IMG/VR virus record: IMGVR_UViG_3300030521_000001
Location: 1 to 57,300 of that record
Direction: 5' to 3' (one strand)
Origin: a virus
DNA length: 57,300 nucleotides
Shown here: positions 1 to 57,300 of the stretch, one piece after another
Position numbering within the stretch: the stretch's first letter is position 1
Layout of the letters: each line of letters starts with the position of its first letter
Program-made: the position numbers and the translations under genes
Notes under the pieces: generated by a model
What the model was told of the DNA's origin: nothing
Seen by the model: the letters and a program-made list of their open reading frames with translations, nothing else
The model's database searches: none

Positions 1-127
1 GCCGGCAACTCAAGGACTTTCGTAATCAACTGGTCGACGCTATTGATAAGTCGGCGTCGGGTTACAAGGAAGGCCTTGAAAAATACCGGGACAGCAAGGA
101 TATCGACAAGGCGTTCGAGTTCGGCCG
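1..127. repeat. Exact 127-bp terminal direct repeat (identical to 57174-57300). Overlap of a circular or circularly permuted assembly.
   Basis: Base-by-base comparison of both window ends (gccggcaactcaaggactttcgtaatc ... gcgttcgagttcggccg). The repeat lies inside an open reading frame. Confidence 0.95.
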
Positions 128-779
128 CAGCATCGGCAAGAACACTGACGACATCAAGACCGACCCTAGCTATTGGGACCACTGGGTGAACCACAAGGAC
201 CGTTCGCCGGAAGAACTGGCTGCGGCCAAGCTCGGCGCTCGCCAAGCGGTCGAGAGCAAGATGGGCAGCATCAAGTCGTCGGCGCTGGACCCGGCGCGCT
301 CCGGTACCGACATTCCGCAGATCGACTTCAACAAGCAGAAGTTTGAGCACCTGTTCGGCGAGGAAAACACCAAGCGGATGTTTACCCACCTGCAGGACGA
401 GCGCGACATCGCAGTCAGGAACTCTAGGGGCCTCAGCAATTCCACCACGGCGGAGGCCCAGGCCGCACAAGCACTGATCAAGCCACGTGAGATCGCCGCG
501 CCGCACTCCAATTTGCCGGGATGGGCGCTGGCCATGGGAGCCGGGGCGGGAGCCCTCACCAATCCGTCCGTGGGTGCGGCGGTCGGCGGGGGGCTATTGG
601 GGGCCAGGGCAGCTAAGGCCGGTTACGACTGGCTGGGGCGCCAGGCCGACGTATCCCGCAACACTTCACTGGCGCAAATCATCTCGCGCAACGATCCGGA
701 GACGGTGTCCAAACTCGCGGCGGCGATGGCCCGCCTTGGCCGCCGCAACAAACTTAGTAACCTGATCGCGCCGCCATAG
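3..779 (+). CDS. C-terminal part of the wrap-around internal-virion/ejection-type protein (continues the CDS starting at 56048).
   Basis: The frame is open from base 3 to TAG 777-779. When the 127-bp overlap is collapsed it is in phase with the stop-less ORF from ATG 56048 (joined length 634 aa). Gly/Ala-rich hydrophobic C-terminal region. Sits between ejection-type proteins and the tail fibre. Confidence 0.75.
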   Translation, partial: RQLKDFRNQLVDAIDKSASGYKEGLEKYRDSKDIDKAFEFGRSIGKNTDDIKTDPSYWDHWVNHKDRSPEELAAAKLGARQAVESKMGSIKSSALDPARSGTDIPQIDFNKQKFEHLFGEENTKRMFTHLQDERDIAVRNSRGLSNSTTAEAQAAQALIKPREIAAPHSNLPGWALAMGAGAGALTNPSVGAAVGGGLLGARAAKAGYDWLGRQADVSRNTSLAQIISRNDPETVSKLAAAMARLGRRNKLSNLIAPP

Positions 780-877
780 TGCGAAACGCATTCCGACGTA
801 GTCGGTAATGGGCTTGACGAAATAGACCAGAATGTGGCCGAGTAGTGGAACCGGTACGAACATAGTAGGATGAAACC

Positions 878-3800
878 ATGCTGAAGGCGCTTAAGTCCAT
901 CCTGTTCGGGGCGATGCTGGGGGTGATCATCCCTAGTCTGGCGTTTGGTCAGGCTACTCTGTTACCGGATGCCAATCAGCGGTATCTGAATGATACAGGC
1001 CAGCCGGTAGCCAATGGAACTGTGGGGTATTACATCCCGAACACGCTGACTAAGAAGACCATTTGGCAAGATTCGGGCAAAGTCACGGCGCAGACTAATC
1101 CGGTACTGCTAGACGCCGGAGGCAAGCCCCAGCCGGCAGGGCAGACTTACGGCGACGGGTCATACCGACAAATAGTCAAGGACTCCAACGGCGTTCAAAT
1201 TTGGGACTCCGTCACCACGTCTACAGGCAGCGGTAGTTCGAGCGGAGGGTCGGTGTTTTCGGCAGGGGTGCCAGTGGGCACTATCTTGCCATGGGCCAGT
1301 ACTGCACTACCGACCAACTACTTGTATACGGCAGGTCAAGCGGTGTCTAGAACCACCTATGCCCAGCTTCTTACGGCGGTCACTTATCAACAAACGATAC
1401 TGTGTCAGAATGGAGTGGCTACCGTATCAGTGACTACTACGGTGAGCGACGGCACTCCTATCGGTGCGCCCATCGAAGCGTCGTGTTTTGCCCCTGGGAC
1501 TATTGTAAGTTCCAAGGCTTCCGGCATCCTGACGCTTAGCACTAATGCCACCAGCAGTGTTTCCACTGGCATTACCGTGTTCCCGTGGGGTAACGGGGAC
1601 GGTTCCAGTACTTTTAACGTACCTGATATACGGGGCCGCGTCCTGGCGGGGCGTGACAACATGAACGGGTCCATCGCCGGGGTGTTGAGCAGCACTTATT
1701 ATTTGACGCCTGGAGGTGTCGGGGTGAACCCTGACGCACTAAACGCTGTAGGCGGCAGTCAGTCCTGGGTAACTACTCTAGCGCAACTACCGACTGGGAT
1801 CAATTCGTCCGGCAGCAACAATCTGACGGTTACGTCTACGGTCAACGGCATTCCGACTAACGCTATACCGACCGCTTCCTTGCCCACTAGCGGAAGTGCC
1901 ACCGGCATTTTAGGCCCAAGTTCCGGTGGGTCACCAGTGGTGGTGGGGGCTGTTACTTCTACCAATACTCAAATAATTAACGTGGCTTCCACCAATACGT
2001 CGGGTTCCCCTCACCCTTCTGTGCAACCAACATTGACCGCCGACCACATCATCAAGGCTCTACCTGACACGGGAGGTTCAGGCTTGACCGGCGTCACTGA
2101 CGGCGTGTTGTACAACAATGCGGGGTCCCCGGGGGTCACGGCGGCTGGTCTAGACGGGCAATTGTTCCTGGGGGTCACGGGTTCGCCGCCACAGATGGCG
2201 ACCATGTCGCAGGATTGCGTCATCACCAATGCCGGAGCGATCACGTGCACCAAGACCAACAACGTAGCTTTCGCGCCTAGCGCTACTACGGACGCCACCA
2301 ACGCTAACAATATCACATCTGGGGTTTTGACTCCAGCAAGGCTGCCCCTGGCTACTAACGCCGCAAAAGGTGCGATGGAGGGGGACACTACTACTATCAC
2401 CTGCGTAGCGGGTGTGTGTACTGCCATAGGGGCGGTGGCGTCGTCGATCGGCGTAGGCACCACCACCGTGTCTACTGCCACTTCGGGCTATTGTCTGACC
2501 GTGGGGGCCACTCTCAGTAATGCCCCTTGTGGCGTTTCCACCCCCCAAGGGCGGCTTACGCTGGCCTCGGGCCAGGCCGAAATGGTCGCCGATGCAGTCG
2601 GTGTTCAAAATCTGTGGTACGCCCCCGACGTAGGGGGCAGCCTTAACTATTTCAACGGCACCAGTGTGGCAGTCTGCAGTTTCACCAGTTCCGCTACCGA
2701 TCAGGTCGGCCTGTTGCTCGCGCTCGGCGGCTCGGCGAATTGGGCAGCCGATAGTATTCATGACGTGTTTGCCTATTGGACAGGTTCAGCCTGCGCACTG
2801 GCGACCCGAGCGTGGGACGCCTCGATGCTGCCCTCGGCGCCCGCGCTGATTACACCGATCGCGACGGCGGTAGTGACCGGCACTACGCCGACAGCGTGGA
2901 CCCGGCCAAATGCAGCGTTTGACGGCACTACGGTTAAGGTCGGCACGTCGTCGGCGACCATTCCGTCCGGTTCGGTCAATGCCAACGCCGCTAACTGTCT
3001 GGGTCAAGACTACGGCGTCGGCAATACCAACACCGTCACACAGCTAGTCGTCACCGCCCCCACGGATCATTTCATCTATGGTAATTTCGGGTTCATTGAT
3101 TTTCAGACATCGGTCTCCTCTGACGGCACGAACTGGTTCCTGACCAACGTAAACTGGATCAACGACACCGCCTTCGGCAATTCCTACACACTACCGTTGA
3201 ACACGACGGGGGTGGGTCCGTGGCGGTTCATCCGCACTTGTTTTGACGGCATGGGGGACACCACCCGGAGCCTGTTCATCGCGCAGATTCAATATTACAA
3301 TGTCACCGCAGCATCTACGCGGCGCTTGGTACGCTACACGGGCGTAGGGCTGGTCAACGACGCAACGATGGGAACTGCCCGGATTAGTTCGTCCTCTACG
3401 ACCAGCATACCACAGTATCAAGGGACCTACCTAGGTTCGATTCACATCGATACCGCGAGTACTGGTCAGATCACTTGCCATGTTCAGTCGTTCGGCGCGT
3501 CGCGAACTTGCGGCATCTGGAACGCGTACCCAAGCACGCAACGATGGATTACGCTGCAGGCGGGTATCTACGATACGGCGAAAAACTACACGGTGACGTC
3601 ACCAGGGTGGGCGGCATGTGAGGGGTCCAGTACTTTTGGTCTACAAGTGTTTACTGGGATGGCGGTCGAGCCGGTCGACGTGTCGGCGCTCCGCAACGTG
3701 GTGCTGAACAGCATAGGCGGCGCGGCGTCCTACGAGTACGGTCTTGGGGTCAACATTGGGTCCAGCACAGCCGTAACTAATTCGTTTTCAGGCACGCAAA

Positions 3801-3991
3801 TCAGCACCAATTTTGATAACACAGGAAGCGTCCATGGTTTGACGGAACGCGCCGAGGTGACGCTACCGGCGTTCGCTGGGTTGCAGTCCGTGACCTGTAT
3901 CGAGCGCAACAATAATGGCTCGAACGGCAGTGTCGTGACCATCACCAACGGCGTGCGCGCGGCCAACCTAAAGGTGCGATACAGGTACTGA
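878..3991 (+). CDS. Tail fibre protein (tail-collar domain, C-terminal discoidin-like carbohydrate-binding region).
   Basis: 1037-aa ORF with AGGA 7 nt upstream of the ATG. Collar-domain signature GTILPW..LPTNYLYTAGQAVSRTTYAQL..GDGSSTFNVPDIRGRVLAGRDN. Fibre N-terminal motif LPDANQRYLNDTGQPVANGTVGYY..TIWQD. Discoidin-like AAFDGTT...FQTSVSSDGTNW. The first 24 aa resemble a Sec signal peptide. Confidence 0.85.
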   Translation: MLKALKSILFGAMLGVIIPSLAFGQATLLPDANQRYLNDTGQPVANGTVGYYIPNTLTKKTIWQDSGKVTAQTNPVLLDAGGKPQPAGQTYGDGSYRQIVKDSNGVQIWDSVTTSTGSGSSSGGSVFSAGVPVGTILPWASTALPTNYLYTAGQAVSRTTYAQLLTAVTYQQTILCQNGVATVSVTTTVSDGTPIGAPIEASCFAPGTIVSSKASGILTLSTNATSSVSTGITVFPWGNGDGSSTFNVPDIRGRVLAGRDNMNGSIAGVLSSTYYLTPGGVGVNPDALNAVGGSQSWVTTLAQLPTGINSSGSNNLTVTSTVNGIPTNAIPTASLPTSGSATGILGPSSGGSPVVVGAVTSTNTQIINVASTNTSGSPHPSVQPTLTADHIIKALPDTGGSGLTGVTDGVLYNNAGSPGVTAAGLDGQLFLGVTGSPPQMATMSQDCVITNAGAITCTKTNNVAFAPSATTDATNANNITSGVLTPARLPLATNAAKGAMEGDTTTITCVAGVCTAIGAVASSIGVGTTTVSTATSGYCLTVGATLSNAPCGVSTPQGRLTLASGQAEMVADAVGVQNLWYAPDVGGSLNYFNGTSVAVCSFTSSATDQVGLLLALGGSANWAADSIHDVFAYWTGSACALATRAWDASMLPSAPALITPIATAVVTGTTPTAWTRPNAAFDGTTVKVGTSSATIPSGSVNANAANCLGQDYGVGNTNTVTQLVVTAPTDHFIYGNFGFIDFQTSVSSDGTNWFLTNVNWINDTAFGNSYTLPLNTTGVGPWRFIRTCFDGMGDTTRSLFIAQIQYYNVTAASTRRLVRYTGVGLVNDATMGTARISSSSTTSIPQYQGTYLGSIHIDTASTGQITCHVQSFGASRTCGIWNAYPSTQRWITLQAGIYDTAKNYTVTSPGWAACEGSSTFGLQVFTGMAVEPVDVSALRNVVLNSIGGAASYEYGLGVNIGSSTAVTNSFSGTQISTNFDNTGSVHGLTERAEVTLPAFAGLQSVTCIERNNNGSNGSVVTITNGVRAANLKVRYRY

Positions 3992-4022
3992 GTGCGTAAC
4001 AATCCATATGGAGACGACAAAA

Positions 4023-4379
4023 ATGAACATCAAGCTAATTCTGAACATCCTTTCCAGCATCAACGGCGGCCTGATCACGGGGGCGGCGCTGTTCAACCCG
4101 CTGGTCGGACAATCAAACTCCCTCATGATCATTTCCGTTCTCGGCATCTGCCAGATCGTCGTGAGCGCCGTCAATTCAAATCTTTCCACTCAGTTCAACA
4201 CTATTGCCGGGGTAGCGGCTATTCAAGGCAACGACGGCAGACCTGCCGTCAGGGTTAATGTCAACGCCAACGCTGCGCCGGACTTAGCAGCAATGGCTGT
4301 GGACCCGAAATTGCCGAATGTCGGCGCCGCGTCTCCGGACGTTCGCTCGACGCTACAAGCCGTCGCGAAGGGGGCCTGA
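4023..4379 (+). CDS. Small membrane protein, holin candidate (alternative start 4008).
   Basis: GGAG 9 nt upstream of ATG 4023. Hydrophobic N-terminal half (NIKLILNILSSINGGLITGAALF..LMIISVLGICQIVVSAV). First gene after the tail fibre, in the lysis-cassette position. Confidence 0.5.
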   Translation: MNIKLILNILSSINGGLITGAALFNPLVGQSNSLMIISVLGICQIVVSAVNSNLSTQFNTIAGVAAIQGNDGRPAVRVNVNANAAPDLAAMAVDPKLPNVGAASPDVRSTLQAVAKGA

Positions 4380-4380
4380 C

Positions 4381-5019
4381 ATGAAGTGGGCCATTCGCCT
4401 TCTGAAAGTCGCCTTCCTGGTGTCTCTGTTTCCGGTCGCTCCTGCGGGAGCACAGACGAAGAAGCCAGTTTTTACCGGCGATCCCGTCGCCGACACCAGA
4501 CGAGCCTTTGACCAGACCAAGGAAGCCGTGACGGGCAAACCGGCTGATCCTACTGCTCCCGTGGCGTGTGGGTTCAAGATGTTCGTGCATCTGACACCAG
4601 ACAACCTGGAACAGACCGTCAAGAACTGCGTGGCCACGGCCAATGGCAAGCTCATCACCGACGTCAAAGGGGCGCTGGATTCGGCCGTCGCGTTCAACAA
4701 CAACGCGGGGGACAAGGACGGCATGGCGTGCCTGCAGCCGGCCTACGCCATTGTCCAGGCTGCGGCGTTCACGCCTTACGTTCCGGCCGTGCCTGCCGTC
4801 ATGAACCCGGACGGTACGGTCAAGACCCCGGAAGTGCCAGCCGTGGAATCCAAGGAACCGGGACTCGTCACGCTATTTCAGAAGTATCGCGAGTTTACGC
4901 TGTCAGGCGGTCTGACCGCGTGCCAAAACTGGATCAATCAGCCGACCCAACTTACCGCTGCAGCCGGCGTCGCCGGGATTGCCACGATAGCTGGCGCCGC
5001 ACTACTAATACCGAAATGA
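4381..5019 (+). CDS. Secreted or membrane-anchored protein of unknown function.
   Basis: Internal ATG of ORF 4318-5019, one base after the stop of the previous gene. Signal-peptide-like MKWAIRLLKVAFLVSLFPVAPAGA-QT. C-terminal hydrophobic tail AAAGVAGIATIAGAALLIPK. Confidence 0.6.
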   Translation: MKWAIRLLKVAFLVSLFPVAPAGAQTKKPVFTGDPVADTRRAFDQTKEAVTGKPADPTAPVACGFKMFVHLTPDNLEQTVKNCVATANGKLITDVKGALDSAVAFNNNAGDKDGMACLQPAYAIVQAAAFTPYVPAVPAVMNPDGTVKTPEVPAVESKEPGLVTLFQKYREFTLSGGLTACQNWINQPTQLTAAAGVAGIATIAGAALLIPK

Positions 5020-5177
5020 CATTGATAATCGCATGGCTCGACGTTCATGCCTATGCCGTCATGGCGCTATCCAGTTTTGGCGGGTTCGTCGCAGCCATGG
5101 GGTCATGGGTCTGTACGGTCTGGAGCGACCGCAGGACACAAATACGTTTTGACGAAATGGAGGACGAGATTAAATGA
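5016..5177 (+). CDS. Small single-pass membrane protein (53 aa).
   Basis: The ATG overlaps the upstream TGA (ATGA) and its stop overlaps the next ATG (ATGA). Hydrophobic MTLIIAWLDVHAYAVMALSSFGGFVAAMGSWVCTVW. Below the ORF-track size cut-off in its own right; it is the tail of ORF 4566-5177. Confidence 0.5.
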   Translation: MTLIIAWLDVHAYAVMALSSFGGFVAAMGSWVCTVWSDRRTQIRFDEMEDEIK

Positions 5178-5683
5178 CCTCGGTAGTACGCCTTCGGTTC
5201 GTCAGACACAAGGGGTTCGCCTGTAACGCTATTGTGTGGCGCTCGGGGATGGTAGGAATGCCTTTCATCCCAACCCATGCGGAATGTGTAACGCCCGAAT
5301 TGACCTGCATTGGGCAGTTCGGGCACGGCGGAATGCAAGAGCGGCCGGTGGGGTATGATGCGAAAGAAATATATATCGATCGCCGGTCGAACTATGGTCC
5401 TTGCGCCGTCATGGTCGACCTGCCCGTAACGCAGGCTCAGGCGGACCAGTTCTACGCTTCGGCGCGCAAGGCCATCGGCGAACCCTATGACTGGTCGGCG
5501 CCGTGGGGGTTCCTATTCCCGGGACACCACCACAAGAAATACCACTCGATGTGCTCGATGAAGATGTTCCTGATCCTGCGTGAAATCGCATTTTTCCGCT
5601 GGCCGATTACAGTTCCAGCGCACCTGGTCGACCCCCGGGACCTCATGATGATTCTGTCTACTCACGTGGAAATACCGCATTAG
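5174..5683 (+). CDS. Permuted papain-fold (NlpC/P60- or YiiX-like) peptidase; endolysin candidate.
   Basis: 169 aa. His-first, Cys-later arrangement: PTHAECV ... AIGEPYDWSAPWG ... YHSMCSMKMFLILREI. Embedded among membrane-protein genes. Confidence 0.5.
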   Translation: MTSVVRLRFVRHKGFACNAIVWRSGMVGMPFIPTHAECVTPELTCIGQFGHGGMQERPVGYDAKEIYIDRRSNYGPCAVMVDLPVTQAQADQFYASARKAIGEPYDWSAPWGFLFPGHHHKKYHSMCSMKMFLILREIAFFRWPITVPAHLVDPRDLMMILSTHVEIPH

Positions 5684-5745
5684 GAGGGTAGTAGTGGAAC
5701 CGCTGGCCGTCCCGAACGTTATCTCGATAGCCCACAGGGGCTGAA

Positions 5746-6045
5746 ATGGATGATTTTGTATTTTTAGGTTTCATTAATGCCCAGATCACGGCCTGTGGGT
5801 TCCTGGGCGGCATGGTCCGTGCATTCCGAGACGAGGACGCTACACCATGGCAGATCGTCAAGTTAATCATAACTGGAGGGGTAGCGGCGAACTTCATTGC
5901 GCCGCAAGTGCTGGGGGTTCTGGTGTTTCTACACGTATCGCTGGTATACTTTGTGGCCTTCGGTATCGGCCTGAGTGGAAAATTACTGTGTTACGTGATG
6001 GAACTGGCCTTCAACGGACTATTTGGGAAAACGGAAAATGAGTAA
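5746..6045 (+). CDS. Multi-pass small membrane protein, holin-like.
   Basis: 99 aa with three hydrophobic segments (FVFLGFINAQITACGFLGGMV; LIITGGVAANFIAPQVLGVLVFL; VYFVAFGIGLSGKLLCYV). Confidence 0.5.
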   Translation: MDDFVFLGFINAQITACGFLGGMVRAFRDEDATPWQIVKLIITGGVAANFIAPQVLGVLVFLHVSLVYFVAFGIGLSGKLLCYVMELAFNGLFGKTENE

Positions 6046-6442
6046 CCTAGCCATCTTCGCCGTGACCATGTTCAACCTGGCAGCGTTCGCGGTCGTGGTC
6101 CTGCTGATGTTCGTCATCACGCAGGCCACCAAGGACCTACACTTAAGGAGGCACGATTCCACAGCCGTCAAGTCTTCGCGCAAGAACTCGTTTTACTCGG
6201 CGGCCGGGTATCTGGTCCTAAGCATAATCTTTCAAAATTACTGGCTGATCCACCCGTCCATCGTGGCCACGGGGTTTGTAGTGACTGGGTTCATCGCGGG
6301 GGCCGGGTGGATATTAGCAGTCAGTTCGGTGTCGATGAAGTCGCGCGACCCGACGCAGGGCCGCGCTTCATATAGCCATGTCCTGTTTGGCGTGTACATG
6401 GAGCCGTTACGACGGTTCGTTTCAATCTTGCGCGGACGCTAG
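6038..6442 (+). CDS. Membrane protein (alternative start 6023).
   Basis: ATG 6038 overlaps the end of the previous gene. Several hydrophobic helices (LAIFAVTMFNLAAFAVVVLLMFVI; YLVLSIIFQNYWLI; GFVVTGFIAGAGWILAV). Last gene of the plus-strand block. Confidence 0.55.
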   Translation: MSNLAIFAVTMFNLAAFAVVVLLMFVITQATKDLHLRRHDSTAVKSSRKNSFYSAAGYLVLSIIFQNYWLIHPSIVATGFVVTGFIAGAGWILAVSSVSMKSRDPTQGRASYSHVLFGVYMEPLRRFVSILRGR

Positions 6443-6633
6443 CGCCGGTTCAGTTCCCGCAGCATGTCCATGTATCCCCAACTGGGGTTGTTGAGGAATG
6501 CCGGCGCCGGTTCGATCTCCGTCATAAACCTGACTTCGTCGAGATATTGACCGGCGAGTCGCCCGACCTGTAGGCCGGGCAACTCGGGCGGAAGGTCCCC
6601 CATGAAGGGGGACGGGGGCAACGGAGTGGTCAT
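6439..6633 (-). CDS. Hypothetical protein (64 aa), last gene of the minus-strand block.
   Basis: The ATG directly abuts the TAA of the upstream helicase gene. Its stop overlaps the stop of the convergent gene in a CTAG tetranucleotide. Confidence 0.5.
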   Translation of the reverse strand: MTTPLPPSPFMGDLPPELPGLQVGRLAGQYLDEVRFMTEIEPAPAFLNNPSWGYMDMLRELNRR

Positions 6634-8175
6634 TTACTTGCGCTCCATATTGACCAGTACCAGTTCGCTCTTGGCGCGGGTGTACGCCACGTACTGCAGG
6701 TTGCGCTCCTGCTCAAGCTGCCAGTCTTGACGGGCATATGACGACGGCATGTAGAGATTCTCACCCATCAGGAACACGCGCTGCCACTCGCGGCCCTTGG
6801 ACTTGTGGACGGTCGACAGCGTCAGCGTCTTGCGCCGCTCGCCGTCCGCGTCCTGGAACATGTCGGTGATCTTGTCCTTGAGTTCGTCGACGGTCTTGAC
6901 GGCGTCGGCGATGACCAGCACGGTGTCGACCCGGTCCTGAATAGCCTGCGCCTGGGTCTCCCGGCCTTTCGCGTTGAGTTTCTGCACCTGTTGCTCACAG
7001 TAGGCCGTCATGCGGTCGCGCAGCGCCGGAAGGCTCTTGGCGGACGAGAAACGGTCTATCAGCTTGATCAGGCCGGCGCCGATGTCGCGACCCTCGACGT
7101 GGCACGGAATGCCGCGCTTGATTAGCTGAAATGCAGTTTCGACCAGGGGCTTGGTGTTGCGGCAAAGGATGGCGTCGTTAATCTGGTCGAACGCCTCTTC
7201 AGTCTGTCCGGCCATACGGTAACCATCGATACGCTGCCAGAACACTTGCTCGTCAGTATTTACCACGGTCCCTTCCGGCGCCGTCTCGTGCGCCTCGATG
7301 TGGCTCACGACTTCCCGCGCCTTGGCGACGACGGCCTGGGGGCAACGGAACGTTACGGTCATCGGGAGTTCGACGCAGTTGAACTGCTTGATGGTCTGCC
7401 CGATGCTGTCGTTATCGGCCCCGGTGAAGCCGTAGATCGCCTGATGACGGTCACCGATGAAGAAGGCGCGGCCGTTGGACTTAAGCATCTTGCGGGCCAG
7501 CGCGCGACGGGCTGGATTGGCATCCTGCCACTCGTCGCCGATCACCCAATCATTGCCGAACATTCGCACCCCGGTCACCACCGGCAGCCAGATCATGTCG
7601 TCGAAGTCGATGATTTCAGAACCCATGTCCTTGTGCCATTGCAGGCCCTTGACGGTGTATTCGACGCCGGCTTTGATCAGGCCCTCGTCCTCGATCTCGT
7701 AGGCAAGGTCGAAATGATCAATAATGTCGTAGTATAACTTTTCGTCAGTCATCGCGCCGTGTAGTCCTACCGCGCGCTGCTTGGCCAGCGAGATCAGCTT
7801 GGACGTGAATGTCTGCAACGACTTGGGAACCTGAAGCGCGACGTGCATCATGTCGGACTTCTCGCGGGCGGCCTCGGGGCCGGCCTTGACGTTCTTGTAG
7901 GCGTAGCGCCAGGCGCCGAACCCGAACGAGTGGCAGGTGCCGAACCGAACTCGGTTGCCGAAGTTCAGCTTAAGTTCCCGCGCCTTGGTCTCGAACTCAA
8001 GGGCTGCCGACTTGTTGTAGGCCATCACGGCGACGGAACCTTCGGTCTCGGCAATCATGAACATCGCGGTAGTGGTCTTGCCGGCGCCGGCCACTGCCTC
8101 GCCGAAGCCCGAGCCCCGGTGGGTGTGGGGGAAATTGCGGACGACTTCCTGCTGGGGGGAAAGGGTCTTAGTCAT
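6634..8175 (-). CDS. UvrD/Rep/PcrA-family (SF1) DNA helicase.
   Basis: 513 aa. Walker A GEAVAGAGKTTTAM; motif II IGDEWQDANP; motif III FIGDRHQAIYGFTGAD; motif VI LSTVHKSKGREWQRVFL. Preceded by a promoter and the CATATAGGAG leader. Confidence 0.85.
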   Translation of the reverse strand: MTKTLSPQQEVVRNFPHTHRGSGFGEAVAGAGKTTTAMFMIAETEGSVAVMAYNKSAALEFETKARELKLNFGNRVRFGTCHSFGFGAWRYAYKNVKAGPEAAREKSDMMHVALQVPKSLQTFTSKLISLAKQRAVGLHGAMTDEKLYYDIIDHFDLAYEIEDEGLIKAGVEYTVKGLQWHKDMGSEIIDFDDMIWLPVVTGVRMFGNDWVIGDEWQDANPARRALARKMLKSNGRAFFIGDRHQAIYGFTGADNDSIGQTIKQFNCVELPMTVTFRCPQAVVAKAREVVSHIEAHETAPEGTVVNTDEQVFWQRIDGYRMAGQTEEAFDQINDAILCRNTKPLVETAFQLIKRGIPCHVEGRDIGAGLIKLIDRFSSAKSLPALRDRMTAYCEQQVQKLNAKGRETQAQAIQDRVDTVLVIADAVKTVDELKDKITDMFQDADGERRKTLTLSTVHKSKGREWQRVFLMGENLYMPSSYARQDWQLEQERNLQYVAYTRAKSELVLVNMERK

Positions 8176-8211
8176 GTCGTGCTCCTATATGCCCTGTATC
8201 GGGCAAGTTCC

Positions 8212-8240
8212 ACCCTAGCACACCGGGGAAGGCGTGTCAA
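8212..8240 (-). promoter_or_regulatory. Sigma70-type extended -10 promoter, TTGACA-N17(..GTGC)-TAGGGT.
   Basis: Minus-strand reading ACTTGACACGCCTTCCCCGGTGTGCTAGGGT. Same architecture as four other sites. The -35 element contains the TGA stop of the upstream gene. Confidence 0.6.
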
Positions 8241-8737
8241 GTAATATCGTGCCATTTGATAACGTCCCGGCAAAAGGCTAAGAGTTGGGCGTCCGTCCCT
8301 GAGTTCCTAGCACTGTTGGCTTGCCAAGTCACCAATCGTATATTTCGGATCGTGTAACCTTTACGTTGGTTCTTACGGTCTATCGACAATGAGTCCAAGG
8401 AATGTTTACCCTTTAGACACAATTGGCGGCCAGTCAGAACGCACAGGCCGTTTTGCCTGTAGTACAACGCCTCTAATTGTTCGAAAGTTAGATTGCACGG
8501 CGTGACCCCCGCAGTGCGCGTCCTTAACCGGTGTAGCTTAGCTTTTAAGTATCCGCGCAGTGTGTTCTTCCATGCTCGTTGCAAGTCCCGCATCCGGTTA
8601 GGGTTGTTAGTTCGCCATTCTTTGCCCCGTGCGTTAGCCCGTTTCTTGTTTGCCGCGTAGTACCGGTTATTGCGATCGTTGATCGCCGCCTTGTTGGTGA
8701 CGTAATACTTGTGTTGCTTATCCGATAGCTTAGACAC
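8237..8737 (-). CDS. HNH-like endonuclease or Zn-ribbon DNA-binding protein, free-standing between two helicase genes.
   Basis: 166 aa, very basic N-terminus with repeated KYY/RYY..N motifs. C-terminal GLCVLTGRQL...SLSIDRKNQRKGYTIRNIRLVTWQANSARN resembles degenerate HNH/endonuclease VII motifs. Confidence 0.4.
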   Translation of the reverse strand: MSKLSDKQHKYYVTNKAAINDRNNRYYAANKKRANARGKEWRTNNPNRMRDLQRAWKNTLRGYLKAKLHRLRTRTAGVTPCNLTFEQLEALYYRQNGLCVLTGRQLCLKGKHSLDSLSIDRKNQRKGYTIRNIRLVTWQANSARNSGTDAQLLAFCRDVIKWHDIT

Positions 8738-10145
8738 GTTTGCGTTTCCTGACTTCCGCCACTAGCTCGTCCATGATACTAGCAACGTCTTTTTTCCGAG
8801 TCAAGGCTTTGATGACCAGAGCATCCATGGGGCTGGACACCAAGTCATAAATATTACAATCAGTATCCTGCGCCCCCCGGTGGTTTCGGTCTTCCATCTG
8901 TGCGCGCCAGTAATACGAATAATCAGATTCGAAAAAAATCATTGTACTACAGCGGTCGCGCCCCGCTTGCCCGATCAAGGTGTGGCCGCGCGCCGTGGCG
9001 TCCTGTTGCCCGAGGCAGACCCGGCACTTGGATTCGTCGTTAAACATTCTCTTTTGTTCGGTAATCGCCGTAGGCGACATTCCGCCCTTGATCCACGCCG
9101 GGTTACATCCCGCCTCTGATAGTGCCGTGTACAACATTTCGCCGCAGGCCTTGTAGTAATAGCTGACTATTACCTTGCCGGGGGAGGTGCCGATGATGTC
9201 AAGCGTCGCCTTAAGCTTGGGGTTGTCCTTAGGCGTCTCGAAGAAGTAATATTTGCCCTGGTCGAGCAATACGCAGCTTGAAATCTGACGCAGTTTGTTC
9301 ATCTGCGCCAGGATGATTTCCACCGAGATCTCGTCGCCATCGACGATGGCGTAAAATTCCTGCATCATCGTTGTATAGTGCTCGATCTGGCGCCGGCTCA
9401 TCTCCAGGTGCACCGAAGTGTAGATCTTGGGTGGCAGGTCCTTGCGCCAGTCCTTCTTCAGCGCGCGGAAGGTACAGGTGTCGAGGACCCGTGCCAGTTC
9501 CTCCTCGTTGCGAACGCCGACCACCTGCTTGCCGAGGAAGCCTCCCATCTCGGCGAAGCGATTGCGGAACACCACGGGTTCCATACCGTTGAACTGACCA
9601 AGACAGCGTAATTGACCAAAGTAGTCTCGCACGTCCTGCGTCAAAGGTGTGCCATTTAATTCCCGCACCATTTTGGCGCGCTTGGCTAGTTCAAGCACCG
9701 CCTTGAACGTGGACGTCGCCGGATTCTTGACGGCGGTAGACTCGTCGATGGTCAACATGCAACGGCGTTGATCGAACAGTTTAATCAGTTGCTTAAGCGT
9801 GTCCTTCTCGCGCACGGCTTCGTAGTTGATCGCATACTGACAATACTCCGCATCGAACGGTAATGGATATTTCGGCCAGTAGCCAGTGGGTACCCACGGC
9901 ACGCCCCATTCTTCCGGCGCCAGCGCCCAGTCCTGCTTGAACGAGTTCGGTACCACCACTAAATTGATGTCGGTATCGTCGGATTCGATGAATTCGTTAA
10001 GCGTCAACGCGGTCTTGCCCAGGCCTTGCTCTAACCACTGCCCAAACTTAGGCTTGCCGTGCGAGCGACGCATGGCCTCGGCCTGCACCGCCCAGGGCTT
10101 GTTGCCAAATACGGCGTGCTTAAGGTGCCAGGGGACGGTCATCAT
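8730..10145 (-). CDS. SNF2-family (SF2) helicase/ATPase.
   Basis: Motif I LEQGLGKTALTL; motif II LTIDESTAVKN; motif III LNGTPLTQDVRDYF; motif VI WRAQMEDRNHRGAQ. ATGATG at 10145-10140 chosen as the start. The ORF extends to a TTG at 10214. Confidence 0.8.
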   Translation of the reverse strand: MMTVPWHLKHAVFGNKPWAVQAEAMRRSHGKPKFGQWLEQGLGKTALTLNEFIESDDTDINLVVVPNSFKQDWALAPEEWGVPWVPTGYWPKYPLPFDAEYCQYAINYEAVREKDTLKQLIKLFDQRRCMLTIDESTAVKNPATSTFKAVLELAKRAKMVRELNGTPLTQDVRDYFGQLRCLGQFNGMEPVVFRNRFAEMGGFLGKQVVGVRNEEELARVLDTCTFRALKKDWRKDLPPKIYTSVHLEMSRRQIEHYTTMMQEFYAIVDGDEISVEIILAQMNKLRQISSCVLLDQGKYYFFETPKDNPKLKATLDIIGTSPGKVIVSYYYKACGEMLYTALSEAGCNPAWIKGGMSPTAITEQKRMFNDESKCRVCLGQQDATARGHTLIGQAGRDRCSTMIFFESDYSYYWRAQMEDRNHRGAQDTDCNIYDLVSSPMDALVIKALTRKKDVASIMDELVAEVRKRKRV

Positions 10146-10359
10146 AATCTCGGCAGATTTCAAAATACCAGGCTTTAGTATCAAAACCGTGTCCACTGAC
10201 TCTGGTGGATTCAAACCAGTACTGCCGCTCCGCCGTGGGGGGACCCAATTTGCAGTGTACTGCTTTTTCCACCAACATACTTTGCATCAGGTCAACTACC
10301 GTTTCCGCAGGCGCCTTGTCGTTGTCCGAACACCACCGTACGAAGTGTGTAATGGTCAT
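10120..10359 (-). CDS. Hypothetical protein (79 aa), translationally coupled to datZ.
   Basis: Its ATG overlaps the datZ stop (ATGA at 10356-10359). No recognisable motif. Confidence 0.45.
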   Translation of the reverse strand: MTITHFVRWCSDNDKAPAETVVDLMQSMLVEKAVHCKLGPPTAERQYWFESTRVSGHGFDTKAWYFEICRDYDDRPLAP

Positions 10360-10958
10360 GTTATTCCTGTCGATCCGTATTTCCAGTGCGCTTGCAGCGC
10401 CGGGTAGATCTGGTCATTCCATTGCGCGCGGTGAGCGGTCAGGTCGCCGCCCTCGTGAATTAACTCTCCCAATTCGTGCCAGGCCACGACCAGGTTTTCC
10501 ATCGCGTCCTGATGCAGCGGCGCCAACACGGTGTTGCCCATACGTTGTTCCAGGATCAGAAATATGCAGGCGTCGACCTTGTCGGCGACCCTGACGATCT
10601 TGGCGATGCTGTCACCCCACATGCTTTCGTAGATCGCGTCGAGTTGGGCTTCGACCCCCGGCAGTCGTTCCTTCATCTGTTCGGTCACGAAGTTGGACAG
10701 TGCGCCGGGGTCGACGATCTGCTTCTTTACCGGTGAGATGACGTCGCCGGTAAAGGTCTCCTCGATGTCGTGCATCAGCGCCGCGAAGGTCAGGTCGGCG
10801 TATGGCCCCGGCCACTCGATCAGCCGCGCGACCTGCAGCGCGTAGTAAGAAACATAGAACGAGTGCTCGGCGACGCTGTCCTTGTTGAAAGTACGTACGA
10901 TGGACCAGCGCTGGACCACAGAGGCGGTGCGAAGTTCGGGGGGGAAAAGGGTGTTCAT
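10356..10958 (-). CDS. datZ: HD-domain dNTP triphosphohydrolase, DatZ-like (dATPase of Z-genome phages).
   Basis: 200 aa. HD-superfamily metal motif H..(AEHSFYVSYYA)...LMHDIEETFTGDV, YfbR-like. ATGA overlap with mazZ. Third gene of the purZ-mazZ-datZ operon. Confidence 0.7.
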   Translation of the reverse strand: MNTLFPPELRTASVVQRWSIVRTFNKDSVAEHSFYVSYYALQVARLIEWPGPYADLTFAALMHDIEETFTGDVISPVKKQIVDPGALSNFVTEQMKERLPGVEAQLDAIYESMWGDSIAKIVRVADKVDACIFLILEQRMGNTVLAPLHQDAMENLVVAWHELGELIHEGGDLTAHRAQWNDQIYPALQAHWKYGSTGIT

Positions 10959-11314
10959 GGTTCCTCGCTCATAATCTCGGCCGACGTAATAATGCGGTTC
11001 CGGGCCTTGACCCTCGCCAGCAGCTTGTCGCGGATGATCAGCGCAAAATTTGCGATATCAATGCATTCCTTGGCTGCCTCGGCCTCGCCTAGGAACTCGT
11101 AAGCCACGTCGAACTCCATCAGTTCGATCTTGAGCAGTTTGATGTGCGCCTCGATCGGCTGGTCATGCCAGCCGGTCTTGTGATCGTTCTTGCGAAGCTT
11201 GGTCTCCATGGCCAAGGCAAATTCGGCGACTTCACGCCGAATTACGTGTGTAGACCGGTCATCGAGACTAATGAAACAAACCTTGTCGGTGATCATGTCG
11301 TGTTCGATAGTCAT
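10955..11314 (-). CDS. mazZ: MazG-like all-alpha NTP pyrophosphohydrolase, MazZ-like.
   Basis: 119 aa from the internal ATG 11314, which overlaps the purZ TGA (ATGA). Acidic helix motifs EVAEFALAMETKL, ELMEFDVAYEF, ECIDIANFALIIRD are typical of MazG-type enzymes. Confidence 0.65.
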   Translation of the reverse strand: MTIEHDMITDKVCFISLDDRSTHVIRREVAEFALAMETKLRKNDHKTGWHDQPIEAHIKLLKIELMEFDVAYEFLGEAEAAKECIDIANFALIIRDKLLARVKARNRIITSAEIMSEEP

Positions 11315-12414
11315 AGTTTGTCTCCGTCGATGATGTCGTCCGTCGTCGGCCCCCAGGCCGTGACGACCTGGGTGCACTCGTTGCGCCGGCCATACTTGTT
11401 GCAGAGTTCGCGCACCTTGGCGACTACCGTCTTGGCCAGTTCCTTGTTCGGCAAGTAGTCCATGAACGAGACGTAGACGACGTTCGGCCGGGTCTGCGCG
11501 ATCGCCTCGTAGACCTGCTGTTCTGAGAACGTAAACACCCTACGGATACGCTTGGTGACGGTAGTGATCTCGGCCGCGACGCCAAGTTCGTCCCAGGTGA
11601 TCTCGTGCTGGTCGGGAAAACAACCACCGGAATAACCATTTTCGTGCATGTTACGTGCTTCGTTGAGACTGCCGACTTTGATCGGAAAAGTGCGAATGAC
11701 CAGCATCGACCGGTGATAGAAGTGCGGGTGTATCCCGGCGTCGCTCATCGCCTGACCCACGGTGCAGTTGCGCGACGTAGTGTAAGGATAGAAGGGGCCG
11801 TCCACGGACAGCGAATGACCCTGCGGCACCTCGACCAGCACGGACTTGCCGGTAAGCATCTCGGCGTTCAAGTCGATGCGATGAACGAATTGCTGCAGTT
11901 TGTGTATTTCAGGACCGTACCAGTGCACCGGGTTGACCAGGTCCTTGGCCAGGAACCCCGATCGCAACACCTTGCGCGACAGCGCCTCGCCGACGCCTTT
12001 CCGGGTCGAGGCTATCTTAGTCTGCGCGCTGTCGTCGCGCATTTCGGCGGTCTTGCAGTCCGGCGTGATGATCGCGGCGTTGGGGTGAATGGCCAGTCCA
12101 TTGTGCAGGACTTGGGGATTTTCATCTAATTCTCTGAGTAGGATTTCGGGATCAATCACGCTCCCTGCGTTTAGATAGGTAATACACGGCCGGTATAGTG
12201 AATAAGTCGGCAGGTGAAACACCACCTTGGTCACACCGTCGTGGGTCGAGGTGTGACCGGCCTGAGCCCCGGCATTTGTTGTTGCAATGTCGAAGGGCCG
12301 TAGCATCGGGGCCTTGGTCGCTAGCCACGCCGCCGCCGCACCCTTGCCCTCGGAACCCCACTGGCCACCGAGAAGGAACGAGGCCTTGCCCGGCTTGGAA
12401 AAGAAATCGATCAT
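11311..12414 (-). CDS. purZ: Adenylosuccinate-synthetase homolog, PurZ-like (N6-succino-2-amino-2'-deoxyadenylate synthase).
   Basis: 367 aa, the short PurA-type size. P-loop GGQWGSEGKGA versus PurA GTQWGDEGKGK (Asp replaced by Ser). Other PurA-like motifs: QAGHTS (PurA NAGHT), STRKGVGEA (TTGRGIGPA), VEVPQGHSLSVDGPFYPYTTSRN ([23 protein letters not shown]), EITTVTKRIRRV (GATTGRRRR). Immediately followed by the MazG and HD genes. Confidence 0.8.
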   Translation of the reverse strand: MIDFFSKPGKASFLLGGQWGSEGKGAAAAWLATKAPMLRPFDIATTNAGAQAGHTSTHDGVTKVVFHLPTYSLYRPCITYLNAGSVIDPEILLRELDENPQVLHNGLAIHPNAAIITPDCKTAEMRDDSAQTKIASTRKGVGEALSRKVLRSGFLAKDLVNPVHWYGPEIHKLQQFVHRIDLNAEMLTGKSVLVEVPQGHSLSVDGPFYPYTTSRNCTVGQAMSDAGIHPHFYHRSMLVIRTFPIKVGSLNEARNMHENGYSGGCFPDQHEITWDELGVAAEITTVTKRIRRVFTFSEQQVYEAIAQTRPNVVYVSFMDYLPNKELAKTVVAKVRELCNKYGRRNECTQVVTAWGPTTDDIIDGDKL

Positions 12415-12416
12415 GT

Positions 12417-12785
12417 TCAGCCCTTTTTGTGCCCAATTCTATCAAGTACCAGTGTAGCATAGCCGACTATGTCTTGCCAATGGTCCCTGTGGTTAGGGTC
12501 ACCACAGACAATTCTGCCGATTTTGGTAGCAATCAGGTCTAGAGATTCTTGTTGTACGAACGACAACTGACCCCAATTCGGGCTGCCCCGTACGACAGCT
12601 TTGATAGCTCCGATCGTGGTAGCCATGATCGTGTAGTCACCGTGGGTCACGCCGCGAACCTGCTCGGGGGGCGGTTCATTGGGCCAAGTCTGATACTGAT
12701 GCCCCTTCGGTAACCCCTGCACTATTGCGCACGTCTCCCGGTGCACTTGCCCCGTGCCAGCGCCGCAATCACACTTGGCCAACAT
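12417..12785 (-). CDS. Small Cys-containing protein upstream of purZ; possible MazG-like/nucleotide-binding helical protein.
   Basis: 122 aa. N-terminal CDCG...C cluster, then HGDY..IGAIKAV...ESLDLIATKIGRIV.GDPNHRDHWQDIVGYATLVL, which resembles small phage NTP-pyrophosphohydrolase-like domains. Stop lies 2 nt before the purZ ATG. Confidence 0.35.
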   Translation of the reverse strand: MLAKCDCGAGTGQVHRETCAIVQGLPKGHQYQTWPNEPPPEQVRGVTHGDYTIMATTIGAIKAVVRGSPNWGQLSFVQQESLDLIATKIGRIVCGDPNHRDHWQDIVGYATLVLDRIGHKKG

Positions 12786-13239
12786 TTTTGTACTCCGCGA
12801 AAAGACCCAGCATCGCCCTGATCTTGCCCAACCGCCCGTCCTTGTCCCCTAGTGGGACATGTGACCGCTGCATAACTTGCCATGACGTATGTTCCATGAC
12901 TTCGTACGTGTACAACGCCATTCGCAATGTCTTGATCGGCTCACGGGCGCCCTTGGTCTGGATGAACGACACCACGCCGGTCAGCATTCCGGCCCCGTGC
13001 CACTCCTTCAGGAATTTTCTCTGAGGGGTCGTAACGTCAAGTTCCCAGACATGGTTCTTGGTTCTGTCGGACAATGCAATCTGCTTGGCCTCCAGCCACA
13101 TCGGGCGGCAATTGGGCAGCTTGATGAGGAGATCGACGACGCCGACCAGGAAGCGATTGTTAAGCTTGATACCGGCGCCTCCGACGTCCTTGACGGCGTC
13201 GATGATGAGTTGCTGCATAGCGGTTTCGAGCATGGCCAT
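12769..13239 (-). CDS. PD-(D/E)XK nuclease (VRR-NUC-like or resolvase-like).
   Basis: 156 aa. Motif GVVDLLIKLP....PMWLEAKQ fits D...(E/D)xK. Confidence 0.5.
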   Translation of the reverse strand: MAMLETAMQQLIIDAVKDVGGAGIKLNNRFLVGVVDLLIKLPNCRPMWLEAKQIALSDRTKNHVWELDVTTPQRKFLKEWHGAGMLTGVVSFIQTKGAREPIKTLRMALYTYEVMEHTSWQVMQRSHVPLGDKDGRLGKIRAMLGLFAEYKNVGQV

Positions 13240-13241
13240 GA

Positions 13242-13466
13242 TTATTTGCCCCTACGCCCGTTGTCGTAGTCGTGTCCCGCCAGCCCACACCAGCCGTTGC
13301 CCCGGTATTCACGCCACATCATGCAGCCGGACGCTATGCAACGGGTCTCGTCGTGAACCCCTTGTCCGCCAGGGTTCATGTCGACGTGGTGATTTACAGC
13401 CATCCCGACCGTCAACCCGGTGCGCACCATCGGGCACCACTTGGTCTTGGCTTCGTCTTCAGTCAT
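13242..13466 (-). CDS. Small Cys-rich hypothetical protein.
   Basis: 74 aa. KWCP...RCIASGCMMW motif, common in small phage proteins of unknown function. Confidence 0.5.
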   Translation of the reverse strand: MTEDEAKTKWCPMVRTGLTVGMAVNHHVDMNPGGQGVHDETRCIASGCMMWREYRGNGWCGLAGHDYDNGRRGK

Positions 13467-13671
13467 ACTGGCCGTCCATTGTTTTGCTTAGCATCCTGCC
13501 GCACTCGCCGCAGTAGGTGTACGGCCCGTATCCGCCCCCGGCCAGGCCAAACCCGACTTCCGGTTCGAGGTCGGGATGTTCTGGGCACTTGGCAGGACCG
13601 TCGCGCAATTCTTCGCGGATTTCCGACGCGTCAATGTGTGCGAAATACTTGGCGTCTGGGTCCTTGGTCAT
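13459..13671 (-). CDS. Small Zn-ribbon-like hypothetical protein.
   Basis: Internal ATG 13671 is preceded by GGAGGAG. The longer ORF start (13791) would overlap the polymerase gene. CPEHP...CGECG motif. Confidence 0.5.
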   Translation of the reverse strand: MTKDPDAKYFAHIDASEIREELRDGPAKCPEHPDLEPEVGFGLAGGGYGPYTYCGECGRMLSKTMDGQYD

Positions 13672-13735
13672 TTCTGGAACTCCTCCATCCATTCTGCAAT
13701 ACGCCGGTGTTGGGCGCGTTGCTCTTCTAACGTTG

Positions 13736-15667
13736 TCATTGTTCTGCGCCGAAAGTTGACTCTGCCCAAGTCGTACCTTCCCCCGCGTCAATCCGCATTG
13801 GTACGTCTAGGGGTATCATATCATTGGGTCCAAACCGTGTCATGATGTCTAAACACTCATTATACACTACTCGATGCGCCTCGTCAAACTGGAAATTGAT
13901 CGAGTCATGTACGTTATTGAGCAAATCTACGGGACGTCCCACACTTTCCAAATAATCGTCGATTTCGACGAGCTTGCTTTTCAAAACGTCCGCATTACCT
14001 CCAGACAGGATACGGTTCAATGCTACATACGACAAATCGTGGCGCGGCAAATGGAGTCGGCGACCAAGCAATGTCACCATAAAGCCTCGCTTAACGAAAA
14101 CACGTGACATATTCTGTTGCGCAGTGCGAATTTCTGGCATGGCCCGGAAGTACGCGCGATATTGTTCATCCACTTCTCTAGGGTCGACTTTGTATTTTTC
14201 AACGATAACGCCTTTACCACCACCAGTCAATAGAGTTTGATTTATCCTTTTTCCAAATTCCCTAGCTGCTTTCTTTTGCTTAGCGTCCCAGTCGTCATAG
14301 CCCTTGCTGAGGTTCATGGCCCTGGTGACGCCGGTATGGGCGTCGAACTTGGGGTCATTGCGGTAGCCGTCTAGCAGCACCTTGCAACGTGAATAATAAG
14401 CCAGCAACGTGGGTTCACATTGGCGGTAGTCGGCCTCGGCAAACACCATGCCGTCGTCCGGAACAAACCCACCACGCAGCATCCGGCCTCGTACTTCGTC
14501 GCGCTTGTGGGCCTGCTGCAGGTTGGGGGAATCGCACGACAGCCGGCCGATGATGGTACCGTATTCGTCGCCGCGCATCTGGTTGAAATTGGCGTGCACG
14601 CGTCCGTTCCAGATATGCTGTTCCAGCAGCGGCGTGATGAAGGAATTACGCATATGTACGATACGACGAATCTTGATGATCTCGCGTCCCGGCGCCGACT
14701 TTTCCAACCAGCTTTCGGGGAACGACGGCTTCCTGGTCTTCGGCGTCATCGGCCAGTCGGTCACGCCGTGCTTTTCCATGTACCACTTGACGTCCGACCC
14801 TGCCTGTACCGATGCGTTCTCGGGGTCCGGGAACTCGCGCATCAGTTCTGAAATCTGGCGGTTAAGGTCCTGTTGCAGTTGTTCGAAATAGCTCCGGTCC
14901 ACCTTGATGCCCCGGCATGTCATCCGCGCCAGCACCCGGATCAACCGACTCTCGATGTCGTGTACCTTGGCGAGCGAAGTATAGACCGGCTCGCCGTTGA
15001 CGCGTTTGAACTCCACCTGCTCGTTGATCTTAACCATTTGCGCGTCGCGCAGCTGCCAGGTGGAGGTGCCGTCACCTTCCGCATAATCAGTGGCCATGGC
15101 GTCATCACCACGCAACTTGTAGAACCACCCCATGGACTCGCGATCGCTTTTGATCTCGGGAAATTTTGACCGCAAGTACGCATACATCTGGGCCGCTAAT
15201 TTGGGTTGAACCCCCCGACGCAGACAGCAGGCCTCTAGACTAAATTTACCTCCGAACTCATCGATAAGCGGTTCGTTTATTTGCGTGTCCCAGAACTGAG
15301 GCGCGAAAGCCTGTGTACCGATCAGGCGGTAAACAAACTTAAGGTCAAACCCGCCGATATTATGACCTCCGATTACCCGCCCTTGCCTGAACAACTTGCC
15401 TAGAAGGGCCTTTTCCCACGCGGCCATCTTCCCGTCCCACCCGTGGGCGTCGACAGGGCCATTAACGCCACCAATGTTACCGTTGCCGACGTGACGAACA
15501 GGAAGATAGAAAGAATCTTGTGGTTTGGGGCTAAAAGTAATGACATGCCCGACCACATGGCACCGTTGCCACAAGAGACCAGAAGTTTCAGCGTCATAGA
15601 CTATGTCTCCCTTGTGACTATCGAGGCGGTTCATTACGACTTGCAATTTGCTGGTGATTTGTTTCAT
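13736..15667 (-). CDS. dpoZ: Family-A DNA polymerase with 3'-5' exonuclease domain; candidate DpoZ.
   Basis: 643 aa from ATG 15667 (TGAAATG junction with the upstream gene). Exo I IVYDAETSGL; motif A AEADYRQCEP; motif B region AAREFGKRINQTLLTGGG; motif C NNVHDSINFQ. About 1.3 kb upstream of purZ in the same operon. The PolA call is firm (about 0.9). The DpoZ subfamily assignment is contextual. Confidence 0.6.
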   Translation of the reverse strand: MKQITSKLQVVMNRLDSHKGDIVYDAETSGLLWQRCHVVGHVITFSPKPQDSFYLPVRHVGNGNIGGVNGPVDAHGWDGKMAAWEKALLGKLFRQGRVIGGHNIGGFDLKFVYRLIGTQAFAPQFWDTQINEPLIDEFGGKFSLEACCLRRGVQPKLAAQMYAYLRSKFPEIKSDRESMGWFYKLRGDDAMATDYAEGDGTSTWQLRDAQMVKINEQVEFKRVNGEPVYTSLAKVHDIESRLIRVLARMTCRGIKVDRSYFEQLQQDLNRQISELMREFPDPENASVQAGSDVKWYMEKHGVTDWPMTPKTRKPSFPESWLEKSAPGREIIKIRRIVHMRNSFITPLLEQHIWNGRVHANFNQMRGDEYGTIIGRLSCDSPNLQQAHKRDEVRGRMLRGGFVPDDGMVFAEADYRQCEPTLLAYYSRCKVLLDGYRNDPKFDAHTGVTRAMNLSKGYDDWDAKQKKAAREFGKRINQTLLTGGGKGVIVEKYKVDPREVDEQYRAYFRAMPEIRTAQQNMSRVFVKRGFMVTLLGRRLHLPRHDLSYVALNRILSGGNADVLKSKLVEIDDYLESVGRPVDLLNNVHDSINFQFDEAHRVVYNECLDIMTRFGPNDMIPLDVPMRIDAGEGTTWAESTFGAEQ

Positions 15668-15668
15668 T

Positions 15669-15938
15669 TCACCACCCGTCCCGGTCGCGCGGGTCGCTCT
15701 TCGGCTCGTCGTCATCGTCCATCGCGAAGTCGGTGTCGCCGACGAACTCCTCGTGCAACTTTTGAATCCAGGCCAGTTGCTTCGGCGACACGAACACTCG
15801 TTCGCCATATTCCTTATCCTTGGCGATCATGTCGGTCAGGAAATTGCGCGGCGTTTCCTTCATGCCGCCGACTTCGTCCGCCAGTTCCTCCAACATCTGG
15901 TGGAACCGGGCGTAATCCTGTTCATTAAGTGCGGGCAT
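15669..15938 (-). CDS. Hypothetical acidic protein (89 aa).
   Basis: Internal ATG (MPALNEQDY) chosen; the ORF extends to 16031. Acidic C-terminus DDDDEPKSDPRDRD. Confidence 0.45.
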   Translation of the reverse strand: MPALNEQDYARFHQMLEELADEVGGMKETPRNFLTDMIAKDKEYGERVFVSPKQLAWIQKLHEEFVGDTDFAMDDDDEPKSDPRDRDGW

Positions 15939-16140
15939 CGACTTTCTCCAAAAACCGGTAATCGTAGTATTGGACCGCAGTGCAGCCGTCCCAACGTATG
16001 TTGACGAAACACTTACGGGGATTGTCCTCAACCGTGCCCAGCCGGTCGGGCGGGGTACGGACGTAATGTCTAACGCCCCGGGGGGACAGCCTGACGCGAT
16101 CGGGCTTACGAAACAGGTTGTTCGGGTCGTTGCACATCAT
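15925..16140 (-). CDS. Hypothetical protein (71 aa).
   Basis: ORF in operon context, overlapping its neighbours on both sides. Confidence 0.4.
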   Translation of the reverse strand: MMCNDPNNLFRKPDRVRLSPRGVRHYVRTPPDRLGTVEDNPRKCFVNIRWDGCTAVQYYDYRFLEKVDART

Positions 16141-16336
16141 CGCCCCACAGCAAATGGACCAGTTCCGCAGTACTGGCGACGTGATACTTGCGCAATACCC
16201 CCTGGCGATGGTCGTCCACCGTGCGTGGGGAGATGTGCAGTAACTTCGCCATGTCCTTGGAGGCGCGGCCCTGAAACATCATCAGGCAGATTTCCCGCTG
16301 TCGCCGGGTTAAGTCAATCTTAACATGCTCAGACAT
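16106..16336 (-). CDS. LuxR/GerE-type HTH transcriptional regulator.
   Basis: 76 aa. LTRRQREICLMMFQGRASKDMAKLLHISPRTVDDHRQGVLRKY matches the GerE HTH pattern. Confidence 0.7.
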   Translation of the reverse strand: MSEHVKIDLTRRQREICLMMFQGRASKDMAKLLHISPRTVDDHRQGVLRKYHVASTAELVHLLWGDDVQRPEQPVS

Positions 16337-16347
16337 GACAAAACTCC

Positions 16348-16405
16348 AAAATAAAAAGGGTGCGAGGGCTGATGGGTTAGGCCACCCTCGTTTAAACTCG
16401 CACCC
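16348..16405 (-). terminator. Rho-independent terminator (stem GGGTGCGAG/CTCGCACCC followed by TTTTTATTTT) with an alternative inner hairpin.
   Basis: Minus-strand reading GGGTGCGAG-TTTAAA-CGAGGG-N16-CCCTCGCACCC-TTTTTATTTT. Lies between the stop of the 16459-17466 gene and the LuxR-type gene. Confidence 0.6.
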
Positions 16406-16418
16406 GACATCGTGTCAA
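16390..16418 (-). promoter_or_regulatory. Candidate promoter TTGACA-N17-TTAAAC, embedded in the terminator hairpin.
   Basis: Minus-strand GTGTTGACACGATGTCGGGTGCGAGTTTAAAC. The -10 element lies in the loop of the terminator. Confidence 0.4.
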
Positions 16419-16458
16419 CACGACGTCCTTGTTACCTCGGCGGTGAACACCCGAGGAT

Positions 16459-17466
16459 TCAGTAGTTCGGCGACCCTTCCGGCTCGTTGGCCCCGGCAGC
16501 CTCCGGGTCCTCCTGCAAGCTGTCGACGTCCTTGATGTTGAGCCCGGACGACTTCAGCGCCATGTGCATGTCCTTGTACAAGGCGTACTGCTCGGGGTCG
16601 GTGACGATGCCGGCGCCAGTCAATTGGATGTTCTTGTAGTCCTGGCTGGCCGCGTTGTGGTCGTCGAATGATGACAGCATGAACACCGAACCGAACAACG
16701 GCGTCCGGACGGTCTTCAGCTTGGTCATGAACTTGCGCCCAATCTTGATACTGGAACGCTGGAACGTCATCACGGCCGGCATCAGATCCGGGAAGTCCGG
16801 GAACATCATCACGAAATTGTACATCAGCGTTGCGGCCGGGGGCGAGTTGCTGTTGCCGGGGTCCATCGTTCCCCAGTTGGCGAGACCGGACTGTTCGACC
16901 GTAGGCATCAGTTTCCATTTGACCTTGGCCCCGCCGTCCTTGGGGTCGAGCTTCACTTCGAACTCACCGGAGGGCGGCGACCAGTGCACGCCGTCAGGCG
17001 CTCGGGCAATGATGCCGCCACCGTCGCCCCTCGGCCGCCACAGGATGAACTGGCGGTCCATGTAGACCGGCACCACCTTGAACGGCTCGTCGAACATCAT
17101 CTCCGACGCGGTGTGCAGGAAGTGACCCGGCCGCAGTTCGTCGTACAGCGTCAGTTCCTTGGACAGGCCCTGCATCAACTTGAGCCGGGGCATCTCCATG
17201 TCGTTCTGGCCGATGTTCTCCTTACCCATGTCGACGTCGTCGCGCATGTGGGCCGGAAGGTTGGCCGAAGTCGTGGAGGGGGCCGGCGCAGCGGTGCGGA
17301 CGGCAGGGGCATTGTTCAGCTTCTTGATGTCGCGCTTGTCGATTTCCTCGTGCGTCGGCTTGTCGGACGTGGTACGCCCGGTAGCAGCGCCGGCCCGGTT
17401 GACTGGCCTGGTAGCCGGCTTCTCGGGTTGCTTGGGCTGGGTGGTCTTCGTCGCGGTCTTAGCCAT
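16459..17466 (-). CDS. Hypothetical early protein (335 aa); possible DNA-binding or recombination-associated protein.
   Basis: ATG 17466 is preceded by CACATAGGAGAAACGTG. Lys/Pro/Thr-rich basic N-terminus, then a conserved-looking core starting MPRLKLMQGLSKE. No family recognised with confidence. Confidence 0.6.
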   Translation of the reverse strand: MAKTATKTTQPKQPEKPATRPVNRAGAATGRTTSDKPTHEEIDKRDIKKLNNAPAVRTAAPAPSTTSANLPAHMRDDVDMGKENIGQNDMEMPRLKLMQGLSKELTLYDELRPGHFLHTASEMMFDEPFKVVPVYMDRQFILWRPRGDGGGIIARAPDGVHWSPPSGEFEVKLDPKDGGAKVKWKLMPTVEQSGLANWGTMDPGNSNSPPAATLMYNFVMMFPDFPDLMPAVMTFQRSSIKIGRKFMTKLKTVRTPLFGSVFMLSSFDDHNAASQDYKNIQLTGAGIVTDPEQYALYKDMHMALKSSGLNIKDVDSLQEDPEAAGANEPEGSPNY

Positions 17467-17651
17467 CACGTTTCTCCTATGTGTGGCGGTTGCAATTACT
17501 TCCATCAGGCCGGTGTAGACACCTCGGGCCGCTAAGCCTTCCCGCTACTCCGTTTAACAATCCACTCCCCTACTACCTTTGCCGCTAAGCTCGGGACCCT
17601 CGGTTCGTGCTGTTCCCGCTTCCCACTGCGGTCTGCTCCTGCCTTAGTTGT

Positions 17652-18275
17652 TTAGGTCTTGGCCACCGTCGTGTTATTCAGGTCCGAGACCGTGAACAGG
17701 GCTTCCGGCAGGTCGATGTTCTTTTCCCTGAGGCCCTTGGCGTAGGCCGACAGCGTCGAGGCGTTGACGGTGGGCTGGATCAGGTCGCCGGCCTTGTTAT
17801 CGATCAGCCAGTTGTAAGCGTCTTCTTTCTGGCCCGGCATGATCGAGGCTACGACCCGTACCGATAGTCCGACCCGGAAGCCCTCAGATAGCGGCATGCT
17901 GTCGACCATCGCCGCCTCAAACGCGGCCGGAACGGTAAGTTCCTTGGTAACTTTCCATAGGCTTTTAAACTGCTTGAACGCTTTATCTTCCGACAGCATC
18001 CGCTCATTGAGGCGGTGCAACACCACGAAGGCACGGGCCAGTTGAATGGCGCCGGACTTGCCAGCAAACGCCAGTTGCCGCTCCAGGTCAACGTACAACG
18101 CCTCGATAGCCTGCACGTGCTTGATGATCTGCGCGCCGGCTGGTAGCGCGGCGACGATGCTAGCAGGGAGGCTTGCGCTTGGCGGGGTCGGTGAGGTATT
18201 CGACGTTTGCGATGTCTTCGAGACCTCGGGTGAGGTCTTCGATTGTGACGGTTTCGACTGCGAGTTCTTGGCCAT
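17652..18275 (-). CDS. Hypothetical early protein (207 aa).
   Basis: ATG 18275 is preceded by AACATAGGAGACACTG. Ser/Thr/Pro-rich N-terminus. Confidence 0.6.
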   Translation of the reverse strand: MAKNSQSKPSQSKTSPEVSKTSQTSNTSPTPPSASLPASIVAALPAGAQIIKHVQAIEALYVDLERQLAFAGKSGAIQLARAFVVLHRLNERMLSEDKAFKQFKSLWKVTKELTVPAAFEAAMVDSMPLSEGFRVGLSVRVVASIMPGQKEDAYNWLIDNKAGDLIQPTVNASTLSAYAKGLREKNIDLPEALFTVSDLNNTTVAKT

Positions 18276-18669
18276 CAGTGTCTCCTATGTTTGTCGAAGG
18301 TAGCACGGGTCGCGGGGTCGGCACAAGATGGTAGCTGATCAGAACCGGAATGTAATCGGAAATCTTGCGGTCGAAGCGCAGGACGCGGAATGACCCCCGC
18401 GCGGCCAGCATCGCCACGAACGCAACGAGTTGCAAGTGATCGCCGGCAATCAGCAAGTAGTCCACACTGGGATTGAACCCCGCAGCCGCAGCGTACAATG
18501 CTTGGCGGTCGTCAGCGGGTAGACACCAGTCTCCGATATTTGGGGATTCTTCGTAGGTGTTATCCAGTTCATCCCCGTACACGTAGCCCTTGGTGACGTA
18601 GCGCAATTCGCCGAAGCGCAGGGCCTGGGAAATGTCGTCGCGGACAGGATGGACGACAAAGACGGTCAT
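18160..18669 (-). CDS. Hypothetical early protein (169 aa).
   Basis: ATG 18669 is preceded by GACATAGGAGAACTGA. The 3' end overlaps the next gene by 116 nt, and that last part looks non-protein-like. Confidence 0.5.
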   Translation of the reverse strand: MTVFVVHPVRDDISQALRFGELRYVTKGYVYGDELDNTYEESPNIGDWCLPADDRQALYAAAAGFNPSVDYLLIAGDHLQLVAFVAMLAARGSFRVLRFDRKISDYIPVLISYHLVPTPRPVLPSTNIGDTDGQELAVETVTIEDLTRGLEDIANVEYLTDPAKRKPPC

Positions 18670-18713
18670 TCAGTTCTCCTATGTCCTCGTCGCGTTTGCG
18701 ATTGAGTGGGGCG

Positions 18714-18791
18714 CCCCTCCCCCACTGGCGCGACTAGCGGGGGAGGGGTCTTGACCGGCCGCGCTGGGGGTTGGGGCATCACGCGGCCGGT
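18714..18791 (-). other. Two consecutive perfect 10-bp GC-rich stem-loops.
   Basis: CCCCTCCCCC (18714-18723) pairs with GGGGGAGGGG (18739-18748). ACCGGCCGCG (18754-18763) pairs with CGCGGCCGGT (18782-18791). No U-tract follows either hairpin. Confidence 0.6.
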
Positions 18792-18800
18792 GTGGGAATA

Positions 18801-19247
18801 TCAGGCGGCGTCACCCTCGCTCCGCTCAACCTCGGACTTGCGCGATTTGCGGGCCTTCTTGCCCTTTGGCGTGGAACGCACTGACCGCGCGGCAATCTCC
18901 ACTTTCGGCAGTTCGACCTTTTGCGTCAGCTTCTCGACCGTGACGCCGCCGATCTTGACCGGGGTGCCGTTGCGGACCAGGGCGCGCAGCATCACGCCAA
19001 GCGTCATCCGGCGCAGACCGTCCTGCATCTTGGCGTGCTTCTTCATCCGCTCCTGCAGCTTGTTGGCGTTGATGATCGCGTCGAGTTCGCCGCCCTTGCT
19101 CTTGTGGAGCAGCATCGCCCGAGCAACGGCGTCGCCGTTGCCGCGCGAGGTACGCAGCTTGCCAGACTTGTCACGGATGCGGGTGGACTCGTAGACGCGG
19201 TCGCCAATCACGGAGGCGGTCTCGGACTTCTTCGGCTTCTTACTCAC
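18801..19247 (-). CDS. Hypothetical basic protein (148 aa, GTG start).
   Basis: GTG 19247 is preceded by AGGAGA at a 6-7 nt spacing. The C-terminal segment GLRRMTLGVMLRALVRNG resembles the tails of the 19309 and 21720 proteins. Confidence 0.5.
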   Translation of the reverse strand: MSKKPKKSETASVIGDRVYESTRIRDKSGKLRTSRGNGDAVARAMLLHKSKGGELDAIINANKLQERMKKHAKMQDGLRRMTLGVMLRALVRNGTPVKIGGVTVEKLTQKVELPKVEIAARSVRSTPKGKKARKSRKSEVERSEGDAA

Positions 19248-19308
19248 GTCGGTATCTCCTGTCGAAAGTGGCGGCCCGGCATTGGCGCCGGGCCAGTCAG
19301 GGAGGAAC

Positions 19309-19959
19309 TCAAACCCACTGGATCTCGAACTTGTCCCCACCATTTTGAGCACGGCGCAGCTTGGCGCGCAAGATGTTTGACACGTTCATTCGGGCCATTC
19401 CGGCATTCCAGGCGCCCGACTTGGTGGTTAGAGTGCCATACAGCGGCTTCCAGGCGCCGTTGGCCTCGGCGAAGCGGCGCAGCGCGGTCTTGCTGACCTT
19501 GCCGTCGTCGCCGGTCACATGCTCTGACACCCGTAGCGACAGGTCGTCACCGCACTTACCGCCGTGCGGCTTGTACAGTTCCTTGTATTTGTGCTTGACG
19601 CCGGAACGGCGCAGGTCGGCGTCGCTGTCCTCGTCGCTCTCGGTGGCCAGCGCCTCGGACTCCTCGCCGGTCTCCTCGTCGTCCTCAAGTTCCAACTCCT
19701 TGGCGCGCTTAACCACCTTGCGGACAAAACTCTTTGGAGGGTTCTTAGGATCAATAATAGTGTTCTTCTGCGCGACCGACTTCTTGTCCGGGTGCCCGGT
19801 CATCTTGGTGAGGGCCTCTTCGAGCACCTTGTTGCCCTGCAGGCCCGAGGCCAGCCGCTTGCCGGACTTGTCGGTGGCGACGACGTCGCCGTCTTCCAGG
19901 GTGAGGGTAACGTTGAACTTCTTGGCCTTGGCGAGAGTCGCGTGGTGGATGCGTGCCAT
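19309..19959 (-). CDS. Hypothetical protein (216 aa) with an acidic linker and a conserved C-terminal domain.
   Basis: ATG preceded by CACATAGGAGCAC. C-terminus FAEANGAWKPLYGTLTTKSGAWNAGMARMNVSNILRAKL is paralogous to the 21720-22277 product. Confidence 0.6.
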   Translation of the reverse strand: MARIHHATLAKAKKFNVTLTLEDGDVVATDKSGKRLASGLQGNKVLEEALTKMTGHPDKKSVAQKNTIIDPKNPPKSFVRKVVKRAKELELEDDEETGEESEALATESDEDSDADLRRSGVKHKYKELYKPHGGKCGDDLSLRVSEHVTGDDGKVSKTALRRFAEANGAWKPLYGTLTTKSGAWNAGMARMNVSNILRAKLRRAQNGGDKFEIQWV

Positions 19960-19986
19960 TTGGTAGTGCTCCTATGTGAGGTGGGT

Positions 19987-20205
19987 TTAAATGTGGGCGA
20001 TTAACATACCGGCCGGGCCGGGGCGCAAGTCACGTTCGTAGATAAATTGGCGACGCTTGCCGATCAGGAAAGAAAAGCCTCGCCCCAGTGGTGCATCGTC
20101 GACAGTGTGCGAGAAGACGGCCTTGCGGACGCGCTCTTCGCTGACGATTTCAAGGCGATAGGTCGCACCTTCGCTCAAGAGTGGTAATGTTGTGGGGACG
20201 TTCAC
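19987..20205 (-). CDS. Hypothetical protein (72 aa).
   Basis: ATGA-type overlap with the upstream gene. Confidence 0.45.
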   Translation of the reverse strand: MNVPTTLPLLSEGATYRLEIVSEERVRKAVFSHTVDDAPLGRGFSFLIGKRRQFIYERDLRPGPAGMLIAHI

Positions 20206-20420
20206 AGCGTCACCACTTCAACACTGATAATGCGGACGGTCTTGCCCGTTTCGCGTTCGATAAAGTCGCGGCCGATGTTGCGACGATCCAGTACCGCGTG
20301 GTTCTCCGCCGTCTGCAAGTTACGTGTCTCAAATTCACGCGTGCGTCCGTCAGCGTAGGTAGTGACGATCCTGTGGGTCTTGGGCATTGCGAGCGCGGCG
20401 GCGATCAGGGGGTGGGTCAT
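20202..20420 (-). CDS. Hypothetical protein (72 aa).
   Basis: ATG preceded by GACATAGGAACACGTA and by a promoter. Confidence 0.5.
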   Translation of the reverse strand: MTHPLIAAALAMPKTHRIVTTYADGRTREFETRNLQTAENHAVLDRRNIGRDFIERETGKTVRIISVEVVTL

Positions 20421-20450
20421 TACGTGTTCCTATGTCGAATTGACAGATAT

Positions 20451-20479
20451 ACCCTAGCACATTCCGAAACGTCGCACAA
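20451..20479 (-). promoter_or_regulatory. Extended -10 promoter, TTGTGC-N17(..GTGC)-TAGGGT.
   Basis: Minus-strand ACTTGTGCGACGTTTCGGAATGTGCTAGGGT. Lies in the 74-bp gap after the methyltransferase gene. Confidence 0.5.
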
Positions 20480-20494
20480 GTATTTCCGTACAAA

Positions 20495-21262
20495 TCACGA
20501 ACCTGTGATTTTATACGCGGCGCCGAAGGCCCTTGCCATGTAGACCGGCACGCCGTCGCCGATAGCTTCATACAAGGCACGCTGCCAGTGTACCTTTCGG
20601 TCCCTGTTTGGGCCGGGGTCGAACCAGTCGGGTATCTTGTACCACGCCCTCGGAATCTTGAATCCCTGATGATACGCGCATTCCTCGACCGTCAACTTAC
20701 GGCCATAGAACCGAGACGCCCGCAGCCGGTCCGACGCACAACCCTTGTACTCGGTAGCTGAAATGCACGGGCAAATGTCCGGTACCCAGCGCCGGTAGTC
20801 GCGGAATATCTTGGGGAACCGATAGTTGCCCCCCACAACACGGTTGCGATTCTGTATCGGGGTCTTGAGGAACTGGGCAGCATTGTAGGTGAAACCCCAC
20901 TCGTTGCCCTTGCTGCCCTGTATGGTGACGTTCTCAACCCACACCACCGGACACTTGCCGTCCAGGTTATCGAGGCACCACGGCAGGTAGTCCCTCTGGT
21001 ATTCAAGGTTTCGATAACCCCCCTTGCGGGTCAGGTCCTTGATCGCGGTCGAACGCTGGGCGCAAGGCGGTGACGCCCACACCGCGTCGAAACCACGCAG
21101 GTCAAACTTGGTGGCGTCCCCCAGCACGGAATTACCGCTACCTGTCAGTTTCGACAAATGGTGCTTGACCGGGTGAAGCTCGACGCCGACGCATTCATGC
21201 CCGGCCTGTTCAAGGCCAAGACGCGCCAGTCCGGCGCCGTCAAACAGCACTGCTATGCGCAT
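20495..21262 (-). CDS. DNA (cytosine-5)-methyltransferase.
   Basis: 255 aa. Motif I LFDGAGL; motif IV ASPPCAQRS; motif VI VWVENV; motif VIII QNRNR; motif X GDGVPV. Confidence 0.8.
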   Translation of the reverse strand: MRIAVLFDGAGLARLGLEQAGHECVGVELHPVKHHLSKLTGSGNSVLGDATKFDLRGFDAVWASPPCAQRSTAIKDLTRKGGYRNLEYQRDYLPWCLDNLDGKCPVVWVENVTIQGSKGNEWGFTYNAAQFLKTPIQNRNRVVGGNYRFPKIFRDYRRWVPDICPCISATEYKGCASDRLRASRFYGRKLTVEECAYHQGFKIPRAWYKIPDWFDPGPNRDRKVHWQRALYEAIGDGVPVYMARAFGAAYKITGS

Positions 21263-21381
21263 TTGTCGATCCTGATCTTAGCCCGCAACAATCTGGCCGC
21301 GCGGCCCTTGGCCTCGGCCACGTCGCCGGTGCTGTACAGCATGATGTTGAACAACTTGAACCAGCGCCAATCAATCGTCAT
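21253..21381 (-). CDS. Possible small ORF (42 aa).
   Basis: Internal ATG of ORF 21253-21495. Fills the gap between the HTH gene and the methyltransferase gene with short overlaps at both ends. Confidence 0.3.
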   Translation of the reverse strand: MTIDWRWFKLFNIMLYSTGDVAEAKGRAARLLRAKIRIDKCA

Positions 21382-21565
21382 CGCGAGGATTCCTGCAGGG
21401 TCGTAAGCCGAGCCGGCGCTGGATCTTGACCACCGTGCGTTCAGTGATCCCGAGTTCGTCGGCAACGGCTGCGGCGCAAATGCCGGCGCGTTCACGTATC
21501 TTGGACGCGTAGGCGCGGAACGCCGTATCGTGCCTCCTGGGCGGTAGGTCGAGCAGCGTGGTCAT
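21371..21565 (-). CDS. Small HTH DNA-binding protein (64 aa).
   Basis: The ATG overlaps the stop of the upstream mini-ORF (ATGA). HTH-like AAAVADELGITERTVVKIQRRLG. Confidence 0.5.
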   Translation of the reverse strand: MTTLLDLPPRRHDTAFRAYASKIRERAGICAAAVADELGITERTVVKIQRRLGLRPCRNPRDDD

Positions 21566-21672
21566 GACAGCAACCACACCAGCCACGCCGTCCCGGCCGC
21601 CGTGATGACGCACGAGCAGGTCCAGTCGATCATGACGCCGCGCCAGATCTCGCGCTCGGTTATCTGGTCCAT
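21562..21672 (-). CDS. Mini-ORF (36 aa) with a hydrophobic C-terminus.
   Basis: Not in the ORF track (too short). ATG 21672 is preceded by AACATAGGATGGACTGAA. Sequence MDQITEREIWRGVMIDWTCSCVITAAGTAWLVWLLS. Confidence 0.4.
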   Translation of the reverse strand: MDQITEREIWRGVMIDWTCSCVITAAGTAWLVWLLS

Positions 21673-21719
21673 TTCAGTCCATCCTATGTTGCCTAGATCT
21701 CGCGCCTTGGCTCTGGTTA

Positions 21720-22277
21720 TTAGTCGAGCCATTTTACCTGTAGACCTTTCTTCACTAAATTTTTTAATTTGTTTTTGATCGTCATCACGAGCAGCCCGCC
21801 GGTCAGTTTGCCATATTCAGGCTTCCAGACGCCGTTTAGTTCGGCGATCTGGCGGGCGTTGTACGCCTTAACGTCATGCAAACCATCATCACATTTCGCG
21901 ACTTGGCCTTCGTCGCGAGGGAGCACCGATGTTATGGCTCGCGGGGCTAGTGTCTTTGCCCCTCCATGGAGGATGTCCTCCACGAACTTGTTGCGCCGGG
22001 CGTCCCAGCGGAATTTGGAATGGTCGATCGCCTTGGACGCGAATCGGTTCTTCATCTTCGCGATCTGGTTCAGCGACTTTAGCCGCTTGTTCTCAGCCAG
22101 TTTGGCGACGAACGCGGCGGTCTGCTCGTCCTGAACAGGGGGCTGCATGTTGAACAGCGGCATCGCGCGGGGCGGGTTGGCGCGCCACAACGCGGCGCGC
22201 TCCTCGCGGGTCAGGATCAAGTCGGCCGGTAGGCCGTCCTGGACCATCCATTGTTGGGAACGTGTTAACATTAGCAA
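21720..22277 (-). CDS. Hypothetical protein (185 aa), paralogous C-terminal domain.
   Basis: ATG preceded by CACATAGGACTTGCTA and by a promoter. C-terminus IAELNGVWKPEYGKLTGGLLVMTIKNKLKNL matches the 19309-19959 product. Confidence 0.6.
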   Translation of the reverse strand: MLMLTRSQQWMVQDGLPADLILTREERAALWRANPPRAMPLFNMQPPVQDEQTAAFVAKLAENKRLKSLNQIAKMKNRFASKAIDHSKFRWDARRNKFVEDILHGGAKTLAPRAITSVLPRDEGQVAKCDDGLHDVKAYNARQIAELNGVWKPEYGKLTGGLLVMTIKNKLKNLVKKGLQVKWLD

Positions 22278-22294
22278 GTCCTATGTGAGCCCGC

Positions 22295-22323
22295 AGTAAA
22301 GCACGTTCCGTAGCGCGTGTCAA
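22295..22323 (-). promoter_or_regulatory. Extended -10 promoter, TTGACA-N17(..GTGC)-TTTACT.
   Basis: Minus-strand ACTTGACACGCGCTACGGAACGTGCTTTACT. The -35 element contains the TGA stop of the upstream gene. Confidence 0.55.
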
Positions 22324-23378
22324 GTGATCTTGCGGGTATCGTCCTTGTCGATCTGCTGGTCGAGCCCGACGCGATCGCCGGCCTGTCGGCCCTTGTCGTA
22401 ACCGGTCCAGTCGCGCTTGGCGCCCAGCCGCCACTGCTGCTCCTGCCAACGCCGGCGTTCGCGCTCTTCCTTGGCCAGCCGCTTGTTGCGTTGAATTTCA
22501 GTCTCGGCCTTGACCGGCCTGGGCTGGGCCTTGGCGTAATAGGACTCTTCGCTCAGGCCACTAACCATCCATTCGAACAGTTCCCCATCGGGGTCGATGT
22601 CGGGCCGGGTCCGGCGCAGGTCGGCCTTGCGTTGGTCTTCCTTGGCCTGCCTCTGCGCCTTGTACCATTCGTATTCGCGTTCCGCGTCGAGCCGCTTTTG
22701 TCTGGTGGTGCCGGGCGGTAGACCCTTTCGGAAATCTTCGTTCAGGTCCATCTCGTCCTGCACGTAGTCGCCCAGCACTACGACCAACGCGTTAGAACTG
22801 GCGGAGGCCGGGTGCTGATTGCGGACTTCCTGTTCGCGCCGGACTTGTTCCTGCCGTTCCACATCTTCGTCACGACGTTTCCTGAGCCGGTCGACGATGC
22901 GGTCGGAACAACCCTCCTTGAAGGAATGCGCGTAACGGGTGAAATACTGGGTCGGGTCTTGAATATCGGCACGAGCGAGGCGCTCGATGGTCTGCAGCAG
23001 ATAATCGAACATGACACGGGTCGTAGCCACATTCGCCGCGCGGCCAATCAACTGATAGCCGTCAAATATACGGTGGAACCCCCTACCGACTTCGTATTTT
23101 TCCTTGCAGAAGCAGAAGTTCAAATCGGCGATCGATGTCATCAGCGACCGTTGCCACTTGTAGACCTGACGATGCGAAATGCCGTCTTGGACGCGCTTGC
23201 CGTCGTCGCCCGACTGGCCCCCGGCCGCCTCTACGTTGGCCATCGACAGGTTGTGTTCCATCATCAGCGCCTGGGCCTTCTCGGCCGCCAGCGCGGCCTC
23301 GGCTTCGGTAGCCCCGCCGTCCCTGGACAGGGTCAGCAACTTATTGATTAGGGAGGATACTTTAGCGATGTCAGCCAT
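22320..23378 (-). CDS. DUF2786-type phage/plasmid protein (352 aa).
   Basis: N-terminus KVSSLINKLLTLSRDGGATEAEAALAAEKAQALMMEHNL is the typical DUF2786 helix pair. Arg/Glu-rich coiled C-terminal half. Confidence 0.55.
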   Translation of the reverse strand: MADIAKVSSLINKLLTLSRDGGATEAEAALAAEKAQALMMEHNLSMANVEAAGGQSGDDGKRVQDGISHRQVYKWQRSLMTSIADLNFCFCKEKYEVGRGFHRIFDGYQLIGRAANVATTRVMFDYLLQTIERLARADIQDPTQYFTRYAHSFKEGCSDRIVDRLRKRRDEDVERQEQVRREQEVRNQHPASASSNALVVVLGDYVQDEMDLNEDFRKGLPPGTTRQKRLDAEREYEWYKAQRQAKEDQRKADLRRTRPDIDPDGELFEWMVSGLSEESYYAKAQPRPVKAETEIQRNKRLAKEERERRRWQEQQWRLGAKRDWTGYDKGRQAGDRVGLDQQIDKDDTRKIT

Positions 23379-23405
23379 GGGTTCGTGCTCCTATGTGAAG
23401 CTATA

Positions 23406-23434
23406 TCTTTAGCACGCCCATTCCGATTTGTCAA
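23406..23434 (-). promoter_or_regulatory. Extended -10 promoter, TTGACA-N17(..GTGC)-TAAAGA.
   Basis: Minus-strand ACTTGACAAATCGGAATGGGCGTGCTAAAGA. The -10 element overlaps the TAA of the upstream gene. Confidence 0.5.
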
Positions 23435-23612
23435 GTACCATCAGGTCGGTAAGCTTGCGCGGGTCGTAGGCCCCGCGCGTGCCCAGCATCTTGACCGACC
23501 TGGGGCCGAGCAGCAACATCTGGCCGGGCTTTAAGTCCCAGTCTTTCATGACGGAAAGTACGGCCTTGTCGGCCAACGTGCCTTTGGTGTTGCGGATGCG
23601 CTCAGTCTTCAT
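23409..23612 (-). CDS. Hypothetical protein (67 aa).
   Basis: Internal ATG 23612 is preceded by AGGAAGGGGA. Confidence 0.45.
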   Translation of the reverse strand: MKTERIRNTKGTLADKAVLSVMKDWDLKPGQMLLLGPRSVKMLGTRGAYDPRKLTDLMVLDKSEWAC

Positions 23613-23663
23613 AGTCCCCTTCCTGTTCAAACCTCTGCTGGGCGTCAGGAGGCTATCGGCATG

Positions 23664-23876
23664 TCATTGTCCTATGATTTCCTGCAATACTTGTTGCGCC
23701 ACCATCTGCATGTGGTCACAGACCTGATCGCGGTCGCGTTGCTTGCAGCCGCAACCGCCCTCACCGTACATCACCGAGCAGATCCGCCACGCCACGCGGC
23801 GCGTCAATTCTTCCTTCGGGTCCGGGGGCGCCGATTGTTGCTGGCGCTGCTTGCGGCGATCGGACCAGACACTCAC
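23664..23876 (-). CDS. Hypothetical Cys-containing protein (70 aa).
   Basis: ORF in operon context, with a 4-nt overlap with the upstream gene. Confidence 0.45.
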   Translation of the reverse strand: MSVWSDRRKQRQQQSAPPDPKEELTRRVAWRICSVMYGEGGCGCKQRDRDQVCDHMQMVAQQVLQEIIGQ

Positions 23877-24055
23877 TGGAGACCGTTGGCCTTGGTCAAC
23901 TGGCCACGCTCGATCTGATAGCGACGCCGGTAGGTTTCGCGATCACTGTTACTAGGAGGGACGTTGATTTTACCCAAGAACGGCCGATGCTTGATCAGCC
24001 GTGTACGCCCATCCTTGTTCCTGCGCGGTTCGTCGTAGTGCCGTAATTCCTTCAT
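23873..24055 (-). CDS. Hypothetical basic protein (60 aa).
   Basis: ORF in operon context, with 4-nt overlaps on both sides. Confidence 0.45.
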   Translation of the reverse strand: MKELRHYDEPRRNKDGRTRLIKHRPFLGKINVPPSNSDRETYRRRYQIERGQLTKANGLQ

Positions 24056-24420
24056 TGCCGTTTCCTCAATACGCGTGGACCGCCCTTCTTGCGAACGACG
24101 GCCCCGCTGTCAATCCCACTCTTGCTGGTATTTTCCAAATCGTGGGTTACCGGGTCATGTTCAACCTCCGGGCCAGAGCTTTTCACCCTTGGTGATAGCC
24201 CAATGCCGGACTCTACCACGCGCCGGCCCTTGTCGTCAAGGATGAACGGCCGACCCTCGACCACTTCCCGTATTTCGTCGCTGACGTTACGCAGCGTGTC
24301 GGCCCACGACTTCGCCTCGTCGCGGTTGAGGCGATGCCTGGCCGAACACAGCGCCAGGCCGCCGGTGGTCGAGGCCACCAGCTTGTGCCACAGCAGGATA
24401 CGCTGGTAGAGTTCAGTCAC
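24052..24420 (-). CDS. Hypothetical protein (122 aa, GTG start).
   Basis: GTGA overlap with the upstream mini-ORF. Confidence 0.5.
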   Translation of the reverse strand: MTELYQRILLWHKLVASTTGGLALCSARHRLNRDEAKSWADTLRNVSDEIREVVEGRPFILDDKGRRVVESGIGLSPRVKSSGPEVEHDPVTHDLENTSKSGIDSGAVVRKKGGPRVLRKRQ

Positions 24421-24578
24421 TTGCTCAGTACGATGGTCGGCCCCGTCCGCTTCTCGGCGATGTAGACGTCGACCGCCTTCTCGAACGGTATCTTCTGGTC
24501 CGCCATGATCTTACGGATCGCCGCCTGCTGGGCGTTGGCGAGTTCCATAGTGGTCTTACCAGTGTGTTCAAGTGTCAT
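24417..24578 (-). CDS. Mini-ORF (53 aa).
   Basis: Not in the ORF track. ATG 24578 is preceded by AGGGAGA. Sequence MTLEHTGKTTMELANAQQAAIRKIMADQKIPFEKAVDVYIAEKRTGPTIVLSK. Confidence 0.45.
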   Translation of the reverse strand: MTLEHTGKTTMELANAQQAAIRKIMADQKIPFEKAVDVYIAEKRTGPTIVLSK

Positions 24579-24605
24579 GTTTCAGTCTCCCTTTCTGCGA
24601 GTGGG

Positions 24606-25166
24606 TCAACCAGCGACGGCATTCTTGCTGCTGACCCGGGCGTGGACGCTACAGTACGATTTCCTTAGTAGCGCCGGCCGTCCGCAGTACATCCCACCGT
24701 CGAGCGGCCAGCGACAGTCGCCGTCTTCCAGGTCCGCGAACGCCACCGGGTCGCACCTAAGCTTCAAATCGACGTTCAGGCTGAAATCAGTGCGGGGCGG
24801 CACCGACTTGGACAGACGCGACGGGCCGAAATTTAACGAGGCCTTCTCGTCGGGAGGCAACGCTTCTACCGCCACGGGCCTGGGCTTCTTCGGCGTGAAC
24901 AGGAAGTCCGCAACCGCCACAGGCCTGGGCGGCTTTGGCTTGCGGGCCGGCCGATACTTACACGTGGCGGGGTCGTATTTGCCGTTCACGTGCCGGTGCC
25001 GCGCGCCGATCACGGCGTTGCGAGTAATCCCCGTGGTGTTGAACTCTTCGTTCAAGGTCACGGCGATCTGGGCGTCGGACGTGCCGGCCTTGTATAATTC
25101 CTTCAACCGGTCGATGGCGCCTTCGCGCTTCCAGTTAAAGTCGAGCTTGCTAAAAGTCTGGCGCAT
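24606..25166 (-). CDS. GcrA-like cell-cycle regulator homolog.
   Basis: 186 aa. N-terminal W..E..IDRLKELYKAGTSDAQIAVTL......GITRNAVIGARHRH; Pro/Lys-rich linker; C-terminal FADLEDGDCRWPLDGGMYCGRPALLRKSYCSVHARV. This matches the GcrA architecture. Confidence 0.75.
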   Translation of the reverse strand: MRQTFSKLDFNWKREGAIDRLKELYKAGTSDAQIAVTLNEEFNTTGITRNAVIGARHRHVNGKYDPATCKYRPARKPKPPRPVAVADFLFTPKKPRPVAVEALPPDEKASLNFGPSRLSKSVPPRTDFSLNVDLKLRCDPVAFADLEDGDCRWPLDGGMYCGRPALLRKSYCSVHARVSSKNAVAG

Positions 25167-27417
25167 TAGTTTCCCTCGCTGGCGTCCCGCTCTCCGTCTG
25201 TTCAGGCCAGTTTATCACCTGACCCACATACTTGTCAAACCCCTTGCGGCACTGGTCGAGCGGCGGGAAGTCGATCCACGACAGTTGACGATTACTTAAC
25301 AACGTCCACGACTGCGGGATGCCAAGTTCTCCAACCAGTTCGTTGGAATAGTCGCGCTGGTAGCGCTGGATTGAGCGCCCAATCATCTTTTCAAGGGTCT
25401 GGTTAAACGCGGCGGGGTTAGGGATGTTGCGCACGCCGCGATTACGCAAGGACACTTCCATTGCGGCGTACAGCGCGGGTGAACCGACGACGCGCGGCCA
25501 GTCCTTCTTGCTGTCCTGCGCCCAGTTAAGTCTATCCGGCAGCAACAGCCCCGATAGCAGCGTTTCCATCCACCAGGCGTCGATCGGGGGCAGGTTCTGC
25601 GCCTTAAGATCCGACAGTGACTTGTTCTTGACGTTTGATCGTGCCAGCTTGGCGTCGTAGTCGAACTCCAGCAGGTACCTGAACAGTGCGGCCGGACCAC
25701 CTGCGTCCTTCTCGGCCACTACCTTGTCGATCAGGTCGTCCGGGGCCTTGCGCTGGTCCATGTCGATCACGGTGTAACGACGGTCGCCGGGCATCACGGG
25801 AGCGGCAAGATGGTTTGGGTTGCACAGCATGATCAGACGCAGAAAGTTGCGCACTCTGGTGGCGTCAATGCCCTTGGGCTCGGCCATCCGGAACTCATCA
25901 GTGATCAAAGACCGGATGATTGAGGCGTGCTTTCGATCGCCGCCGTATAGTGCTTCTTCGGAATGCAGCAACAACGTCCCGGCCAGATGCCGATTGAACG
26001 ACCCAGTCAAGTGTTTGTCCTGCGTCACAACCGTATAGGCAGGTCCGAGGATCACACCAAAATAAGCCACCATCAGCGATTTGCCGGCCCCCTCCGGTCC
26101 GATAATAACGGGTGCGGTCATAGATTTCTTCATCGGCTCGCGTACGATGTTCGCCATCCAGTTGATCAGCCAAAACGCCATCTCCTCGTCGCCGCCGCAA
26201 ATGACGTCGAACACCAGGTCCAGATACGCCTCGCAGCGTGTGTCGTAGTCGTCCCCTTCGTCGGGCCTGATGGCCCACCCACCCCACAGGTTGAGAATCT
26301 TGCCGTCGTCCTCTTCGCCGGGCCTGAAGTCGACGTTGTCGTAAGACCGGCGCCTAGGCGATTTCAGCCATAACGCCGCCTTGGGAATGGTCTTTTCCTT
26401 GCCGTCAATCTCCACCGTGGTGTAGTCGGTCCCCATCTTGTTGAGGAAATCATCCTTCATCATGAAGACGGGGGATTCGCCGGGACCGGCATCGACCGAG
26501 GCAATGCGAAACTTGCCTCCAACCAGGACGCAGGCAAAACGATCATTGTACTCTTGCAACAAGTTAATCGTAGGAGAGCCGGCCCATTCAAGCAGTCGGT
26601 CCACAATGACGTCGTTGTGTAGTTGTTTACGAAGAACACCAGCGCCGCTAATTTTCTTTCCCGCCTCACCGCGTCGGTAAGTAGCACGAACCGTCGGTAA
26701 TCTTGATTTGTCGTCATCGTCGGTATAATCCATCACGGCGTTGATGAGATCTTCCGCCTCGTCGGCCGTCCAGTCGAGATAGAACAGCATGCCGGCCAGG
26801 TGCTTGGCCGGCTCGTTGTGATAGCCGTCCGCCCAGATGTGGCGTACGATGAGAGTAGCGATGGCGACCTTGCGCACGGCGCGGGACAATATGGCCGTGG
26901 TGACGCTGGTCACTTCGGGGAAGGCAAGGTCCGACCATTCAATGGCTTCGCCGGACGTTTCGTGTACGGAACCCGGCATGACGGTCTGATGACCCCCATC
27001 GCCTCGCGCCTCGACGATAGTGGAATCGGCCGTTCGTACTGGATCAATAAACGCTTGCTTGTCGAAATCCGGAGTATCAACCTTGTAAAGATAATGCGAT
27101 CGAGGTTTAGACTTCCGTCCAAACACCGCCGTAGTTGGAGGTAAGAAACGTGCTGCAAAGTAAATGGCTTCATTACAATCACAGTCAATATCGACAGGAC
27201 CGTCAGAGCGGGGCCCAGTAACGATGCCCACGCCATAATTGTTGTCCCTCCACAGTTCGTCGCCGGGTGGTTTGTAACCCGAGGACACGTAGGTTTTGAA
27301 TATGGCAGCCTTGGATTGCGGGTGTAGAGGCACTGGCTTGAAGGAATTTTTACGCAACCAGGCCACCGTCTGGATCACGGCGTCTGATGATGGGAACTTG
27401 ACGACCTGCCTAGCCAA
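25150..27417 (-). CDS. Bifunctional primase-polymerase (AEP/PrimPol) fused to an SF3 (D5-like) helicase.
   Basis: 755 aa. AEP motifs VDIDCDCNEA, SHYLYKV, GHQTVMPGSVHETSGEAIEW. Walker A VIIGPEGAGKSL and Walker B LLLHSEEAL in the C-terminal half. Confidence 0.8.
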   Translation of the reverse strand: MARQVVKFPSSDAVIQTVAWLRKNSFKPVPLHPQSKAAIFKTYVSSGYKPPGDELWRDNNYGVGIVTGPRSDGPVDIDCDCNEAIYFAARFLPPTTAVFGRKSKPRSHYLYKVDTPDFDKQAFIDPVRTADSTIVEARGDGGHQTVMPGSVHETSGEAIEWSDLAFPEVTSVTTAILSRAVRKVAIATLIVRHIWADGYHNEPAKHLAGMLFYLDWTADEAEDLINAVMDYTDDDDKSRLPTVRATYRRGEAGKKISGAGVLRKQLHNDVIVDRLLEWAGSPTINLLQEYNDRFACVLVGGKFRIASVDAGPGESPVFMMKDDFLNKMGTDYTTVEIDGKEKTIPKAALWLKSPRRRSYDNVDFRPGEEDDGKILNLWGGWAIRPDEGDDYDTRCEAYLDLVFDVICGGDEEMAFWLINWMANIVREPMKKSMTAPVIIGPEGAGKSLMVAYFGVILGPAYTVVTQDKHLTGSFNRHLAGTLLLHSEEALYGGDRKHASIIRSLITDEFRMAEPKGIDATRVRNFLRLIMLCNPNHLAAPVMPGDRRYTVIDMDQRKAPDDLIDKVVAEKDAGGPAALFRYLLEFDYDAKLARSNVKNKSLSDLKAQNLPPIDAWWMETLLSGLLLPDRLNWAQDSKKDWPRVVGSPALYAAMEVSLRNRGVRNIPNPAAFNQTLEKMIGRSIQRYQRDYSNELVGELGIPQSWTLLSNRQLSWIDFPPLDQCRKGFDKYVGQVINWPEQTESGTPARETNAPDF

Positions 27418-27607
27418 TTTTCTTTTTCCTTATTTCAAGTCCGTTTCTGTCGAGCCGGCCCAGGAAGCCCGCCAACATGTTGGGACTGCTTTCAAACCAG
27501 GCGGACAGTATAAATTCAAACTCGCCGGGGTCGTGGATCAGTTCAAACATCAAGTTCTTGGACTTCTCGTCGGTAAGGACGAGGGCTTCGCGGGGGTAGG
27601 TGGGCAT
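27410..27607 (-). CDS. Hypothetical protein (65 aa).
   Basis: ORF abutting the upstream gene and overlapping the primase start by 8 nt. Confidence 0.45.
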   Translation of the reverse strand: MPTYPREALVLTDEKSKNLMFELIHDPGEFEFILSAWFESSPNMLAGFLGRLDRNGLEIRKKKIG

Positions 27608-27970
27608 TTACTGCTTTTCCTCCAGAAATCCGCGCAGTTCGCTCTTTAATGTTTCAAGACGGTCCTTGCGCCGTCGACGCGGCGGAGGCAGGTCGGGGTC
27701 CTCGATGGTGAAGAACCGTTCACGGATCAGGGTCTCGATGTTGGTGATGTCGGCGCGGCTGCGCCAGTTGCGGCCGAGATATACCTTGGTATTCCAGCGC
27801 AGATTACTGAGGCCGTCGGGACGATCAAACACAAAACGCACGCGCTCGTTGTTGTCGGGGCGCCGAAACTCGGAATGCAGGTGATCCGAGATCTCCCACT
27901 TCCAGTCTACAAGTGCTGAATCCTGGGCGTCCTGCAGCGAGGCGGCGAACAGCAAGGAATAGTTTGGCAT
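27608..27970 (-). CDS. Hypothetical protein (120 aa).
   Basis: ORF in operon context. Confidence 0.5.
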   Translation of the reverse strand: MPNYSLLFAASLQDAQDSALVDWKWEISDHLHSEFRRPDNNERVRFVFDRPDGLSNLRWNTKVYLGRNWRSRADITNIETLIRERFFTIEDPDLPPPRRRRKDRLETLKSELRGFLEEKQ

Positions 27971-27974
27971 GACC

Positions 27975-28151
27975 TTATACCGGTGGTGGACCTGCGCCCC
28001 AGACCCACCAGATCAGGCCGCGCAAAAAGGCAGCGTAGGGCCCAAGTGGGACTTGATAAAACGCCGGGTCAAACAACAACAGGACCACGGCGAACGACAC
28101 CAAGCAAACGACGTTACAATAGGCGTAAATCTTTATGACGTTCCAATTCAT
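27975..28151 (-). CDS. Small membrane protein (58 aa).
   Basis: Not in the ORF track. Sequence MNWNVIKIYAYCNVVCLVSFAVVLLLFDPAFYQVPLGPYAAFLRGLIWWVWGAGPPPV. Fills an otherwise empty gap. Confidence 0.45.
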   Translation of the reverse strand: MNWNVIKIYAYCNVVCLVSFAVVLLLFDPAFYQVPLGPYAAFLRGLIWWVWGAGPPPV

Positions 28152-28155
28152 GGTT

Positions 28156-28338
28156 TCAGTCCTTCAGCGTCGCCTTTTCATACAGGTAGTCCTGCATCGA
28201 TTTGATCGCGCCGCGCGCAGTATCGTCGGGCAAGATGGCCTGAGCGAACGGGCGATCGTACTCATCGTACATCACGAGGTGGACGCCGCAGTTGGGGGAG
28301 CCGCAGGTGGAAAGTTCGATGCGATGGGCGTACTGCAC
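28156..28338 (-). CDS. Hypothetical protein (60 aa).
   Basis: ORF in operon context. Confidence 0.45.
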   Translation of the reverse strand: MQYAHRIELSTCGSPNCGVHLVMYDEYDRPFAQAILPDDTARGAIKSMQDYLYEKATLKD

Positions 28339-28341
28339 GGC

Positions 28342-28842
28342 TCAGGCCCTCCTGCTGGTCTTGGTGAGAGCGGCAGCGTATATTGCTTGCTCTTCCGGCG
28401 TCAGGGGTTCTAATTCAATCCCATTACGGTATTCACGCTTCCACTTGATACGGTATAGGCGTTTGCATTCCACGCACTGCCCGTTGCCTGTATGTTTCAG
28501 AGTACCGTGGCCCTGATCGCATGGCAAGCCGTGGTAGGTGGGCCTCTTTAGGCGTCGCGCCTCGGCACGACTAGTGGCCACTTCTTCCGCGTGCTGGCTA
28601 GGGCGGGCGGCGCGACAATAATAACCGTAGTACGATTCCCACGCGGCCAAGATCGAGACTAAATTGGTACACCCCGTCTTAACTAGGAATTTTTTCATTT
28701 GTGTGGCGTTGGGGAATTTGTTAGGAGCGTCCCCACGCCTGCGAACGTGGGACAGGATGGCGTTTAGTCCAACATCGTCAGTAGTGGACTGCGTGTCGTG
28801 CGCCCATTGTTGTACGACAGTGTGTGGACCAGAACTAGTCAT
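28342..28842 (-). CDS. First early gene; hypothetical protein with a Zn-ribbon-like motif.
   Basis: 166 aa. YHGLPCDQGHGTLKHTGNGQCVECKR motif. Preceded by GGGAGGGTAGGAC and a promoter. Confidence 0.55.
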   Translation of the reverse strand: MTSSGPHTVVQQWAHDTQSTTDDVGLNAILSHVRRRGDAPNKFPNATQMKKFLVKTGCTNLVSILAAWESYYGYYCRAARPSQHAEEVATSRAEARRLKRPTYHGLPCDQGHGTLKHTGNGQCVECKRLYRIKWKREYRNGIELEPLTPEEQAIYAAALTKTSRRA

Positions 28843-28944
28843 GTCCTACCCTCCCAGTAGGTTGCGCCGAGCACCAGACTGTGCTAAGCTATGTACTGTT
28901 CGGGGAGGCGGACCGCAAAAATCAGTCTCCTCGATCACTCCCAA

Positions 28945-28973
28945 AGTAGAGCACCTGTCGGGCGTGGCGTCAA
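28945..28973 (-). promoter_or_regulatory. Early promoter, TTGACG-N17(..GTGC)-TCTACT.
   Basis: Minus-strand GCTTGACGCCACGCCCGACAGGTGCTCTACT. Overlaps a CCTGTCGGG/CCCGACAGG inverted repeat. About 100 nt upstream of the first early gene. Confidence 0.5.
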
Positions 28974-29104
28974 GCCCCCGACAGGCCCGCTGGGAACTTT
29001 GGTAGTTCCTAAGGTAAGGGTAGAGATAATATCTCCACCCGAAGGCAGGCCCAGACCATAACGGGGCCAAACAACGCCGAGAACGGCGTTCAAACAATCT
29101 CTCC

Positions 29105-29294
29105 CCTCTCTTACCCGTGGTCTCTTCACGCGCGCCCACGTACGCGAAGACAGAGAAAGAGTAAGAGAGGTGGCCTTTTCTTTTAGAAGAAGAAAGAAAG
29201 AAAATCAAGGGTAAGAGAAGGGGGAGATCCTTTTTAGTCCGTTCTTTGCCGTTTGTTGTTTATTTATGGTAGGTGGAATTTTAAGAGTAAGAGA
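29105..29294. repeat. Iteron-like GTAAGAGA repeats plus a polypurine tract in the divergent intergenic region.
   Basis: GTAAGAGA at 29161, 29211 and 29287, with an inverted copy at 29107-29114. CCTCTCTTAC (29105-29114) and GTAAGAGAGG (29161-29170) form a 10-bp inverted repeat. 20-nt purine run at 29185-29204. AT-rich stretch at 29249-29287. Confidence 0.7.
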
Positions 29295-29432
29295 CTAGTA
29301 GAGATGGTTTAGTTCCAAGCGACGCGGTCTTTGAGGTTCAGGTTCCAGTTCGCGGGGCAGGGGGCTTGCGAAGCGCCGTCCGGCGTGCTCTATTCAGCGT
29401 AGCCTGAACCAGCACTAAGGGTACTTGCGCGT

Positions 29433-29987
29433 GTGAAAAAGCCCAAACCCAAGAAAGCGAAGCCCCCGCCCAATGCCGAGGCAACCGCAAAACTTGCAGC
29501 TTCCAAAGCAGCCACGCAGCCGATATTGTGGCAAAGTGGCATGCGGAAGCGATCTCGTGAGTTGGAAGAATTTTTCCTCGCCGGGTTGCGTAGAGCATGG
29601 TCGGTTTCAAAGTCGGCTCAGGCTATTGGCATTACTCCTACGACAGCTTACGAATGGAAGAACAAGTCCCTTGCGTCACGCCGTGAGGATGGCACTTACG
29701 CCGACGATTTCTGCGTCCGCTGGGTCGGGGCGTACGAGACCGGCGTCGATCGGATCGAGGACGAAGTCATTCGCCGAGCGGTCGAGGGGGTTGAGAAGCC
29801 AGTGTATCAAGGCGGCATTCTCGTCGGCTCGGTCACTGAGTATTCCGACACGTTGGCAGGTCTCGTCATGAGAGGCAAGCGACCAGGTGTTTATAATACC
29901 GAACGCCACGAGCATACCGGCAAGGACGGCGGGGCGATCCAGCACAATTTGCAAATCGAGTTCATCGACGCGAAGGGCAAGAAATGA
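29433..29987 (+). CDS. terS: Terminase small subunit candidate (HTH protein), GTG start.
   Basis: 184 aa, first gene of the late strand. HTH SKSAQAIGITPTTAYEWKNKS, followed by EVIRRAVEGVEKPVYQGG..VTEYSDTLAGLVMRGKRPGVY, typical of small terminases of alphaproteobacterial phages. Confidence 0.5.
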   Translation: MKKPKPKKAKPPPNAEATAKLAASKAATQPILWQSGMRKRSRELEEFFLAGLRRAWSVSKSAQAIGITPTTAYEWKNKSLASRREDGTYADDFCVRWVGAYETGVDRIEDEVIRRAVEGVEKPVYQGGILVGSVTEYSDTLAGLVMRGKRPGVYNTERHEHTGKDGGAIQHNLQIEFIDAKGKK

Positions 29988-30283
29988 TTAAGATCACTAA
30001 AGGCCCACAAGCAGATTACGAAGCCCGGTTTGGTGAAGTTGGAGACGTCGTCGATTTTCGTATCGTGTCGGACTATCACATCCAGACTGACACGATTTTG
30101 ACGCGCTTGGACGTCAAAGTGGACGAGGAACATTGGCATAATGCCGTGTTCACATCCGTACGATTACGCCAGTTGAAAATTCCACAGGTCGGTGTCGATG
30201 GGGCGTGGGGCGCTGGCGCCAATCGGCAAGACCTGATCGAGGCGCTGCGCGGGTTGGTGGACGCGCTGGAGCAAGGCAAATGA
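29984..30283 (+). CDS. Hypothetical protein (99 aa).
   Basis: ATGA overlaps at both ends. Confidence 0.5.
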   Translation: MIKITKGPQADYEARFGEVGDVVDFRIVSDYHIQTDTILTRLDVKVDEEHWHNAVFTSVRLRQLKIPQVGVDGAWGAGANRQDLIEALRGLVDALEQGK

Positions 30284-30777
30284 TTGAACGTCGCAGCATT
30301 CTCGTCGGTTTGGGCGCGCTGTTCGCGGCGCCCGCGATCGTGAAGGCTGCGTCGCTGATGAAAGTGACGCCGACCGAAATCATCAGGGCGCCGAACTACA
30401 ACTATTTGACGGTCGACCAGATCACACGCGAAGCTGTGCGACGGTTCGCAGATTGCAACAAATTCATGCAGGAAATCGACAAACAGTACGCGGAAGACTT
30501 AGCGTTTGCACACGGCGACCAGTGGTGGGCCAGCGGCACTGAAATTGGTCAAGTGCTTCGCATTCGGCTACCGAACGATTACACCGTGAGCGACGGGCCG
30601 GGCTTGTCGATACAGGAACCGAGCGAGCGCTACATATTTGCAATGATGAACCAATCAACCGGTTTGGTTTCGATGTCGGATCAGTTGGCTGCGGCGGCCG
30701 TTGTTGCTGTCGCCGCTCCCGTCGTGGTGCAGAAGGTGCTTGAACAGCCAGTGACGCGGAGGTTCTGGGCCAGATGA
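30280..30777 (+). CDS. Coat-protein N-terminal paralog carrying a Tat-like signal peptide.
   Basis: Internal ATG 30280 (ATGA overlap). N-terminus MIERRSILVGLGALFAAPAIVKA-AS. Then LTVDQITREAV..FMQEIDKQYAEDL....IGQVLRIRLPNDYTVSDGPGLSIQEPSE aligns with residues of the major capsid protein (LTISMITREAI..FLKNLNRQYDNEF....IGSQLRIRLPNDYTVTDGPALSVQDTAE). Confidence 0.65.
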   Translation: MIERRSILVGLGALFAAPAIVKAASLMKVTPTEIIRAPNYNYLTVDQITREAVRRFADCNKFMQEIDKQYAEDLAFAHGDQWWASGTEIGQVLRIRLPNDYTVSDGPGLSIQEPSERYIFAMMNQSTGLVSMSDQLAAAAVVAVAAPVVVQKVLEQPVTRRFWAR

Positions 30778-31337
30778 GAACCGACAACGCGCTCAGCACG
30801 CACCTGGAAGAGAAGAAGCGATCCGAACGCGTTACGATGACGATCGTAAAACCCGCAGGGGTTTGCACTTGCCCTATGTGTTTGCAGCACAAGGAAGCAA
30901 CAGGACACGACCTGATCCAAAATATCAGCATGCGTGAAATTACGGAGTACAAACCTGGGGCAGCCGTCAGCATAGACGACGTCGTATCAGGGCCGGTGTA
31001 TGAAGCGCAGCCTTTGACCCGTGTCAATGCGTCGTACCAGAGTGGCAATGCGCTAGTCGTTGATCCGCTCCATGAAGATCTTCCAGTTGGGATAGTCATC
31101 GAAATTGACAACGTGAAAATGTGGAATCGCACAGCCGATTGCTCAATGACGCGTCTGCGTCAATTTGTTACGACCAGCAAGGCGGGGATTGGGCACACGA
31201 TCCTGTTCCTTTATCCGTCGATTTGGGCGATTAAGGATGACCCGTTGCGTACGGTCGTTGATCTACCGATGAACAAAGCTATCGTAAGACGCGTTACTGC
31301 CGCAGCAATCCCGCTGCATGATGGAGGGGTAAAATGA
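30774..31337 (+). CDS. Coat-protein middle-region paralog (187 aa).
   Basis: YQSGNALVVDPLHEDLPVGIVIEIDNVKMWNRTADCSMTRLRQFVTTSKAGIGHTILFLYPSIW aligns with the capsid segment GQTGPTLVVNAITGTLLVGDIVTVAGTIAVNRVAKSTTGELRQLVILTNAANAATSLNVYPSII. ATGA overlaps at both ends. Confidence 0.6.
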   Translation: MRTDNALSTHLEEKKRSERVTMTIVKPAGVCTCPMCLQHKEATGHDLIQNISMREITEYKPGAAVSIDDVVSGPVYEAQPLTRVNASYQSGNALVVDPLHEDLPVGIVIEIDNVKMWNRTADCSMTRLRQFVTTSKAGIGHTILFLYPSIWAIKDDPLRTVVDLPMNKAIVRRVTAAAIPLHDGGVK

Positions 31338-32881
31338 AGCTGTTTCGTTCTGCGGCAGTGGGGCTTGGCGCTCTGGCTGTTATTTCTGTAGCGGCGTACG
31401 CCGCTGGTTATTTTCCGGGCTTCCCGGTCGTGGGCGGCCTCGCGTATTGCCAGTCCTCGGCCGGCGTCGGTGCGGGCACCGGCTCGTCAACCTTCGCCTC
31501 GACTACGCCCGGCGCGCAGTTTGGACAGGGCGCCGTGGGTCAGGCTGGCACGTTCGCCAACCCGTGTAATCTCGGCGTGAACGTCGGGCCAGCGGCTGTA
31601 ACCGGTTCGGAACTGATCGCGGCAGACACCAACTTGCCGGGTGGGGTGCAGCCCCAGACCGTGCTGGTTCCGACGTCCATCCTTGGCCAGTCGGTCAACC
31701 GCCTGATCGGCGGTGAGTTTACTACCAACCTGGCGCAGCGCCTCTCAACCACCAAGGGCATCGCGTCGCTTGCCACGCTGTCCCCGACCGCAGCCGTCAT
31801 CACGGCTGACCGTTGGTGGGTGATCGCCCCGGCAGCCGGCGTCACCGTCACGATGGACTCGACGGCGGCAACTGCCGTGGTCCCCGGGCTCAACAACACC
31901 AAGGCGCTCCGTCTCGCTCGCACCACGTCCGGTGCGGCGGGCATCATGTGCCTGGGCCAGACGCTCGACGCGGCGGCATCGCAACCGCTGATCGGCAACA
32001 ACGCCGTGTTCTCGTTCTGGGAGTCCAACGGCGCTGGTCAATCGGCCACCAACGGTAACTTCACGGTCAACGTCGATTACACTTCGGCCGCCGACGCTGC
32101 AGCCACCCAGGCCACGCTTGGTTTCGCGGGCGCCAACGGTTCGCTGTTCGCGCTGGGTGACGTCGGTCTGCTGTCGGCCGGCCCTACCAACATGACCCGC
32201 GCCATTGCCGGCGCGTCGGTCGGCACCACCGCTTCGGTGACGGCGGGTGTGGCGACCATCGCGGGCTCGACCACGTGGGCGCGCTACAGCGTTTACGCGC
32301 CGATCCCGTTGACCATTCCCGGCACCACCACGCTGGTTACCTCGGTCAGTGTTTCGGTGTGCTTTACCCCAACCGTGACGACCGCGATTACGACCGACTG
32401 GATCGAACTTGAAGGTCTGCAGCTTGAAGCCAAGCCGTCGACCGCCACGGTTTCGATGCCTTCAGGCGTGATCTCGCCGACCACGTTGGAACGCCGACCG
32501 GCACAGATCGAACAGGCCCTCAGCCAGTACTACTGGTACTACAACTTTGAGAGCCAGACGCTGATCTCGACGGTAGCTTCCTGCGCCAACACGTCAACCA
32601 CCATCATGAACTGCTTCCTGCAGTTTCCGGTGCAACAGCGTCTGGCCCCGGTAGTCAAGTACACGACCGGTTTCCAGGGCTTCACGACGACCGGCTACAC
32701 GGCGGTCGGCGCTTGTACGACCTTGGCGGCGTCAGCGTCCTACGTGACGGTGCCGTCCAGCTTCGGCGTCCTGATCAACTGCACGGCCGGCACGCTTCCC
32801 GCAGCCGGTACGGCGAATCAGCTTACGACGCTCGGCACGGCTTCCGCGACCGGCATCATCGTGGCGAGTTCGGAGCCGTAG
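31334..32881 (+). CDS. Signal-peptide protein with a fibre/receptor-binding-like beta-rich body (515 aa).
   Basis: N-terminus MKLFRSAAVGLGALAVISVAAYA-AG. Ala/Thr/Gly-rich. Motifs NRLIGGEFTTNLAQR, ADRWWVI and IELEGLQLEAKPSTAT...LERRPAQIEQALSQYYWYY recall jelly-roll tail-fibre tip domains of alphaproteobacterial phages. Confidence 0.55.
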   Translation: MKLFRSAAVGLGALAVISVAAYAAGYFPGFPVVGGLAYCQSSAGVGAGTGSSTFASTTPGAQFGQGAVGQAGTFANPCNLGVNVGPAAVTGSELIAADTNLPGGVQPQTVLVPTSILGQSVNRLIGGEFTTNLAQRLSTTKGIASLATLSPTAAVITADRWWVIAPAAGVTVTMDSTAATAVVPGLNNTKALRLARTTSGAAGIMCLGQTLDAAASQPLIGNNAVFSFWESNGAGQSATNGNFTVNVDYTSAADAAATQATLGFAGANGSLFALGDVGLLSAGPTNMTRAIAGASVGTTASVTAGVATIAGSTTWARYSVYAPIPLTIPGTTTLVTSVSVSVCFTPTVTTAITTDWIELEGLQLEAKPSTATVSMPSGVISPTTLERRPAQIEQALSQYYWYYNFESQTLISTVASCANTSTTIMNCFLQFPVQQRLAPVVKYTTGFQGFTTTGYTAVGACTTLAASASYVTVPSSFGVLINCTAGTLPAAGTANQLTTLGTASATGIIVASSEP

Positions 32882-32977
32882 GATAACGGCGCTTTACGAC
32901 CCACCAAATTGGGCCGATTACGCCTAGTCCCCTCCGCACCACAGCGGAGGGGGCGCCGTATTACAAGGAGACGTTCG

Positions 32978-33214
32978 ATGGCCAACCAGCGCGTCGATTT
33001 CACCGAACTCAACAATCCGATGTTGAAGTGGCTGCTGGACGATGGCACCGAGATTTGGTTGAAGGTCAACCTGATGGGTGTCATGCGCACCGACGAGCGC
33101 TTGCCGGACGGCCAGTTCAAGCACGAACTGAGGTTCAATCAGGCAGTGGAGCAGGTCGCACCGGCCGGCGAGATTGACGTTCGCAAACTGGCGGGAGCGC
33201 GCGATGGATCTTGA
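32978..33214 (+). CDS. Hypothetical protein (78 aa).
   Basis: Internal ATG is preceded by AAGGAG at a 7-nt spacing. Confidence 0.5.
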   Translation: MANQRVDFTELNNPMLKWLLDDGTEIWLKVNLMGVMRTDERLPDGQFKHELRFNQAVEQVAPAGEIDVRKLAGARDGS

Positions 33215-33863
33215 CCTGCTCAAGGCCGCCAATTTGGAGCGGTGGGGTCGTTGCGAAATTCTACCCGCGCGCAAATCCGAAGTCCTCAGGACGGTACAGC
33301 GTTTGTGTCTACCCAGTTCCAAGGCGCGTTATCAGGGCGTTACTGATCGTCTGGCCGAGTTCGCGGCACACAGTGATAAGATCGTCGCGGTGCCGTGGTG
33401 GTTTATTGCGATCACCAGTGAGCGCGAGTACGGCGGCCCGCCGCACTGGGACAAGCAGCTTGGGCAGGGCGACGACCTCGACAAGGTGTCGCGTCACATT
33501 CCGCGCGGCATGGGACCTTACCTCGATCACCCCGGCGATACTACGCCGGGCCATGATGCCTGGACGCGTTGTTGCGTCGACGTGCTGATCAACTCTGCGC
33601 CCTACGCCGCGAAATGGAAGGACTGGTCGATTGGGGGCGTGCTGACGTTGTTCATCCTTTACAACGGCGTCGGCTACGAACAGTATCACCACGAACCGTC
33701 GCCCTACGACTGGGGTGCGACCAACATTGAACAATCGGGCAAGTACACGGGCGACGGCCAGTTTAGCGCCAACGTGTGGGACACGCAGATCGGCTGTGCG
33801 GCCATGCTCAAGGCTATGATTGAACTCGACCCGTCGATCGGGCAGAACTTGGGGGTCACATGA
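33204..33863 (+). CDS. Lysozyme-family (COG5526-like) peptidoglycan hydrolase candidate.
   Basis: 219 aa. LLKAANLERW...KARYQGV...VPWWFIAITSEREYG...GQGDDLDKVSRHIPRGMGPY...VDVLINSAPYAAKWKDWSIGG..LFILYNGVGYE....PSPYDW..TN....GKYTGDGQF..NVWDTQIGCAAMLKAMIELDPSI matches my recollection of this rhizobial/phage lysozyme-like family. Confidence 0.5.
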   Translation: MDLDLLKAANLERWGRCEILPARKSEVLRTVQRLCLPSSKARYQGVTDRLAEFAAHSDKIVAVPWWFIAITSEREYGGPPHWDKQLGQGDDLDKVSRHIPRGMGPYLDHPGDTTPGHDAWTRCCVDVLINSAPYAAKWKDWSIGGVLTLFILYNGVGYEQYHHEPSPYDWGATNIEQSGKYTGDGQFSANVWDTQIGCAAMLKAMIELDPSIGQNLGVT

Positions 33864-35311
33864 CGGACCTGATTCTTAGGGCTTGGAAGCTTGTTCTGAT
33901 TTCGGTCATGCTGACCTTGGCGCAACACGCCCATGCGCAAGCACCCGTCAAGGTTCAGACCCCGAGCGTTGTCACCCGGTCCGGCAACACGCAAACCAGC
34001 TATCAGGACGTGGGCGTCGCCAATCCGATGCCAACTTCGGCGGCCGGCCCTTCAGGATTCTTGCAAGGCGTCTCGCCGGCCGGTAACAATTCCCGCGTCA
34101 CGGGTGGCGACCCTCTGCAATTGTTATGGGACGACTTCCGAGGCGGTGGAGGCCCGGTCGGTACCGGCGTGCTGGACACGGTGTTTAATTGGAAGACGCC
34201 GGTTACGGGTGGCACGGGTACGCCGCTGGCCGCCAACAATCAGTTCGGCGCGACCACGCTGGGTTCAGGCACCGGCACCGGGTTTTCGGTGTTGCAAAGC
34301 CAGGAGTCGTTCGCCGGCAAGAACCCCGGCTGGTTATACTTCCGGGGACAAATAAACATCGAATTTCCGGTGTTGTTGAACGCGGTGCGGTTCTGGGGTT
34401 TCGCCACGTTTCCGACGACGCCTACTACGGCCGCGCCTTACACTGACGCCGAGGGCTTCGAGGTTGGGCTGGACGGGCACTTGCGTGCAGTGACGGCGGC
34501 CAGCGCGGACAGCGTAGCAGCCGGAACGCGCCTAGTCATAAACGACCTGTCGTTGCCTTGCCCGGCCACCGTCACGTTGACGGGATCAGTGGCGAGCGGC
34601 ACGAACACGTTGTCGACGGCCGGGTCGTCTTTCGCCAACAACGTGTTCCCATTTCAACTCGTCACGGGCCCTTCCGTTCCGTACGCCACCACTGTTACTG
34701 CGGTGAGCCCGACCGGCGTCACGCTCAGTAACAACGCGACCGGCACCAATTCAGGTCTTTACACCTTCGCCGGGCAATGTGCGCCTAATCTGGTGGGCCA
34801 AGTAGCCCAGCCTCAGGACGCCAGTGTTCACGCGTACACCAAGTTTCCCAAGGGCGACCGCATCTTTTGGGCCATCGACGGCGAAGACAACATCGTAGCC
34901 CAGACTTACAACGGCGCCCCGGGACCGGGCAACAACGCCTTGCCCGTTGGCTATGCGGCAATAGGCAACACGCCGACTTCTTCCGCGACCGTCACCGTCA
35001 ATCAGGCCGTGGTTGCGGACACTGCGCGCAATCCTTATTTCAACGGCCTGGTGCGTGACCGGACCATCACCTCGGCGACCGGCGCGTCGCAAGCGTTCTT
35101 TGCCGCTAATCTGCAGCGTCATTCGCTGAACATCGTGAACACCGGCAACGCCAACTGCGGCATTAACCCGACCGGGGGCACGGCGGCGATCGGGGGCGCT
35201 GGTACTTTAACGTTGTCTGCGCTAGGCGCGTACACCCCAAAGATTCCGCCACGTAACGCCGTCACCGTAATTTGTACTGCTGGACAACCGATCTATGGGG
35301 ATGAAAATTGA
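33860..35311 (+). CDS. Signal-peptide protein (483 aa), beta-rich, unknown function.
   Basis: N-terminus MTDLILRAWKLVLISVMLTLAQHAHA-QA. Gly/Thr/Ala-rich. ATGA overlap with the upstream gene. Confidence 0.55.
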   Translation: MTDLILRAWKLVLISVMLTLAQHAHAQAPVKVQTPSVVTRSGNTQTSYQDVGVANPMPTSAAGPSGFLQGVSPAGNNSRVTGGDPLQLLWDDFRGGGGPVGTGVLDTVFNWKTPVTGGTGTPLAANNQFGATTLGSGTGTGFSVLQSQESFAGKNPGWLYFRGQINIEFPVLLNAVRFWGFATFPTTPTTAAPYTDAEGFEVGLDGHLRAVTAASADSVAAGTRLVINDLSLPCPATVTLTGSVASGTNTLSTAGSSFANNVFPFQLVTGPSVPYATTVTAVSPTGVTLSNNATGTNSGLYTFAGQCAPNLVGQVAQPQDASVHAYTKFPKGDRIFWAIDGEDNIVAQTYNGAPGPGNNALPVGYAAIGNTPTSSATVTVNQAVVADTARNPYFNGLVRDRTITSATGASQAFFAANLQRHSLNIVNTGNANCGINPTGGTAAIGGAGTLTLSALGAYTPKIPPRNAVTVICTAGQPIYGDEN

Positions 35312-35844
35312 AACGCTCTATTAAGGTCCTAAGCCCGGTATTGCTGGCGGCGTTAGCAGTCGTGGCACTGCTAATACTGAAAGCGCACGCAGCCGACGTT
35401 ACTAACCCGACTGTAGCCCCAGCAGGAGCCACTTTTCAATCGTCCATTTCCGGCAACGGGCTGCAACCTGTTGGGACGGCTAGCACAACCTTTGTCATGA
35501 TGGGGTTAGGAACTACTTGTAAAATCACCCCAACTAGCAATGGCAGGGTGCATTTCACCATCGGCGGCAACATGTTGAACGCCACCAATGGCATGACCAC
35601 TAGAGTGGAATTGGCGTTTGGGACTGGTGCGGCGCCGGTTAATGGCGCCGCTGTGACCGGTACCGTACTAGCTGGGCCAAGAGGTTCTATTGGCGCAAGT
35701 TCCGAGTTGCATGGTTTTAGCACTGATGCCGTCGTCACTGGCCTGGTCCCAGGCACTACGTATTGGTTCGATACTCCCATGAACACTGATTCCACAGGTA
35801 CGGCTTCTGTTACTAACGTCATGTGCAACGCCGTCGAGGGTTGA
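35308..35844 (+). CDS. Signal-peptide protein (178 aa), TTG start.
   Basis: TTGA overlap with the upstream stop. N-terminus MKRSIKVLSPVLLAALAVVALLILKAHA-AD. Beta-rich body. Confidence 0.5.
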   Translation: MKRSIKVLSPVLLAALAVVALLILKAHAADVTNPTVAPAGATFQSSISGNGLQPVGTASTTFVMMGLGTTCKITPTSNGRVHFTIGGNMLNATNGMTTRVELAFGTGAAPVNGAAVTGTVLAGPRGSIGASSELHGFSTDAVVTGLVPGTTYWFDTPMNTDSTGTASVTNVMCNAVEG

Positions 35845-37202
35845 TGAACGGCCTGAATACATCCAGCCTTACGCGGCCGAGGATTCAATTTCCGGCCAAG
35901 GCGATGTGTCTGTTTCAGCCGGCACCGTACAAGATTTTTCATGGGGGACGCGGGGGCTCGAAGTCCTGGGACTTTGTGCGTGCGCTACTGTCGATCGGCA
36001 CAACCAAGGAATTGTTTATCCTGTGCTCCCGCGAGGTGCAGAACTCGATTGACGAGTCTGTGTACAAGTTGCTGTGTGACCAGATCATGGCGATGGGGCT
36101 TGAGGGTTTCTACACTCCGTATGACACCGAAATCCGGGGCAACAACGGCACCCGATTCGTGTTCGCCGGGCTCAAGAACCAATTCAGGAAGATAAAATCG
36201 TACGAGGGCGTCGACATTTGCGCGGTGTTCGAAGCTAACAACATCGCCGACCCGGTATGGGAAACGCTTGAACCTACCATTCGTCGCGACCCCCCGTACG
36301 GGCCATTCGGCGAGGGGTCGGAGATCTGGTTGGAGTTCAACCCTGAACTGGCGACCGACGCCACTTACAAGCGGTATGTGCTTGACCCGCCCCCCGGCTC
36401 GATCGTGGTGGAGTTGAACTACTGGGACAATCCGTGGTTTCCCGAGATCCTGCGTCGCCAGATGGAGCGTATGAAGGAGAAGGACTATGACAACTACCTC
36501 ACGGTTTGGTGCGGCAAGCCGCGCAAGACGCTCGCGGGAGCAGTTTATGCCAAGGAACTCCAAGCTGCCCTTACCGACGACCCGCCTCGCATATCGCCAC
36601 ATATTCGTCACGACCCCAAGCGAGGCGTCATCGTCATTTTTGACCTTGGTCGGGCCGATACATGCGCCTTGTGGTTCGTTCAGCAAATCGGAATGGACCA
36701 CGCCGTCATTGATTATTACGGTAACACCGGGTTTGACTTCACGCACTACATCGAAGAAATCCGTGAAAAGAAGTACCGTATCGCTAAGGTGATTCTGCCC
36801 CATGACGCTCGACACAAAGTCATATCAGCCAGGTTCTCTGTACTGCAACAGGCACGAGACGAATGGGGAGACGAGCGAGTCCCAAGGCCCTTACCCCCAA
36901 CACCTGCATCAACCCGTATCAATGCTTTGCGGTCCTTATTTCCCAGGCTCTACTTCGCTGAGGGACCAACCCAGGCCGGAGTTCAGGGTCTCACGCATTA
37001 CCAGTTTGGGGTGAGCGACAAGGGCCAGCGCACGGCCGAACCGTTACATAACTGGGCGTCACACCCGGCGAACTCGCTGGAACACTACTCACTCAGCTTA
37101 CAGCCCGGCATTTACGAGCGCGATGACGAACCCACCGATGAGGACTTTGACAATCCGCATGGGACGACCAGTCATGAACAACCGACAGGATGGATGCGAT
37201 GA
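35844..37202 (+). CDS. terL: Terminase large subunit.
   Basis: 452 aa from ATG 35844 (TGATG junction). Walker A-like FHGGRGGSKSWDF; ILCSREVQNSI; FAGLKN; WLEFNP; nuclease-half motifs VIFDLGRADTCALWF and ILPHDA. Confidence 0.85.
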   Translation: MNGLNTSSLTRPRIQFPAKAMCLFQPAPYKIFHGGRGGSKSWDFVRALLSIGTTKELFILCSREVQNSIDESVYKLLCDQIMAMGLEGFYTPYDTEIRGNNGTRFVFAGLKNQFRKIKSYEGVDICAVFEANNIADPVWETLEPTIRRDPPYGPFGEGSEIWLEFNPELATDATYKRYVLDPPPGSIVVELNYWDNPWFPEILRRQMERMKEKDYDNYLTVWCGKPRKTLAGAVYAKELQAALTDDPPRISPHIRHDPKRGVIVIFDLGRADTCALWFVQQIGMDHAVIDYYGNTGFDFTHYIEEIREKKYRIAKVILPHDARHKVISARFSVLQQARDEWGDERVPRPLPPTPASTRINALRSLFPRLYFAEGPTQAGVQGLTHYQFGVSDKGQRTAEPLHNWASHPANSLEHYSLSLQPGIYERDDEPTDEDFDNPHGTTSHEQPTGWMR

Positions 37203-37507
37203 GCAGACCCAGCAAAAACGGCGGACCGTTTGCAGCTTACCATGCTGCGGTAACCAACCCGATGATCATGAAACTTAATCTTAGGATGGCAGAAGAAGCC
37301 CGTGTGCTACACAAACTGAAACATCTGAGGGTCCAAACCGTTACCACAACTCCTGAGTGGTCGGATTGCTGCAACATATCGTTCGAACCGGGTCATTACG
37401 ACCGTAAAGTGTTCTTGGGATTGCTGGCTTCCAAACTGGTACATGACGGCAAGGAGCCTTTGGAATTGGCCAAATCAAACGAACAATTGTGGGTTAGGAC
37501 AGGTTGA
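37190..37507 (+). CDS. Hypothetical protein between terminase and portal (105 aa).
   Basis: ORF overlapping the terL end. Its stop overlaps the portal ATG. Confidence 0.45.
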   Translation: MDAMSRPSKNGGPFAAYHAAVTNPMIMKLNLRMAEEARVLHKLKHLRVQTVTTTPEWSDCCNISFEPGHYDRKVFLGLLASKLVHDGKEPLELAKSNEQLWVRTG

Positions 37508-39918
37508 TGGCCCTTCGTCGCGCTTCCAGCGCCAGTCGCCAGGACGACCCGCGCGATCGCGTCAAGCCCACTTACACTCGGATTGAGCGTTCCGACATGC
37601 TGCGCCAGATGGGCGGCGGCATGGGGGACAACAGCGACGGCGAAGTAACCGAAGAGGACGTCGAGATCCTGCTGGAGGCCTACGAGCGCTTCGCCTATTG
37701 CACGGAATGGGAGAACATGTTCCGTGACCAGTACATCCACGACGTCAAGTTTGCCAACGCGGACCCAGACAACGGCTGGCAGTGGCCGGACGATCTGCGC
37801 CGTGACCGCATGCTTAACCGGCGCCCCGCGCTGACCATCAACAAGGTCAAGAACCACGTCAACCTGGTGGTCAACGACGGCAAGCAGAACAAGGCGCAGA
37901 TCAAGATTTCGCCCACCGGCAAGGAAAGCTCGTTCCTGGCAGCGAAGGGCATCGAAGGCATCATTCGCAACATCGAGTACCAATCGAATGCCACTACGGT
38001 GTACGACGACTGTCTGGAATCGGCCACCGAGGGCGGCATCGGCTACGGCCGCGTGGTCTCGATCTTCCCCGATCCCCGCGCTTTCAGCCAGGAATTGCGC
38101 ATCAATCCGGTACAAGACCATCTGGGCGTGTATTTAGACCCCGACATCAAGCAGAAAAACGGTTCGGACGCCAAGTTTGGTTTCATCTTCGAGGATTTGA
38201 CGCGCGACGAGTACGAACGGCAAAACAACGAGCCGGCCCCTACCGGTTCGGCGCCGTTCACGATGGGTCTCGGCAGCGACTGGGTGCGGCCCGACCACGT
38301 CCGCGTCTGTGAGTACTACCGCATTAATTTCAAGCCGGACGAACTGATCTATTATCGCCACGGCAGCGAGGAATCGATTTTCCTGCGTTCCGAAGTGCCA
38401 CGCAGCATGCGTAAGCAGTTGCGAATGCATGAATCCCAGGCCAAGCGTGGTATGCTGGGTAACGACACCGAGATCATCACCCGGCCGACCGAGATCAAGT
38501 CGTTGCAGTGGTACAAGATCGGCGCACACCGCATCATCGATCGCGAGGAATATCCCACTCAGTACGTCCCGATATTCAGGTTCGTCGGTCGCGAGCGCGT
38601 CATCGACGGCAAGCTGGAGCGCAAGGGCCTGGTGCGCGGGATGAAAGACGCTCAGCGCATGTACAACTACAATTCCAGCGCGGAGGCGGAAGCTGCGGCT
38701 CTCGCTACCAAGACCAACTGGCTGGTGGCGCTGGAGGCCATTGCCGGCAACAACAACATTTGGGAACGCGCCAATGTCGACAACAAGCCGTACCTGCCGT
38801 GGCGACACAAGGATCGTGATGGCGATCCAATTCCTCCGCCTCAACGTATTGATCCGGCTAAGACTGCCGAGGCTTACCTTGCAGGCATGGAGATCGCCTC
38901 GCGCGAACTGGAGATGGCGTCTGGCCAGGGACCTGCACAGTTTGGCAAACCCACCAAGGAGCGTTCCGGCAAGGCCATCGGCGAGACCCAGCGCCAGGGC
39001 GAAATCCTGACGTTTGACTTTATCGACAACGCGTCGTTGGGTATTCAGTACGTCGGCATGATCCTGCTCGACTGGATACCGCATTGCTACAAGACCAAGC
39101 AGGTGGTCCAAATCCTTGACGAGGACAATACCGAACGGCTCATCCTGATCGACCCCGACGCCCGGTCGCCCTATGAGGAACAGAAACTCAAGGACCAGGT
39201 CCAGGCCGTCCTCAATCCCAAGATCGGTCAGTACAAGGTGCAGGCGCAAGCGGGGCCGGCGTACGCCACTCAGCGCCAGGAAGCCTGGAACGCGTTCGTG
39301 CAGATTGTGACCGGGGCACCTGAACTTATCAACGAGATCGGCGATCTGATGTTTCTGGCCGCTGACTTCCCGATGGCCGACAAGATTGCCGAACGCATGC
39401 GCCGCAAGATCAAGCAGATGGCGCCGTGGCTGCTCGATGAGAACGCCGTCAATCCAGTACAGCAGCAATTGCAACAGCAGCTTCAGGAAGCCGGCCAGCA
39501 GATCGCGGAACTGTTGCAGCAAGTGGCCGAGAAGGACCGCAAGCTCAAGGACCAGACCGAGGACATCAAGATCAAGAAGGTCAGCGCGGCCGACAACATT
39601 CGCAAGACCAACCTGCAGGCTTATGACAGTCACACCAAGCGCATCACGGCGGTGTCCAATGCTGAACTTGATCTCGACCGGGCCGGCGAGCACGACCAGC
39701 TTGTCGAATTGATCAACAAGATCGTCAAGGACACCCTGAAGGAGCCCAAACTCGACGAGCACGAGGATGAGCCGGAAGCCCTGGAGACGGACGACGATCG
39801 CAGCGATAACGATGCGGATTTCCACGAGCCGCGCCTGGCCGACGACGGGCACCACTACATCAAACACGGCGGCCAGCACTACAAGGTAGACACGCAGGCA
39901 ATGTTAGGGGCACAATGA
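37507..39918 (+). CDS. Portal protein (P22-like, with a long C-terminal helical barrel).
   Basis: 803 aa. FANADPDNGWQWPDDLRRDRMLNRRPALTINKVKNHVNLVVNDGKQNKAQIKISP is typical of P22-type portals. Gln/Glu/Lys-rich coiled C-terminus (QQQLQQQLQEAGQQIAELLQQVAEKDRKLK). Confidence 0.8.
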   Translation: MALRRASSASRQDDPRDRVKPTYTRIERSDMLRQMGGGMGDNSDGEVTEEDVEILLEAYERFAYCTEWENMFRDQYIHDVKFANADPDNGWQWPDDLRRDRMLNRRPALTINKVKNHVNLVVNDGKQNKAQIKISPTGKESSFLAAKGIEGIIRNIEYQSNATTVYDDCLESATEGGIGYGRVVSIFPDPRAFSQELRINPVQDHLGVYLDPDIKQKNGSDAKFGFIFEDLTRDEYERQNNEPAPTGSAPFTMGLGSDWVRPDHVRVCEYYRINFKPDELIYYRHGSEESIFLRSEVPRSMRKQLRMHESQAKRGMLGNDTEIITRPTEIKSLQWYKIGAHRIIDREEYPTQYVPIFRFVGRERVIDGKLERKGLVRGMKDAQRMYNYNSSAEAEAAALATKTNWLVALEAIAGNNNIWERANVDNKPYLPWRHKDRDGDPIPPPQRIDPAKTAEAYLAGMEIASRELEMASGQGPAQFGKPTKERSGKAIGETQRQGEILTFDFIDNASLGIQYVGMILLDWIPHCYKTKQVVQILDEDNTERLILIDPDARSPYEEQKLKDQVQAVLNPKIGQYKVQAQAGPAYATQRQEAWNAFVQIVTGAPELINEIGDLMFLAADFPMADKIAERMRRKIKQMAPWLLDENAVNPVQQQLQQQLQEAGQQIAELLQQVAEKDRKLKDQTEDIKIKKVSAADNIRKTNLQAYDSHTKRITAVSNAELDLDRAGEHDQLVELINKIVKDTLKEPKLDEHEDEPEALETDDDRSDNDADFHEPRLADDGHHYIKHGGQHYKVDTQAMLGAQ

Positions 39919-40172
39919 TCATAGCGCGCATCCCTAATGCTACCCGCACGATAGGCAAGTCTCAAGGCTATTTGGGGTTGCCGTTGCGGGATGAAATGCG
40001 CAACTGCACCGTTAATGGTGAACAGACCCCCGTGATGTTGACGGCTTGGGAACCAACCCCGGACGAACTGGAACGGTTGAACAAAGGAGCTTGTGTACAC
40101 TTAGTGATTTTGGGCAATAGTCATCCTCCTGTTATGTTGGAAGTTGGAGATCCAATTGCCGAACCCGCTTGA
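39915..40172 (+). CDS. Conserved small head-module protein (85 aa).
   Basis: ATGA overlap with the portal gene. Motif SQGYLGLPL...MLTAWEPTPDELERLNKGACVHLVILGNSHPPVML recurs after portal genes in many phages. Confidence 0.55.
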   Translation: MIIARIPNATRTIGKSQGYLGLPLRDEMRNCTVNGEQTPVMLTAWEPTPDELERLNKGACVHLVILGNSHPPVMLEVGDPIAEPA

Positions 40173-40173
40173 C

Positions 40174-43100
40174 ATGCTGACGGCGCCAAGCGATGACGAC
40201 AGCGGGACCTTGCCCGTGGTGTCGGCGCCGCGCTATCAGGTGTGGCCGGAACGAATGATACGTGGCGCCGGCAGTGCTTTGAACACGGGGGTCGACGTCG
40301 CTACGTCCGGGGTCAATCGCTTAACTGACGTGTTGATGGGTATGCCGGAAGGGCTGATGCAGTCCGTCGTATCCGGTACTACACTGGCCGGCGACGTCGC
40401 AAGCGGCGCGCAGCCGGTATTTGACCCCGAGACGGGTCACGTCGCGGAGCCCGTGATACAGCGCGCACAGGACATGGCGGGCCTCGCGGGCGGGGGTGCC
40501 TTGACAGAAAAGCCGGGAGTTGCTACGTTAGGATCGGGACCGATACGCCGACCTGACATAGGAGCACTGATGCCTGCCCCCAAGAACGCTTTGAAGCTTG
40601 AACCGATTCAGGGCCTCAACAAGGCGATGCCGACGCTTGAGATGGCCGAAAAGGTGCCCGGTACGCCGGAAGAGTGGGCCAGTCATTTTCAGGAACTGCC
40701 TGAGATCAAGAACGCCCTGATGCTGCCCGAGTTTAAGAACACGCTGGACGCCAACGGCAAGGCGACCGGCAAGGATGTGGCAGACTTCCTGAAGAAGGTG
40801 CAGGCAGTACCGGAAAAGGGCGCGGCGCCGATTGACACCAGCATGGACCGGCGCTCGTTCGTGCGCGGGCTGGTTAGCACGGTAGCGAATGCGCCCAGGA
40901 TCTTGAAGTTCGTGGGTAAGGCATTGGAAGCGCAGCCCGCGCAAGTCGCGGAGGCGGTGGCAGGGCCGAAGGTCAAGCTGGTCAATCCGTCAGCGGCAAT
41001 AAAGTACGGGATGTCGCCGGAACATGAAAAGGAATTGCTGCGGTACGCGGCCGACATGATGAATGAAAATGGCGACTACACGCCGAAAGAAGCGGTTACC
41101 GAAGCGCGCCGGATGTGGAAGGAAGAGCCAGGCTTTATGATGGAGCAGCACGCTCCGGAATTGTGGGAGGATCAAGTCAGGAACCCGGACGAGATAGTTT
41201 CCGAACGTGTCCACAAAGAAATGGGCTTGCCGGAAGGCCCAGTCCCTAGTGATAGGTATACGGAGTTCTCTAATCGACATAAGCAACTGCGCACGGAGAT
41301 GGGCGACGATTTGGAGATGGACCTCGGCCATCGTTACGACCCCGGCACCCAGTTCGAAATTCCGAAGCCAGTAAAGACCACTGAGATGCCTGCCGTTGGC
41401 GAGACTCGTTTTGCTAGTCAAGCCAGGGACGTCTTCCGCACCGCTGACGGCAAGACCTTCCCCACGCGCCAGGAGGCCATGGCCCACCACAAGGAACTTG
41501 AGAAGGGCAATTTCAACCCGGTGACGCTTCGTTCCGATACTTCTGAGCCCGGCGCCGCTTTGGCTGCGGCCGAGAATGCGCCCGCCTTCTATTCGGCGCT
41601 TGAGCACGCGACCACCAACGCTGCGCAGGACACCATGTCGCCGCAGCAGTGGCTGGGCTACCTGAAGAACCAGCCGGGCGTCAAGAAGGAAGAACTGGAT
41701 TGGACCGGGTTGGAAGGCTGGCTGGGCGAGCAGAAGGGGAAAGTAAAGAAAGCCGACGTGCAGCAGTACCTGGACGCGCACAAGACCGAACTGAAGGACG
41801 TGACGAAAGGTGGGCTTGGTTATGACGACCGGGCTCTGCGCGCAGCCGTGGACGATCATGTGGAGGAGATGCTACGAGACCACGAAGAAGAGGAGGGACG
41901 ACCTGCTACCGTGGCTGAACGCGCTCAAATTCGGCAGAGCGCGGAAGACACAGTTAGGGAAAACCCTGAAGAATTTGGGATTAAGGAAGACGAGGCGTCT
42001 ACCAAGTATTCTTCGTATCAGCTTCCGGGCGGCGAGAACTACCGCGAGCACCTGATAACGATGCCGAAAAAGAATAGCAATCCGAAGCCCACGGGGGACG
42101 AAGCTGGTGAGATTGCTCATTACGCGGAGCAGCGGCGAAGGGGACGTGAATTAACACCGGAACAGCAGACTAGGGACGATGAACTGGTCGCTAAGAGCCG
42201 GGCATTCTATGGCGCGGAAGACGCTGCGCCGTCTTACCGTTCTTCCCATTGGGACGAGCCCAACGTGCTGGCCCACGTGCGCACCAACGACCGCGTCTTT
42301 CCCGGCGAGACCCTGCCGTCAACCGGCAAGCCCCGCACTTTGGACGACGTGATTACTGCGCGTGACGCGCGAGCCCAGGAACTTGGTAACGACACCAAGC
42401 GGATGTACGCCGACGACAAGTACATGGGGCTCACCAAAGACTGGGAAACGCTGGCCAGGAAGAACATGGCCGGCGACAAGACCGCCACGTTGCCGGCGAC
42501 CGACGAGCCCCGGCCGGTGAAGTCGTTGCACCTGGAGGAAATCCAGAGCGACTGGCACCAGCAAGGAAGGAAACAGGGATATAAAGTCGAACCTACTAAA
42601 TCAGCCAATGAACTACGCCAAGCAAACAAATCGGCGGAGGACTACACCGAAGGGCTGAGACAGAAATATGGGGACGACGATTGGACTACCGAAATGACCC
42701 CGGAGGAAAGACAAACTCATCGTAGTCTGTGGGACGTAGTGCGGGACTTCCCCAATCGGGAGGCAATGGCTAGAACTTCTGGTGTCCCCGACGCTCCTTT
42801 CAAGACCACCTGGCCCGAACTCGCTTTGAAGCGCATGATCCGCCACGCCGCCGAGAACGGCTACGACCGGATCTCGTGGACGCCGGGCGAAGCGCAGGCG
42901 GCGAGGTACGACCTGAGCAAACATTATGACGCTTTACAAGTGTACAAGCACAAGGAAGGTGATTTTAGCGTCTGGGGCAAAACCAGTCCTAACGCTGCGG
43001 CTCAGCAGCTATCGATGCATGTGGCCCCGGAAAAATTGCCTGACGTCGTTGGCAAGGATTTGGCCGAAAAAATATCTCAACAGACGGAAGATAAGAAAGA

Positions 43101-43392
43101 ATATAGTGGTGTTGATCTCAAGGTCGGCGGCGAGGGCATGCGCGAGTTCTACGACAAGATGCTGCCCAAGATGGTCGAGAAGATAGGGAAGAGCCACGGG
43201 GTGAAAGTGAAGACAACCAAAATTAAGACGGAAGACGTGCAGCATCCTGACGACCAAGCTCCCGTCCATTATTTTGATCTGCCGCAGTCGCTTAAGGACC
43301 AGGCCCTACGCAAGGGATTCCCTTTATATGTAGGGTCTATTCCATTTCCGTTGACACCTGTGAATTACAACCCGTTTGAAAAGAAAAAATGA
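40174..43392 (+). CDS. Large head-associated (polyvalent-type or injected) protein, 1072 aa.
   Basis: ATG 40174 lies one base after the upstream stop; the ORF extends to 40144. No enzymatic motif recognised by eye. Conserved-looking blocks SLHLEEIQSDWHQQGRKQGY and WPELALKRMIRHAAENGYDRISWTPGEAQAARYDL. Position between portal and scaffold. Confidence 0.6.
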   Translation: MLTAPSDDDSGTLPVVSAPRYQVWPERMIRGAGSALNTGVDVATSGVNRLTDVLMGMPEGLMQSVVSGTTLAGDVASGAQPVFDPETGHVAEPVIQRAQDMAGLAGGGALTEKPGVATLGSGPIRRPDIGALMPAPKNALKLEPIQGLNKAMPTLEMAEKVPGTPEEWASHFQELPEIKNALMLPEFKNTLDANGKATGKDVADFLKKVQAVPEKGAAPIDTSMDRRSFVRGLVSTVANAPRILKFVGKALEAQPAQVAEAVAGPKVKLVNPSAAIKYGMSPEHEKELLRYAADMMNENGDYTPKEAVTEARRMWKEEPGFMMEQHAPELWEDQVRNPDEIVSERVHKEMGLPEGPVPSDRYTEFSNRHKQLRTEMGDDLEMDLGHRYDPGTQFEIPKPVKTTEMPAVGETRFASQARDVFRTADGKTFPTRQEAMAHHKELEKGNFNPVTLRSDTSEPGAALAAAENAPAFYSALEHATTNAAQDTMSPQQWLGYLKNQPGVKKEELDWTGLEGWLGEQKGKVKKADVQQYLDAHKTELKDVTKGGLGYDDRALRAAVDDHVEEMLRDHEEEEGRPATVAERAQIRQSAEDTVRENPEEFGIKEDEASTKYSSYQLPGGENYREHLITMPKKNSNPKPTGDEAGEIAHYAEQRRRGRELTPEQQTRDDELVAKSRAFYGAEDAAPSYRSSHWDEPNVLAHVRTNDRVFPGETLPSTGKPRTLDDVITARDARAQELGNDTKRMYADDKYMGLTKDWETLARKNMAGDKTATLPATDEPRPVKSLHLEEIQSDWHQQGRKQGYKVEPTKSANELRQANKSAEDYTEGLRQKYGDDDWTTEMTPEERQTHRSLWDVVRDFPNREAMARTSGVPDAPFKTTWPELALKRMIRHAAENGYDRISWTPGEAQAARYDLSKHYDALQVYKHKEGDFSVWGKTSPNAAAQQLSMHVAPEKLPDVVGKDLAEKISQQTEDKKEYSGVDLKVGGEGMREFYDKMLPKMVEKIGKSHGVKVKTTKIKTEDVQHPDDQAPVHYFDLPQSLKDQALRKGFPLYVGSIPFPLTPVNYNPFEKKK

Positions 43393-43913
43393 AACTCACC
43401 AGGGCTTTTCTTAGGTCTATCCTGCGGTACGAACCCGAGACTGGGCATTGGTACCGTGTGGTCAAGCGGTCTAACCAGCCTGCTGGTGCCAGGGCCGGGG
43501 CTAAAGGGCCTAAGGGGTATAACGTCGTTAAAGTCAATGGAGTTAATTATCGATCAGGCCGTCTGGCTTGGTTCTATATGACGGGCAAATGGCCCAAGCA
43601 CCAAGTGGACCACGAGAACCGAATTAATAACGACGATCGATGGGGTAATTTGCGGGATTTGACTAATCTACAGAACGCCAGGAACCGTTCGTATAAAATT
43701 GGAGCGTCTGGACACCGTGGGGTTCGTATTCACAAAAAGCGCTTCACTGCTGGCATTTATGACAAAGACGGCACGACAATTTATTTAGGTGTTTTTGATA
43801 AGAAAGAGCAAGCTGCAGAAGCCTGGCATAGGGCCTATCAACAGCTTTTCGGTCCTCCTGATTATTCCGCGATATCCGACTATGTGCAAGGAGCCATGTC
43901 ATGCGCAGCCTGA
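43389..43913 (+). CDS. HNH homing endonuclease with an AP2-like DNA-binding domain.
   Basis: 174 aa. GYNVVKVNGVNYRSGRLAWFYMTGKWPKHQVDHENRINNDDRWGNLRDLTNLQN (HNH_3 pattern), then HRGVRIHKKRFTAGIYDKDGTTIYLGVFDKKEQAAEAW (AP2 pattern). Confidence 0.75.
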   Translation: MKLTRAFLRSILRYEPETGHWYRVVKRSNQPAGARAGAKGPKGYNVVKVNGVNYRSGRLAWFYMTGKWPKHQVDHENRINNDDRWGNLRDLTNLQNARNRSYKIGASGHRGVRIHKKRFTAGIYDKDGTTIYLGVFDKKEQAAEAWHRAYQQLFGPPDYSAISDYVQGAMSCAA

Positions 43914-44044
43914 AGAAGCCCAAGAAGAAATCCGCCCTCAACGCCAAGACACCCGGCAAGCTGGGCAAGAAAGCCTCCGGCGAGCCGTCAGCGGCCCGGC
44001 CCTACGGCCACGGCAAGGACATGAAACTCGGCATGAGGAAATAG
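43901..44044 (+). CDS. Mini-ORF, Lys-rich (47 aa).
   Basis: Not in the ORF track. Sequence MRSLKKPKKKSALNAKTPGKLGKKASGEPSAARPYGHGKDMKLGMRK. Confidence 0.35.
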   Translation: MRSLKKPKKKSALNAKTPGKLGKKASGEPSAARPYGHGKDMKLGMRK

Positions 44045-44048
44045 GCCC

Positions 44049-44228
44049 ATGCCGCTCGACAAGAAGCCGACCAAGAAGGCCTTCAAAAAGAATGTGGAAA
44101 CCTTGATGAAGGAAGCCAAGGCCGGCACGTCGGAACACGTCAAGACACCGGCTCAGGCGCTGGCGGTGTCTTATTCAATCAAACGTCAGGCCCAGCGCAA
44201 AACTGAAAGGAAGAAATACAGTGAGTAA
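44049..44228 (+). CDS. Mini-ORF, Lys-rich (59 aa).
   Basis: Sequence MPLDKKPTKKAFKKNVETLMKEAKAGTSEHVKTPAQALAVSYSIKRQAQRKTERKKYSE. Resembles a widespread small basic protein family. Confidence 0.45.
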   Translation: MPLDKKPTKKAFKKNVETLMKEAKAGTSEHVKTPAQALAVSYSIKRQAQRKTERKKYSE

Positions 44229-44232
44229 GAAG

Positions 44233-44400
44233 ATGCACATTCCGTCCCGCACCAAGATGGGCCACATGACCGAAAAGGGCGAGATGTCCCGCGAGGAACA
44301 CCGCGAACATCACTGCTCGGACGGCCAACGCCATGCCGAGGGTCGGTTCAAGATCCAGCATGAAGAAGAGGCGCACGAGAAGCGCAACACCGGCAAGTAG
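44233..44400 (+). CDS. Mini-ORF, His/Glu/Lys-rich (55 aa).
   Basis: Sequence MHIPSRTKMGHMTEKGEMSREEHREHHCSDGQRHAEGRFKIQHEEEAHEKRNTGK. Confidence 0.4.
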   Translation: MHIPSRTKMGHMTEKGEMSREEHREHHCSDGQRHAEGRFKIQHEEEAHEKRNTGK

Positions 44401-44444
44401 GCCGGCGCCGTTCACTGAAACTGCTTTAGACAGGAGGCATAGTC

Positions 44445-44627
44445 GTGGCCAAGAATTGGATTAAGGGCGCAATCAAGAAGCCTGGGGCGCTCCACAAAGC
44501 GCTGGGGGTTAAGAAGGGGGAAAAGATCCCGGAAAAGAAACTGAAGAAGGCGGAACACTCGAAGAACAAGAAGATGGCGGCCCGAGCCCGGCTGGCTGAG
44601 GAACTCAAGGGGTTCAACAAGAAGTAA
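44445..44627 (+). CDS. Small Lys-rich protein (60 aa, GTG start).
   Basis: GACAGGAGG upstream. MAKNWIKGAIKKPGALHKALGVKKGEKIPEKKLKKA matches a common small phage/bacterial basic protein family. Confidence 0.5.
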   Translation: MAKNWIKGAIKKPGALHKALGVKKGEKIPEKKLKKAEHSKNKKMAARARLAEELKGFNKK

Positions 44628-44737
44628 CTTTTCTAGGAACTGAAGGTGTGGTTTATTGCGGCCATGACCGAACACGCGATCATAAGCCGGACGGAAGCCA
44701 AGGCGCAAGGGCTCAGGCGGTATTTACGGAGGGCTGC

Positions 44738-45124
44738 GTGACAGAAAGAACCGTGCGCGCAGTAGCTCGTAAGTTGGCCAGCGAGTTTTATACGCAGAGT
44801 GCCGGATGCTTGTTTGGGGACGCCCCAGAAGACCGGGATCGTTCGGCGCGATACCGTGCCACTTATCCCACTCTGGAACATTATTTAAAAGGCTATCAAG
44901 TCCTGCCCAACGGCAAGATCAAGATCGACCAACCAGGGTGGATTTATTTTATTAGTCTCGCAAGAGCGCGCCTCGTGCAGATGCTGCAGGACCCGAACTT
45001 GACACCCCATCTCAAGGAAGCTATTTATGCTTCGCTTCTTGAAGAACACGAAAAGTCGACGTCCCCCGCTGCGCAGGAAGTGTTACAGCGCCGATTGAAC
45101 AATGGAGTTTCCTTTGGCAGCTAA
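44738..45124 (+). CDS. Hypothetical protein (128 aa from GTG 44738; the ORF is open from 44648).
   Basis: GGAGGG upstream of GTG 44738. The 5' part of the long ORF overlaps a 25-codon ORF in another frame and looks non-coding. Confidence 0.4.
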   Translation: MTERTVRAVARKLASEFYTQSAGCLFGDAPEDRDRSARYRATYPTLEHYLKGYQVLPNGKIKIDQPGWIYFISLARARLVQMLQDPNLTPHLKEAIYASLLEEHEKSTSPAAQEVLQRRLNNGVSFGS

Positions 45125-45377
45125 ACTTCACAACAAGATCGTGCGCGGCAAGGGCGCCAAGGCCCAGAAGCCGATTCCGGTCAAGATCGTGTATGACAAG
45201 GAAACTGCATCCCACTTGTCCAAGCCTGGCGGCATGGACAAGTGGGAGGTGCAGGATGCCCTCCGCACCTTGCAGCGGGCGGAAGAGATTCGCGGTAACA
45301 AGGCCCTGATGAAAGCGGCTACGACCGAAGCCAAGGCCCAAATCAAAGCACTGTCGTCAGTGGGAGCTAAGAAATGA
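45102..45377 (+). CDS. Hypothetical head-module protein (91 aa).
   Basis: ORF with ATGA overlap to the scaffold gene. Confidence 0.5.
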   Translation: MEFPLAAKLHNKIVRGKGAKAQKPIPVKIVYDKETASHLSKPGGMDKWEVQDALRTLQRAEEIRGNKALMKAATTEAKAQIKALSSVGAKK

Positions 45378-46303
45378 TCGACCGTCTGCTACGCAACCGT
45401 TTCCTGAACACTGCAGCGTTCCTTATGGCGCCCCCCGATGACAAAAAGGCAGCCGACGACAAGGGGACGGATGGAGACAATAACGACGACACCGGGGGTG
45501 CTGACGGCGCGGGTGAAGGCGAAGGCGAACCGGAGGGCCAAGCCGAGGGCGGCGAAGGTGGTTCGGAAGGCGAGGGTGGCGACGATACAGGCGCCGAAGG
45601 CGAGGACGACGAACTAGCCGGCCTGACCCCCGAACTGCGCGCCAAGGTCGAGAAGCGCCTGGCCAAGGAAATCGGCTGGCGCGACCGTCAAATCGACCGT
45701 CTTCATGCCAAGAGGCGTTCCGCCGAACAGGACGTCGACGCCGCGCGCACCATCGTGGAGCGCCAGCCGGCCAAGAAGCCAGCAGCCCAGGGCGAACAGC
45801 AACTATACACCGAAGAAGAGGTCGAGCGTCGCGCACAGGTCAAGAACGCGCAGACCGCGTACGACGATGGCTGCACCGAGACCGACAGCAAGGGCAAGAA
45901 GTACTACGGCGACAAGTGGTCGTCGGCCACTGGCAAGCTGGCCAAGATGGGCGGCGTCACGGTTGACGACATGGTTGCGATCCTGGCCACCGACGAACCG
46001 GCCGTGGTGCTCTATTCACTGGCCAGCGACCCCGACGAATATGAACGCGTGATGCGGCTGCCCCCGGCCCGGCGTACGGCGGCGTTCGTCAAGCTGGGGC
46101 TCAAGGCACCACCGAGGGCCGTCAGCGAAGAACCTGAATCCAAGCGCCCCGGGGATAATCCGCCCCCGGTGCGGCCGTTGCAGGGCGGACGGCGCCAGGC
46201 CTCGCAGGTACGGGTCGACATCTACGACGACAAGGCCGACGACGACGCGTGGTACAAGCAGCGGAATGAGACGCGAAGGAAGAAGTTTACTAACGTCCAA
46301 TAA
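45374..46303 (+). CDS. Scaffolding protein candidate.
   Basis: 309 aa. Highly acidic Gly/Glu/Asp low-complexity N-terminal region followed by coiled-coil-type helices. Upstream of the capsid gene. Confidence 0.6.
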   Translation: MIDRLLRNRFLNTAAFLMAPPDDKKAADDKGTDGDNNDDTGGADGAGEGEGEPEGQAEGGEGGSEGEGGDDTGAEGEDDELAGLTPELRAKVEKRLAKEIGWRDRQIDRLHAKRRSAEQDVDAARTIVERQPAKKPAAQGEQQLYTEEEVERRAQVKNAQTAYDDGCTETDSKGKKYYGDKWSSATGKLAKMGGVTVDDMVAILATDEPAVVLYSLASDPDEYERVMRLPPARRTAAFVKLGLKAPPRAVSEEPESKRPGDNPPPVRPLQGGRRQASQVRVDIYDDKADDDAWYKQRNETRRKKFTNVQ

Positions 46304-46315
46304 GGATAGCGGAAC

Positions 46316-46951
46316 TTGCCGAGTAAAGACCCAGAAGTTAAGAAGAGAGCGCAGAAGCGGTATCGCGAAAGCGTGAAGGGTCGTGCCCGACGTAAGGTCA
46401 TGAAAGCCGCGTGGGACAAATCAGCTAGGGGCAAAGCTTTAAAGGCTGAAAGCGACAAGAAGTGGAGGAAGACTGCCACATATAAAGCCTTGGCCGCTGA
46501 AAAGATGCGCAACTGGCGGCAGAAGCGTAAGGCTTGGCTCCGCGAAATAAAATCTAAATTAAGTTGCGCCGAATGTGGTTTTGATAAACATCCGGCTGCT
46601 CTGCAGTTTCATCATTTGGGAGACAAAATCGACGGCGTTACCAAATTAGTGTGTAATACTAGTAAGAGTTACGCATTCATTCGGGAAGAAATGGCAAAGT
46701 GCGTCGTGCTGTGTGCCAATTGTCATTTGATCCTACATGATGAAGAGCATGAAGACCGCGTCCGGGCGCGAGACATGTACCCGTGGTCGCCTTCCAAGTC
46801 TGAGGAGAGACTGAGGCCCTCTCCGAACCAGAACGCCCAGCGGGTGAAAAGGCCGGGCATTCGACTTGGAAAAGGTACCTCAAATGGCAAATCAGTTGCT
46901 GACTATAAGCATGATCACGAGGGAGGCAATTCCACTCTTCGTCAACTCTAA
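46316..46951 (+). CDS. HNH endonuclease inserted between the scaffold and capsid genes (TTG start).
   Basis: Basic N-terminal half, then CAECGFDKHPAALQFHHLGDKIDGV....IREEMAKCVVLCANCHLILH (CxxC...HH...CxxCH). The 3' end overlaps the capsid start. Confidence 0.75.
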   Translation: MPSKDPEVKKRAQKRYRESVKGRARRKVMKAAWDKSARGKALKAESDKKWRKTATYKALAAEKMRNWRQKRKAWLREIKSKLSCAECGFDKHPAALQFHHLGDKIDGVTKLVCNTSKSYAFIREEMAKCVVLCANCHLILHDEEHEDRVRARDMYPWSPSKSEERLRPSPNQNAQRVKRPGIRLGKGTSNGKSVADYKHDHEGGNSTLRQL

Positions 46952-48092
46952 CGCTTTCCTGAAGAACCTCAACCGGCAGTATGACAACGAGTTCGGCAAG
47001 AACGGCGAGAAGATCGGTTCGCAACTCCGAATCCGTCTGCCGAATGACTACACCGTCACGGACGGTCCGGCGCTATCGGTTCAGGACACCGCCGAACAGC
47101 AGACCGTGCTCACGATGTCGTTCCAGAAGCACGTCGACGTTTCGTTCAATTCGGTCGACATGCTGCTGTCGCTCGACGACTTCTCGGAGCGTATCCTGCT
47201 TCCGATGATGAACAACCTGTCCGGCAAAGTGTCGGCCAGCATCATGGCGGCCAACGCCGAGGCCCTGTGCAACATCTCGGCCAACCTGGACGGCGCCAAC
47301 AACGTCCTGACGCCGACCGACGCCACTTACCTGGACGCCAAGGCCACGCTGGACATCAACTCGGCGCCCCCGGTCCGACACAAGATCATCAACGACCCCC
47401 GCACCGAGGCACGCGTCGTCAGTTCACTTACCGGTCTGCTCAACCCGTCCACCGCGATCTCGGACCAGTACTACGAGGGCGTGATGTACCGGGCGCTCAA
47501 CGCGCTGTGGTTCTCGGACGCGCTCACCATCAAGCACGTGGCGGGGTCGTTTACTGCGGGCACCGTCAACGGCGCTGGCCAGACCGGGCCTACCCTGGTC
47601 GTCAACGCCATCACCGGAACGCTACTGGTCGGGGATATCGTCACCGTCGCCGGCACCATCGCGGTGAACCGCGTCGCCAAGAGTACCACGGGCGAACTCC
47701 GTCAACTCGTGATCCTGACCAACGCGGCCAACGCGGCGACTTCGCTCAACGTTTACCCGTCGATTATCCCGTCTGCAGGCGGCAACGACGTCCAGTATCA
47801 GACCGTCGTCGCTTCGCCGGCCAACGGTGCGGCGATCTCGCTCTACACCAACCCTGGCGTCACTTACCGCAAGAACTTCCGCTACGTGCCCGAAGCCATT
47901 ACGATGGCGACCGGCGACCTGCCGATGCCCGAAAACAAGATCACGGCGCGGCACCGCTACGACAACGTCTCGATGCGTTACGTCGCGGACTACATCATTG
48001 GGACCGACCAGCGGGCGTCGCGTCTCGACGTACTGTTCGGGTCGCTGACGACGCGTCCGGAATGGGGGTGTGTCGTACCTGACAAGGTCTGA
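46884..48092 (+). CDS. Major capsid protein (P22 coat-protein family).
   Basis: 402 aa from ATG 46884. ITREAIPLFVNSNAFLKNLNRQYDNEFGKNGEKIGSQLRIRLPNDYTVTDGPALSVQD...QKHVDVSFNSVDMLLSLDDFSERILLPMMNNL follows the P22-coat consensus. Followed by a strong terminator. Confidence 0.8.
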   Translation: MANQLLTISMITREAIPLFVNSNAFLKNLNRQYDNEFGKNGEKIGSQLRIRLPNDYTVTDGPALSVQDTAEQQTVLTMSFQKHVDVSFNSVDMLLSLDDFSERILLPMMNNLSGKVSASIMAANAEALCNISANLDGANNVLTPTDATYLDAKATLDINSAPPVRHKIINDPRTEARVVSSLTGLLNPSTAISDQYYEGVMYRALNALWFSDALTIKHVAGSFTAGTVNGAGQTGPTLVVNAITGTLLVGDIVTVAGTIAVNRVAKSTTGELRQLVILTNAANAATSLNVYPSIIPSAGGNDVQYQTVVASPANGAAISLYTNPGVTYRKNFRYVPEAITMATGDLPMPENKITARHRYDNVSMRYVADYIIGTDQRASRLDVLFGSLTTRPEWGCVVPDKV

Positions 48093-48119
48093 TGCATTTA
48101 CGCATCCTCCCTTAAACTT

Positions 48120-48152
48120 CCCCACCGGACCACACCCGGTGGGGCTTTTTAT
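48120..48152 (+). terminator. Rho-independent terminator after the capsid gene.
   Basis: CCCCACCGG-accacac-CCGGTGGGG followed by CTTTTTATT. Confidence 0.8.
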
Positions 48153-48180
48153 TAGGAAATTTTAAACAGGAGAGACCGAC

Positions 48181-48546
48181 ATGAAGAACCTGGGAGTCAA
48201 GGAAGCCGCTGAAGCCATCCGGTCGACCGTCGACGCGGCCGTGTTGCCGCCCGAGGAAGCGCACCAGATGCGGTTCCTGCAGGGCGTCTGTGGCGAACTC
48301 GGCATCGATCATACCAACCCGGAAAACCTCCACCGGGTGGCCCACGCCCTGCAGCAACACGACATTGCGATCCACGAGGGACATGAGTTCCCGAAGTGGG
48401 TCGGCGAAGGTAGCGCGGCCGTCGTGGTCAACGACGCGGCCGAGGAAGAGGCGTACCACGCCAAAATGAACCCGCCCCCGGCCGAGGAAAAGCCGGCCGA
48501 ACTGGCGGAAGCCGAAGCCAAGCTCACCGATCACCACACGGCGTAA
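48181..48546 (+). CDS. Hypothetical head protein (121 aa).
   Basis: AACAGGAGAGACCGAC upstream of the ATG. Acidic, Ala/Glu-rich C-terminus. Confidence 0.55.
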   Translation: MKNLGVKEAAEAIRSTVDAAVLPPEEAHQMRFLQGVCGELGIDHTNPENLHRVAHALQQHDIAIHEGHEFPKWVGEGSAAVVVNDAAEEEAYHAKMNPPPAEEKPAELAEAEAKLTDHHTA

Positions 48547-48578
48547 TTCCTACGCCGTCAGCATAAGGTAGACCTCCT

Positions 48579-49130
48579 ATGGTTCAAGTTTCTGACGTCA
48601 AACTGTCGGCGCGCAGTCGTGCGCGCCACGAGGAGAGCAACAACCAGCAGCGCCAGGCGAAGCCCCACGATATCCGGGGCGTGATCCCGCTGGTTGACTA
48701 TACCAACCCGGCCAAGTTTCCGCCGTACATCTTCCGTGAATATCCCAAGATGCCGCTGCTCGACGGCAACAAGCCGATCGTGATTGACGAATCTGGGGGC
48801 GTGCTGGTGTTCTATGACGCGGCCGACGAAGTCGAGTTCAAGGACATGAACCCGGAAGTCGCCGATGAGATCGACCGCAACGCGCCGGTTAAGCAAATGT
48901 CGGAGCGTTACGCCGAACTCGAAGGCGAAGTCGAGAAGCTGAAGCGCAAGCTGATCGAGGCGGGCATCGAGCCGGACGAGCCGAAGCGCGGCGGGGGTCT
49001 GGCCACTATTGTGCGAGCCAACGACGCGGACGACGAACCCGGCCTCAAGGAGCAAGTCCGCGCGGCGGCCGACAAGGCCCAGACGACCAGCCTCCCGAGA
49101 TCCAACCCGCTGAAAAAGGCGAAGCAGTAA
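48579..49130 (+). CDS. Hypothetical head/neck protein (183 aa).
   Basis: ORF in the late operon, with a coiled segment (ERYAELEGEVEKLKRKLIEAG). Confidence 0.5.
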   Translation: MVQVSDVKLSARSRARHEESNNQQRQAKPHDIRGVIPLVDYTNPAKFPPYIFREYPKMPLLDGNKPIVIDESGGVLVFYDAADEVEFKDMNPEVADEIDRNAPVKQMSERYAELEGEVEKLKRKLIEAGIEPDEPKRGGGLATIVRANDADDEPGLKEQVRAAADKAQTTSLPRSNPLKKAKQ

Positions 49131-49133
49131 CAG

Positions 49134-49877
49134 ATGGCCACCACTGGTCTAAGCATTGTCAGTCAGTCGTTGTTCAAGGCCGGTATTACCGGGCGGGGTA
49201 TTACGCCCAGCAATGCTGACACCCAGGACGCTCTGGCGGACCTGAACGACATGCTTGACCAGTGGTCGACCGACCGTTACCTGGTGTGGCACGAACTCAA
49301 CATGGGGTTTGTCAGTGATGGTAGGATCACGCCCTATACGGTGGGACCGGGGGGTGATTACAACTTTACATCGGTCCCCAACCGTGTTTATTCAGCTTTC
49401 GTGCGCCAGCTTCAGAACACTGGCAATCTTACGGTCGACACTCCGCTTCGGATAATCGATGCTCGCGAGGAGTACGACCGCATCAACACCAAGTCGCTGG
49501 CGTCGTTCCCCGAGGCCGTGTTTCTGGACACTAAGTTGCCGCTGGGGCAGCTTTACGTCTACCCGTGGCCGTCGCCGGCCGGTCAGTACGCAGTGTACCT
49601 GACGGTTAAGGACGTAATTCCGGTAATAACCCTGGCGACCGACATGAGCGCGCTACCCAAGGGTTATAACGCGGCGATGAAGTTCAATTTGGCGCGGCGG
49701 TTGCGACAAGGCTACGGTAAAGGCATGAAGCCGGATCGCGAACTAAATTTGCTGGCTAATAACGCGCTCGACACCATCATGAGCGCTAACACGCAAATAC
49801 CGGAGGCCGGAATGCCTCCGTCGTTACTACAACGAGGCTCGGGTTATAATATCTACTCGGACCAGTTCGGGAATTGA
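49134..49877 (+). CDS. Head-to-tail adaptor (P22 gp4-like or tail-tubular-A-like) candidate.
   Basis: 247 aa. N-terminal IVSQSLFKAGITGRGITPSNADTQDALADLNDMLDQWSTDRYLVW pattern, typical of podovirus adaptor proteins. Position upstream of the gp10-like gene. Confidence 0.4.
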   Translation: MATTGLSIVSQSLFKAGITGRGITPSNADTQDALADLNDMLDQWSTDRYLVWHELNMGFVSDGRITPYTVGPGGDYNFTSVPNRVYSAFVRQLQNTGNLTVDTPLRIIDAREEYDRINTKSLASFPEAVFLDTKLPLGQLYVYPWPSPAGQYAVYLTVKDVIPVITLATDMSALPKGYNAAMKFNLARRLRQGYGKGMKPDRELNLLANNALDTIMSANTQIPEAGMPPSLLQRGSGYNIYSDQFGN

Positions 49878-49907
49878 ACACTACCCCCTAGACAAGGAGA
49901 CTGAAAA

Positions 49908-50570
49908 ATGGCTGTCAATCAAGTAGGTACCCCTCCGAACCCGTTGCGCCGGTTCTCGATGATCGACCAGTCCTGGCTAGCTGCCGTGATGTCGGGCGTC
50001 AATACGCTACCCTCGACCATCAATACGCAGTTCGGCAATAGTCTAGCTACTTTTCTGGAAGAGGGTAACGTCAATCGCCAGGTACCCGGCGTTACTGGCG
50101 CATTGAAGCCCGGCGCCACCGGCGCCGATAACGTCATCGCAGCATATTCGCTGCCGGCCAATGCGTTTGATCAAGTGGGGCGTGGTCTGACCTTCACTGC
50201 TGCCGGCAACTTTGCCGCCAACGGCAACACCAAGCAATGTAAGCTAATCGTCAATCCGGCCAGTGCCGTGATTGGTGCGACGGTGGGCGCGGGCGGTATC
50301 ACTATTGCTGATACTGCGGCCGTCACTCAGAACAGCGGCGCCTGGGTGCTGATGGGTTCGTTGTTCAAGCGCGGTATTCTGGGTTCAAATACCCAGGTAG
50401 CCGTCCCGGGCGGCGTCGTTCTGTCCGGCTCGCACATCGGCGCCACCAACCTGTGCCAGGAAGTAACCGCGACCGAGAGCGGGGCCATCCTGATCGCCGT
50501 CACCGGCAACGCAACCACAGCGGTAACGGACATTTTGCTGGCGTTCTTCGAAGTCAACGCGATGAATTGA
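49908..50570 (+). CDS. Virion structural protein (220 aa), beta-rich.
   Basis: GACAAGGAGACTGAAAA upstream of the ATG. Gly/Ala/Thr/Asn-rich beta-type sequence. Confidence 0.5.
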   Translation: MAVNQVGTPPNPLRRFSMIDQSWLAAVMSGVNTLPSTINTQFGNSLATFLEEGNVNRQVPGVTGALKPGATGADNVIAAYSLPANAFDQVGRGLTFTAAGNFAANGNTKQCKLIVNPASAVIGATVGAGGITIADTAAVTQNSGAWVLMGSLFKRGILGSNTQVAVPGGVVLSGSHIGATNLCQEVTATESGAILIAVTGNATTAVTDILLAFFEVNAMN

Positions 50571-50577
50571 GGGCGAC

Positions 50578-52032
50578 GTGGAAGGCATACCGCTGCTGTC
50601 AGGCGCGTATCAAGCGAAGTCGGTGATCGCGTCTGCGCAGCGGTGTATCAATCTATACCTCGAAAACAACCCGGCCAACGTCAAGGCCCCGATGCCTACG
50701 ACGCATTACCAGCGTCCAGGTAGAGTGGCCAAATTCACGCCCCCCGGGCTGGGGGCCGGTCGGGGCATGTACAAGGCCTCTAACGGCAATCTGTTTGCCG
50801 TGGTCAATGACACCGTATATTTTATCAATCAGGTATTTGGCTTTAACGTACTGGGTAATATCGTTGCTGGCAGCAATCCGGTATCGATGGCGGACAATGG
50901 CGCCACGGGGGGTGCTGAACTGGCGCTGGTGGATGGCACCACAACGGGTTATTCCATCAACATGAACACCTACGCGTTCGGCCCTATAGTTGACGCGTCA
51001 GGATTGTTCACCGGGGCTGATGTCGCCAAGTACCTGGAGACGTTCTTTATTTTCAACACGGTGCCCAATACCCAGAATTTTATAATTTCCCAGCCCAATT
51101 CGTTGACGTTCAATGCGCTTGACGTCGCAGCCAAGGCTGCCTATGCGGATGACCTGATCACGCTAGGTATACGGTCCAAGGAATTGTGGCTATTGGGCAA
51201 CAACAATTCCACCGAACCGTGGATCTTGTCCGGCGCGCTTGACTTCCCGTTCGAGGCGATGCCATCCACGTTTATTCCGTACGGCAATGCAGCCAAATAC
51301 TCGCTGGTGTTCGCCGACGTAGCACTGTACTGGATCTCGACCAACGACCAGGGCCGCGCGGTCTTCATCAAGACCGAGGGTTACGTCCCCAAGCGCATCT
51401 CGACCTACGCCATTGAAAAACTGGTGCAGGGCTTCGGCACCATTACCGACGCCATCGGGCAAGCGTTTCAGATAGAGGGTCACACGTTCATTTTGTGGCA
51501 TTTTCCCACTGCTGATGTGACGCTGGTCTATGACCAGGCCACTGAGCAATGGGCGCAGTGGGGTTATACAGACAACGACGGAGTGCTACATCGCGACCGG
51601 GCCTGTTTTTATGCGTCGGCTTACGGCATGAACTTGGCACAGGATTGGCAGACTGGAGTGATCTATCAGGTGAGCGGAGATTTGGTCGATGACGACGGTC
51701 AACCCATCGTAAAGATCCGGGGATTTCCGGTGCTACAGAAGGAGCTTAATCGTATCACGCACAATGCATTGCGCGCCTATATGGACACTGGCACTGAACC
51801 CGACCCCAACGCAGATCCGCCGCAAGTGTCGCTGAACATCAGTGACGACGGGGGGCATTCGTGGTATAACCCGATTGAAGCGCCACTGGGCGCGCAGGGG
51901 GAATACGACACCGTGGCGCAGTGGACCCGGCTGGGTATGGCCCGCAATCGGGTATACGAACTACAGTGGTCGGACAAGCTACAGACTGCGTTGAATGGGG
52001 TCTATGTCGACGGTGAGGAGGCGGAGACGTGA
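50578..52032 (+). CDS. Tail hub/packaged-DNA stabilisation protein (P22 gp10-like) candidate, GTG start.
   Basis: 484 aa. SGAYQAKSVIASAQRCINLYLE...PGL.. at the N-terminus and ISDDGGHSWYNP...GEYDTVAQWTRLGMARNRVYELQWSD at the C-terminus, as in phage stabilisation (beta-propeller) proteins. Confidence 0.45.
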   Translation: MEGIPLLSGAYQAKSVIASAQRCINLYLENNPANVKAPMPTTHYQRPGRVAKFTPPGLGAGRGMYKASNGNLFAVVNDTVYFINQVFGFNVLGNIVAGSNPVSMADNGATGGAELALVDGTTTGYSINMNTYAFGPIVDASGLFTGADVAKYLETFFIFNTVPNTQNFIISQPNSLTFNALDVAAKAAYADDLITLGIRSKELWLLGNNNSTEPWILSGALDFPFEAMPSTFIPYGNAAKYSLVFADVALYWISTNDQGRAVFIKTEGYVPKRISTYAIEKLVQGFGTITDAIGQAFQIEGHTFILWHFPTADVTLVYDQATEQWAQWGYTDNDGVLHRDRACFYASAYGMNLAQDWQTGVIYQVSGDLVDDDGQPIVKIRGFPVLQKELNRITHNALRAYMDTGTEPDPNADPPQVSLNISDDGGHSWYNPIEAPLGAQGEYDTVAQWTRLGMARNRVYELQWSDKLQTALNGVYVDGEEAET

Positions 52033-52226
52033 TCATCATGTCCGCCCAGAACAAGCGTCGCAAGCTGTACGCCGAACAAATCGAAGGCACCGACGAGTTT
52101 ATTTTGTCAGTGTTTCCGGACGTCGGGTCTGGCAGCTACCGGCCCGTGATGCGACTTAATTCCAGGCAGGAAGTTGAACAGGAAGCAATGCAACGTGGTT
52201 GCGAGGTGGTATGGTCAACCAGTTAA
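52029..52226 (+). CDS. Hypothetical protein (65 aa).
   Basis: 4-nt overlap (GTGA) with the upstream gene, GTG start. Confidence 0.45.
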   Translation: MIIMSAQNKRRKLYAEQIEGTDEFILSVFPDVGSGSYRPVMRLNSRQEVEQEAMQRGCEVVWSTS

Positions 52227-52669
52227 ACCAGGTTCCATCTAGCCTTGAGCCGATCTCCACTTTCGGCAGCGCCAGCGTACCTACGGTAGTCAAGCCGGAA
52301 TGGTACAAATTTTTTGTGTCAGTATCGTCGGTGCTGCAAAACTTGATCGGAGGCGTGTTGGGGTTCACCTCCAACAACGCGGTGACTGCGGCCGGCGCCG
52401 CGCAGGGCACCGCTACCGTGCTGGCTGCCGAGTGGTCAGTGATAACTGTGGGCGCGATCAATACCGGCGTGCTACTGCGAGCGTTCGGGCAGGGTACGAT
52501 GTCGACGGTGTTTAACCAGAGTGGCACCACCAAGAAAATCTATCCACCCACAGGCGGGCAAATCGATGCTTTGGGGCCTAATGCGGCCTACTCCTTGGGC
52601 AATGCTAAGCAGCAAACCTTCAGTCAAATCAGCCCCACGCAGTGGCTGTCAACAATATTGGGACCGTAG
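52211..52669 (+). CDS. Virion structural protein (152 aa; alternative TTG start at 52199).
   Basis: ORF in the tail module, beta-rich. Confidence 0.5.
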   Translation: MVNQLNQVPSSLEPISTFGSASVPTVVKPEWYKFFVSVSSVLQNLIGGVLGFTSNNAVTAAGAAQGTATVLAAEWSVITVGAINTGVLLRAFGQGTMSTVFNQSGTTKKIYPPTGGQIDALGPNAAYSLGNAKQQTFSQISPTQWLSTILGP

Positions 52670-52672
52670 AAT

Positions 52673-53200
52673 ATGCGCTATTTTTATCGATTGGCTGAAG
52701 GCGTCCAGGTGTTGCCGCTGATGGTGTCGCTGGCCCGGCAACCCGCGCTGTGGGACGCGGACAATTGTCGGCGCGAATTTGAAAACACGCCTCACGCCGC
52801 GACCAGCGACGTACTATTGCGGTTTGGGTCGACGGACGGCAACGAACTGGAGGCCGCCGATCGTTCCGTAATGGGGTCGCTGCCGGGCGTCAAGGCGCAA
52901 GTTCTGACTATTATGCACCTGGTCGGAGGCGTGCGTCTAGGTCGCGTCATCATTACCAAACTGGAATCCGGCAAGAAGATCCTGCCGCACAGTGACGTCA
53001 AGGGGGAATATTCCAAGTATTACACCCGGTATCATCTGGTGCTACAGGGTTTGCCGGGTTCGCTGTTCAACTGCGGCGACGAGACCGTCAATATGCGTAC
53101 TGGCGAGTTGTGGTGGTTCGACGCCGCAGCTGAGCACTCGGTCATTAATAATTCGGCGGACGACCGGGTGCACATGCTGATTGACGTGAGGATTGATTGA
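52673..53200 (+). CDS. Asp/Asn beta-hydroxylase-like 2OG-Fe(II) oxygenase (cupin).
   Basis: 175 aa. KILPHSDVKGEY..YTRYHLVLQG...FNCGDETVNMRTGELWWFDAAAEHSVINNSADDRVHMLIDV fits the HxD...H facial triad and the family pattern. Confidence 0.6.
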   Translation: MRYFYRLAEGVQVLPLMVSLARQPALWDADNCRREFENTPHAATSDVLLRFGSTDGNELEAADRSVMGSLPGVKAQVLTIMHLVGGVRLGRVIITKLESGKKILPHSDVKGEYSKYYTRYHLVLQGLPGSLFNCGDETVNMRTGELWWFDAAAEHSVINNSADDRVHMLIDVRID

Positions 53201-53668
53201 ATGTTGACGTTCCAGGTCGATAGCTTCGAGGCCAGCATTCCGGAACTCCGCGACCTGTTCCCGGTGCACCACGCTGAACTGGCCCTGTTCAAGGACCGGA
53301 TGCCGCTCGATCCCGATTATGCGGAATACGTGCGGCGCGAACGCGACGGCAAGCTGTTCTTGACAACGGGGCGTCAAAATGGTTCCATAGTCGCCTATTA
53401 CGTGGCGAACGTGTTTCCCGGATTCCACTACAAGAGTACCCTTACTGGGACCATGGACATCGCCTACGTCGTTCCCGATTTCCGAAACCGGGGCGCGGCT
53501 CTCCCCCTGTTCAGGACCACGGAACGTGAACTGCAGCGGAGGGGCGTCAAGGTGTGGTATTCCGGCAACAAACTACACAACCCGCTCGGAATGCCCAAGC
53601 TGCATGAACTGCTGGGCTTCATTCCGGCCGACCAGTATTGGGTGCGGTGGATCGGAGAGGTGAAATAA
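53201..53668 (+). CDS. GNAT-family N-acetyltransferase.
   Basis: 155 aa. GSIVAYYVANV....MDIAYVVPDFRNRGAALPLFRTTERELQRRGV matches GNAT motif A. The ATG directly follows the stop of the hydroxylase gene. Confidence 0.6.
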   Translation: MLTFQVDSFEASIPELRDLFPVHHAELALFKDRMPLDPDYAEYVRRERDGKLFLTTGRQNGSIVAYYVANVFPGFHYKSTLTGTMDIAYVVPDFRNRGAALPLFRTTERELQRRGVKVWYSGNKLHNPLGMPKLHELLGFIPADQYWVRWIGEVK

Positions 53669-53669
53669 A

Positions 53670-54473
53670 ATGGTAGCCGCAGCGGTCCTAGGTGCTGGTG
53701 CGTTGTCGGCGGGAGCCTCGATCTGGGGTTCCAGCAAGGCCGCCGACGCGCAGACCAACATGGGTAACGCGGCCATCGCCAACCAGAAGGACATGTACGC
53801 CAAGAACAGCAATGTGCTGTCGCCGTTCATCAACGCGGGCGCTGGTGCTATCCCACAGCTTCAAGACTGGTTGAATCCCTCGGGCGGTGCTGGCGGTAAC
53901 AACCCATTGTCGCAACTGATCAAACTGGTGACGCCGGGCGCCGATATGTCCAAGACACTGGAACAGACGCCCGGTTACCAGTTCGAGGTGGGTCAAGGGA
54001 CGCGCGCCGCACAGAACGCGCTGGCCGCGCGGGGCCTTGGGGGCTCGCCGGGGGCCATTGCTAAGGGCGTCGGGGGTTACGTTACCGGCCTCGCCAGCAA
54101 CACTTGGGACAGCGTGGTCAAGAACCTGCTTAGCACTTTCGGGACTGAAGGCGGGTCGCTACAAAACCTGGTCAACTCCGGCCGTGACGCCGGCAGCGCG
54201 CTGGCGGGTGTTGGCACCAGCACGGCCAATTCAATCTCAGGTTCGCTTACTGGCATCGGCAACGCGCAGGCGGCCGGCGCCAACGCGACGGGGGCCGCAG
54301 TAGGGGGGCTGGGTAATTCAGCGACCACGGCCGCGTTGCTGCAACAATTGACCGGTGGCGCGGGTGGAGGGGGTATTTACAGCGGCAACGCACTGGAAAA
54401 CGGCCCGACCAACGCGCAGATATCCGGCATGACTGACGCGCAAGCCTCTCAGTATGAACATTTGTTCGGGTAG
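53670..54473 (+). CDS. Internal virion/ejection protein (Gly-rich, 267 aa).
   Basis: Hydrophobic N-terminus MVAAAVLGAGALSAGASIWG. TPGYQFEVGQGTRAAQNALAARGLGGSPG motif, common in podovirus DNA-transfer proteins. Confidence 0.55.
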   Translation: MVAAAVLGAGALSAGASIWGSSKAADAQTNMGNAAIANQKDMYAKNSNVLSPFINAGAGAIPQLQDWLNPSGGAGGNNPLSQLIKLVTPGADMSKTLEQTPGYQFEVGQGTRAAQNALAARGLGGSPGAIAKGVGGYVTGLASNTWDSVVKNLLSTFGTEGGSLQNLVNSGRDAGSALAGVGTSTANSISGSLTGIGNAQAAGANATGAAVGGLGNSATTAALLQQLTGGAGGGGIYSGNALENGPTNAQISGMTDAQASQYEHLFG

Positions 54474-54479
54474 GGAAAC

Positions 54480-56051
54480 ATGGCTGACATCGGCGTCGAC
54501 ACCTCCAGTTACCCCAAGCCGCAACCTCCAGTTAACCCTCTAGACACAATCACTAAGTTTGGCCAGGCCGCCGATGTCATGGGCAACGTGGCGGCTGGGC
54601 AGGCAGTGCAAGGCGCCATACAGGATGACGGTACTATCGACCGTGATGCACTGGCACAGTCACTTAAAGGGTCCGTCGCCGGCAGCATGAAGGCTATACC
54701 GACGCTCGACGCGTTCGAAAGGCTGCGCCAGGCAGGCCACGTCGCCGACGAAGCCGGGCTTGACAATTTTCAGAAGCGTATGACCGTGGTCAATCACCTG
54801 TTCGGGCAACTCGCGGCCAAGGACAATCCCACCATACAGGACGTTAACAGCGTGGCCGCTCGCGTCCTTGACCCCGCGCTACAAGCCGGCAAGTATGGCC
54901 TGACTTTCCCGGTAGTGATGAACGCGCTCAAGAATTTCCGTGGTCCGGACGGGCGCCCGTTGTCGTCGGCCCAGATCAAGCAACGTGCGCTTGAAATCCA
55001 GACCATGACGGCCTCGACTGGAGAGCAACTGTCCAGCATGCACCCGGGCTACGAGGCGGTGGATGACGGCACCAATATCTCGCTGATACCGAAGGGCAAC
55101 CAGATCAACCCGAAATACCCGGTGGTCACCAAGCGTATCCCAACAGGTACGCCGCAGACTGATACCGACCCCAGTTCACCGACCTATCGCCAGCAAGTAC
55201 TGACGCCGTCGCAACGGCCGGTGCCGCCTTCTTATATCAACCCCGGCAGCAACACGGTCGAGGGTCCTAGCGCTAACTTCGGGGGCGTCGTGACCGGGGT
55301 GCAGGTAGGGCCAACTACCAACGCCCAGACTGGCGCTCCCGCGTCTTTCGACGAGCTTTACAAGTCGCGGATCGCGGGAGCGCCGGCTGCCGGCCTCAAG
55401 CCCGGCGTGGCTGCGGCGGCCACCAAAACTGCCGAGACCAGCGCCGAACTCGGCAACCGTCTGGTCACGGCGGCCAACGAAGTGCCGCAGACCCGGGCTA
55501 TCCTTGACAATCTCGACCGCACCCTGGCTGACTTCACGCCGGGGCCGGGAGCCGATTATCGCCGCATCGGTAAGGCGTTCGCTAATACCATCATTCCGGA
55601 ATCCCTGAAGAGTAGTTTGGGCTTCGACCCCAAGGGCATTGCGTCGCAGGAAGAATTCAACAAGCTGGGCTATCAACTGGCGCAGAACCAGTTCCAGGCG
55701 CTGGGGGGTACCGGCACCGACGCCAAGCTTGATTCGGCGCGCTCGACTTCACCCAGCGAGTTTCTGTCGACGGTCGGCAACAAGAACATCATATCGCTGC
55801 TGCGGGGCAACAACGACGCCCTCAAGGTCAAGGCCCGCGAGTGGAACAAATGGAAGGCCGCCCACGGCGAAGACAGTTATTCCGACTTCTCCGATCAGTT
55901 CAATGACCATTTCAACCCGCGCGTATTCCAGTTTCAGTACGTGCCGAAGGCTGATCGCCAGTCCTGGTACAAGGCAATGCCTTCGGATGACCGGCGTCAG
56001 TTCGAAGCCGATGCTGAATATGCTCTGGGTAAGAAGTGGATCAAGCCATGA
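54480..56051 (+). CDS. Internal virion/ejection protein (523 aa).
   Basis: Position and size in the P22-like order between the Gly-rich protein and the wrap-around protein. No enzymatic motif seen. Confidence 0.5.
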   Translation: MADIGVDTSSYPKPQPPVNPLDTITKFGQAADVMGNVAAGQAVQGAIQDDGTIDRDALAQSLKGSVAGSMKAIPTLDAFERLRQAGHVADEAGLDNFQKRMTVVNHLFGQLAAKDNPTIQDVNSVAARVLDPALQAGKYGLTFPVVMNALKNFRGPDGRPLSSAQIKQRALEIQTMTASTGEQLSSMHPGYEAVDDGTNISLIPKGNQINPKYPVVTKRIPTGTPQTDTDPSSPTYRQQVLTPSQRPVPPSYINPGSNTVEGPSANFGGVVTGVQVGPTTNAQTGAPASFDELYKSRIAGAPAAGLKPGVAAAATKTAETSAELGNRLVTAANEVPQTRAILDNLDRTLADFTPGPGADYRRIGKAFANTIIPESLKSSLGFDPKGIASQEEFNKLGYQLAQNQFQALGGTGTDAKLDSARSTSPSEFLSTVGNKNIISLLRGNNDALKVKAREWNKWKAAHGEDSYSDFSDQFNDHFNPRVFQFQYVPKADRQSWYKAMPSDDRRQFEADAEYALGKKWIKP

Positions 56052-57300
56052 GCGACGTATTAAAGGCGCTGGGCATTGAACCGGAGACCGACGAACACCC
56101 GGCCAACGTTGAGGCCTTGAGCAAGCTTGGGTTGAAGCCCGAAGCCGATGAACACCCGGCCAGCGTCGACCCTTACAATCTGGGTGACCCGGAACGCAAG
56201 ATAGTCAACGCACCGTCACAGACGCGGCTGCAGAAAGTGCACGAAGCGATAGACCCGTCGACTGCGATTCCGGCCGTGGTGTCGGACGTGGGCTCGAACA
56301 TCGCGGACTACGCAAGGAGTGGCGCCGGGCAATTTTCGCGCGGTATGGGGCAGATCTTCGCCACCGACGAACAAGGTAAATATGCCGGGCAACCTGCGAC
56401 GGGTGCTGGTAACACTGCTATGGGTAGCCTGGGCATCGTGACTTCCCCGGTGACTGGTGCAGTAAAGTCTGGTGAAAACGCGCTAGCTGGCATTACCGGC
56501 AACCCGGATTTCGCAGACAAGGCTGCGCTGATGTTTCCGATGAAGGTCGGCGCACCGGCTGCGGGTGCTGCCGCGAAGGCCGTGGCGCCGTCGACCAAGG
56601 CGTTGAACCTGGTGGCCGAACGAATGACGCCGGAAGCTTTGGACCGCATGCGCAACAACCCGCGCCTGTTGCCGATGGACGTTAGCCCCGGGGTTCAGAA
56701 CCTCGCGGTTGGCATCGCCAAGGACACCTCAAACCCTGCAGCGCAGGAGGCTGTTACTTCCACCATGCGCAACAGCGCGGCCACGGCCAAGGACGCGGTG
56801 CGTGGAACCTACGACGCCAGCCTCGGCGCCGCGCCCCCGGATCTGTTCAAGGAATACCAGCGATTACAGAACCAGTCTAAGGAAATTGGCCGCACCAAGA
56901 TCCAACCCCCGCTCGACGCGGCCGGACCGGTAGACACTTCCAAGGTCATCGAAAACATCGACAAAGTGCTCAAGCCCGGTGTGCAATCGGTAGCATCACC
57001 CGGCGTACCGTTCCGGACTAAATTGCAGGGGGAACTGGAGGAATGGCGCGGCGAACTGATGAAGGACGGTTCGGTCCTTACTGACGCCAACCGGTTGCAC
57101 GAGGTGCAGTCGGATCTCAGGCGCTATTCCGACGAACTGATGATGTCGCCGGACAAGAGTAACGCGCGGCTGGGCCGGCAACTCAAGGACTTTCGTAATC
57201 AACTGGTCGACGCTATTGATAAGTCGGCGTCGGGTTACAAGGAAGGCCTTGAAAAATACCGGGACAGCAAGGATATCGACAAGGCGTTCGAGTTCGGCCG
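56048..57300 (+). CDS. N-terminal part of the wrap-around internal virion/ejection-type protein (continues at 3-779).
   Basis: ATGA overlap with the upstream gene. I translated the frame by hand to the window end and found no stop. In phase with 3-779 across the 127-bp overlap. Short internal duplication LGIEPETDEHPANV/LGLKPEADEHPASV. Confidence 0.75.
   Translation, partial: MSDVLKALGIEPETDEHPANVEALSKLGLKPEADEHPASVDPYNLGDPERKIVNAPSQTRLQKVHEAIDPSTAIPAVVSDVGSNIADYARSGAGQFSRGMGQIFATDEQGKYAGQPATGAGNTAMGSLGIVTSPVTGAVKSGENALAGITGNPDFADKAALMFPMKVGAPAAGAAAKAVAPSTKALNLVAERMTPEALDRMRNNPRLLPMDVSPGVQNLAVGIAKDTSNPAAQEAVTSTMRNSAATAKDAVRGTYDASLGAAPPDLFKEYQRLQNQSKEIGRTKIQPPLDAAGPVDTSKVIENIDKVLKPGVQSVASPGVPFRTKLQGELEEWRGELMKDGSVLTDANRLHEVQSDLRRYSDELMMSPDKSNARLGRQLKDFRNQLVDAIDKSASGYKEGLEKYRDSKDIDKAFEFG
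57174..57300. repeat. Second copy of the 127-bp terminal overlap.
   Basis: Identical to 1-127. Confidence 0.95.

Follow-up and report, generated by a model that had tools for sequence, protein, structure and literature searches.

The 57,300-nucleotide stretch of viral DNA analysed here (the window) carries the Z-cluster of an uncultured phage whose head is P22-like and whose complete genome measures 57 kb. The products of this cluster very probably alter the purine dNTP pool of the infected cell in such a way that progeny DNA contains 2-aminoadenine (Z) instead of adenine. The presence and order of the three genes, their translational coupling, their family membership by profile and phylogeny, and their conserved catalytic and specificity residues were observed directly. 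The cluster is a divergent variant of the known purZ-mazZ-datZ kit from a large uncultured phage group, and the kind of system is already well known. To our knowledge, no natural DNA other than that of Z-genomes has a canonical base replaced completely in a way that changes base-pair hydrogen bonding; the enzymes of Z-genomes serve synthetic biology in making Z-DNA. Judged on its sequence, the contig adds one complete genome, from a large lineage of uncultured phages with P22-like heads, to the predicted Z-genome phages.

A sequence-only reading had described three minus-strand genes with ATGA overlaps and a P-loop reading GSEGKG, and had interpreted them as a purZ-mazZ-datZ cluster. The open reading frames and the raw sequence bear out the description: the three successive genes span 10356-12414, with stop/start overlaps at 11311-11314 between purZ and mazZ (...CTATGACT) and at 10955-10958 between mazZ and datZ (...CCATGAAC). 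A third ATGA (10356-10359) couples datZ to a 79-aa ORF. Gene boundaries are identical in public gene calls for the same contig. The interpretation is now backed by the ranking of best hits, the phylogeny, the diagnostic residues, the order of the genes and their conservation among relatives, all of which agree.

Table. Features of the Z-cluster region and of the replication genes in the window.
Feature	Coordinates	Strand	Details
purZ, succino-2-amino-deoxyadenylate synthase homologue	11311..12414	-	367 aa; P-loop G20-S21-E-G-K-G25; TTVT loop 284-287
mazZ-2-type MazG-like NTP pyrophosphohydrolase homologue	10955..11314	-	119 aa, ATG at 11314, end at 10955; acidic ligands E64, E67, E83, D86
datZ, HD-domain dATP triphosphohydrolase homologue	10356..10958	-	200 aa; R17 W18 I20 H32 H63 D64 E67 G71 D72 P76 K78 R123 D126
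Small conserved ORF adjoining purZ upstream, weakly DUF6378-like	12417..12785	-	122 aa; PF19905 E = 4.4e-4, under cut-off; PHROGs 17775, 16943, 474
79-aa ORF, slot poorly conserved	10120..10359	-	Coupled by ATGA to datZ
Family A DNA polymerase (PolA) with 3'-5' exonuclease	13736..15667	-	643 aa; PF00476 E = 9e-40; PHROG 17
SNF2-family helicase, downstream of Z-cluster	8730..10142	-	PHROG 62 E = 2.7e-79; PF00176 in public gene calls
UvrD/Rep-type helicase	6634..8175	-	PHROG 1967 E = 6e-101
Primase-polymerase (PrimPol) with DUF5906/D5-type domain	25150..27417	-	755 aa; PF09250 Prim-Pol E = 4.7e-10, DUF5906 E = 1.2e-17; PHROG 1156 DNA primase E = 1.5e-50

PolA lies on the same strand and in the same gene block as the Z-cluster. 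The nearest isolate, Ochrobactrum podophage vB_OspP_OH (OH; Wolominvirus), is among the Z-cluster phages listed in PMC8342488. The order PolA, DUF6378-like gene, purZ, mazZ-2, datZ, SNF2 helicase is common to OH and to relatives with 52-72% PurZ identity. The SNF2 helicase has an equivalent position in OH and the uncultured relatives, a UvrD helicase likewise stands in the corresponding place in relatives, and a DUF6378 protein fills the slot upstream of purZ in OH and in one relative (L018). The 122-aa ORF in this slot of the window has 16 homologues with an invariant core; no link to DUF5664 was found, and a fold comparison gave no match. The 79-aa ORF has a weak match in the corresponding ORF of a single relative (31% identity, E = 3e-6).

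The 367-aa protein falls within PF00709 (E = 4.8e-35) and matches PHROG 1211, '2-aminooxy adenylosuccinate synthetase' (E = 7e-61); its family assignment, like that of the HD protein, lies well beyond chance. Its best PDB matches were phiVC8 PurZ (6FM1/6FKO; 1e-35, 127 bits) and S-2L PurZ (7ODX; 4e-34, 122 bits), followed at lower ranks by PurZ0 (7VF6; 8e-24, 88 bits) and bacterial PurA (68 bits or less). The NCBIfam PurZ model NF038379 was its top family at 205 bits, under the 300-bit cut-off; the same model scored 396 bits for phiVC8-like PurZ, 360 for Arthrobacter PurZ0 and 127 for E. coli PurA. The sub-cut-off score, beside the 360 bits of PurZ0, was counted against the Z reading; as far as sequence comparison goes, it indicates divergence, not a different family. 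Because the protein lies under the curated NCBI cut-off, automatic annotation will return plain 'adenylosuccinate synthetase' and overlook the predicted modification. Identity is 38.9% to PurZ of OH, 30-33% to phiVC8/S-2L PurZ and ~25% to E. coli PurA.

Neighbour-joining (NJ) distance trees with 200 bootstraps united the window clade, classic PurZ and OH in one group (100% bootstrap) and set PurZ0 apart (99-100%), with all Ser-type sequences split from PurA at 100%. The phage PurZ group kept its 100% value when 27 cellular Ser-type homologues were added. The profile searches and PurA/PurZ phylogeny that the sequence-only reading had proposed as a check both favoured PurZ, since PurZ profiles and structures ranked first and the protein grouped with phage PurZ, not cellular PurA. 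Membership of PF00709 would also suit an ordinary auxiliary PurA that raises AMP synthesis, with the HD and MazG-like genes serving unrelated nucleotide salvage, and the original OH annotation did propose phosphate salvage (PMC7139368). We consider this highly improbable, as Ser stands in place of the catalytic Asp13, the loop is TTVT and not GxTG, identity to E. coli PurA reaches only ~25%, the protein is monophyletic with PurZ characterised by experiment (100% bootstrap), and conserved synteny of the triad is the published definition of a Z-cluster (PMC8342488).

The diagnostic residues of PurZ were compared within a clade of at least 118 PurZ sequences with >50% identity to the window protein, from contigs of ~50-68 kb. 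Ser21 and the TTVT loop were present in 118/118. According to PMC12884076, all 147 phage PurZ/PurZ0 sequences examined there (100%) have Ser, and 99% of PurA sequences have Asp. The statement of the sequence-only reading that the Asp-to-Ser change is PurZ-typical agrees with the literature and with the clade, but the change is insufficient alone because Ser-type cellular homologues exist. GSE[GA]KG also occurs in at least 79 PurA-like genes on bacterial or archaeal chromosomes (loci L021-L100), and these had no DatZ or MazZ-2 neighbour within 4 kb. They share with the window PurZ this motif, a short (~340-aa) architecture and often T[TS]VT, at 31-38% identity, but they lie outside the phage PurZ clade and all have Asn, not Gln, at the equivalent of position 51. 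A number of them adjoin AAA_18 kinase, NUDIX or DUF7002 genes or are fused with them. As Ser-type PurA-like genes unaccompanied by DatZ/MazZ are frequent in bacterial chromosomes, caution is needed in taking the Asp-to-Ser change by itself as a marker of Z.

Reference residues of the dGMP pocket and aspartate loop of S-2L PurZ are G22, S23, N49, A50, T132, Q190, R240, V241, T273-T276 and R280. The window PurZ keeps G20, S21, A52, T137, Q198, V247, TTVT 284-287 and R291/R292; S-2L N49 is replaced by Q51 clade-wide and, in this sequence only, R240 by K246. Both exchanges were counted against the Z reading. Q51 stands in place of an Asn that is invariant elsewhere, and K246 in place of an Arg present in 117/118 clade members and 12/12 reference sequences, the S-2L equivalent of which (R240) lines the dGMP pocket.

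The phosphate-donor pocket is a hybrid. Relative to the ATP/dATP pocket residues of S-2L (N305, F306, Q308) and phiVC8 (F295, N297, Y298), F317 and Y320 are kept, whereas N305 becomes S316 and Q308/N297 becomes D319, which are PurZ0/PurA states. S/T316 occurs in 109/118 and D319 in 107/118 clade members, where characterised PurZ has Asn and Asn/Gln, so donor use may differ, a point likewise counted against the Z reading. We think it possible, though unlikely, that the clade PurZ arrives at the same product through a modified mechanism, taking GTP, or GTP/ATP, as do PurZ0 and PurA, where characterised PurZ takes ATP/dATP; less dATP would then be depleted at the PurZ step. S-2L N305 and Q308 hydrogen-bond adenine N6, positions now held by S316 and D319, but the Asp carboxylate could also accept hydrogen bonds from adenine N6, and F317 and Y320, which are typical of ATP-using PurZ and whose equivalents stack the adenine of ATP in phiVC8 PurZ (bioRxiv 10.1101/2025.10.22.683976), are still present. 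The T/S and D of the clade are the states of PurZ0 (T..D) and of the T-K-L-D guanine-specificity motif of PurA, but the window PurZ lacks the Lys of the NKxD motif of PurA and the sister lineage OH has the classic N..N pocket. ATP/dATP use is a derived PurZ adaptation according to the introduction of the bioRxiv paper. The clade variants are ready test cases for phosphate-donor choice in PurZ (Q51, S/T316, D319).

Unlike PurZ, the 119-aa middle protein had no match in Pfam, NCBIfam or direct PDB searches, the Pfam result being expected of MazZ-2 (PMC12884076). It is 34% identical to OH gp33 (E = 1e-12), which is called MazZ-2 in PMC8342488 and scores 47 bits against the window family HMM, and it aligns with phiVC8-like MazZ-2 in hhalign at 95% probability (E = 2.7e-8). 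No relation to S-2L MazZ-1 was detectable. The family profile matches PDB 2P06 (AF_0060) at 1.7e-5. An AF2 model (pLDDT 87.9) is all-helical, and its top Foldseek matches were 2P06 (prob 1.0, TMt 0.73) and the MazG-related 2YXH, with weak E-values of 0.14-0.3; profile and fold methods both make the protein MazG-like, with a MazG/HisE all-alpha fold. The protein has 61 homologues. Of the four acidic residues (ExxE ... ExxD), E67, E83 and D86 do not vary and E64 shows conservation of 90% or more. The gene sits between purZ and datZ with an ATGA overlap on either side, and the slot is equally filled in relatives. By sequence, the middle gene is of the MazZ-2 type with its four acidic metal ligands conserved. 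The sequence-only reading had called it a MazG-type pyrophosphohydrolase; the MazG likeness stands, and the type is that of phiVC8 and the Ochrobactrum phage, not S-2L MazZ-1. MazZ turns dGTP into dGMP, and MazZ-2 is only a distant homologue of it (NAR 2026). By implication of the discussion in PMC8342488, the MazZ of another Z-phage hydrolyses more than dGTP, whereas S-2L MazZ is a dGTPase only.

The 200-aa HD protein matches YfbR-like PF12917 (E = 1.9e-18), HD_3 (E = 1.6e-10) and PHROG 7076, 'dATP triphosphohydrolase' (E = 7e-19). Its best pairwise match is OH DatZ (32% identity, 4e-14), with 28% identity to S-2L DatZ (8e-9); among PDB entries, OxsA (2.6e-6) and YfbR (4e-6) outrank S-2L DatZ 6ZPA (1.7e-3). 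Residues were mapped onto those of S-2L DatZ (PMC8065100), namely R19, H34, H66, D67, E70, K81, K116 and D119, with W20, I22 and P79 for specificity. R17, H32, H63, D64, E67, K78, R123 (Lys to Arg) and D126 match its metal and phosphate ligands, and the specificity residues are kept as W18, I20 and P76; relatives read RWS[IV]. In DatZ, W20 excludes the ribose 2'-OH and I22 the 2-NH2 group (PMC8065100), and the W20-I22 pair occurred only on dZ-modified contigs in a restriction-enrichment metagenome study (bioRxiv 10.1101/2025.10.22.683976). The metal ligands and the Trp/Ile pair support the proposal that the HD-domain phosphohydrolase is DatZ.

The adjacent PolA is 33% identical to OH PolA (4e-84), 23-26% to phiVC8-type DpoZ and 24% to E. 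coli Klenow. Its top family is NCBIfam phage_DpoZ_1 at 209 bits, far under the 500-bit cut-off. Exo I-III and motifs A and C are intact, and motif B reads K-R-I-N-Q-T-L-L-T-G, with Gln at the F762/L455 position and Thr at the Y766/F459 position throughout the clade; OH PolA has Met and Ser at the F762 and Y766 positions. The DpoZ hallmark is the exchange of the helix-O Tyr (E. coli Y766) for Phe (phiVC8 F459), the sole change common to both DpoZ clades, together with L455. Thr at the F459 position and 23-26% identity rule out a phiVC8-type DpoZ, a result that was counted against the Z reading. Speculatively, the clade might represent a third functional flavour of Z machinery, in which a hybrid-pocket PurZ (the PurZ aromatic stack with the Thr/Ser and Asp of PurZ0/PurA), perhaps using GTP or GTP and ATP, is joined by a PolA with Thr at the universally conserved helix-O Tyr766 position as an independently evolved Z replicase distinct from DpoZ-1 and DpoZ-2; we hold this to be rather doubtful. 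The Thr766-type PolA is a ready test case for what Z-DNA replication demands of a polymerase.

The activities of the enzymes, the part played by the host and the actual Z content are all inferred, and every step of the proposed pathway is drawn from homology. The MazZ-2-type pyrophosphohydrolase would convert dGTP, and possibly dATP too, to the monophosphate and so supply dGMP. PurZ would join dGMP and aspartate, with an NTP as phosphate donor, into N6-succino-2-amino-dAMP, which host PurB and host kinases would carry on to dZTP. DatZ would degrade dATP to deoxyadenosine, Ile20 keeping out dZTP and dGTP. As DatZ would remove dATP and spare dZTP, dZTP alone is proposed to be left to pair with T, and the adjacent PolA or the PrimPol would incorporate it. 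In E. coli, the triad by itself brings about a partial conversion of the DNA to Z (PMC8342488). For OH, we found no chemical evidence for Z in PMC7139368.

Manipulation of the dNTP pool might instead leave the genome partly or not substituted, possibly because R246K weakens PurZ or because the polymerases have no preference for dZTP. We judge this improbable. K246 replaces a near-invariant pocket Arg, but Arg to Lys is conservative and K246 could be an assembly or strain variant; the remaining catalytic residues are intact and the genes tightly coupled. PolA lacks the DpoZ hallmarks, but S-2L is fully substituted with a non-selective PrimPol because DatZ removes dATP (PMC8065100). A-containing palindromic restriction sites are still avoided (CTCGAG 0 observed v 12 expected, GGATCC 0 v 6, GAATTC 2 v 12), which was also counted against the Z reading, but ~47% of tested restriction enzymes still cut Z-DNA according to PMC12944874, so avoidance is expected anyway.

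The sequence-only reading had called the phage a P22-like podovirus. The coat and portal do match P22-like phages (PHROG 283 5.7e-49 and PHROG 156 2.9e-89), but the label covers the head genes only. Among their tblastn matches were 89 Salmonella phage records and entries named 'P22 coat protein' and 'P22 like portal'; Pseudomonas phage PAE2 matched best (55% and 44% identity). No tape-measure, tube or sheath was found among PHROG matches of the large ORFs scanned. The podovirus morphology is putative. An alphaproteobacterial host is hinted at by the nearest Z-cluster and PolA, which are those of an Ochrobactrum phage, by depletion of GANTC and by a second-best head match to an Acetobacter phage, but the best head match is the Pseudomonas phage, and such a host cannot be established.

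Among known systems, the PurZ0 systems of the Actinobacteria phages Wayne and Ghobes (PMC12884076) share the Ser P-loop, the T-T-V-T loop and T and D in the donor pocket, but PurZ0 forms a separate clade (99-100% bootstrap), lacks the SGGxxPDQxE segment and has DutZ, DmtZ and DUF5664 as partners, not DatZ and MazZ-2. Closer are phiVC8 and S-2L (PurZ 6FM1/7ODX, DatZ 6ZPA, MazZ 7ODY-type; PMC8342488, PMC8065100), which share the order purZ-mazZ-datZ, the Ser P-loop, TTVT loop and F/Y adenine stackers of PurZ, and the metal ligands and Trp/Ile pair of DatZ. The middle protein has a detectable homologue in the MazZ-2 of phiVC8-like phages, whereas S-2L has the sequence-unrelated MazZ-1 (PF04447), and phiVC8 DpoZ has Phe459 and Leu455 where the window PolA has Thr and Gln. 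OH differs in its 41-kb genome and other structural module (57 kb with P22-like coat and portal in the window), its PurZ, in which the donor pocket is the classic N..N and position 51 is N, and an additional gene between mazZ and datZ; protein identity is no higher than 32-39%, and at the DNA level the two show no similarity. Even so, OH has PolA, a nuclease-like gene, the DUF6378 gene, purZ, mazZ-2, datZ and the helicase in the local order of the window. It also shares the MazZ-2 type, encodes a PrimPol, as does S-2L, and has the closest PurZ (38.9%), DatZ (32%), MazZ-2 (34%) and PolA (33%) in the phage collection.

We consider it very likely that the purZ, mazZ-2 and datZ genes of this phage form a functional Z-cluster giving a genome substituted with 2-aminoadenine (Z). 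The sequence-only reading had described three consecutive minus-strand genes joined by ATGA overlaps. Raw sequence and the ORF table bore this out at both the purZ/mazZ and mazZ/datZ junctions, and gene calls on a public contig (ena:ERZ27251613:k141_1190325) had identical boundaries. A third ATGA translationally couples datZ to a 79-aa ORF, for which a weakly similar ORF was found in one relative only (31% identity, E = 3e-6); what lies between datZ and the SNF2 helicase varies. Terminator-like sites in the gene block were fewer than in shuffled sequences, none of them convincing, and co-transcription of the block is plausible. A sigma-70-like match inside the polA 3' end, upstream of the small genes preceding purZ, could be an internal promoter.

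Features of the window, from PHROG and Pfam scans of its ORFs, the ORF table and sequence inspection
Feature	Position	Strand	Details
Identical ends	1-127 and 57174-57300		127 nt
Replication block	~29 kb to 6.6 kb	minus	PHROG/Pfam scans
PrimPol/D5-type primase		minus	replication block; PHROG/Pfam
C5-cytosine DNA methyltransferase	20495-21262		replication block; PF00145, E = 2e-9
Pam3 gp32-34-like genes		minus	replication block; PHROG/Pfam
PolA	13736-15667	minus	replication block; 643 aa; PHROG/Pfam
Candidate promoter	13859-13887	minus	TTGACG, 17 nt, TATAAT; 11/12 positions
Weakly DUF6378-like gene	12417-12785		122 aa
Z-cluster	10356-12414	minus	replication block
purZ	11311-12414	minus	367 aa; N-terminus MIDFFSKPGKASFLLGGQWGSEGKG (ORF table, raw sequence 10250-12550)
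mazZ-2-type gene	10955-11314	minus	119 aa; start ATG at 11314
datZ	10356-10958	minus	200 aa
Small ORF	10120-10359		79 aa
SNF2 helicase		minus	replication block; PHROG/Pfam
Endonuclease VII/HNH gene		minus	replication block; PHROG/Pfam
UvrD helicase		minus	replication block; PHROG/Pfam
Structural block		plus	large terminase, P22-like portal, scaffold, P22-like coat, head-closure protein, tail fibre

The best PDB matches of the window PurZ were the PurZ structures of phiVC8 (6FM1/6FKO, 1e-35) and S-2L (7ODX, 4e-34). Lower matches were PurZ0, a separate PurZ lineage of actinobacterial phages (7VF6, 8e-24), Pyrococcus PurA (2e-23) and bacterial PurA (1e-17 or weaker). Its best families were PHROG 1211 and NCBIfam NF038379 (PurZ), although its NF038379 score of 205 bits was under the 300-bit cut-off; phiVC8-like PurZ scored 396, Arthrobacter PurZ0 360 and E. 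coli PurA 127. Among GenBank phages, the nearest PurZ (38.9% identity) was that of the Ochrobactrum podophage vB_OspP_OH (OH). Metagenomes held 1,679 homologues at E ≤ 1e-10, including a dense clade with 50-72% identity to the window PurZ on contigs of ~50-68 kb. In neighbour-joining trees with bootstraps, this window clade was recovered at 100%, as was its grouping with classic PurZ and OH, and the PurZ group so formed stood apart from PurZ0 (99-100%), PurA and 27 cellular homologues of the Ser type.

Every window-clade member (118/118) carried serine (S21) in place of PurA Asp13. The earlier reading of this change as PurZ-typical proved correct, as it is universal among phage PurZ and PurZ0 (PMC12884076). 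The TTVT loop (284-287), R291/R292, Q198, V247, T137 and R151 were conserved, and the ATP-stacking residues F317 and Y320 were present. Other positions were divergent. Q51 was found in 115 of the 118 clade members, at a position where Asn was invariant in 12/12 PurZ, PurZ0 and PurA references. Window-clade PurZ had S/T316 and D319, the PurZ0/PurA states, whereas characterised PurZ have Asn and Asn/Gln, which bind adenine N6 and disfavour guanine. From these residues, the donor pocket is predicted to be intermediate between PurZ and PurZ0/PurA. PurZ0 uses GTP. The introduction of bioRxiv 10.1101/2025.10.22.683976 supports this, whereas one sentence in PMC12884076 words PurZ0 donor use the other way round. 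K246 (codon AAA) was unique to the window PurZ; the position is a near-invariant Arg in the relatives (117/118), and AAA is one nucleotide from AGA.

Serine at this position also occurs outside phages. Short PurA-like proteins with a GSE[GA]KG P-loop, and frequently a T[TS]VT loop, were widespread in bacterial and archaeal chromosomes on GTDB contigs (L021-L100), for example in Pseudomonas putida 700447 (L088, 3434-5107) and Pirellulaceae SH501 (L068, 3995-5050). No DatZ or MazZ-2 was found within 4 kb of these genes; thus, the Asp-to-Ser change alone is not a marker of a Z-genome. Some of the cellular proteins were ~550 aa long with an N-terminal AAA_18 kinase-like domain, and the L088 neighbours comprised an AAA_18 kinase, DUF7002, NUDIX, PIN-TPR-GreABC and an integrase. 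PADLOC models gave no match to the cellular proteins.

The middle protein had been called MazG-type, and this held through homology to the MazZ-2 of OH and phiVC8-like phages, fold matches and acidic ligands; its subtype, MazZ-2, differs from that of S-2L. Direct searching, including phmmer, found no match in PDB, Pfam, NCBIfam or PADLOC. Absence from Pfam and NCBIfam is expected of a MazZ-2, a type that needed a dedicated HMM from the authors of PMC12884076; the OH and phiVC8-like MazZ-2 likewise had no Pfam matches. The middle protein was 34% identical (E = 1e-12) to OH gp33, named MazZ-2 in PMC8342488. A 29-sequence profile of its family aligned to phiVC8-like MazZ-2 at 95% probability (hhalign) and matched the AF_0060 structure 2P06 (1.7e-5). 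Its AlphaFold model was a helical bundle (pLDDT 87.9) with 2P06 and the Thermotoga MazG-related 2YXH as top Foldseek matches and HisE and MazG lower, all with weak E-values. E64-x-x-E67 and E83-x-x-D86 were conserved in the family and correspond to the four acidic ligands that PMC8342488 describes as strictly conserved in MazZ-2. Assignment to MazZ-1, the S-2L type, was rejected, as BLASTP and hhalign detected no relation to S-2L MazZ-1; the same two methods gave nothing significant against the slot protein of a Burkholderia phage.

The datZ product matched the Pfam YfbR-like/HD_3/HD families and PHROG 7076 ('dATP triphosphohydrolase'), and its best pairwise match was OH DatZ (4e-14). By raw PDB score OxsA and YfbR ranked over S-2L DatZ, so its membership rests on residues and context. 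Aligned onto the key residues of S-2L DatZ (PMC8065100), R19, W20, I22, H34, H66/D67, E70, G74/D75, P79, K81, K116 and D119 corresponded to window R17, W18, I20, H32, H63/D64, E67, G71/D72, P76, K78, R123 and D126, respectively. The W-I pair was confined to YfbR-like proteins of dZ-modified contigs in a restriction-enrichment metagenome study (bioRxiv 10.1101/2025.10.22.683976).

Gene order was shared with OH and with metagenomic relatives. The OH order is PolA, a small gene, a nuclease-like gene, a DUF6378 gene, purZ, mazZ-2, one extra gene, datZ and helicase. Relatives at 72%, 57%, 53% and 52% PurZ identity had PolA...purZ, a MazZ-2 slot, a YfbR-like gene, a small ORF and SNF2 helicase, and the MazZ-2 family HMM recovered the slot proteins of three relatives (L017, L019 and L018) at 117-181 bits. 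In the closest relative (L004, 6385-7200; PurZ 71-73% identical), a divergent MazZ-2-like N-terminus was joined to an HNH_3 endonuclease domain, and in another assembly of that phage (L005, 6385-7177) the fusion was split into two ORFs, which suggests that a homing endonuclease inserted into mazZ. L017 (PurZ 57% identical; 303-659, 2934-3671) encoded an Acb2/Tad1-hairpin protein, of the anti-CBASS/Thoeris sponge family, and, directly after PolA, a weak Dam-like (MethyltransfD12) methyltransferase. An N6-adenine methylase would be odd in a presumed Z-genome.

The conserved, weakly DUF6378-like gene lay immediately 5' of purZ, a position that a DUF6378 gene also holds in OH and one relative. Its product had the core motif THGDY...ATKIGRIVCGDPNHxDHWxDIxGY. 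The PHROG label 'phosphofructokinase' for this family is probably a mis-annotation, and kinship with DUF5664 (dGTP_diPhyd_N) was rejected after negative BLASTP and hhalign comparisons. A profile search against PDB gave noise only, and an AF2 model (pLDDT 72.8) had no Foldseek match better than E = 3; no profile or structural link to a known fold was found.

In the window PolA, Exo I-III were intact, as were motifs A and C. Motif B, KRINQTLLTG, places Gln and Thr where E. coli has F762 and Y766 (helix O), a pair present throughout the window clade and unusual among family A polymerases; OH has Met and Ser. DpoZ, the Z-selective family A polymerase, has Leu and Phe at these positions, and the two DpoZ clades have a single change in common, Tyr to Phe at Y766 (PMC8599892). 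The NCBIfam DpoZ model was the best family of the window PolA, but at 209 bits was far under the 500-bit cut-off, and identity to phiVC8-type DpoZ (23-26%) was about the same as to Klenow. The protein was not classed as DpoZ. The window also encodes a PrimPol, and the case of S-2L shows that no selective polymerase is needed (PMC8065100).

The public contig (57,314 nt) corresponded to about the whole window plus 14 nt. With 127 nt repeated at the window ends, the overlap would equal an assembler k-mer of 141, and the identical ends imply that the assembly is circular and the genome complete, at ~57.2 kb (about 57,173 bp). GC content was 58%, and no tRNA genes were found in the window. Megablast of positions 10000-16000, within the replication block, against 50,697 phage records gave no match, so the phage corresponds to no known isolate. 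The C5-cytosine methyltransferase targets C, not A, and would be compatible with a Z-genome. Relative to Markov expectation, palindromes were strongly avoided (observed/expected: CCGCGG 0/27, CTCGAG 0/12, GGATCC 0/6, GAATTC 2/12, CAGCTG 2/11 and AAGCTT 11/23). A-containing sites remain avoided despite the presumed Z substitution.

The phage had been described as a P22-like podovirus. The head genes were indeed P22-like, with coat and portal best matching Pseudomonas phage PAE2 (55% and 44% identity), followed by Acetobacter phage phiAX1. The tail is plausibly of the podovirus type. Sequence comparisons give hints of an alphaproteobacterial host: the nearest replication and Z genes were in an Ochrobactrum phage, the second-best head match was an Acetobacter phage, and GANTC (the CcrM/HinfI site) was depleted (81 observed against 136 expected, Markov model). 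Against this, the best head match was a Pseudomonas phage, and scanning of GTDB genomes recovered no related prophage. No relative emerged when these genomes were scanned with a single protein; with an alignment, the only relatives were at ≤37% identity and belong to a different, cellular family. The scans yield no prophage or host clue.

The published Z-pathway is the most likely mechanism, and we infer every activity in it from homology: MazZ-2 would provide dGMP, PurZ would make succino-2-amino-dAMP, host PurB and kinases would complete dZTP, and DatZ would remove dATP. Uncertainty lies mainly in the R246K allele, the altered donor pocket and the chemistry of the lineage. A paper on OH, which identified a podovirus by electron microscopy, interpreted the genes as phosphate salvage (PMC7139368). 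The window represents a large uncultured phage clade with a few features worth testing. This kind of system is well described, with MazZ-2-bearing podophages already within it, and the window is a new, divergent member.

Follow-up and report, generated by a model that had tools for sequence, protein, structure and literature searches.

The base 2-aminoadenine (Z) replaces adenine in the DNA of certain phages. A preference for a non-canonical base pair is known from only two groups of polymerases, and the residues behind it are unsettled. One group is that of the phiVC8-like DpoZs (PolA cluster 18, or DpoZ-2; PDB 7PBK), which includes the enzymes of SH-Ab 15497, PMBT28 and ZP6; the other is that of the Wayne-like DpoZs (cluster 19, or DpoZ-1), which are related to the D29-like PolAs. 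The Tyr at position B4 of the O-helix is otherwise strictly conserved, and Phe at B4 is the sole change common to both DpoZ clades (PMC8599892, PMC10201439). The authors of the DpoZ structure thought it unlikely that B4 discriminates A from Z (PMC10201439), and whether other PolA subfamilies have also become specialised for Z is a question raised in the PolA reclassification by its authors (PMC10201439). Here we describe a phage polymerase that, judging from sequence comparisons, belongs to a large third set of PurZ-linked PolAs outside the two known DpoZ groups.

The window (the whole stretch of 57,300 nucleotides that was analysed) is a complete genome of 57.3 kb with direct terminal repeats, from an uncultured, podovirus-like phage. 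Rfam and tRNA scans of the 57,300-nt window gave no matches. The genes and sites that concern us are the following.

25150..27417, minus strand: AEP PrimPol fused to a D5/SF3-type helicase (Pfam Prim-Pol and DUF5906).
13736..15667, minus strand: family-A DNA polymerase of the Klenow type, 643 aa (Pfam PF00476, DNA_pol_A, 9e-40; PHROG 17, labelled "DNA polymerase", 3e-84).
13887-13859, minus strand: promoter-like site TTGACG-17-TATAAT within the 3'-terminal part of the polymerase gene (11/12 consensus matches, pattern only).
12417..13466, minus strand: small co-directional ORFs of 74 aa, 156 aa and 122 aa in the interval between the polymerase gene and purZ.
11311..12414, minus strand: purZ (best PDB matches phiVC8 PurZ, 6FM1, and S-2L PurZ, 7ODX).
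10955..11314, minus strand: mazZ-like MazG pyrophosphohydrolase (34% identity to OH MazG, 29% to ZP6 MazG).
10356..10958, minus strand: datZ-like HD phosphohydrolase (Pfam YfbR-like, 2e-18; PHROG "dATP triphosphohydrolase").
8730..10214, minus strand: SNF2-family helicase, conserved past the Z-cluster in relatives.
6634..8175, minus strand: UvrD-like helicase that closes the early block.

The open frame around the polymerase gene spans 13736-15808 on the minus strand. The ATG at 15667 lies one base past the stop codon (TGA) of the ORF before it and is preceded by a GGTGGTGA stretch, and the homologues share this Met in an alignment with 32 of them, all of which bears out the start at 15667 given in the initial annotation. 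The product consists of a 3'-5' exonuclease domain and a polymerase domain, lacks a 5' nuclease domain, and is the sole family-A polymerase found in a search of the complete genome. The folds closest to its AF2 model (pLDDT 90.9) are those of Klenow (TM 0.76) and Bst Pol I, and the DpoZ structure 7PBK ranked below Klenow in both the PDB sequence search and the fold search. The motifs of the enzyme lie as follows.

15587..15595, minus strand: Exo I motif D25-x-E27, read from the translation (VYDAETS, 15581-15601); E27 is invariant and D25 nearly so.
15071..15085, minus strand: Exo III motif Y195-x3-D199, invariant in homologues and aligned with Klenow Y497/D501.
14411..14434, minus strand: motif A, ADYRQCEP, with catalytic Asp413 and steric-gate Glu418, both invariant and aligned with Klenow D705/E710.
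14222..14251, minus strand: motif B (O-helix), KRINQTLLTG, with Gln477 at Klenow F762 (B3) and Thr481 at Klenow Y766 (B4).
13898..13912, minus strand: motif C, VHDSI, with His587 and Asp588 retained and Ser in place of Klenow Glu883.

All of the motifs quoted earlier (DAE, ADYRQCEP and VHDS) are thus found by translation, in a product whose exonuclease and PolA motifs are intact. Exo II and Exo III occur as HN..FD and YAEGD. In the alignment with 32 homologues D25, E27, D108, Y195 and D199 are invariant or nearly so, and D413, E418, R469, K473, H587 and D588 are invariant. The enzyme therefore carries the motif A Asp, the motif B Arg and Lys, the motif C His-Asp and the Exo I-III carboxylates of a proofreading family-A polymerase. 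On alignment, its O-helix is unlike any described, B3 being Gln and B4 Thr; in motif C, the Glu has been lost. In the 118 sequences of the family, B3 is Gln in 117 and B4 is Thr in 111, and the position of Glu883 is occupied by Ala (89), Asp (17) or Ser (12); helix 462-481 of the AF2 model terminates at T481. The B4 change in this lineage is more radical than that of the DpoZs, and it falls at the only position whose change both DpoZ clades share.

When compared with the phiVC8-like DpoZs, the window PolA is likewise a Klenow-type enzyme encoded beside purZ, mazZ and datZ and a homologous primase-helicase; both have lost the B4 Tyr, motif C of the window PolA is HDS as in phiVC8, and the 3'-5' exonuclease that is active in DpoZ has intact motifs in the window. 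Insertion 1, a palm loop of six residues between strands 7 and 8, is present (QMRGDEYGT in the window, QMKGEDGGT in phiVC8), but it also occurs in the non-Z phage VpKK5 and hence is not diagnostic of phiVC8-like DpoZs. The exonuclease helices E1 and E2 are extended (AF2 helices 158-168 and 175-184 of the window PolA align with phiVC8 E1/E2); long E1/E2 helices have been reported in non-Z phiJL001-like PolAs too. Insertion 2, the loop in helix O, is absent, the R-x3-K spacing being that of Klenow, as is insertion 3 at the tip of the fingers between helices O1 and P, where the length equals that of Klenow. The phiVC8-type signature of L455, F459 and G548 is missing as well, the window PolA having Gln at B3, Thr at B4 and Asn in motif 6. 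A preference for Z has been measured for phiVC8-like DpoZs and is a candidate property of the window enzyme.

The Wayne-like DpoZs are also PurZ-family-linked PolAs that occur with a PrimPol-helicase, and they have Phe at B4 and HDS in motif C. Their context is PurZ0, DutZ and DmtZ rather than PurZ, MazZ and DatZ, and with Wayne DpoZ giving no significant BLASTP match to the window PolA, the latter falls outside cluster 19. The phiJL001-like PolAs and those of the VpKK5/SE13 type (cluster 11 and neighbours), all non-Z, resemble the window PolA in length, insertion 1 and a homologous primase-helicase, but have Leu or Phe at B3, Tyr at B4, HDE in motif C and no Z-cluster; the window PolA, with its Gln and Thr, forms a clade separate from cluster 11. 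(The Z-free status of phiJL001 was checked genome-wide; the other reference phages were taken to be Z-free.) By BLASTP the window PolA is 23-27% identical to the phiVC8-like DpoZs, and its identity to the non-Z enzymes is equal to this or slightly higher (about 26% for the nearest, those of Ab18, PaMx11 and VpKK5, 25% for SE13 and 23.7% for phiJL001).

The closest isolate is Ochrobactrum phage vB_OspP_OH (MT028492), whose DNA polymerase I (QIG66084) and PurZ are 32.7% and 38.9% identical to those of the window, and whose 41-kb genome has the same gene order (PrimPol ... PolA - nuclease - PurZ - MazG - x - HD - helicase). The OH PolA belongs to the same superclade, carries the non-aromatic residues Met and Ser at B3 and B4, and has HDS in motif C; it falls in a sister Met/Thr subclade, the window PolA in the Gln/Thr subclade. 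We found no literature on phage OH in connection with PurZ or 2-aminoadenine, or on its polymerase or DNA composition. OH is the only isolate found in the superclade, which otherwise consists mostly of polymerases of uncultured phages; grouped at 50% identity it forms about 90 clusters, and its IMG/VR loci number in the hundreds. (The IMG/VR relatives were found with an alignment as query; a single-protein query recovered one locus. Record AY576273 was used in place of accession NC_006938.) In a careful IQ-TREE analysis the window clade had UFBoot and SH-aLRT values of 99 and 94 and appeared in 100% of bootstrap trees, the phiVC8-like DpoZs formed a separate clade (99/92), and Wayne lay far from the window clade. 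On these trees the superclade is best described as a lineage of its own beside the phiVC8-like DpoZs and the non-Z PolAs of the phiJL001/VpKK5 type. The initial annotation had proposed a candidate DpoZ: the tight linkage to a Z-cluster holds, and membership of either published DpoZ clade does not, given the trees, the insertions and the signature residues. It had named placement outside the DpoZ clade, together with a lack of nucleotide preference, as what would count against the proposal, and the first half of this is what we found.

In the window, the purZ, mazZ-like and datZ-like genes lie 1.3-3.4 kb downstream of the polymerase gene. The identification of purZ is upheld by its best solved relatives, the PurZ proteins of phiVC8 and S-2L, and in its motif GSEGKG the position of the catalytic Asp of PurA is occupied by Ser. 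The mazZ-like gene likely starts at the ATG at 11314 rather than at 11377, and the datZ-like product matches DatZ (PDB 6ZPA) with E = 0.0017. Of the small intervening ORFs, that of 156 aa has a weak nuclease-like match and that of 122 aa is DUF6378-like, and both keep the same position in many relatives. From the polymerase gene to purZ all genes are co-directional and tightly packed, and we found no convincing minus-strand terminator between the two. The stated spacing of about 1.3 kb is accurate (1,321 nt from the polymerase stop to the purZ start). Transcription of both genes as one unit, as initially proposed, is plausible; however, the promoter-like site inside the polymerase gene is a strong one.

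Linkage to PurZ extends throughout much of the superclade. In a first scan of IMG/VR, PurZ was encoded 0.4-3.6 kb downstream in 33 of 33 loci that had downstream DNA and a PolA of at least 32% identity, mostly together with DatZ and the SNF2 helicase; a second, wider scan gave the same result for PurZ. The conserved module is polymerase - (nuclease) - purZ - mazZ - datZ - SNF2 helicase. In one apparently PurZ-less locus (L102) a PurZ-DatZ pair sits 40 kb away, whereas two 100%-complete genomes (L113 and L122) have neither PurZ nor a YfbR-type HD protein and keep a PolA - EndoVII - SNF2 backbone. Note that linkage to PurZ inside one phage lineage may simply mirror vertical co-inheritance.

Loss of the B4 Tyr followed PurZ closely, in one direction. 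Every superclade sequence that lacks Tyr at B4 and has at least 4 kb of downstream DNA was PurZ-linked (65/65; 63 IMG/VR loci, the window and OH). Tyr was lost at least four times (to Phe, Phe, Asn and Thr), each time on a PurZ background, and in none of the non-PurZ PolAs sampled. The PurZ-less L113 and L122 retain it, though nested in the Thr-bearing crown (SH-aLRT 99 and 98). Eight PurZ-bearing relatives also retain it, four of them with a canonical HDE motif C, indicating that a change in motif B is not needed to replicate the genome of a PurZ phage. A two-way rule had fitted a set of 58 sequences (36/36 PurZ-linked enzymes without Tyr, 22/22 others with Tyr), but was rejected when a profile search and the second IMG/VR scan gave PurZ-linked PolAs with Tyr. 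What survives is the one-way statement that in this sample Tyr is lost at B4 only in PurZ phages. (In an independent-pairs test on the 58-row tree, the independent contrasts were too few for any significance.)

Because the B4 Tyr is lost only in the PurZ-bearing phages sampled, we read the window PolA as adapted to Z-DNA. Our favoured reading, which we hold to be probable, is that it is the replicative, proofreading polymerase of the phage and a DpoZ analogue from its own PurZ-linked superclade, outside the named DpoZ clades. The phage DNA would then contain Z: the PrimPol-SF3 helicase would unwind and prime, PurZ would make the Z precursor, MazZ and DatZ would alter the dNTP pool, in which dGMP is supplied and dATP depleted, and the PolA would copy the Z:T-containing DNA. 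The bulk of adenine exclusion would fall to DatZ. Any bias for Z over A would most likely arise by the route proposed for phiVC8 DpoZ, in which the enzyme would hold the nascent or terminal pair less firmly and, having an active exonuclease with long E1/E2 helices, would pass the weaker A:T termini to proofreading more often than Z:T termini.

It is possible, though less probable, that the window PolA is an ordinary, non-selective replicase that tolerates Z, with DatZ and MazZ accounting for all adenine exclusion as in S-2L and with motif B having drifted. S-2L achieves full substitution without a selective polymerase, and its DatZ alone can exclude adenine (PMC10201439); moreover, the same superclade holds PurZ phages with unchanged Leu/Tyr and HDE (LY/HDE) PolAs, and normal cells can live with a Taq Pol I that has Phe in place of the Tyr (PMC8599892). 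Drift sits poorly, however, with repeated Tyr losses confined to PurZ backgrounds and with PurZ-less nested relatives that kept or regained Tyr. In addition, Gln at B3 and Thr at B4 are near-invariant although identity within the clade has fallen to about 40%, which argues for selection rather than drift.

Somewhat less likely still, the window PolA could be a divergent phiVC8-like DpoZ (DpoZ-2, cluster 18), descended from one PurZ-linked ancestor and set apart merely by sequence divergence after a deep split. A quick tree did place the two PurZ-linked clades as sisters, if with a support of only 11, and an AU test did not reject their union (p = 0.489), such that a common origin is neither demonstrated nor rejected. 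Further features common to the two are insertion 1, the long E1/E2 helices, a homologous primase-helicase and a PurZ/MazZ/DatZ-type Z-cluster, and among NCBI viral PolAs those of PurZ phages are reported to form one group (PMC12884076). The careful tree instead groups the window clade with the non-Z clade, with weak support, and the window PolA is no more identical to the DpoZs than to non-Z PolAs and lacks the two insertions and three residues that define the phiVC8-like clade. Furthermore, the motifs at the base of the superclade are canonical (LY/HDE), which argues that the Z-type residue changes arose within this lineage and not in a shared ancestor.

Within the favoured reading of a Z-adapted PolA from a lineage of its own, we speculate that an O-helix with Gln and Thr may represent a third way of replicating Z-DNA, with a mechanism of its own. 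The engineered polymerases Klenow Y766S and Bst Y714S replace the O-helix Tyr with a small hydroxyl side chain, as does the Thr of the window, and simulations have shown Ser714 forming a hydrogen bond with the 2-amino group of a G in the template (PMC12756729). That 2-amino group is also present in Z, and the hydroxyl of Thr (or the side chain of Ser or Asn) at B4 could touch it in the minor groove in a similar manner. Note that Y766S and Y714S are laboratory mutants that trap a G:T mismatch complex, whereas the Thr of the window is natural, conserved and paired with Gln at B3. If such a contact were made, the enzyme would sense Z itself, beyond the stability of the base pair, and the superclade would record the stepwise conversion of a Leu/Tyr, HDE PolA into a Z-specialised one after PurZ was gained, PurZ-less members having retained or recovered the Tyr. 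The lineage has natural controls built in: some close relatives have PurZ but still the Tyr, and others lack both PurZ and the change. What the O-helix Tyr does in the handling of Z is thereby directly testable with a few enzymes and point mutants. It may also yield new polymerases for the synthesis of Z-substituted DNA.

The separate PrimPol-SF3 helicase fusion at 25150-27417 was correctly recognised from the outset, but to call the division of labour between it and the PolA open was an overstatement: phiVC8, ZP6, BUCT555, Wayne and OH all encode both a PolA and a primase or PrimPol-helicase, and this pairing is normal for Z phages. We predict that the fusion is the primase-helicase of the replisome. 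That it is instead the main replicase, as proposed for S-2L, with the PolA confined to repair or gap filling, is very improbable; by eye the DxD and His motifs seen in active AEP enzymes can be recognised in its PrimPol domain, and S-2L replicates by PrimPol only, but in phiVC8, ZP6 and the non-Z phage phiJL001 homologues of the fusion serve as primase-helicases alongside PolAs, and the PolA retains the complete set of motifs for catalysis and proofreading and is kept next to the Z-cluster in every relative. A PDB sequence search with the fusion detected no close solved PrimPol relative, the only match being the NrS-1 primase helicase domain (6K9C). The C-terminal region of the fusion is about 30% identical to phiVC8 p28, the ZP6 primase and phiJL001 gp33 over about 390-420 aligned residues, and similar fusions occur in 377 phage records, among them records of non-Z Pseudomonas and Bordetella phages such as PaMx74 and CN1.

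The minus-strand ORF that ends at position 13736 is open back to 15808. Its start codon, an ATG at 15667, comes one base after the upstream ORF stops and is preceded by a purine-rich GGTGGTGA stretch. Because of this context, and because polymerase homologues begin at the same methionine, the coordinates given for the polymerase gene in the initial annotation (13736-15667) are correct. The product (referred to here as the window enzyme) is a protein of 643 aa that matches Pfam DNA_pol_A (9e-40) as well as PHROG 17; the motifs originally quoted for it are found on translation as VYDAETS, ADYRQCEP, and VHDSI. Across 32 homologues, the exonuclease carboxylates D25, E27, D108, and D199, and also Y195, show little or no variation, and a confident AlphaFold2 model (pLDDT 90.9) has the Klenow fold. 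No 5' nuclease domain is present in the 643 aa.

At 57,300 bp and with direct terminal repeats, the window is a complete virus record in IMG/VR, and the window enzyme is its sole family-A polymerase. The genes of the early block are, in order:

25150-27417, minus strand, PrimPol-SF3 helicase fusion
minus strand, GcrA-like gene and C5-methylase-like gene
minus strand, Pam3 gp32-34-like genes, then the polymerase (13736-15667)
minus strand, three or four small ORFs
11311-12414, minus strand, purZ, whose best solved relatives are PurZ of phiVC8 and S-2L
10955-11314, minus strand, mazZ-like gene
10356-10958, minus strand, datZ-like HD gene
minus strand, SNF2 helicase, endonuclease VII, and UvrD-like helicase genes (last)

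Since these genes are co-directional, packed, and without a good terminator, co-transcription of the polymerase gene and purZ is plausible. This reading is tempered by a strong promoter-like site, near the sigma-70 consensus (TTGACG-17-TATAAT; 13859-13887, minus strand), within the 3' part of the polymerase gene; from there the small ORFs and the Z-cluster could be transcribed separately from the polymerase. Immediately upstream of the polymerase, three genes (16459-18669, minus strand) match Pfam families named for cyanophage Pam3 gp34, gp33, and gp32, and may be replisome accessories. (Note that the 255-aa ORF at 20495-21262, minus strand, matches the C5 cytosine methylase profile only over the first ~75 residues of that profile; the gene may encode a methylase that is truncated or has diverged strongly, and the phage itself is predicted to have DNA containing 2-aminoadenine (Z).)

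The genome does carry both a PolA and a PrimPol-SF3 fusion, as was first noted, but the division of labour between them appears less open than proposed, since primase-helicases accompany PolAs in Z and non-Z phages. In particular, phiVC8, ZP6, BUCT555, Wayne, and Ochrobactrum phage vB_OspP_OH (OH) all encode a PolA plus a primase or PrimPol-helicase, and relatives of the fusion occur in 377 phage records, non-Z Pseudomonas and Bordetella phages among them. The C-terminal region of the fusion (~390-420 aligned residues) is ~30% identical to phiVC8 p28, the ZP6 primase, and gp33 of the non-Z phage phiJL001; for its helicase part, the match is to the helicase domain of the NrS-1 primase. The fusion is thus best read, from these similarities, as a primase-helicase partner and not as an alternative replicase.

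The initial annotation proposed that the polymerase is a candidate DpoZ, the PurZ-linked PolA of Z-genome phages. When compared to reference PolA proteins from annotated phage records, the window enzyme is 32.7% identical to OH PolA, 23-27% identical to nine phiVC8-like DpoZs, and ~26% identical to the nearest non-Z PolAs (Ab18, PaMx11, and VpKK5), with no match to Wayne DpoZ in this comparison; among the phiVC8-like DpoZs, identity to phiVC8 DpoZ is at least 42%. Klenow outranks DpoZ 7PBK in PDB sequence and fold searches. In a 58-row tree (IQ-TREE, LG+C20 PMSF), one clade (99/94), recovered in every bootstrap tree, unites the window enzyme with its metagenomic relatives and OH; the phiVC8-like DpoZs make up a separate clade (99/92), and non-Z phiJL001/VpKK5/SE13 types a third. 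Therefore, the window enzyme falls outside both named DpoZ clades, phiVC8-like and Wayne-like. Note that it may still share a deep ancestor with the phiVC8-like clade: when both PurZ-linked clades are united, the log-likelihood drops by 0.26 units (AU p = 0.489), and the order among the three clades is not fixed.

Hallmarks of phiVC8-like DpoZ (PMC8599892), scored on an L-INS-i alignment, are shared in part. The window enzyme has insertion 1 (found also in non-Z VpKK5) and the long E1/E2 helices, which are also seen in the AlphaFold2 model. Unlike phiVC8-like DpoZ, it is without the helix-O insertion 2 and the fingers-tip insertion 3, keeps Asn in motif 6 where the phiVC8-like enzymes have Gly, and has Gln instead of Leu at B3 and Thr instead of Phe at B4 (the motif B positions of Klenow F762 and Y766). 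Motif C is HDS in the window enzyme and HDA in most relatives.

A word-index search returned 612 homologues, the best 120 of which are at least 46% identical, many on 50-70-kb contigs; a profile run against 1.84 billion representatives yielded ~90 clusters at 340-1057 bits, then a plateau of other PolAs. In IMG/VR, PurZ is encoded 0.4-3.6 kb downstream in all 33 loci with a PolA at least 32% identical and downstream DNA present, and in most of them DatZ and the SNF2 helicase come next. At loci below 30% identity or fragmentary, 22 of 23 have no such downstream PurZ, the exception (L076) grouping with the phiVC8-like clade. A second IMG/VR scan, started from more distant members, gave matches to 553 stretches. 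Genome-wide checks for the absence of PurZ covered five records. In the basal relative L102, the PurZ-DatZ pair lies ~40 kb from PolA, so that tight polymerase-purZ linkage does not hold throughout, and PurZ can escape a search of 10-kb flanks. (In this 91-kb record, G001, PolA is near 35 kb, PurZ at 75.9-76.8 kb, and the HD gene at 75.2-75.7 kb.)

Of 118 family sequences, 117 have Gln at B3; at B4, 111 have Thr, 5 have Ser, and 2 have Ala. The Klenow Glu883 position is Ala, Asp, or Ser, while the catalytic Asp, Lys, Arg, and His are invariant. Only Phe, Tyr, or Leu is known at B3 in the literature, and the B4 Tyr is otherwise strictly conserved, Phe at B4 being the single change common to both DpoZ clades (PMC8599892, PMC10201439). 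One quick IQ-TREE run and one FastTree run placed the window enzyme, its relatives, and OH in a superclade (support 100) with basal Leu/Tyr (B3/B4) members, a Met/Asn group, and a crown. Of the basal members, L084, L088, L115, L117, L097, L098, and L101 have an adjacent PurZ, L102 has the distant pair, and for L108, the sister of L102, no PurZ was found in its 65%-complete record. The crown (SH-aLRT 98) consists of a Gln/Thr clade (support 100) that holds the window enzyme and a sister clade comprising a Met-or-Leu/Thr clade (including OH, Met/Ser) and a small Leu/Tyr group (L095, L113, and L122). Among non-Tyr superclade members whose downstream DNA extends to 4 kb or more, 65 of 65 are PurZ-linked (63 IMG/VR loci, the window, and OH). 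Tyr was lost at least four times, to Phe in the phiVC8-like and again in the Wayne-like clade, to Asn, and once or twice to Thr, each on a PurZ background. Tyr loss is not obligatory for PurZ phages: a two-way rule between PurZ linkage and Tyr loss, perfect in the first 58-row set, was overturned by wider sampling, which found PurZ phages keeping Tyr. These findings show that the window enzyme is an intact proofreading PolA of a separate PurZ-linked lineage with a conserved, unusual O-helix.

L113 and L122 are natural Z-less controls nested among Thr-bearing polymerases. Neither a PurA/PurZ homologue nor a YfbR-type HD gene is present in their 100%-complete genomes; both share the PolA - EndoVII - SNF2 backbone without PurZ or DatZ (in L122, at 9986-14794, the Z-cluster is absent from the same backbone) and retain the B4 Tyr.

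The window enzyme is predicted to copy Z-substituted DNA. Any bias towards Z would follow the route put forward for phiVC8 DpoZ, in which A:T termini, being less stable, go to the exonuclease more often; loss of the stacking Tyr would aid this transfer, and DatZ would remove dATP. More speculatively, the Thr hydroxyl might contact the 2-amino group of Z, because simulations of Bst Y714S show a hydrogen bond between Ser714 and the amino group of a template G (PMC12756729). Our literature search found no description of the window clade or of a Gln/Thr motif B; a 2025 preprint (10.1101/2025.10.22.683976) reports unnamed 'novel DpoZ homologs' from aquatic viromes, which may overlap with this clade.

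Some relatives vary at other positions. The Klenow Gln849 position is Ser in the window enzyme and its two closest relatives (P0005 and P0017) in the 58-row alignment, and Gln in 95, Ser in 12, and Ala in 11 sequences of the 118-sequence family alignment. Klenow Gln849 reads the minor groove, and its Bst equivalent, Gln797, reportedly hydrogen-bonds the O-helix Tyr. In L133, an IMG/VR locus of the Met/Thr clade, motif C aligns as YDS instead of HDS, which would remove a His that is invariant elsewhere; the locus could be an inactive copy, or the sequence could contain an error. Lastly, about one in ten representative homologues (P0023, P0118, P0126, P0129, P0130, P0137-P0141, P0155, P0160, P0164, and P0166; not the window enzyme) are 850-990 aa long and match the profile in two pieces. 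The break falls around profile positions 363-401, in a part of the palm that immediately precedes motif A. Pfam HNH_3 and intein-splicing domains occur in P0023 and P0118 (in P0023 additionally Hint_2), and the polymerase gene seems to have been invaded repeatedly by inteins or homing endonucleases at one hotspot.

Follow-up and report, generated by a model that had tools for sequence, protein, structure and literature searches.

The eight-gene cassette that separates the small and large terminase genes of this podovirus is tentatively read (probability roughly 0.45) as a lineage-specific module, expressed late, that supplies auxiliary host-recognition appendages with components destined for the periplasm, not the cytoplasm. 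At that same level of confidence, its products would undergo oxidation in the periplasm and be added to particles, as auxiliary receptor-binding appendages, once the holin has acted. Three of these products, c4, c7 and c8, are of fibre or lectin type, with predicted cleavable Sec signals and conserved, even-numbered cysteines, and the main tail fibre encoded outside the cassette shares these features. The window analysed here is the whole 57,300-nt stretch of IMGVR_UViG_3300030521_000001.

A conserved slot between the terminase genes

Eight translationally coupled ORFs occupy positions 29984-35844, and both these ORFs and their junctions are as the original prediction described. The cassette is bordered at its 5' end by a genuine terS (29433..29987, + strand) and at its 3' end by a genuine terL (35844..37202, + strand). 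The earlier call of terS was correct: its product matched phrog_4044 'terminase small subunit' (3.5e-22, residues 35-170), weakly matched HTH_23, and shared 49-60% identity with its positional counterparts in seven relatives (L004, L005, L006, L078, L079, L099 and L100). TerL matched Terminase_3 (2.1e-28) and phrog_3717 (1.4e-46), with 68-75% identity in the sister loci L003-L006 and L100. ATGA overlaps join terS/c1, c1/c2, c2/c3, c3/c4 and c6/c7, the c7/c8 junction is TTGA and that of c8/terL is TGATG. Because start and stop codons overlap throughout, and promoter and terminator signals of the cassette did not rise above chance, the cassette is a single late transcription unit.

The sole intergenic gap in the cassette, 96 nt between c4 and c5, contains a GC-rich 11-bp hairpin (32927..32954, + strand) within a 76-nt region of -30.9 kcal/mol (z = -3.8; equally stable folds in 0/200 shuffles). 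Strong hairpins of differing sequence were found at the same place in L100 (z -4.0), L006 (z -2.1) and L004 (z -5.2), and that of L099 was not significant. Hairpins are typical after abundant structural genes, and this one probably serves as a leaky terminator or in mRNA stability.

The order terS, coat-piece and Tat genes, c4-like gene, c5, signal-bearing beta-rich proteins and terL recurred in at least seven related metagenomic phages; it was kept in L004, L005, L006, L099 and L100, and partly in L078, L079, L068/L069, L070/L077 and L080. The module is thus typical of the lineage, not an oddity of a single genome, and relatives differ widely in the genes that fill the slot. In Pseudomonas phage H66, the nearest cultured relative by terL (36% identity), terS and terL are adjacent. 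This adjacency supports the original prediction, but the split itself is a conserved slot across the whole metagenomic lineage.

Coat-derived pieces and fibre-like proteins

Coat-like fragments had been predicted in two of the genes, and sequence comparison extends them to three: c1, c2 and c3 each hold a piece matching the P22-type coat protein of the phage itself, with the major capsid gene at 46884..48092 (+ strand; PF11651 P22_CoatProtein, 7.9e-22; phrog_283 'major head protein', 5.7e-49) as the predicted source. The 99-aa c1 (29984..30283, + strand), which lacks an export signal, reproduces the C-terminal beta-strand motif of the coat protein (VVDFRIVSDYHIQTDTILTRLDV), its residues 21-44 being 54% identical to coat residues 360-383 (BLASTP, E 9e-5). 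Homologues lie at the same place in L099, L100 and L005. ORFs of L004 and L100, as well as some members of the c2 family, have a c1-type piece fused behind a Tat-type leader, which connects c1 to c2.

The 165-aa c2 (30280..30777, + strand) consists of a twin-arginine leader (MIERRSILVGLGALFAAPAIVKA, then AS), a coat N-arm/E-loop piece and a C-terminal Ala-rich hydrophobic stretch ending VTRRFWAR. Its family of 47 members, mostly aligned over their full length, matched coat residues 3-74 (hhalign 99.5%, E 1.5e-22); the N-terminus has invariant RR, AP and M, the C-terminus an invariant RR with nearly invariant F and W, and the middle is variable. The leader did not match the TAT models of Pfam and NCBIfam, and the hydrophobic stretches of c2, at 15-16 residues, are short for membrane spans. 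The 187-aa c3 (30774..31337, + strand) is without an export signal. It contains CxCxxC, weakly repeats the C-terminal motif of the coat, and has a region (residues 84-175) that aligned with coat residues 228-322 (BLASTP, 34% identity over 95 aa, E 2e-9). By the layout of the P22 coat, this piece would represent the surface-exposed insertion-domain region. In L078 a single ORF upstream of c4 joins E-loop-like and c3-like parts.

The 515-aa c4 (31334..32881, + strand) begins with a Sec signal (MKLFRSAAVGLGALAVISVAAYA, then AG), followed by a conserved N-terminal module of ~90 aa bracketed by Cys39 and Cys78 and an exchangeable, lectin/CBM-like fibre body. More than 200 homologues were found, in which six cysteines are invariant or nearly so and no Pfam domain was detected. 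The AF2 model (pLDDT 72, with the N-terminus as a single helix of low confidence) resembled tail-fibre and CenC-like proteins in a Foldseek search of BFVD (E 2e-22, TM about 0.6) and, in the PDB, CBM4/27/30 and Fbs1 jelly rolls. The modelled structure is thus a tail-fibre fold, which bears out the 'fibre-tip-like' body of the original prediction. Its first ~100 residues follow the terL relatives (40-66% identity, versus about 14-50% in the body), and the body is 70-96% identical in phages whose N-terminal modules are only 32-44% identical, a mosaic pattern that marks c4 as a putative receptor-binding protein.

The Sec signal of the 483-aa c7 (33860..35311, + strand) ends LTLAQHAHA, then QA, and is followed by a beta-sandwich body of lectin-like type and, at residues 400-483, a C-terminal domain of 84 aa that contains the Cys433/Cys472 pair; this domain is 62-81% identical across about 30 otherwise differing proteins. 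The AF2 model (pLDDT 71.5, N-terminus a single helix) matched lectin-type and tail-type phage proteins in BFVD at low TM (E 1e-12 to 1e-5), and an SU10-like phage encodes a full-length homologue with 71% identity in its head-tail module. The 178-aa, beta-rich c8 (35308..35844, + strand), with two cysteines and a Sec signal ending LLILKAHA, then ADVTNP, shares 42% identity with the C-terminal half of a signal-bearing, 280-aa protein whose gene lies just before terL in L005, and weakly matched phrog_6977 'minor tail protein' (E 0.003). The c7-like gene of SU10-like phages is likewise followed by a signal-bearing one, with a mature N-terminus of ADVTNP or QDVNNP, whose signal-less orthologue in L097 starts M-ADIENP; the link of c8 to these partner genes consists of position and this six-residue motif. 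Together, c7 and c8 appear to constitute a mobile pair of fibre genes, on solid homology for c7 and on position and a short motif for c8; similar pairs occur in the head-tail modules of the unrelated SU10-like phages.

Such mobility between unrelated phage lineages, together with the variable slot content and the secreted, lectin-like nature of the proteins, would also be expected of moron or lysogenic-conversion cargo, that is, secreted adhesins or lectins that alter the lysogen surface from a permissive slot. This origin is improbable: the genes lack their own promoter and terminator and are joined to terS and terL by translational coupling, variation in the c4 N-terminal module follows that of the phage backbone, and no integrase or repressor was recognised among the scanned ORFs of the window. 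Furthermore, across 185,579 species, with one genome each, c4 was found only on one 57.9-kb contig, of which the 21.5 kb fetched held phage-type genes only; accordingly, these phages do not show up as prophages.

The two remaining genes, c5 and c6, are without export signals. The 78-aa, cysteine-free c5 (32978..33214, + strand; AAGGAGA upstream of the ATG) is the best-conserved small gene of the module (53-61% identity in L004, L005, L006, L099 and L100) and is always preceded by a c4-like gene; it had no match in Pfam, PHROG, NCBIfam or PADLOC. The c6 product (about 219 aa; 33204..33863, or from TTG 33174, + strand) has a probable endolysin-type catalytic domain with an invariant R-E pair, in a family of 2390 cluster representatives at E <= 1e-3, and is a probable peptidoglycan hydrolase. 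Its earlier assignment to the lysozyme family gains indirect support from PG_binding_1 domains in 6/37 sampled homologues, but not from Pfam, NCBIfam or the PDB, where c6 had no match. No c6 homologue was found by tblastn in any fetched locus, sister cassettes included, and none of the listed cassette ORFs of L004-L006, L099 and L100 resembles it, so c6 is a non-core part of the module.

The presence of c6 would be consistent with an accessory unit for lysis or egress, comprising an endolysin (c6), a spanin- or holin-like c2 and exported beta proteins that modulate envelope breakdown. Fusion to PG_binding_1 is frequent in the c6 family, its only match in a phage isolate (a 315-aa 'peptidoglycan-binding protein' of Bradyrhizobium phage ppBjS10J-1) precedes small ORFs in an endolysin-like placement, and the window showed no further recognisable stand-alone endolysin. 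The N-terminal export signal and C-terminal hydrophobic anchor of c2 also resemble those of unimolecular spanins, such as T1 gp11. However, the five sister cassettes that lack c6 retain c2, c4, c5 and the signal-bearing proteins, most c2 members are without a lipobox cysteine, c4 and c7 have fibre or lectin folds of 480-515 aa that are not those of lysis proteins, and a holin-like gene lies elsewhere (5746-6045; phrog_2359, 2.6e-5). A lysis unit is consequently as improbable as lysogenic cargo.

Export signals inside and outside the cassette

Signal-like N-termini, scored by our own heuristic, not SignalP, were present in 4/8 cassette ORFs versus 2/80 elsewhere in the window (Fisher p = 4e-4), in agreement with the predicted canonical signals on c2 (Tat) and on c4, c7 and c8 (Sec). 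Such signals are not confined to the cassette: the main tail fibre and a 213-aa protein (4378-5019) also bear them. The main fibre (878..3991, + strand; 1037 aa, 16 Cys; Collar domain, 3.1e-10) lies at the tailspike position and has a Sec signal (MLKALKSILFGAMLGVIIPSLAFG, then QATLLP). Its residues 25-110 share homology with the N-terminal parts of cultured podovirus tail proteins; those of Rhodoferax phage P26218 and Pseudomonas phage PAE2 are signal-less, starting M-ATLLPEGKQ and M-TQLLPNGKQ, respectively, with in-frame stops just upstream.

We argue from these sequences that the predicted signals are real. The main-fibre signal ends exactly at the start point of the signal-less orthologues, and the relatives L089 and L090 retain a signal whose sequence differs. 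Signal-like N-termini occur in 113/120 c4 homologues (of the other seven, six have internal starts and one is missing just the charged N-region) and in 45/48 c7 homologues, with the charged, hydrophobic and AxA features kept despite unrelated sequences. Signal-less orthologues of the c7-like gene and its partner fill the same slot elsewhere. All five Sec-type proteins of the window have even cysteine counts (16, 4, 8, 4 and 2; core virion proteins, 0-4). The Cys433/Cys472 pair follows signal status, being present in 39/39 signal-bearing versus 0/2 signal-less members of the c7 C-terminal-domain family, although the latter two, in which the pair is replaced and cysteine is absent altogether, are closely related and make this roughly one independent event. 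Counts in the main-fibre family are 16, 8 and 12 in signal-bearing forms versus 3 and 0 in signal-less ones.

The same N-termini might instead be over-extended ORF calls or trimer-bundling structural helices, which would leave the cassette an ordinary cytoplasmic second fibre set. ORF calling always used the first possible start codon, the N-termini were modelled as single helices, and the fibre folds and structural-module contexts are ordinary. Yet good Shine-Dalgarno sequences precede the long, signal-including starts, the main fibre has no alternative start between its hydrophobic region and ATLLP, cysteine pairs track signal status, and the Tat-type RR is invariant in 33 c2-family sequences; moreover, a packing helix would conserve sequence and not merely layout. 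This explanation is very unlikely, slightly more so than lysis or lysogenic cargo. The view of the cassette as a functional module with genuinely exported products accordingly holds at the level of sequence.

Exported proteins as possible virion appendages

The case for a virion role rests on three observations. Signal-less c7-like and c8-like orthologues occupy the same capsid-to-adaptor slot in the SU10-like L097; three peripheral appendage genes switch signal status together, bearing signals in L083, L085 and L096 and none in L097, whereas the core tail genes of these four phages are never signal-bearing; and the exported main fibre retains the N-terminal domain common to tail proteins of cultured podoviruses. 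Ordinary head or tail relatives of the cassette genes, which the original prediction had considered as evidence against it, were thus found in part, for c7 and its partner. Among the roles it listed, unusual virion appendages are favoured over exclusion or a decoy because these signal-less orthologues lie in ordinary head-tail modules, and its premise that virion assembly is cytoplasmic, so that exported proteins are not virion parts, is called into question by our data. Counting against appendages, the cassette proteins do not resemble the main fibre of the phage, and full-text literature searches yielded no precedent for tailed-phage fibres assembled via the periplasm.

The main rival, which we consider unlikely but well ahead of the other alternatives, is that exported, non-virion lectins derived from fibres mask or occupy envelope receptors, excluding superinfecting relatives or stopping progeny from adsorbing to debris, as T5 Llp does. 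In this scheme c2, as a membrane-tethered coat mimic, might disturb incoming P22-type ejection machinery; P22 SieA is described as an inner-membrane exclusion protein (PMC10883804). Masking would accommodate the real export signals, the receptor-binding potential of lectin/CBM folds, and a slot content as variable as that of arms-race loci, which in a related phage includes an Acb2/Tad1-type anti-defence gene. The known exclusion genes llp, cor and lom likewise adjoin fibre genes in late operons. However, orthologues without signals, placed in the same structural slot, could not serve for masking, and the joint switching of three appendage genes also counts against it. Periplasmic proteins of a diderm could not reach surface receptors, no receptor-binding domain is common to the cassette proteins and the phage's own fibre, and expression is tied to the late operon (no separate promoter was detected). 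Furthermore, the sole fibre at the tailspike position is itself signal-bearing, and exclusion would leave the phage without a recognisable receptor-binding protein.

Under the appendage reading, c4, c7, c8 and the main fibre would be exported late in infection, lose their signals and be oxidised to disulfide-stabilised fibres, which would meet the cytoplasm-built particle only after the holin opens the inner membrane. Through its conserved N-terminal module, c4 may then dock on a phage-lineage-specific partner, perhaps the cytoplasmic c5 or the coat-derived set of c1, c2 and c3, docking roles that we purely infer. The c2 protein would leave by the Tat route with c1 and c3 carried as folded partners, be held at the inner membrane by its C-terminal hydrophobic tail, and show a capsid-like patch that holds or templates c4. 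The probable muralytic enzyme c6 would be a gain of this genome's version of the module. Taken together, these results suggest that such phages would mature their host-recognition fibres outside the cytoplasm.

The slot between the terminase genes

The window covers nearly the whole of a phage contig that is 57,314 nt long. Reading along the + strand from position 29433, the small terminase gene (terS, 29433-29987) is followed by eight ORFs (c1 to c8, 29984-35844), the large terminase gene (terL, 35844-37202; Terminase_3, 2e-28), a P22-type portal and further structural genes for a scaffold-like protein, a P22_CoatProtein coat (46884-48092), gp4-like and gp10-like connector proteins and ejection proteins. 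Start and stop codons overlap at every cassette junction except one (ATGA five times, TTGA and TGATG once each), the single intergenic gap being 96 nt between c4 and c5. The ORFs, overlaps and borders that the original prediction had drawn were all found again, and its terS call was borne out by a phrog_4044 match (3.5e-22) and by a position at the start of the packaging and late operon that is kept in seven related loci; the last cassette gene, c8 (35308-35844), which had been named as the competing candidate for the true small terminase, encodes a signal-bearing beta protein. The observation of a cassette rich in exported proteins therefore stands, and its interpretation as an exported module is partly supported by the results below.

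In Pseudomonas phage H66, the nearest cultured relative by terL (36%), terS and terL overlap. Among metagenomic sister phages (terL 68-75% identical) the interval is always occupied and the gene order is the same: terS, small coat-piece genes that often have Tat leaders, a c4-like signal-bearing gene, c5 (32978-33214 in the window; 53-61% identical in the sisters), one to three signal-bearing beta-rich proteins, and terL. This order holds in the related loci L004, L005, L006, L099 and L100, with partial views in L078 and L079, and in more distant phages (L070, L076, L077 and L080) a c4 homologue lies just upstream of terL. The content of the slot is typical of the lineage. In L080, a contig of a Beijerinckiaceae MAG (JARLIW010000323.1), a 75-aa Acb2_Tad1_hairpin gene (PF24729, an anti-CBASS/anti-Thoeris sponge family; 11857-12084) adjoins the c4 homologue within the slot, and a second copy occurs at 147-347 in L097, an SU10-like phage. 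A further candidate member, P0212 in locus L101, was set aside as it appears to be a true coat gene fragment in a broken assembly.

Between 28.5 and 37.5 kb, promoter-like sites (3 against 2.8 expected by chance) and terminator-like sites (12 against 10.3) were at chance level, and an Rfam scan of 28800-37300 gave no match. An independent accessory transcription unit, or moron, was rejected on these counts and on the overlap of the genes with terS and terL. Insertion of a small element such as a microvirus-like or satellite genome was likewise rejected, given the lack of replication and integration genes, the order shared with sister phages and the translational coupling to the terminase genes. 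A nucleotide search with 29400-37300 against 50,697 phage records found no match, and none of c1 to c8 reached threshold against Pfam, PHROG, NCBIfam or PADLOC; matches of c2 to P22_portal (0.053) and of c8 to Pur_ac_phosph_N (0.024) were dismissed as noise. No PADLOC model of known anti-phage defence systems matches any of the eight proteins at E <= 0.01. Sequence searches of the PDB, whether the query was c6 by itself or a profile of the c2, c4, c6 or c7 family, returned nothing meaningful.

Directly 3' of c4, a GC-rich hairpin of 11 bp lies on the + strand at 32927-32954 (z = -3.8). Strong GC-rich hairpins occur right after the c4-type gene in four phages, the window, L100 (about 8305-8336), L006 (about 4364-4392) and L004 (about 9228-9260), the position being kept and the sequence not, and a short U-rich run follows the hairpin in L100 and L006. 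Structural genes with abundant expression are typically followed by a hairpin of this kind.

A phage-encoded GcrA-like cell-cycle regulator (24606-25166, - strand; PF07750, 5.4e-16), together with the only genome match of c4, suggests an alphaproteobacterial host. That match is a 57.9-kb contig in a Beijerinckiaceae MAG, and the 21.5 kb of it examined carries only phage-type genes; a scan of genome contigs revealed no prophage copies of c4 beyond this phage-like contig. Elsewhere on the - strand, an adenylosuccinate-synthetase homologue (11311-12414; PF00709, 4.8e-35) lies beside an HD-domain YfbR-like dNTPase (10356-10958) and near a family-A DNA polymerase (13736-15808), and the gene set at 10356-15808 looks like the PurZ/DatZ/DpoZ set of 2-aminoadenine (Z-base) phages. 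The early region also holds a pair of Pam3 gp34-like (PF23977, 1.7e-41) and Pam3 gp33-like (PF23984, 1e-21) genes (16459-18275, - strand).

Coat-derived genes and a twin-arginine leader

Three distinct parts of the phage's own coat protein are found in the first three cassette genes, one in each. Residues 21-44 of c1 (29984-30283) match coat residues 360-383 (E 9e-5), residues about 40-122 of the c2 family (c2, 30280-30777) match coat residues 3-74 (hhalign 99.5%, E 1.5e-22), and residues 84-175 of c3 (30774-31337) match coat residues 228-322 (E 2e-9). These matches link them to the P22 coat family (PF11651), which the phage's own coat matches at 7.9e-22. However, c1 to c3, with 24-95 coat residues each, have no Pfam match, and no one of them amounts to a whole HK97-fold protein; the pieces are distributed over three genes in permuted order (C-terminal, N-terminal, middle) and are joined to sequences for export and anchoring. 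A CxCxxC motif of c3, VCTCPMC (residues 30-36; window 30861-30881), precedes the coat-like parts of the protein and is possibly a metal site; residues 30-73 of c3 align with coat residues 341-386, containing the same C-terminal coat motif as the c1 match, at a non-significant E of 0.44.

Judged from its relatives, c2 is not a decaying fragment. The family comprises 47 proteins, mostly of 135-210 aa and most aligned over their full length, in which both ends are conserved and many insertions and deletions interrupt the coat-like middle. A twin-arginine leader forms the N-terminus (consensus xRRS[FIL][IL]xGLVALVAAPAIV[KR]A, with RR invariant in 33 sequences), having an S/T-R-R-x-F-L type motif, a weakly hydrophobic h-region and an AxA site, and at the C-terminus an alanine-rich hydrophobic stretch leads into KPVTRRFWxK, directly before the stop codon. 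TAT-signal models were not matched by c2 (Pfam, E <= 0.1; NCBIfam, E <= 1), a weak negative given how short these models are. The pattern suggests a Tat-exported domain that would be held at the periplasmic face by its C-terminal tail, with basic residues at both cytoplasmic ends.

The Tat-dependent, C-tail-anchored bacterial proteins HyaA and HybO (hydrogenase small subunits) and FdnH share this layout of twin-arginine leader, soluble domain, C-terminal hydrophobic stretch and basic residues, and by analogy with such proteins the adjacent, signal-less c1 and c3 could be co-exported with c2 as a folded complex. Unlike them, c2 has neither a cofactor-binding motif nor kinship to redox enzymes, its passenger is a viral capsid fragment, and its hydrophobic tail is short (about 15 residues) in a protein lacking a TAT-signal HMM match; the resemblance is one of topology only. 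The Tat route carries folded proteins and complexes, which would account for the presence beside c2 of c1 and c3, signal-less and translationally coupled as they are, and for the occasional fusion of c1 pieces to a leader. A c1-type coat piece is fused directly behind the leader in several members of the c2 family and in ORFs of L004 and L100, and by the gene-fusion argument c1 and c2 would act together.

In the window and in L004, L068/L069, L078, L079, L099 and L100, a c4-type gene is also preceded, immediately or at close range, by a Tat- or coat-piece gene. We propose, as the weakest part of our model, that the product of the Tat/coat gene would present a capsid-like surface that holds or templates c4; the shortness of the hydrophobic segments and the missing HMM match count against such docking. 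A role of the Tat/coat genes in exclusion, directed at incoming P22-type ejection machinery, is a possible alternative. Maintenance of the likeness to the phage's own coat by gene conversion, or a decoy function for that coat, was rejected, c2 being 42% identical to its own coat against 38-49% to the coats of other phages. Unimolecular spanins combine an N-terminal lipoprotein signal, including a lipobox cysteine, with a C-terminal transmembrane domain; c2 has the hydrophobic tail but an RR-type leader, and as most members lack a cysteine near the cleavage site this assignment was also rejected.

Fibre-like proteins with export signals and paired cysteines

The c4 protein (31334-32881) has more than 200 homologues, all unnamed, with six invariant or nearly invariant cysteines in a 48-sequence alignment. 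Its AlphaFold model (pLDDT 72) matches predicted tail-fibre and CenC-like carbohydrate-binding proteins, with E down to 2e-22 and TM about 0.6, as well as solved CBM and Fbs1 jelly rolls; the BFVD matches (Foldseek) annotated as tail fiber protein come from Burkholderia, Ralstonia, Xanthomonas and Synechococcus phages (E 1e-15 to 2e-22, TM 0.45-0.6). For c7 (33860-35311) the predicted fold consists of lectin-like beta sandwiches, and BFVD matches are to lectin-type and minor-tail proteins (E 1e-12, TM about 0.3), so that both models point to a tail-fibre fold, more weakly in c7. The small, beta-rich c8 is 42% identical to the C-terminal half of the protein just upstream of terL in L005, and c5 (78 aa) has no recognisable family. 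Neither c4 nor c7 had a tblastn match among the 50,697 phage records, and mimicry of the receptor-binding domain of the phage's own fibre by cassette proteins was rejected in view of the absence of intragenomic similarity.

The c4 sequence is mosaic, as is usual for receptor-binding proteins: identity to the relatives by terL is 40-66% over the first ~100 residues and about 14-50% over the body, while its body is 70-96% identical in L068 and L080, where the N-terminal module is only 32-44% identical. The 84-residue C-terminal domain of c7 recurs at 62-81% identity in about thirty otherwise unrelated proteins. Fibre loci of tailed phages are modular, with a conserved N-terminal anchor and an exchangeable C-terminal lectin or CBM-like body, and the cassette works like such a receptor-binding locus, the N-terminal module of the fibre-fold c4 tracking the phage backbone, its body being exchanged horizontally and the c7 domain being shuffled onto a wide variety of bodies. 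From all described loci of this kind the cassette differs in that every fibre-like member has a predicted cleavable Sec signal and conserved cysteine pairs, in lying between terS and terL and not at the end of the tail operon, and in being accompanied by coat-derived proteins with Tat leaders.

Signals were scored by a heuristic of this analysis that asks for a basic n-region, an uncharged hydrophobic h-region of at least 10 residues and small residues at -3 and -1. Sec-type signals are recognised by sequence in c4, c7 and c8, whose N-termini run from a basic n-region through an uncharged hydrophobic core to an AxA-type site, and in the main fibre (878-3991, + strand), a 1037-aa protein outside the cassette with a Collar domain, a tailspike position and 16 cysteines; c2 instead has its RR motif. 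The rule is passed by 113 of 120 relatives of c4, six of the remaining seven starting inside the protein and one lacking only the charged n-region, and by 45 of 48 relatives of c7, with the features conserved in both families and the sequence not. Signal-like N-termini are enriched in the cassette, where 4 of 8 ORFs have one; of the 80 other ORFs of the window 2 do, one of them the main fibre (p = 4e-4).

The register of the signals points the same way. The main fibre leader, MLKALKSILFGAMLGVIIPSLAFG, followed by QATLLP, ends exactly where the signal-less tail homologues of cultured phages start (M-ATLLPEGKQ in Rhodoferax phage P26218 and M-TQLLPNGKQ in Pseudomonas phage PAE2, with in-frame stops just upstream), and a leader, with another sequence, is retained in the closer relatives L089 and L090. 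In SU10-like phages, the small partner protein encoded beside a c7-like gene carries a signal in L085 and none in L097, and the two are 79% identical from the predicted mature N-terminus onward, in the same register. Cysteines follow the signals: the counts in the window's five Sec-type proteins are 16, 4, 8, 4 and 2, against 0-4 in core virion proteins, and signal-bearing orthologues of the main fibre have 16, 8 and 12, against 3 and 0 in signal-less ones. In the C-terminal domain of c7, positions 433 and 472 are both cysteine in all 39 members that bear a signal; the two members without one have I/G or V/G there and lack cysteine altogether. Feature conservation, enrichment, register and cysteines are four lines that argue for functional signals in the cassette, and we consider it very probable that the signal-bearing proteins are exported and function in an oxidising compartment.

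The remaining cassette protein, c6 (33204-33863), belongs to a large and mostly bacterial family (2390 cluster representatives) with an invariant R-E pair, in which no recognised catalytic domain or solved homologue was found in Pfam, PHROG, NCBIfam or the PDB, even when a profile of 37 sequences was used. Of the 37 homologues sampled, 6 have a PG_binding_1 domain, and the only homologue in a phage isolate, Bradyrhizobium phage ppBjS10J-1, precedes small ORFs as an endolysin or lysis gene would. This association with a cell-wall-binding domain and a lysis-gene context in homologues mark c6 as a putative hydrolase; unlike endolysins that join a catalytic domain to PG_binding_1, it would be the catalytic part alone. 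A 221-aa gene upstream of c7-like genes in SU10-like phages was rejected as a c6 counterpart, no similarity being found between the two. A putative lysis region lies at 4008-6045 (+ strand), where no endolysin was recognised; its products are a 123-aa protein that has a single transmembrane segment (4008-4379), a protein of 213 aa that has four cysteines and the Sec leader MKWAIRLLKVAFLVSLFPVAPAGA, followed by QT (4378-5019), a 169-aa cysteine-rich ORF and a 99-aa holin-like protein with two transmembrane segments (5746-6045; phrog_2359, 2.6e-5). After the portal, a 1082-aa cysteine-free protein (40144-43392, + strand), whose C-terminal 240 residues match the endolysin family phrog_7348 (1.2e-12), may be a virion-borne wall hydrolase, and is followed inside the head module by an HNH endonuclease gene (43389-43913, + strand; phrog_99, 8e-45).

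Virion appendages or envelope effectors

The closest full-length homologue of c7 (71%) is found in L096, an SU10-like and not P22-like podovirus, where its gene separates the capsid genes from the head-tail adaptor. The next gene there encodes a small protein that bears a signal and shares its predicted mature N-terminus, ADVTNP, with c8, and the same pair occupies the same slot in L083 and L085. A third appendage gene, between two adaptor-type genes, is also signal-bearing in these three phages (358-1137 aa, with starts of the form …A/Q..C.GQ..AG..CGN, the slash marking the predicted cleavage site), all three proteins having Sec signals and even cysteine counts. In L097 the orthologues of the c7-like and partner genes in that slot, as well as the gene in the third position, are signal-less, and core tail genes are never signal-bearing in the SU10-like phages compared. 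Signal status switches in step across three peripheral appendage genes. The structural region of L083/L084 also contains an inserted IS605-type OrfB/TnpB gene (Cas12f1-like TNB domain; 1412-2590), with homing-type GIY-YIG and Endonuclease_7 genes nearby.

Exported proteins encoded in late or structural operons are familiar from other phages, among them T5 Llp, T1/phi80 Cor, lambda Lom and Bor, and T4 Sp and Imm, which have a signal peptide or membrane anchor, act in the envelope and are sometimes encoded beside fibre genes. The proteins described here might similarly act in exclusion or receptor masking without being virion parts, which we consider unlikely. The known examples are small lipoproteins or membrane proteins, unrelated to fibres and with no known signal-less orthologues in structural slots, whereas ours are fibre homologues of 180-1040 aa that include the only tailspike-position fibre; the module resembles Llp, Cor, Lom and Sp only as exported proteins encoded in late operons. 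An orthologue that lacks a signal and stays in the cytoplasm could neither mask a receptor nor serve in exclusion, it is improbable that three genes of one genome were neofunctionalised at the same time, and the only recognisable tailspike-position fibre is itself signal-bearing and keeps the N-terminal domain of cultured podovirus tail proteins. As the signal-less orthologues make sense as virion appendages and not as masks, we favour virion appendages matured in the periplasm, a reading that we hold tentatively and regard as close to an even call.

Morphogenesis of tailed phages is taught as entirely cytoplasmic. Under the mechanism that we propose, peripheral fibres would be exported and oxidised in the periplasm and would attach to particles once the holin, for which the holin-like gene at 5746-6045 is a candidate, opens the inner membrane. 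Separately made T4 fibres attach to fibre-less particles in vitro, so that the late attachment inferred here is physically plausible. Soil podoviruses of at least the P22-like and SU10-like lineages would then assemble in two compartments, sending fibres through Sec and a capsid-derived docking protein through Tat, forming disulfides in the periplasm and joining fibres to particles after holin action, a reading to which we assign a probability of about 40%. To our knowledge, the filamentous Ff phages are the one established case of virion proteins that have signal peptides and undergo periplasmic oxidation before they are built into the particle: pIII and pVIII are exported via host Sec/YidC, and pIII is disulfide-bonded there. 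However, Ff is a non-lytic ssDNA phage assembled at the membrane, whereas the phage described here is a dsDNA P22-type podovirus with terminase, portal and HK97-fold coat, whose capsid must assemble in the cytoplasm; the module would resemble pIII and pVIII only as exported, oxidised virion proteins.

Full-text literature of incomplete coverage yielded no account of tail fibres with signals or of capsid fragments with Tat leaders in tailed phages, an absence that is not proof of novelty, and we know of no precedent for a Tat-exported capsid fragment. Beyond the displaced cassette, our analysis exposes fibre proteins that are probably exported and disulfide-bearing as a genome-wide trait that crosses lineages of tailed phages. 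If fibres are indeed exported, oxidised and added after permeabilisation, Sec, signal peptidase, DsbA/B and Tat would be determinants of infectivity, and disulfides would explain the stability of the fibres in soil. Signal peptides could then not rule proteins out as virion components in viromics annotation, and engineered receptor-binding proteins could be made in the periplasm. The signal-bearing and signal-less orthologues are ready-made experimental pairs, and even if the proteins are not virion parts they would represent a new class of fibre-derived exported phage proteins, accompanied by a Tat-exported capsid fragment.
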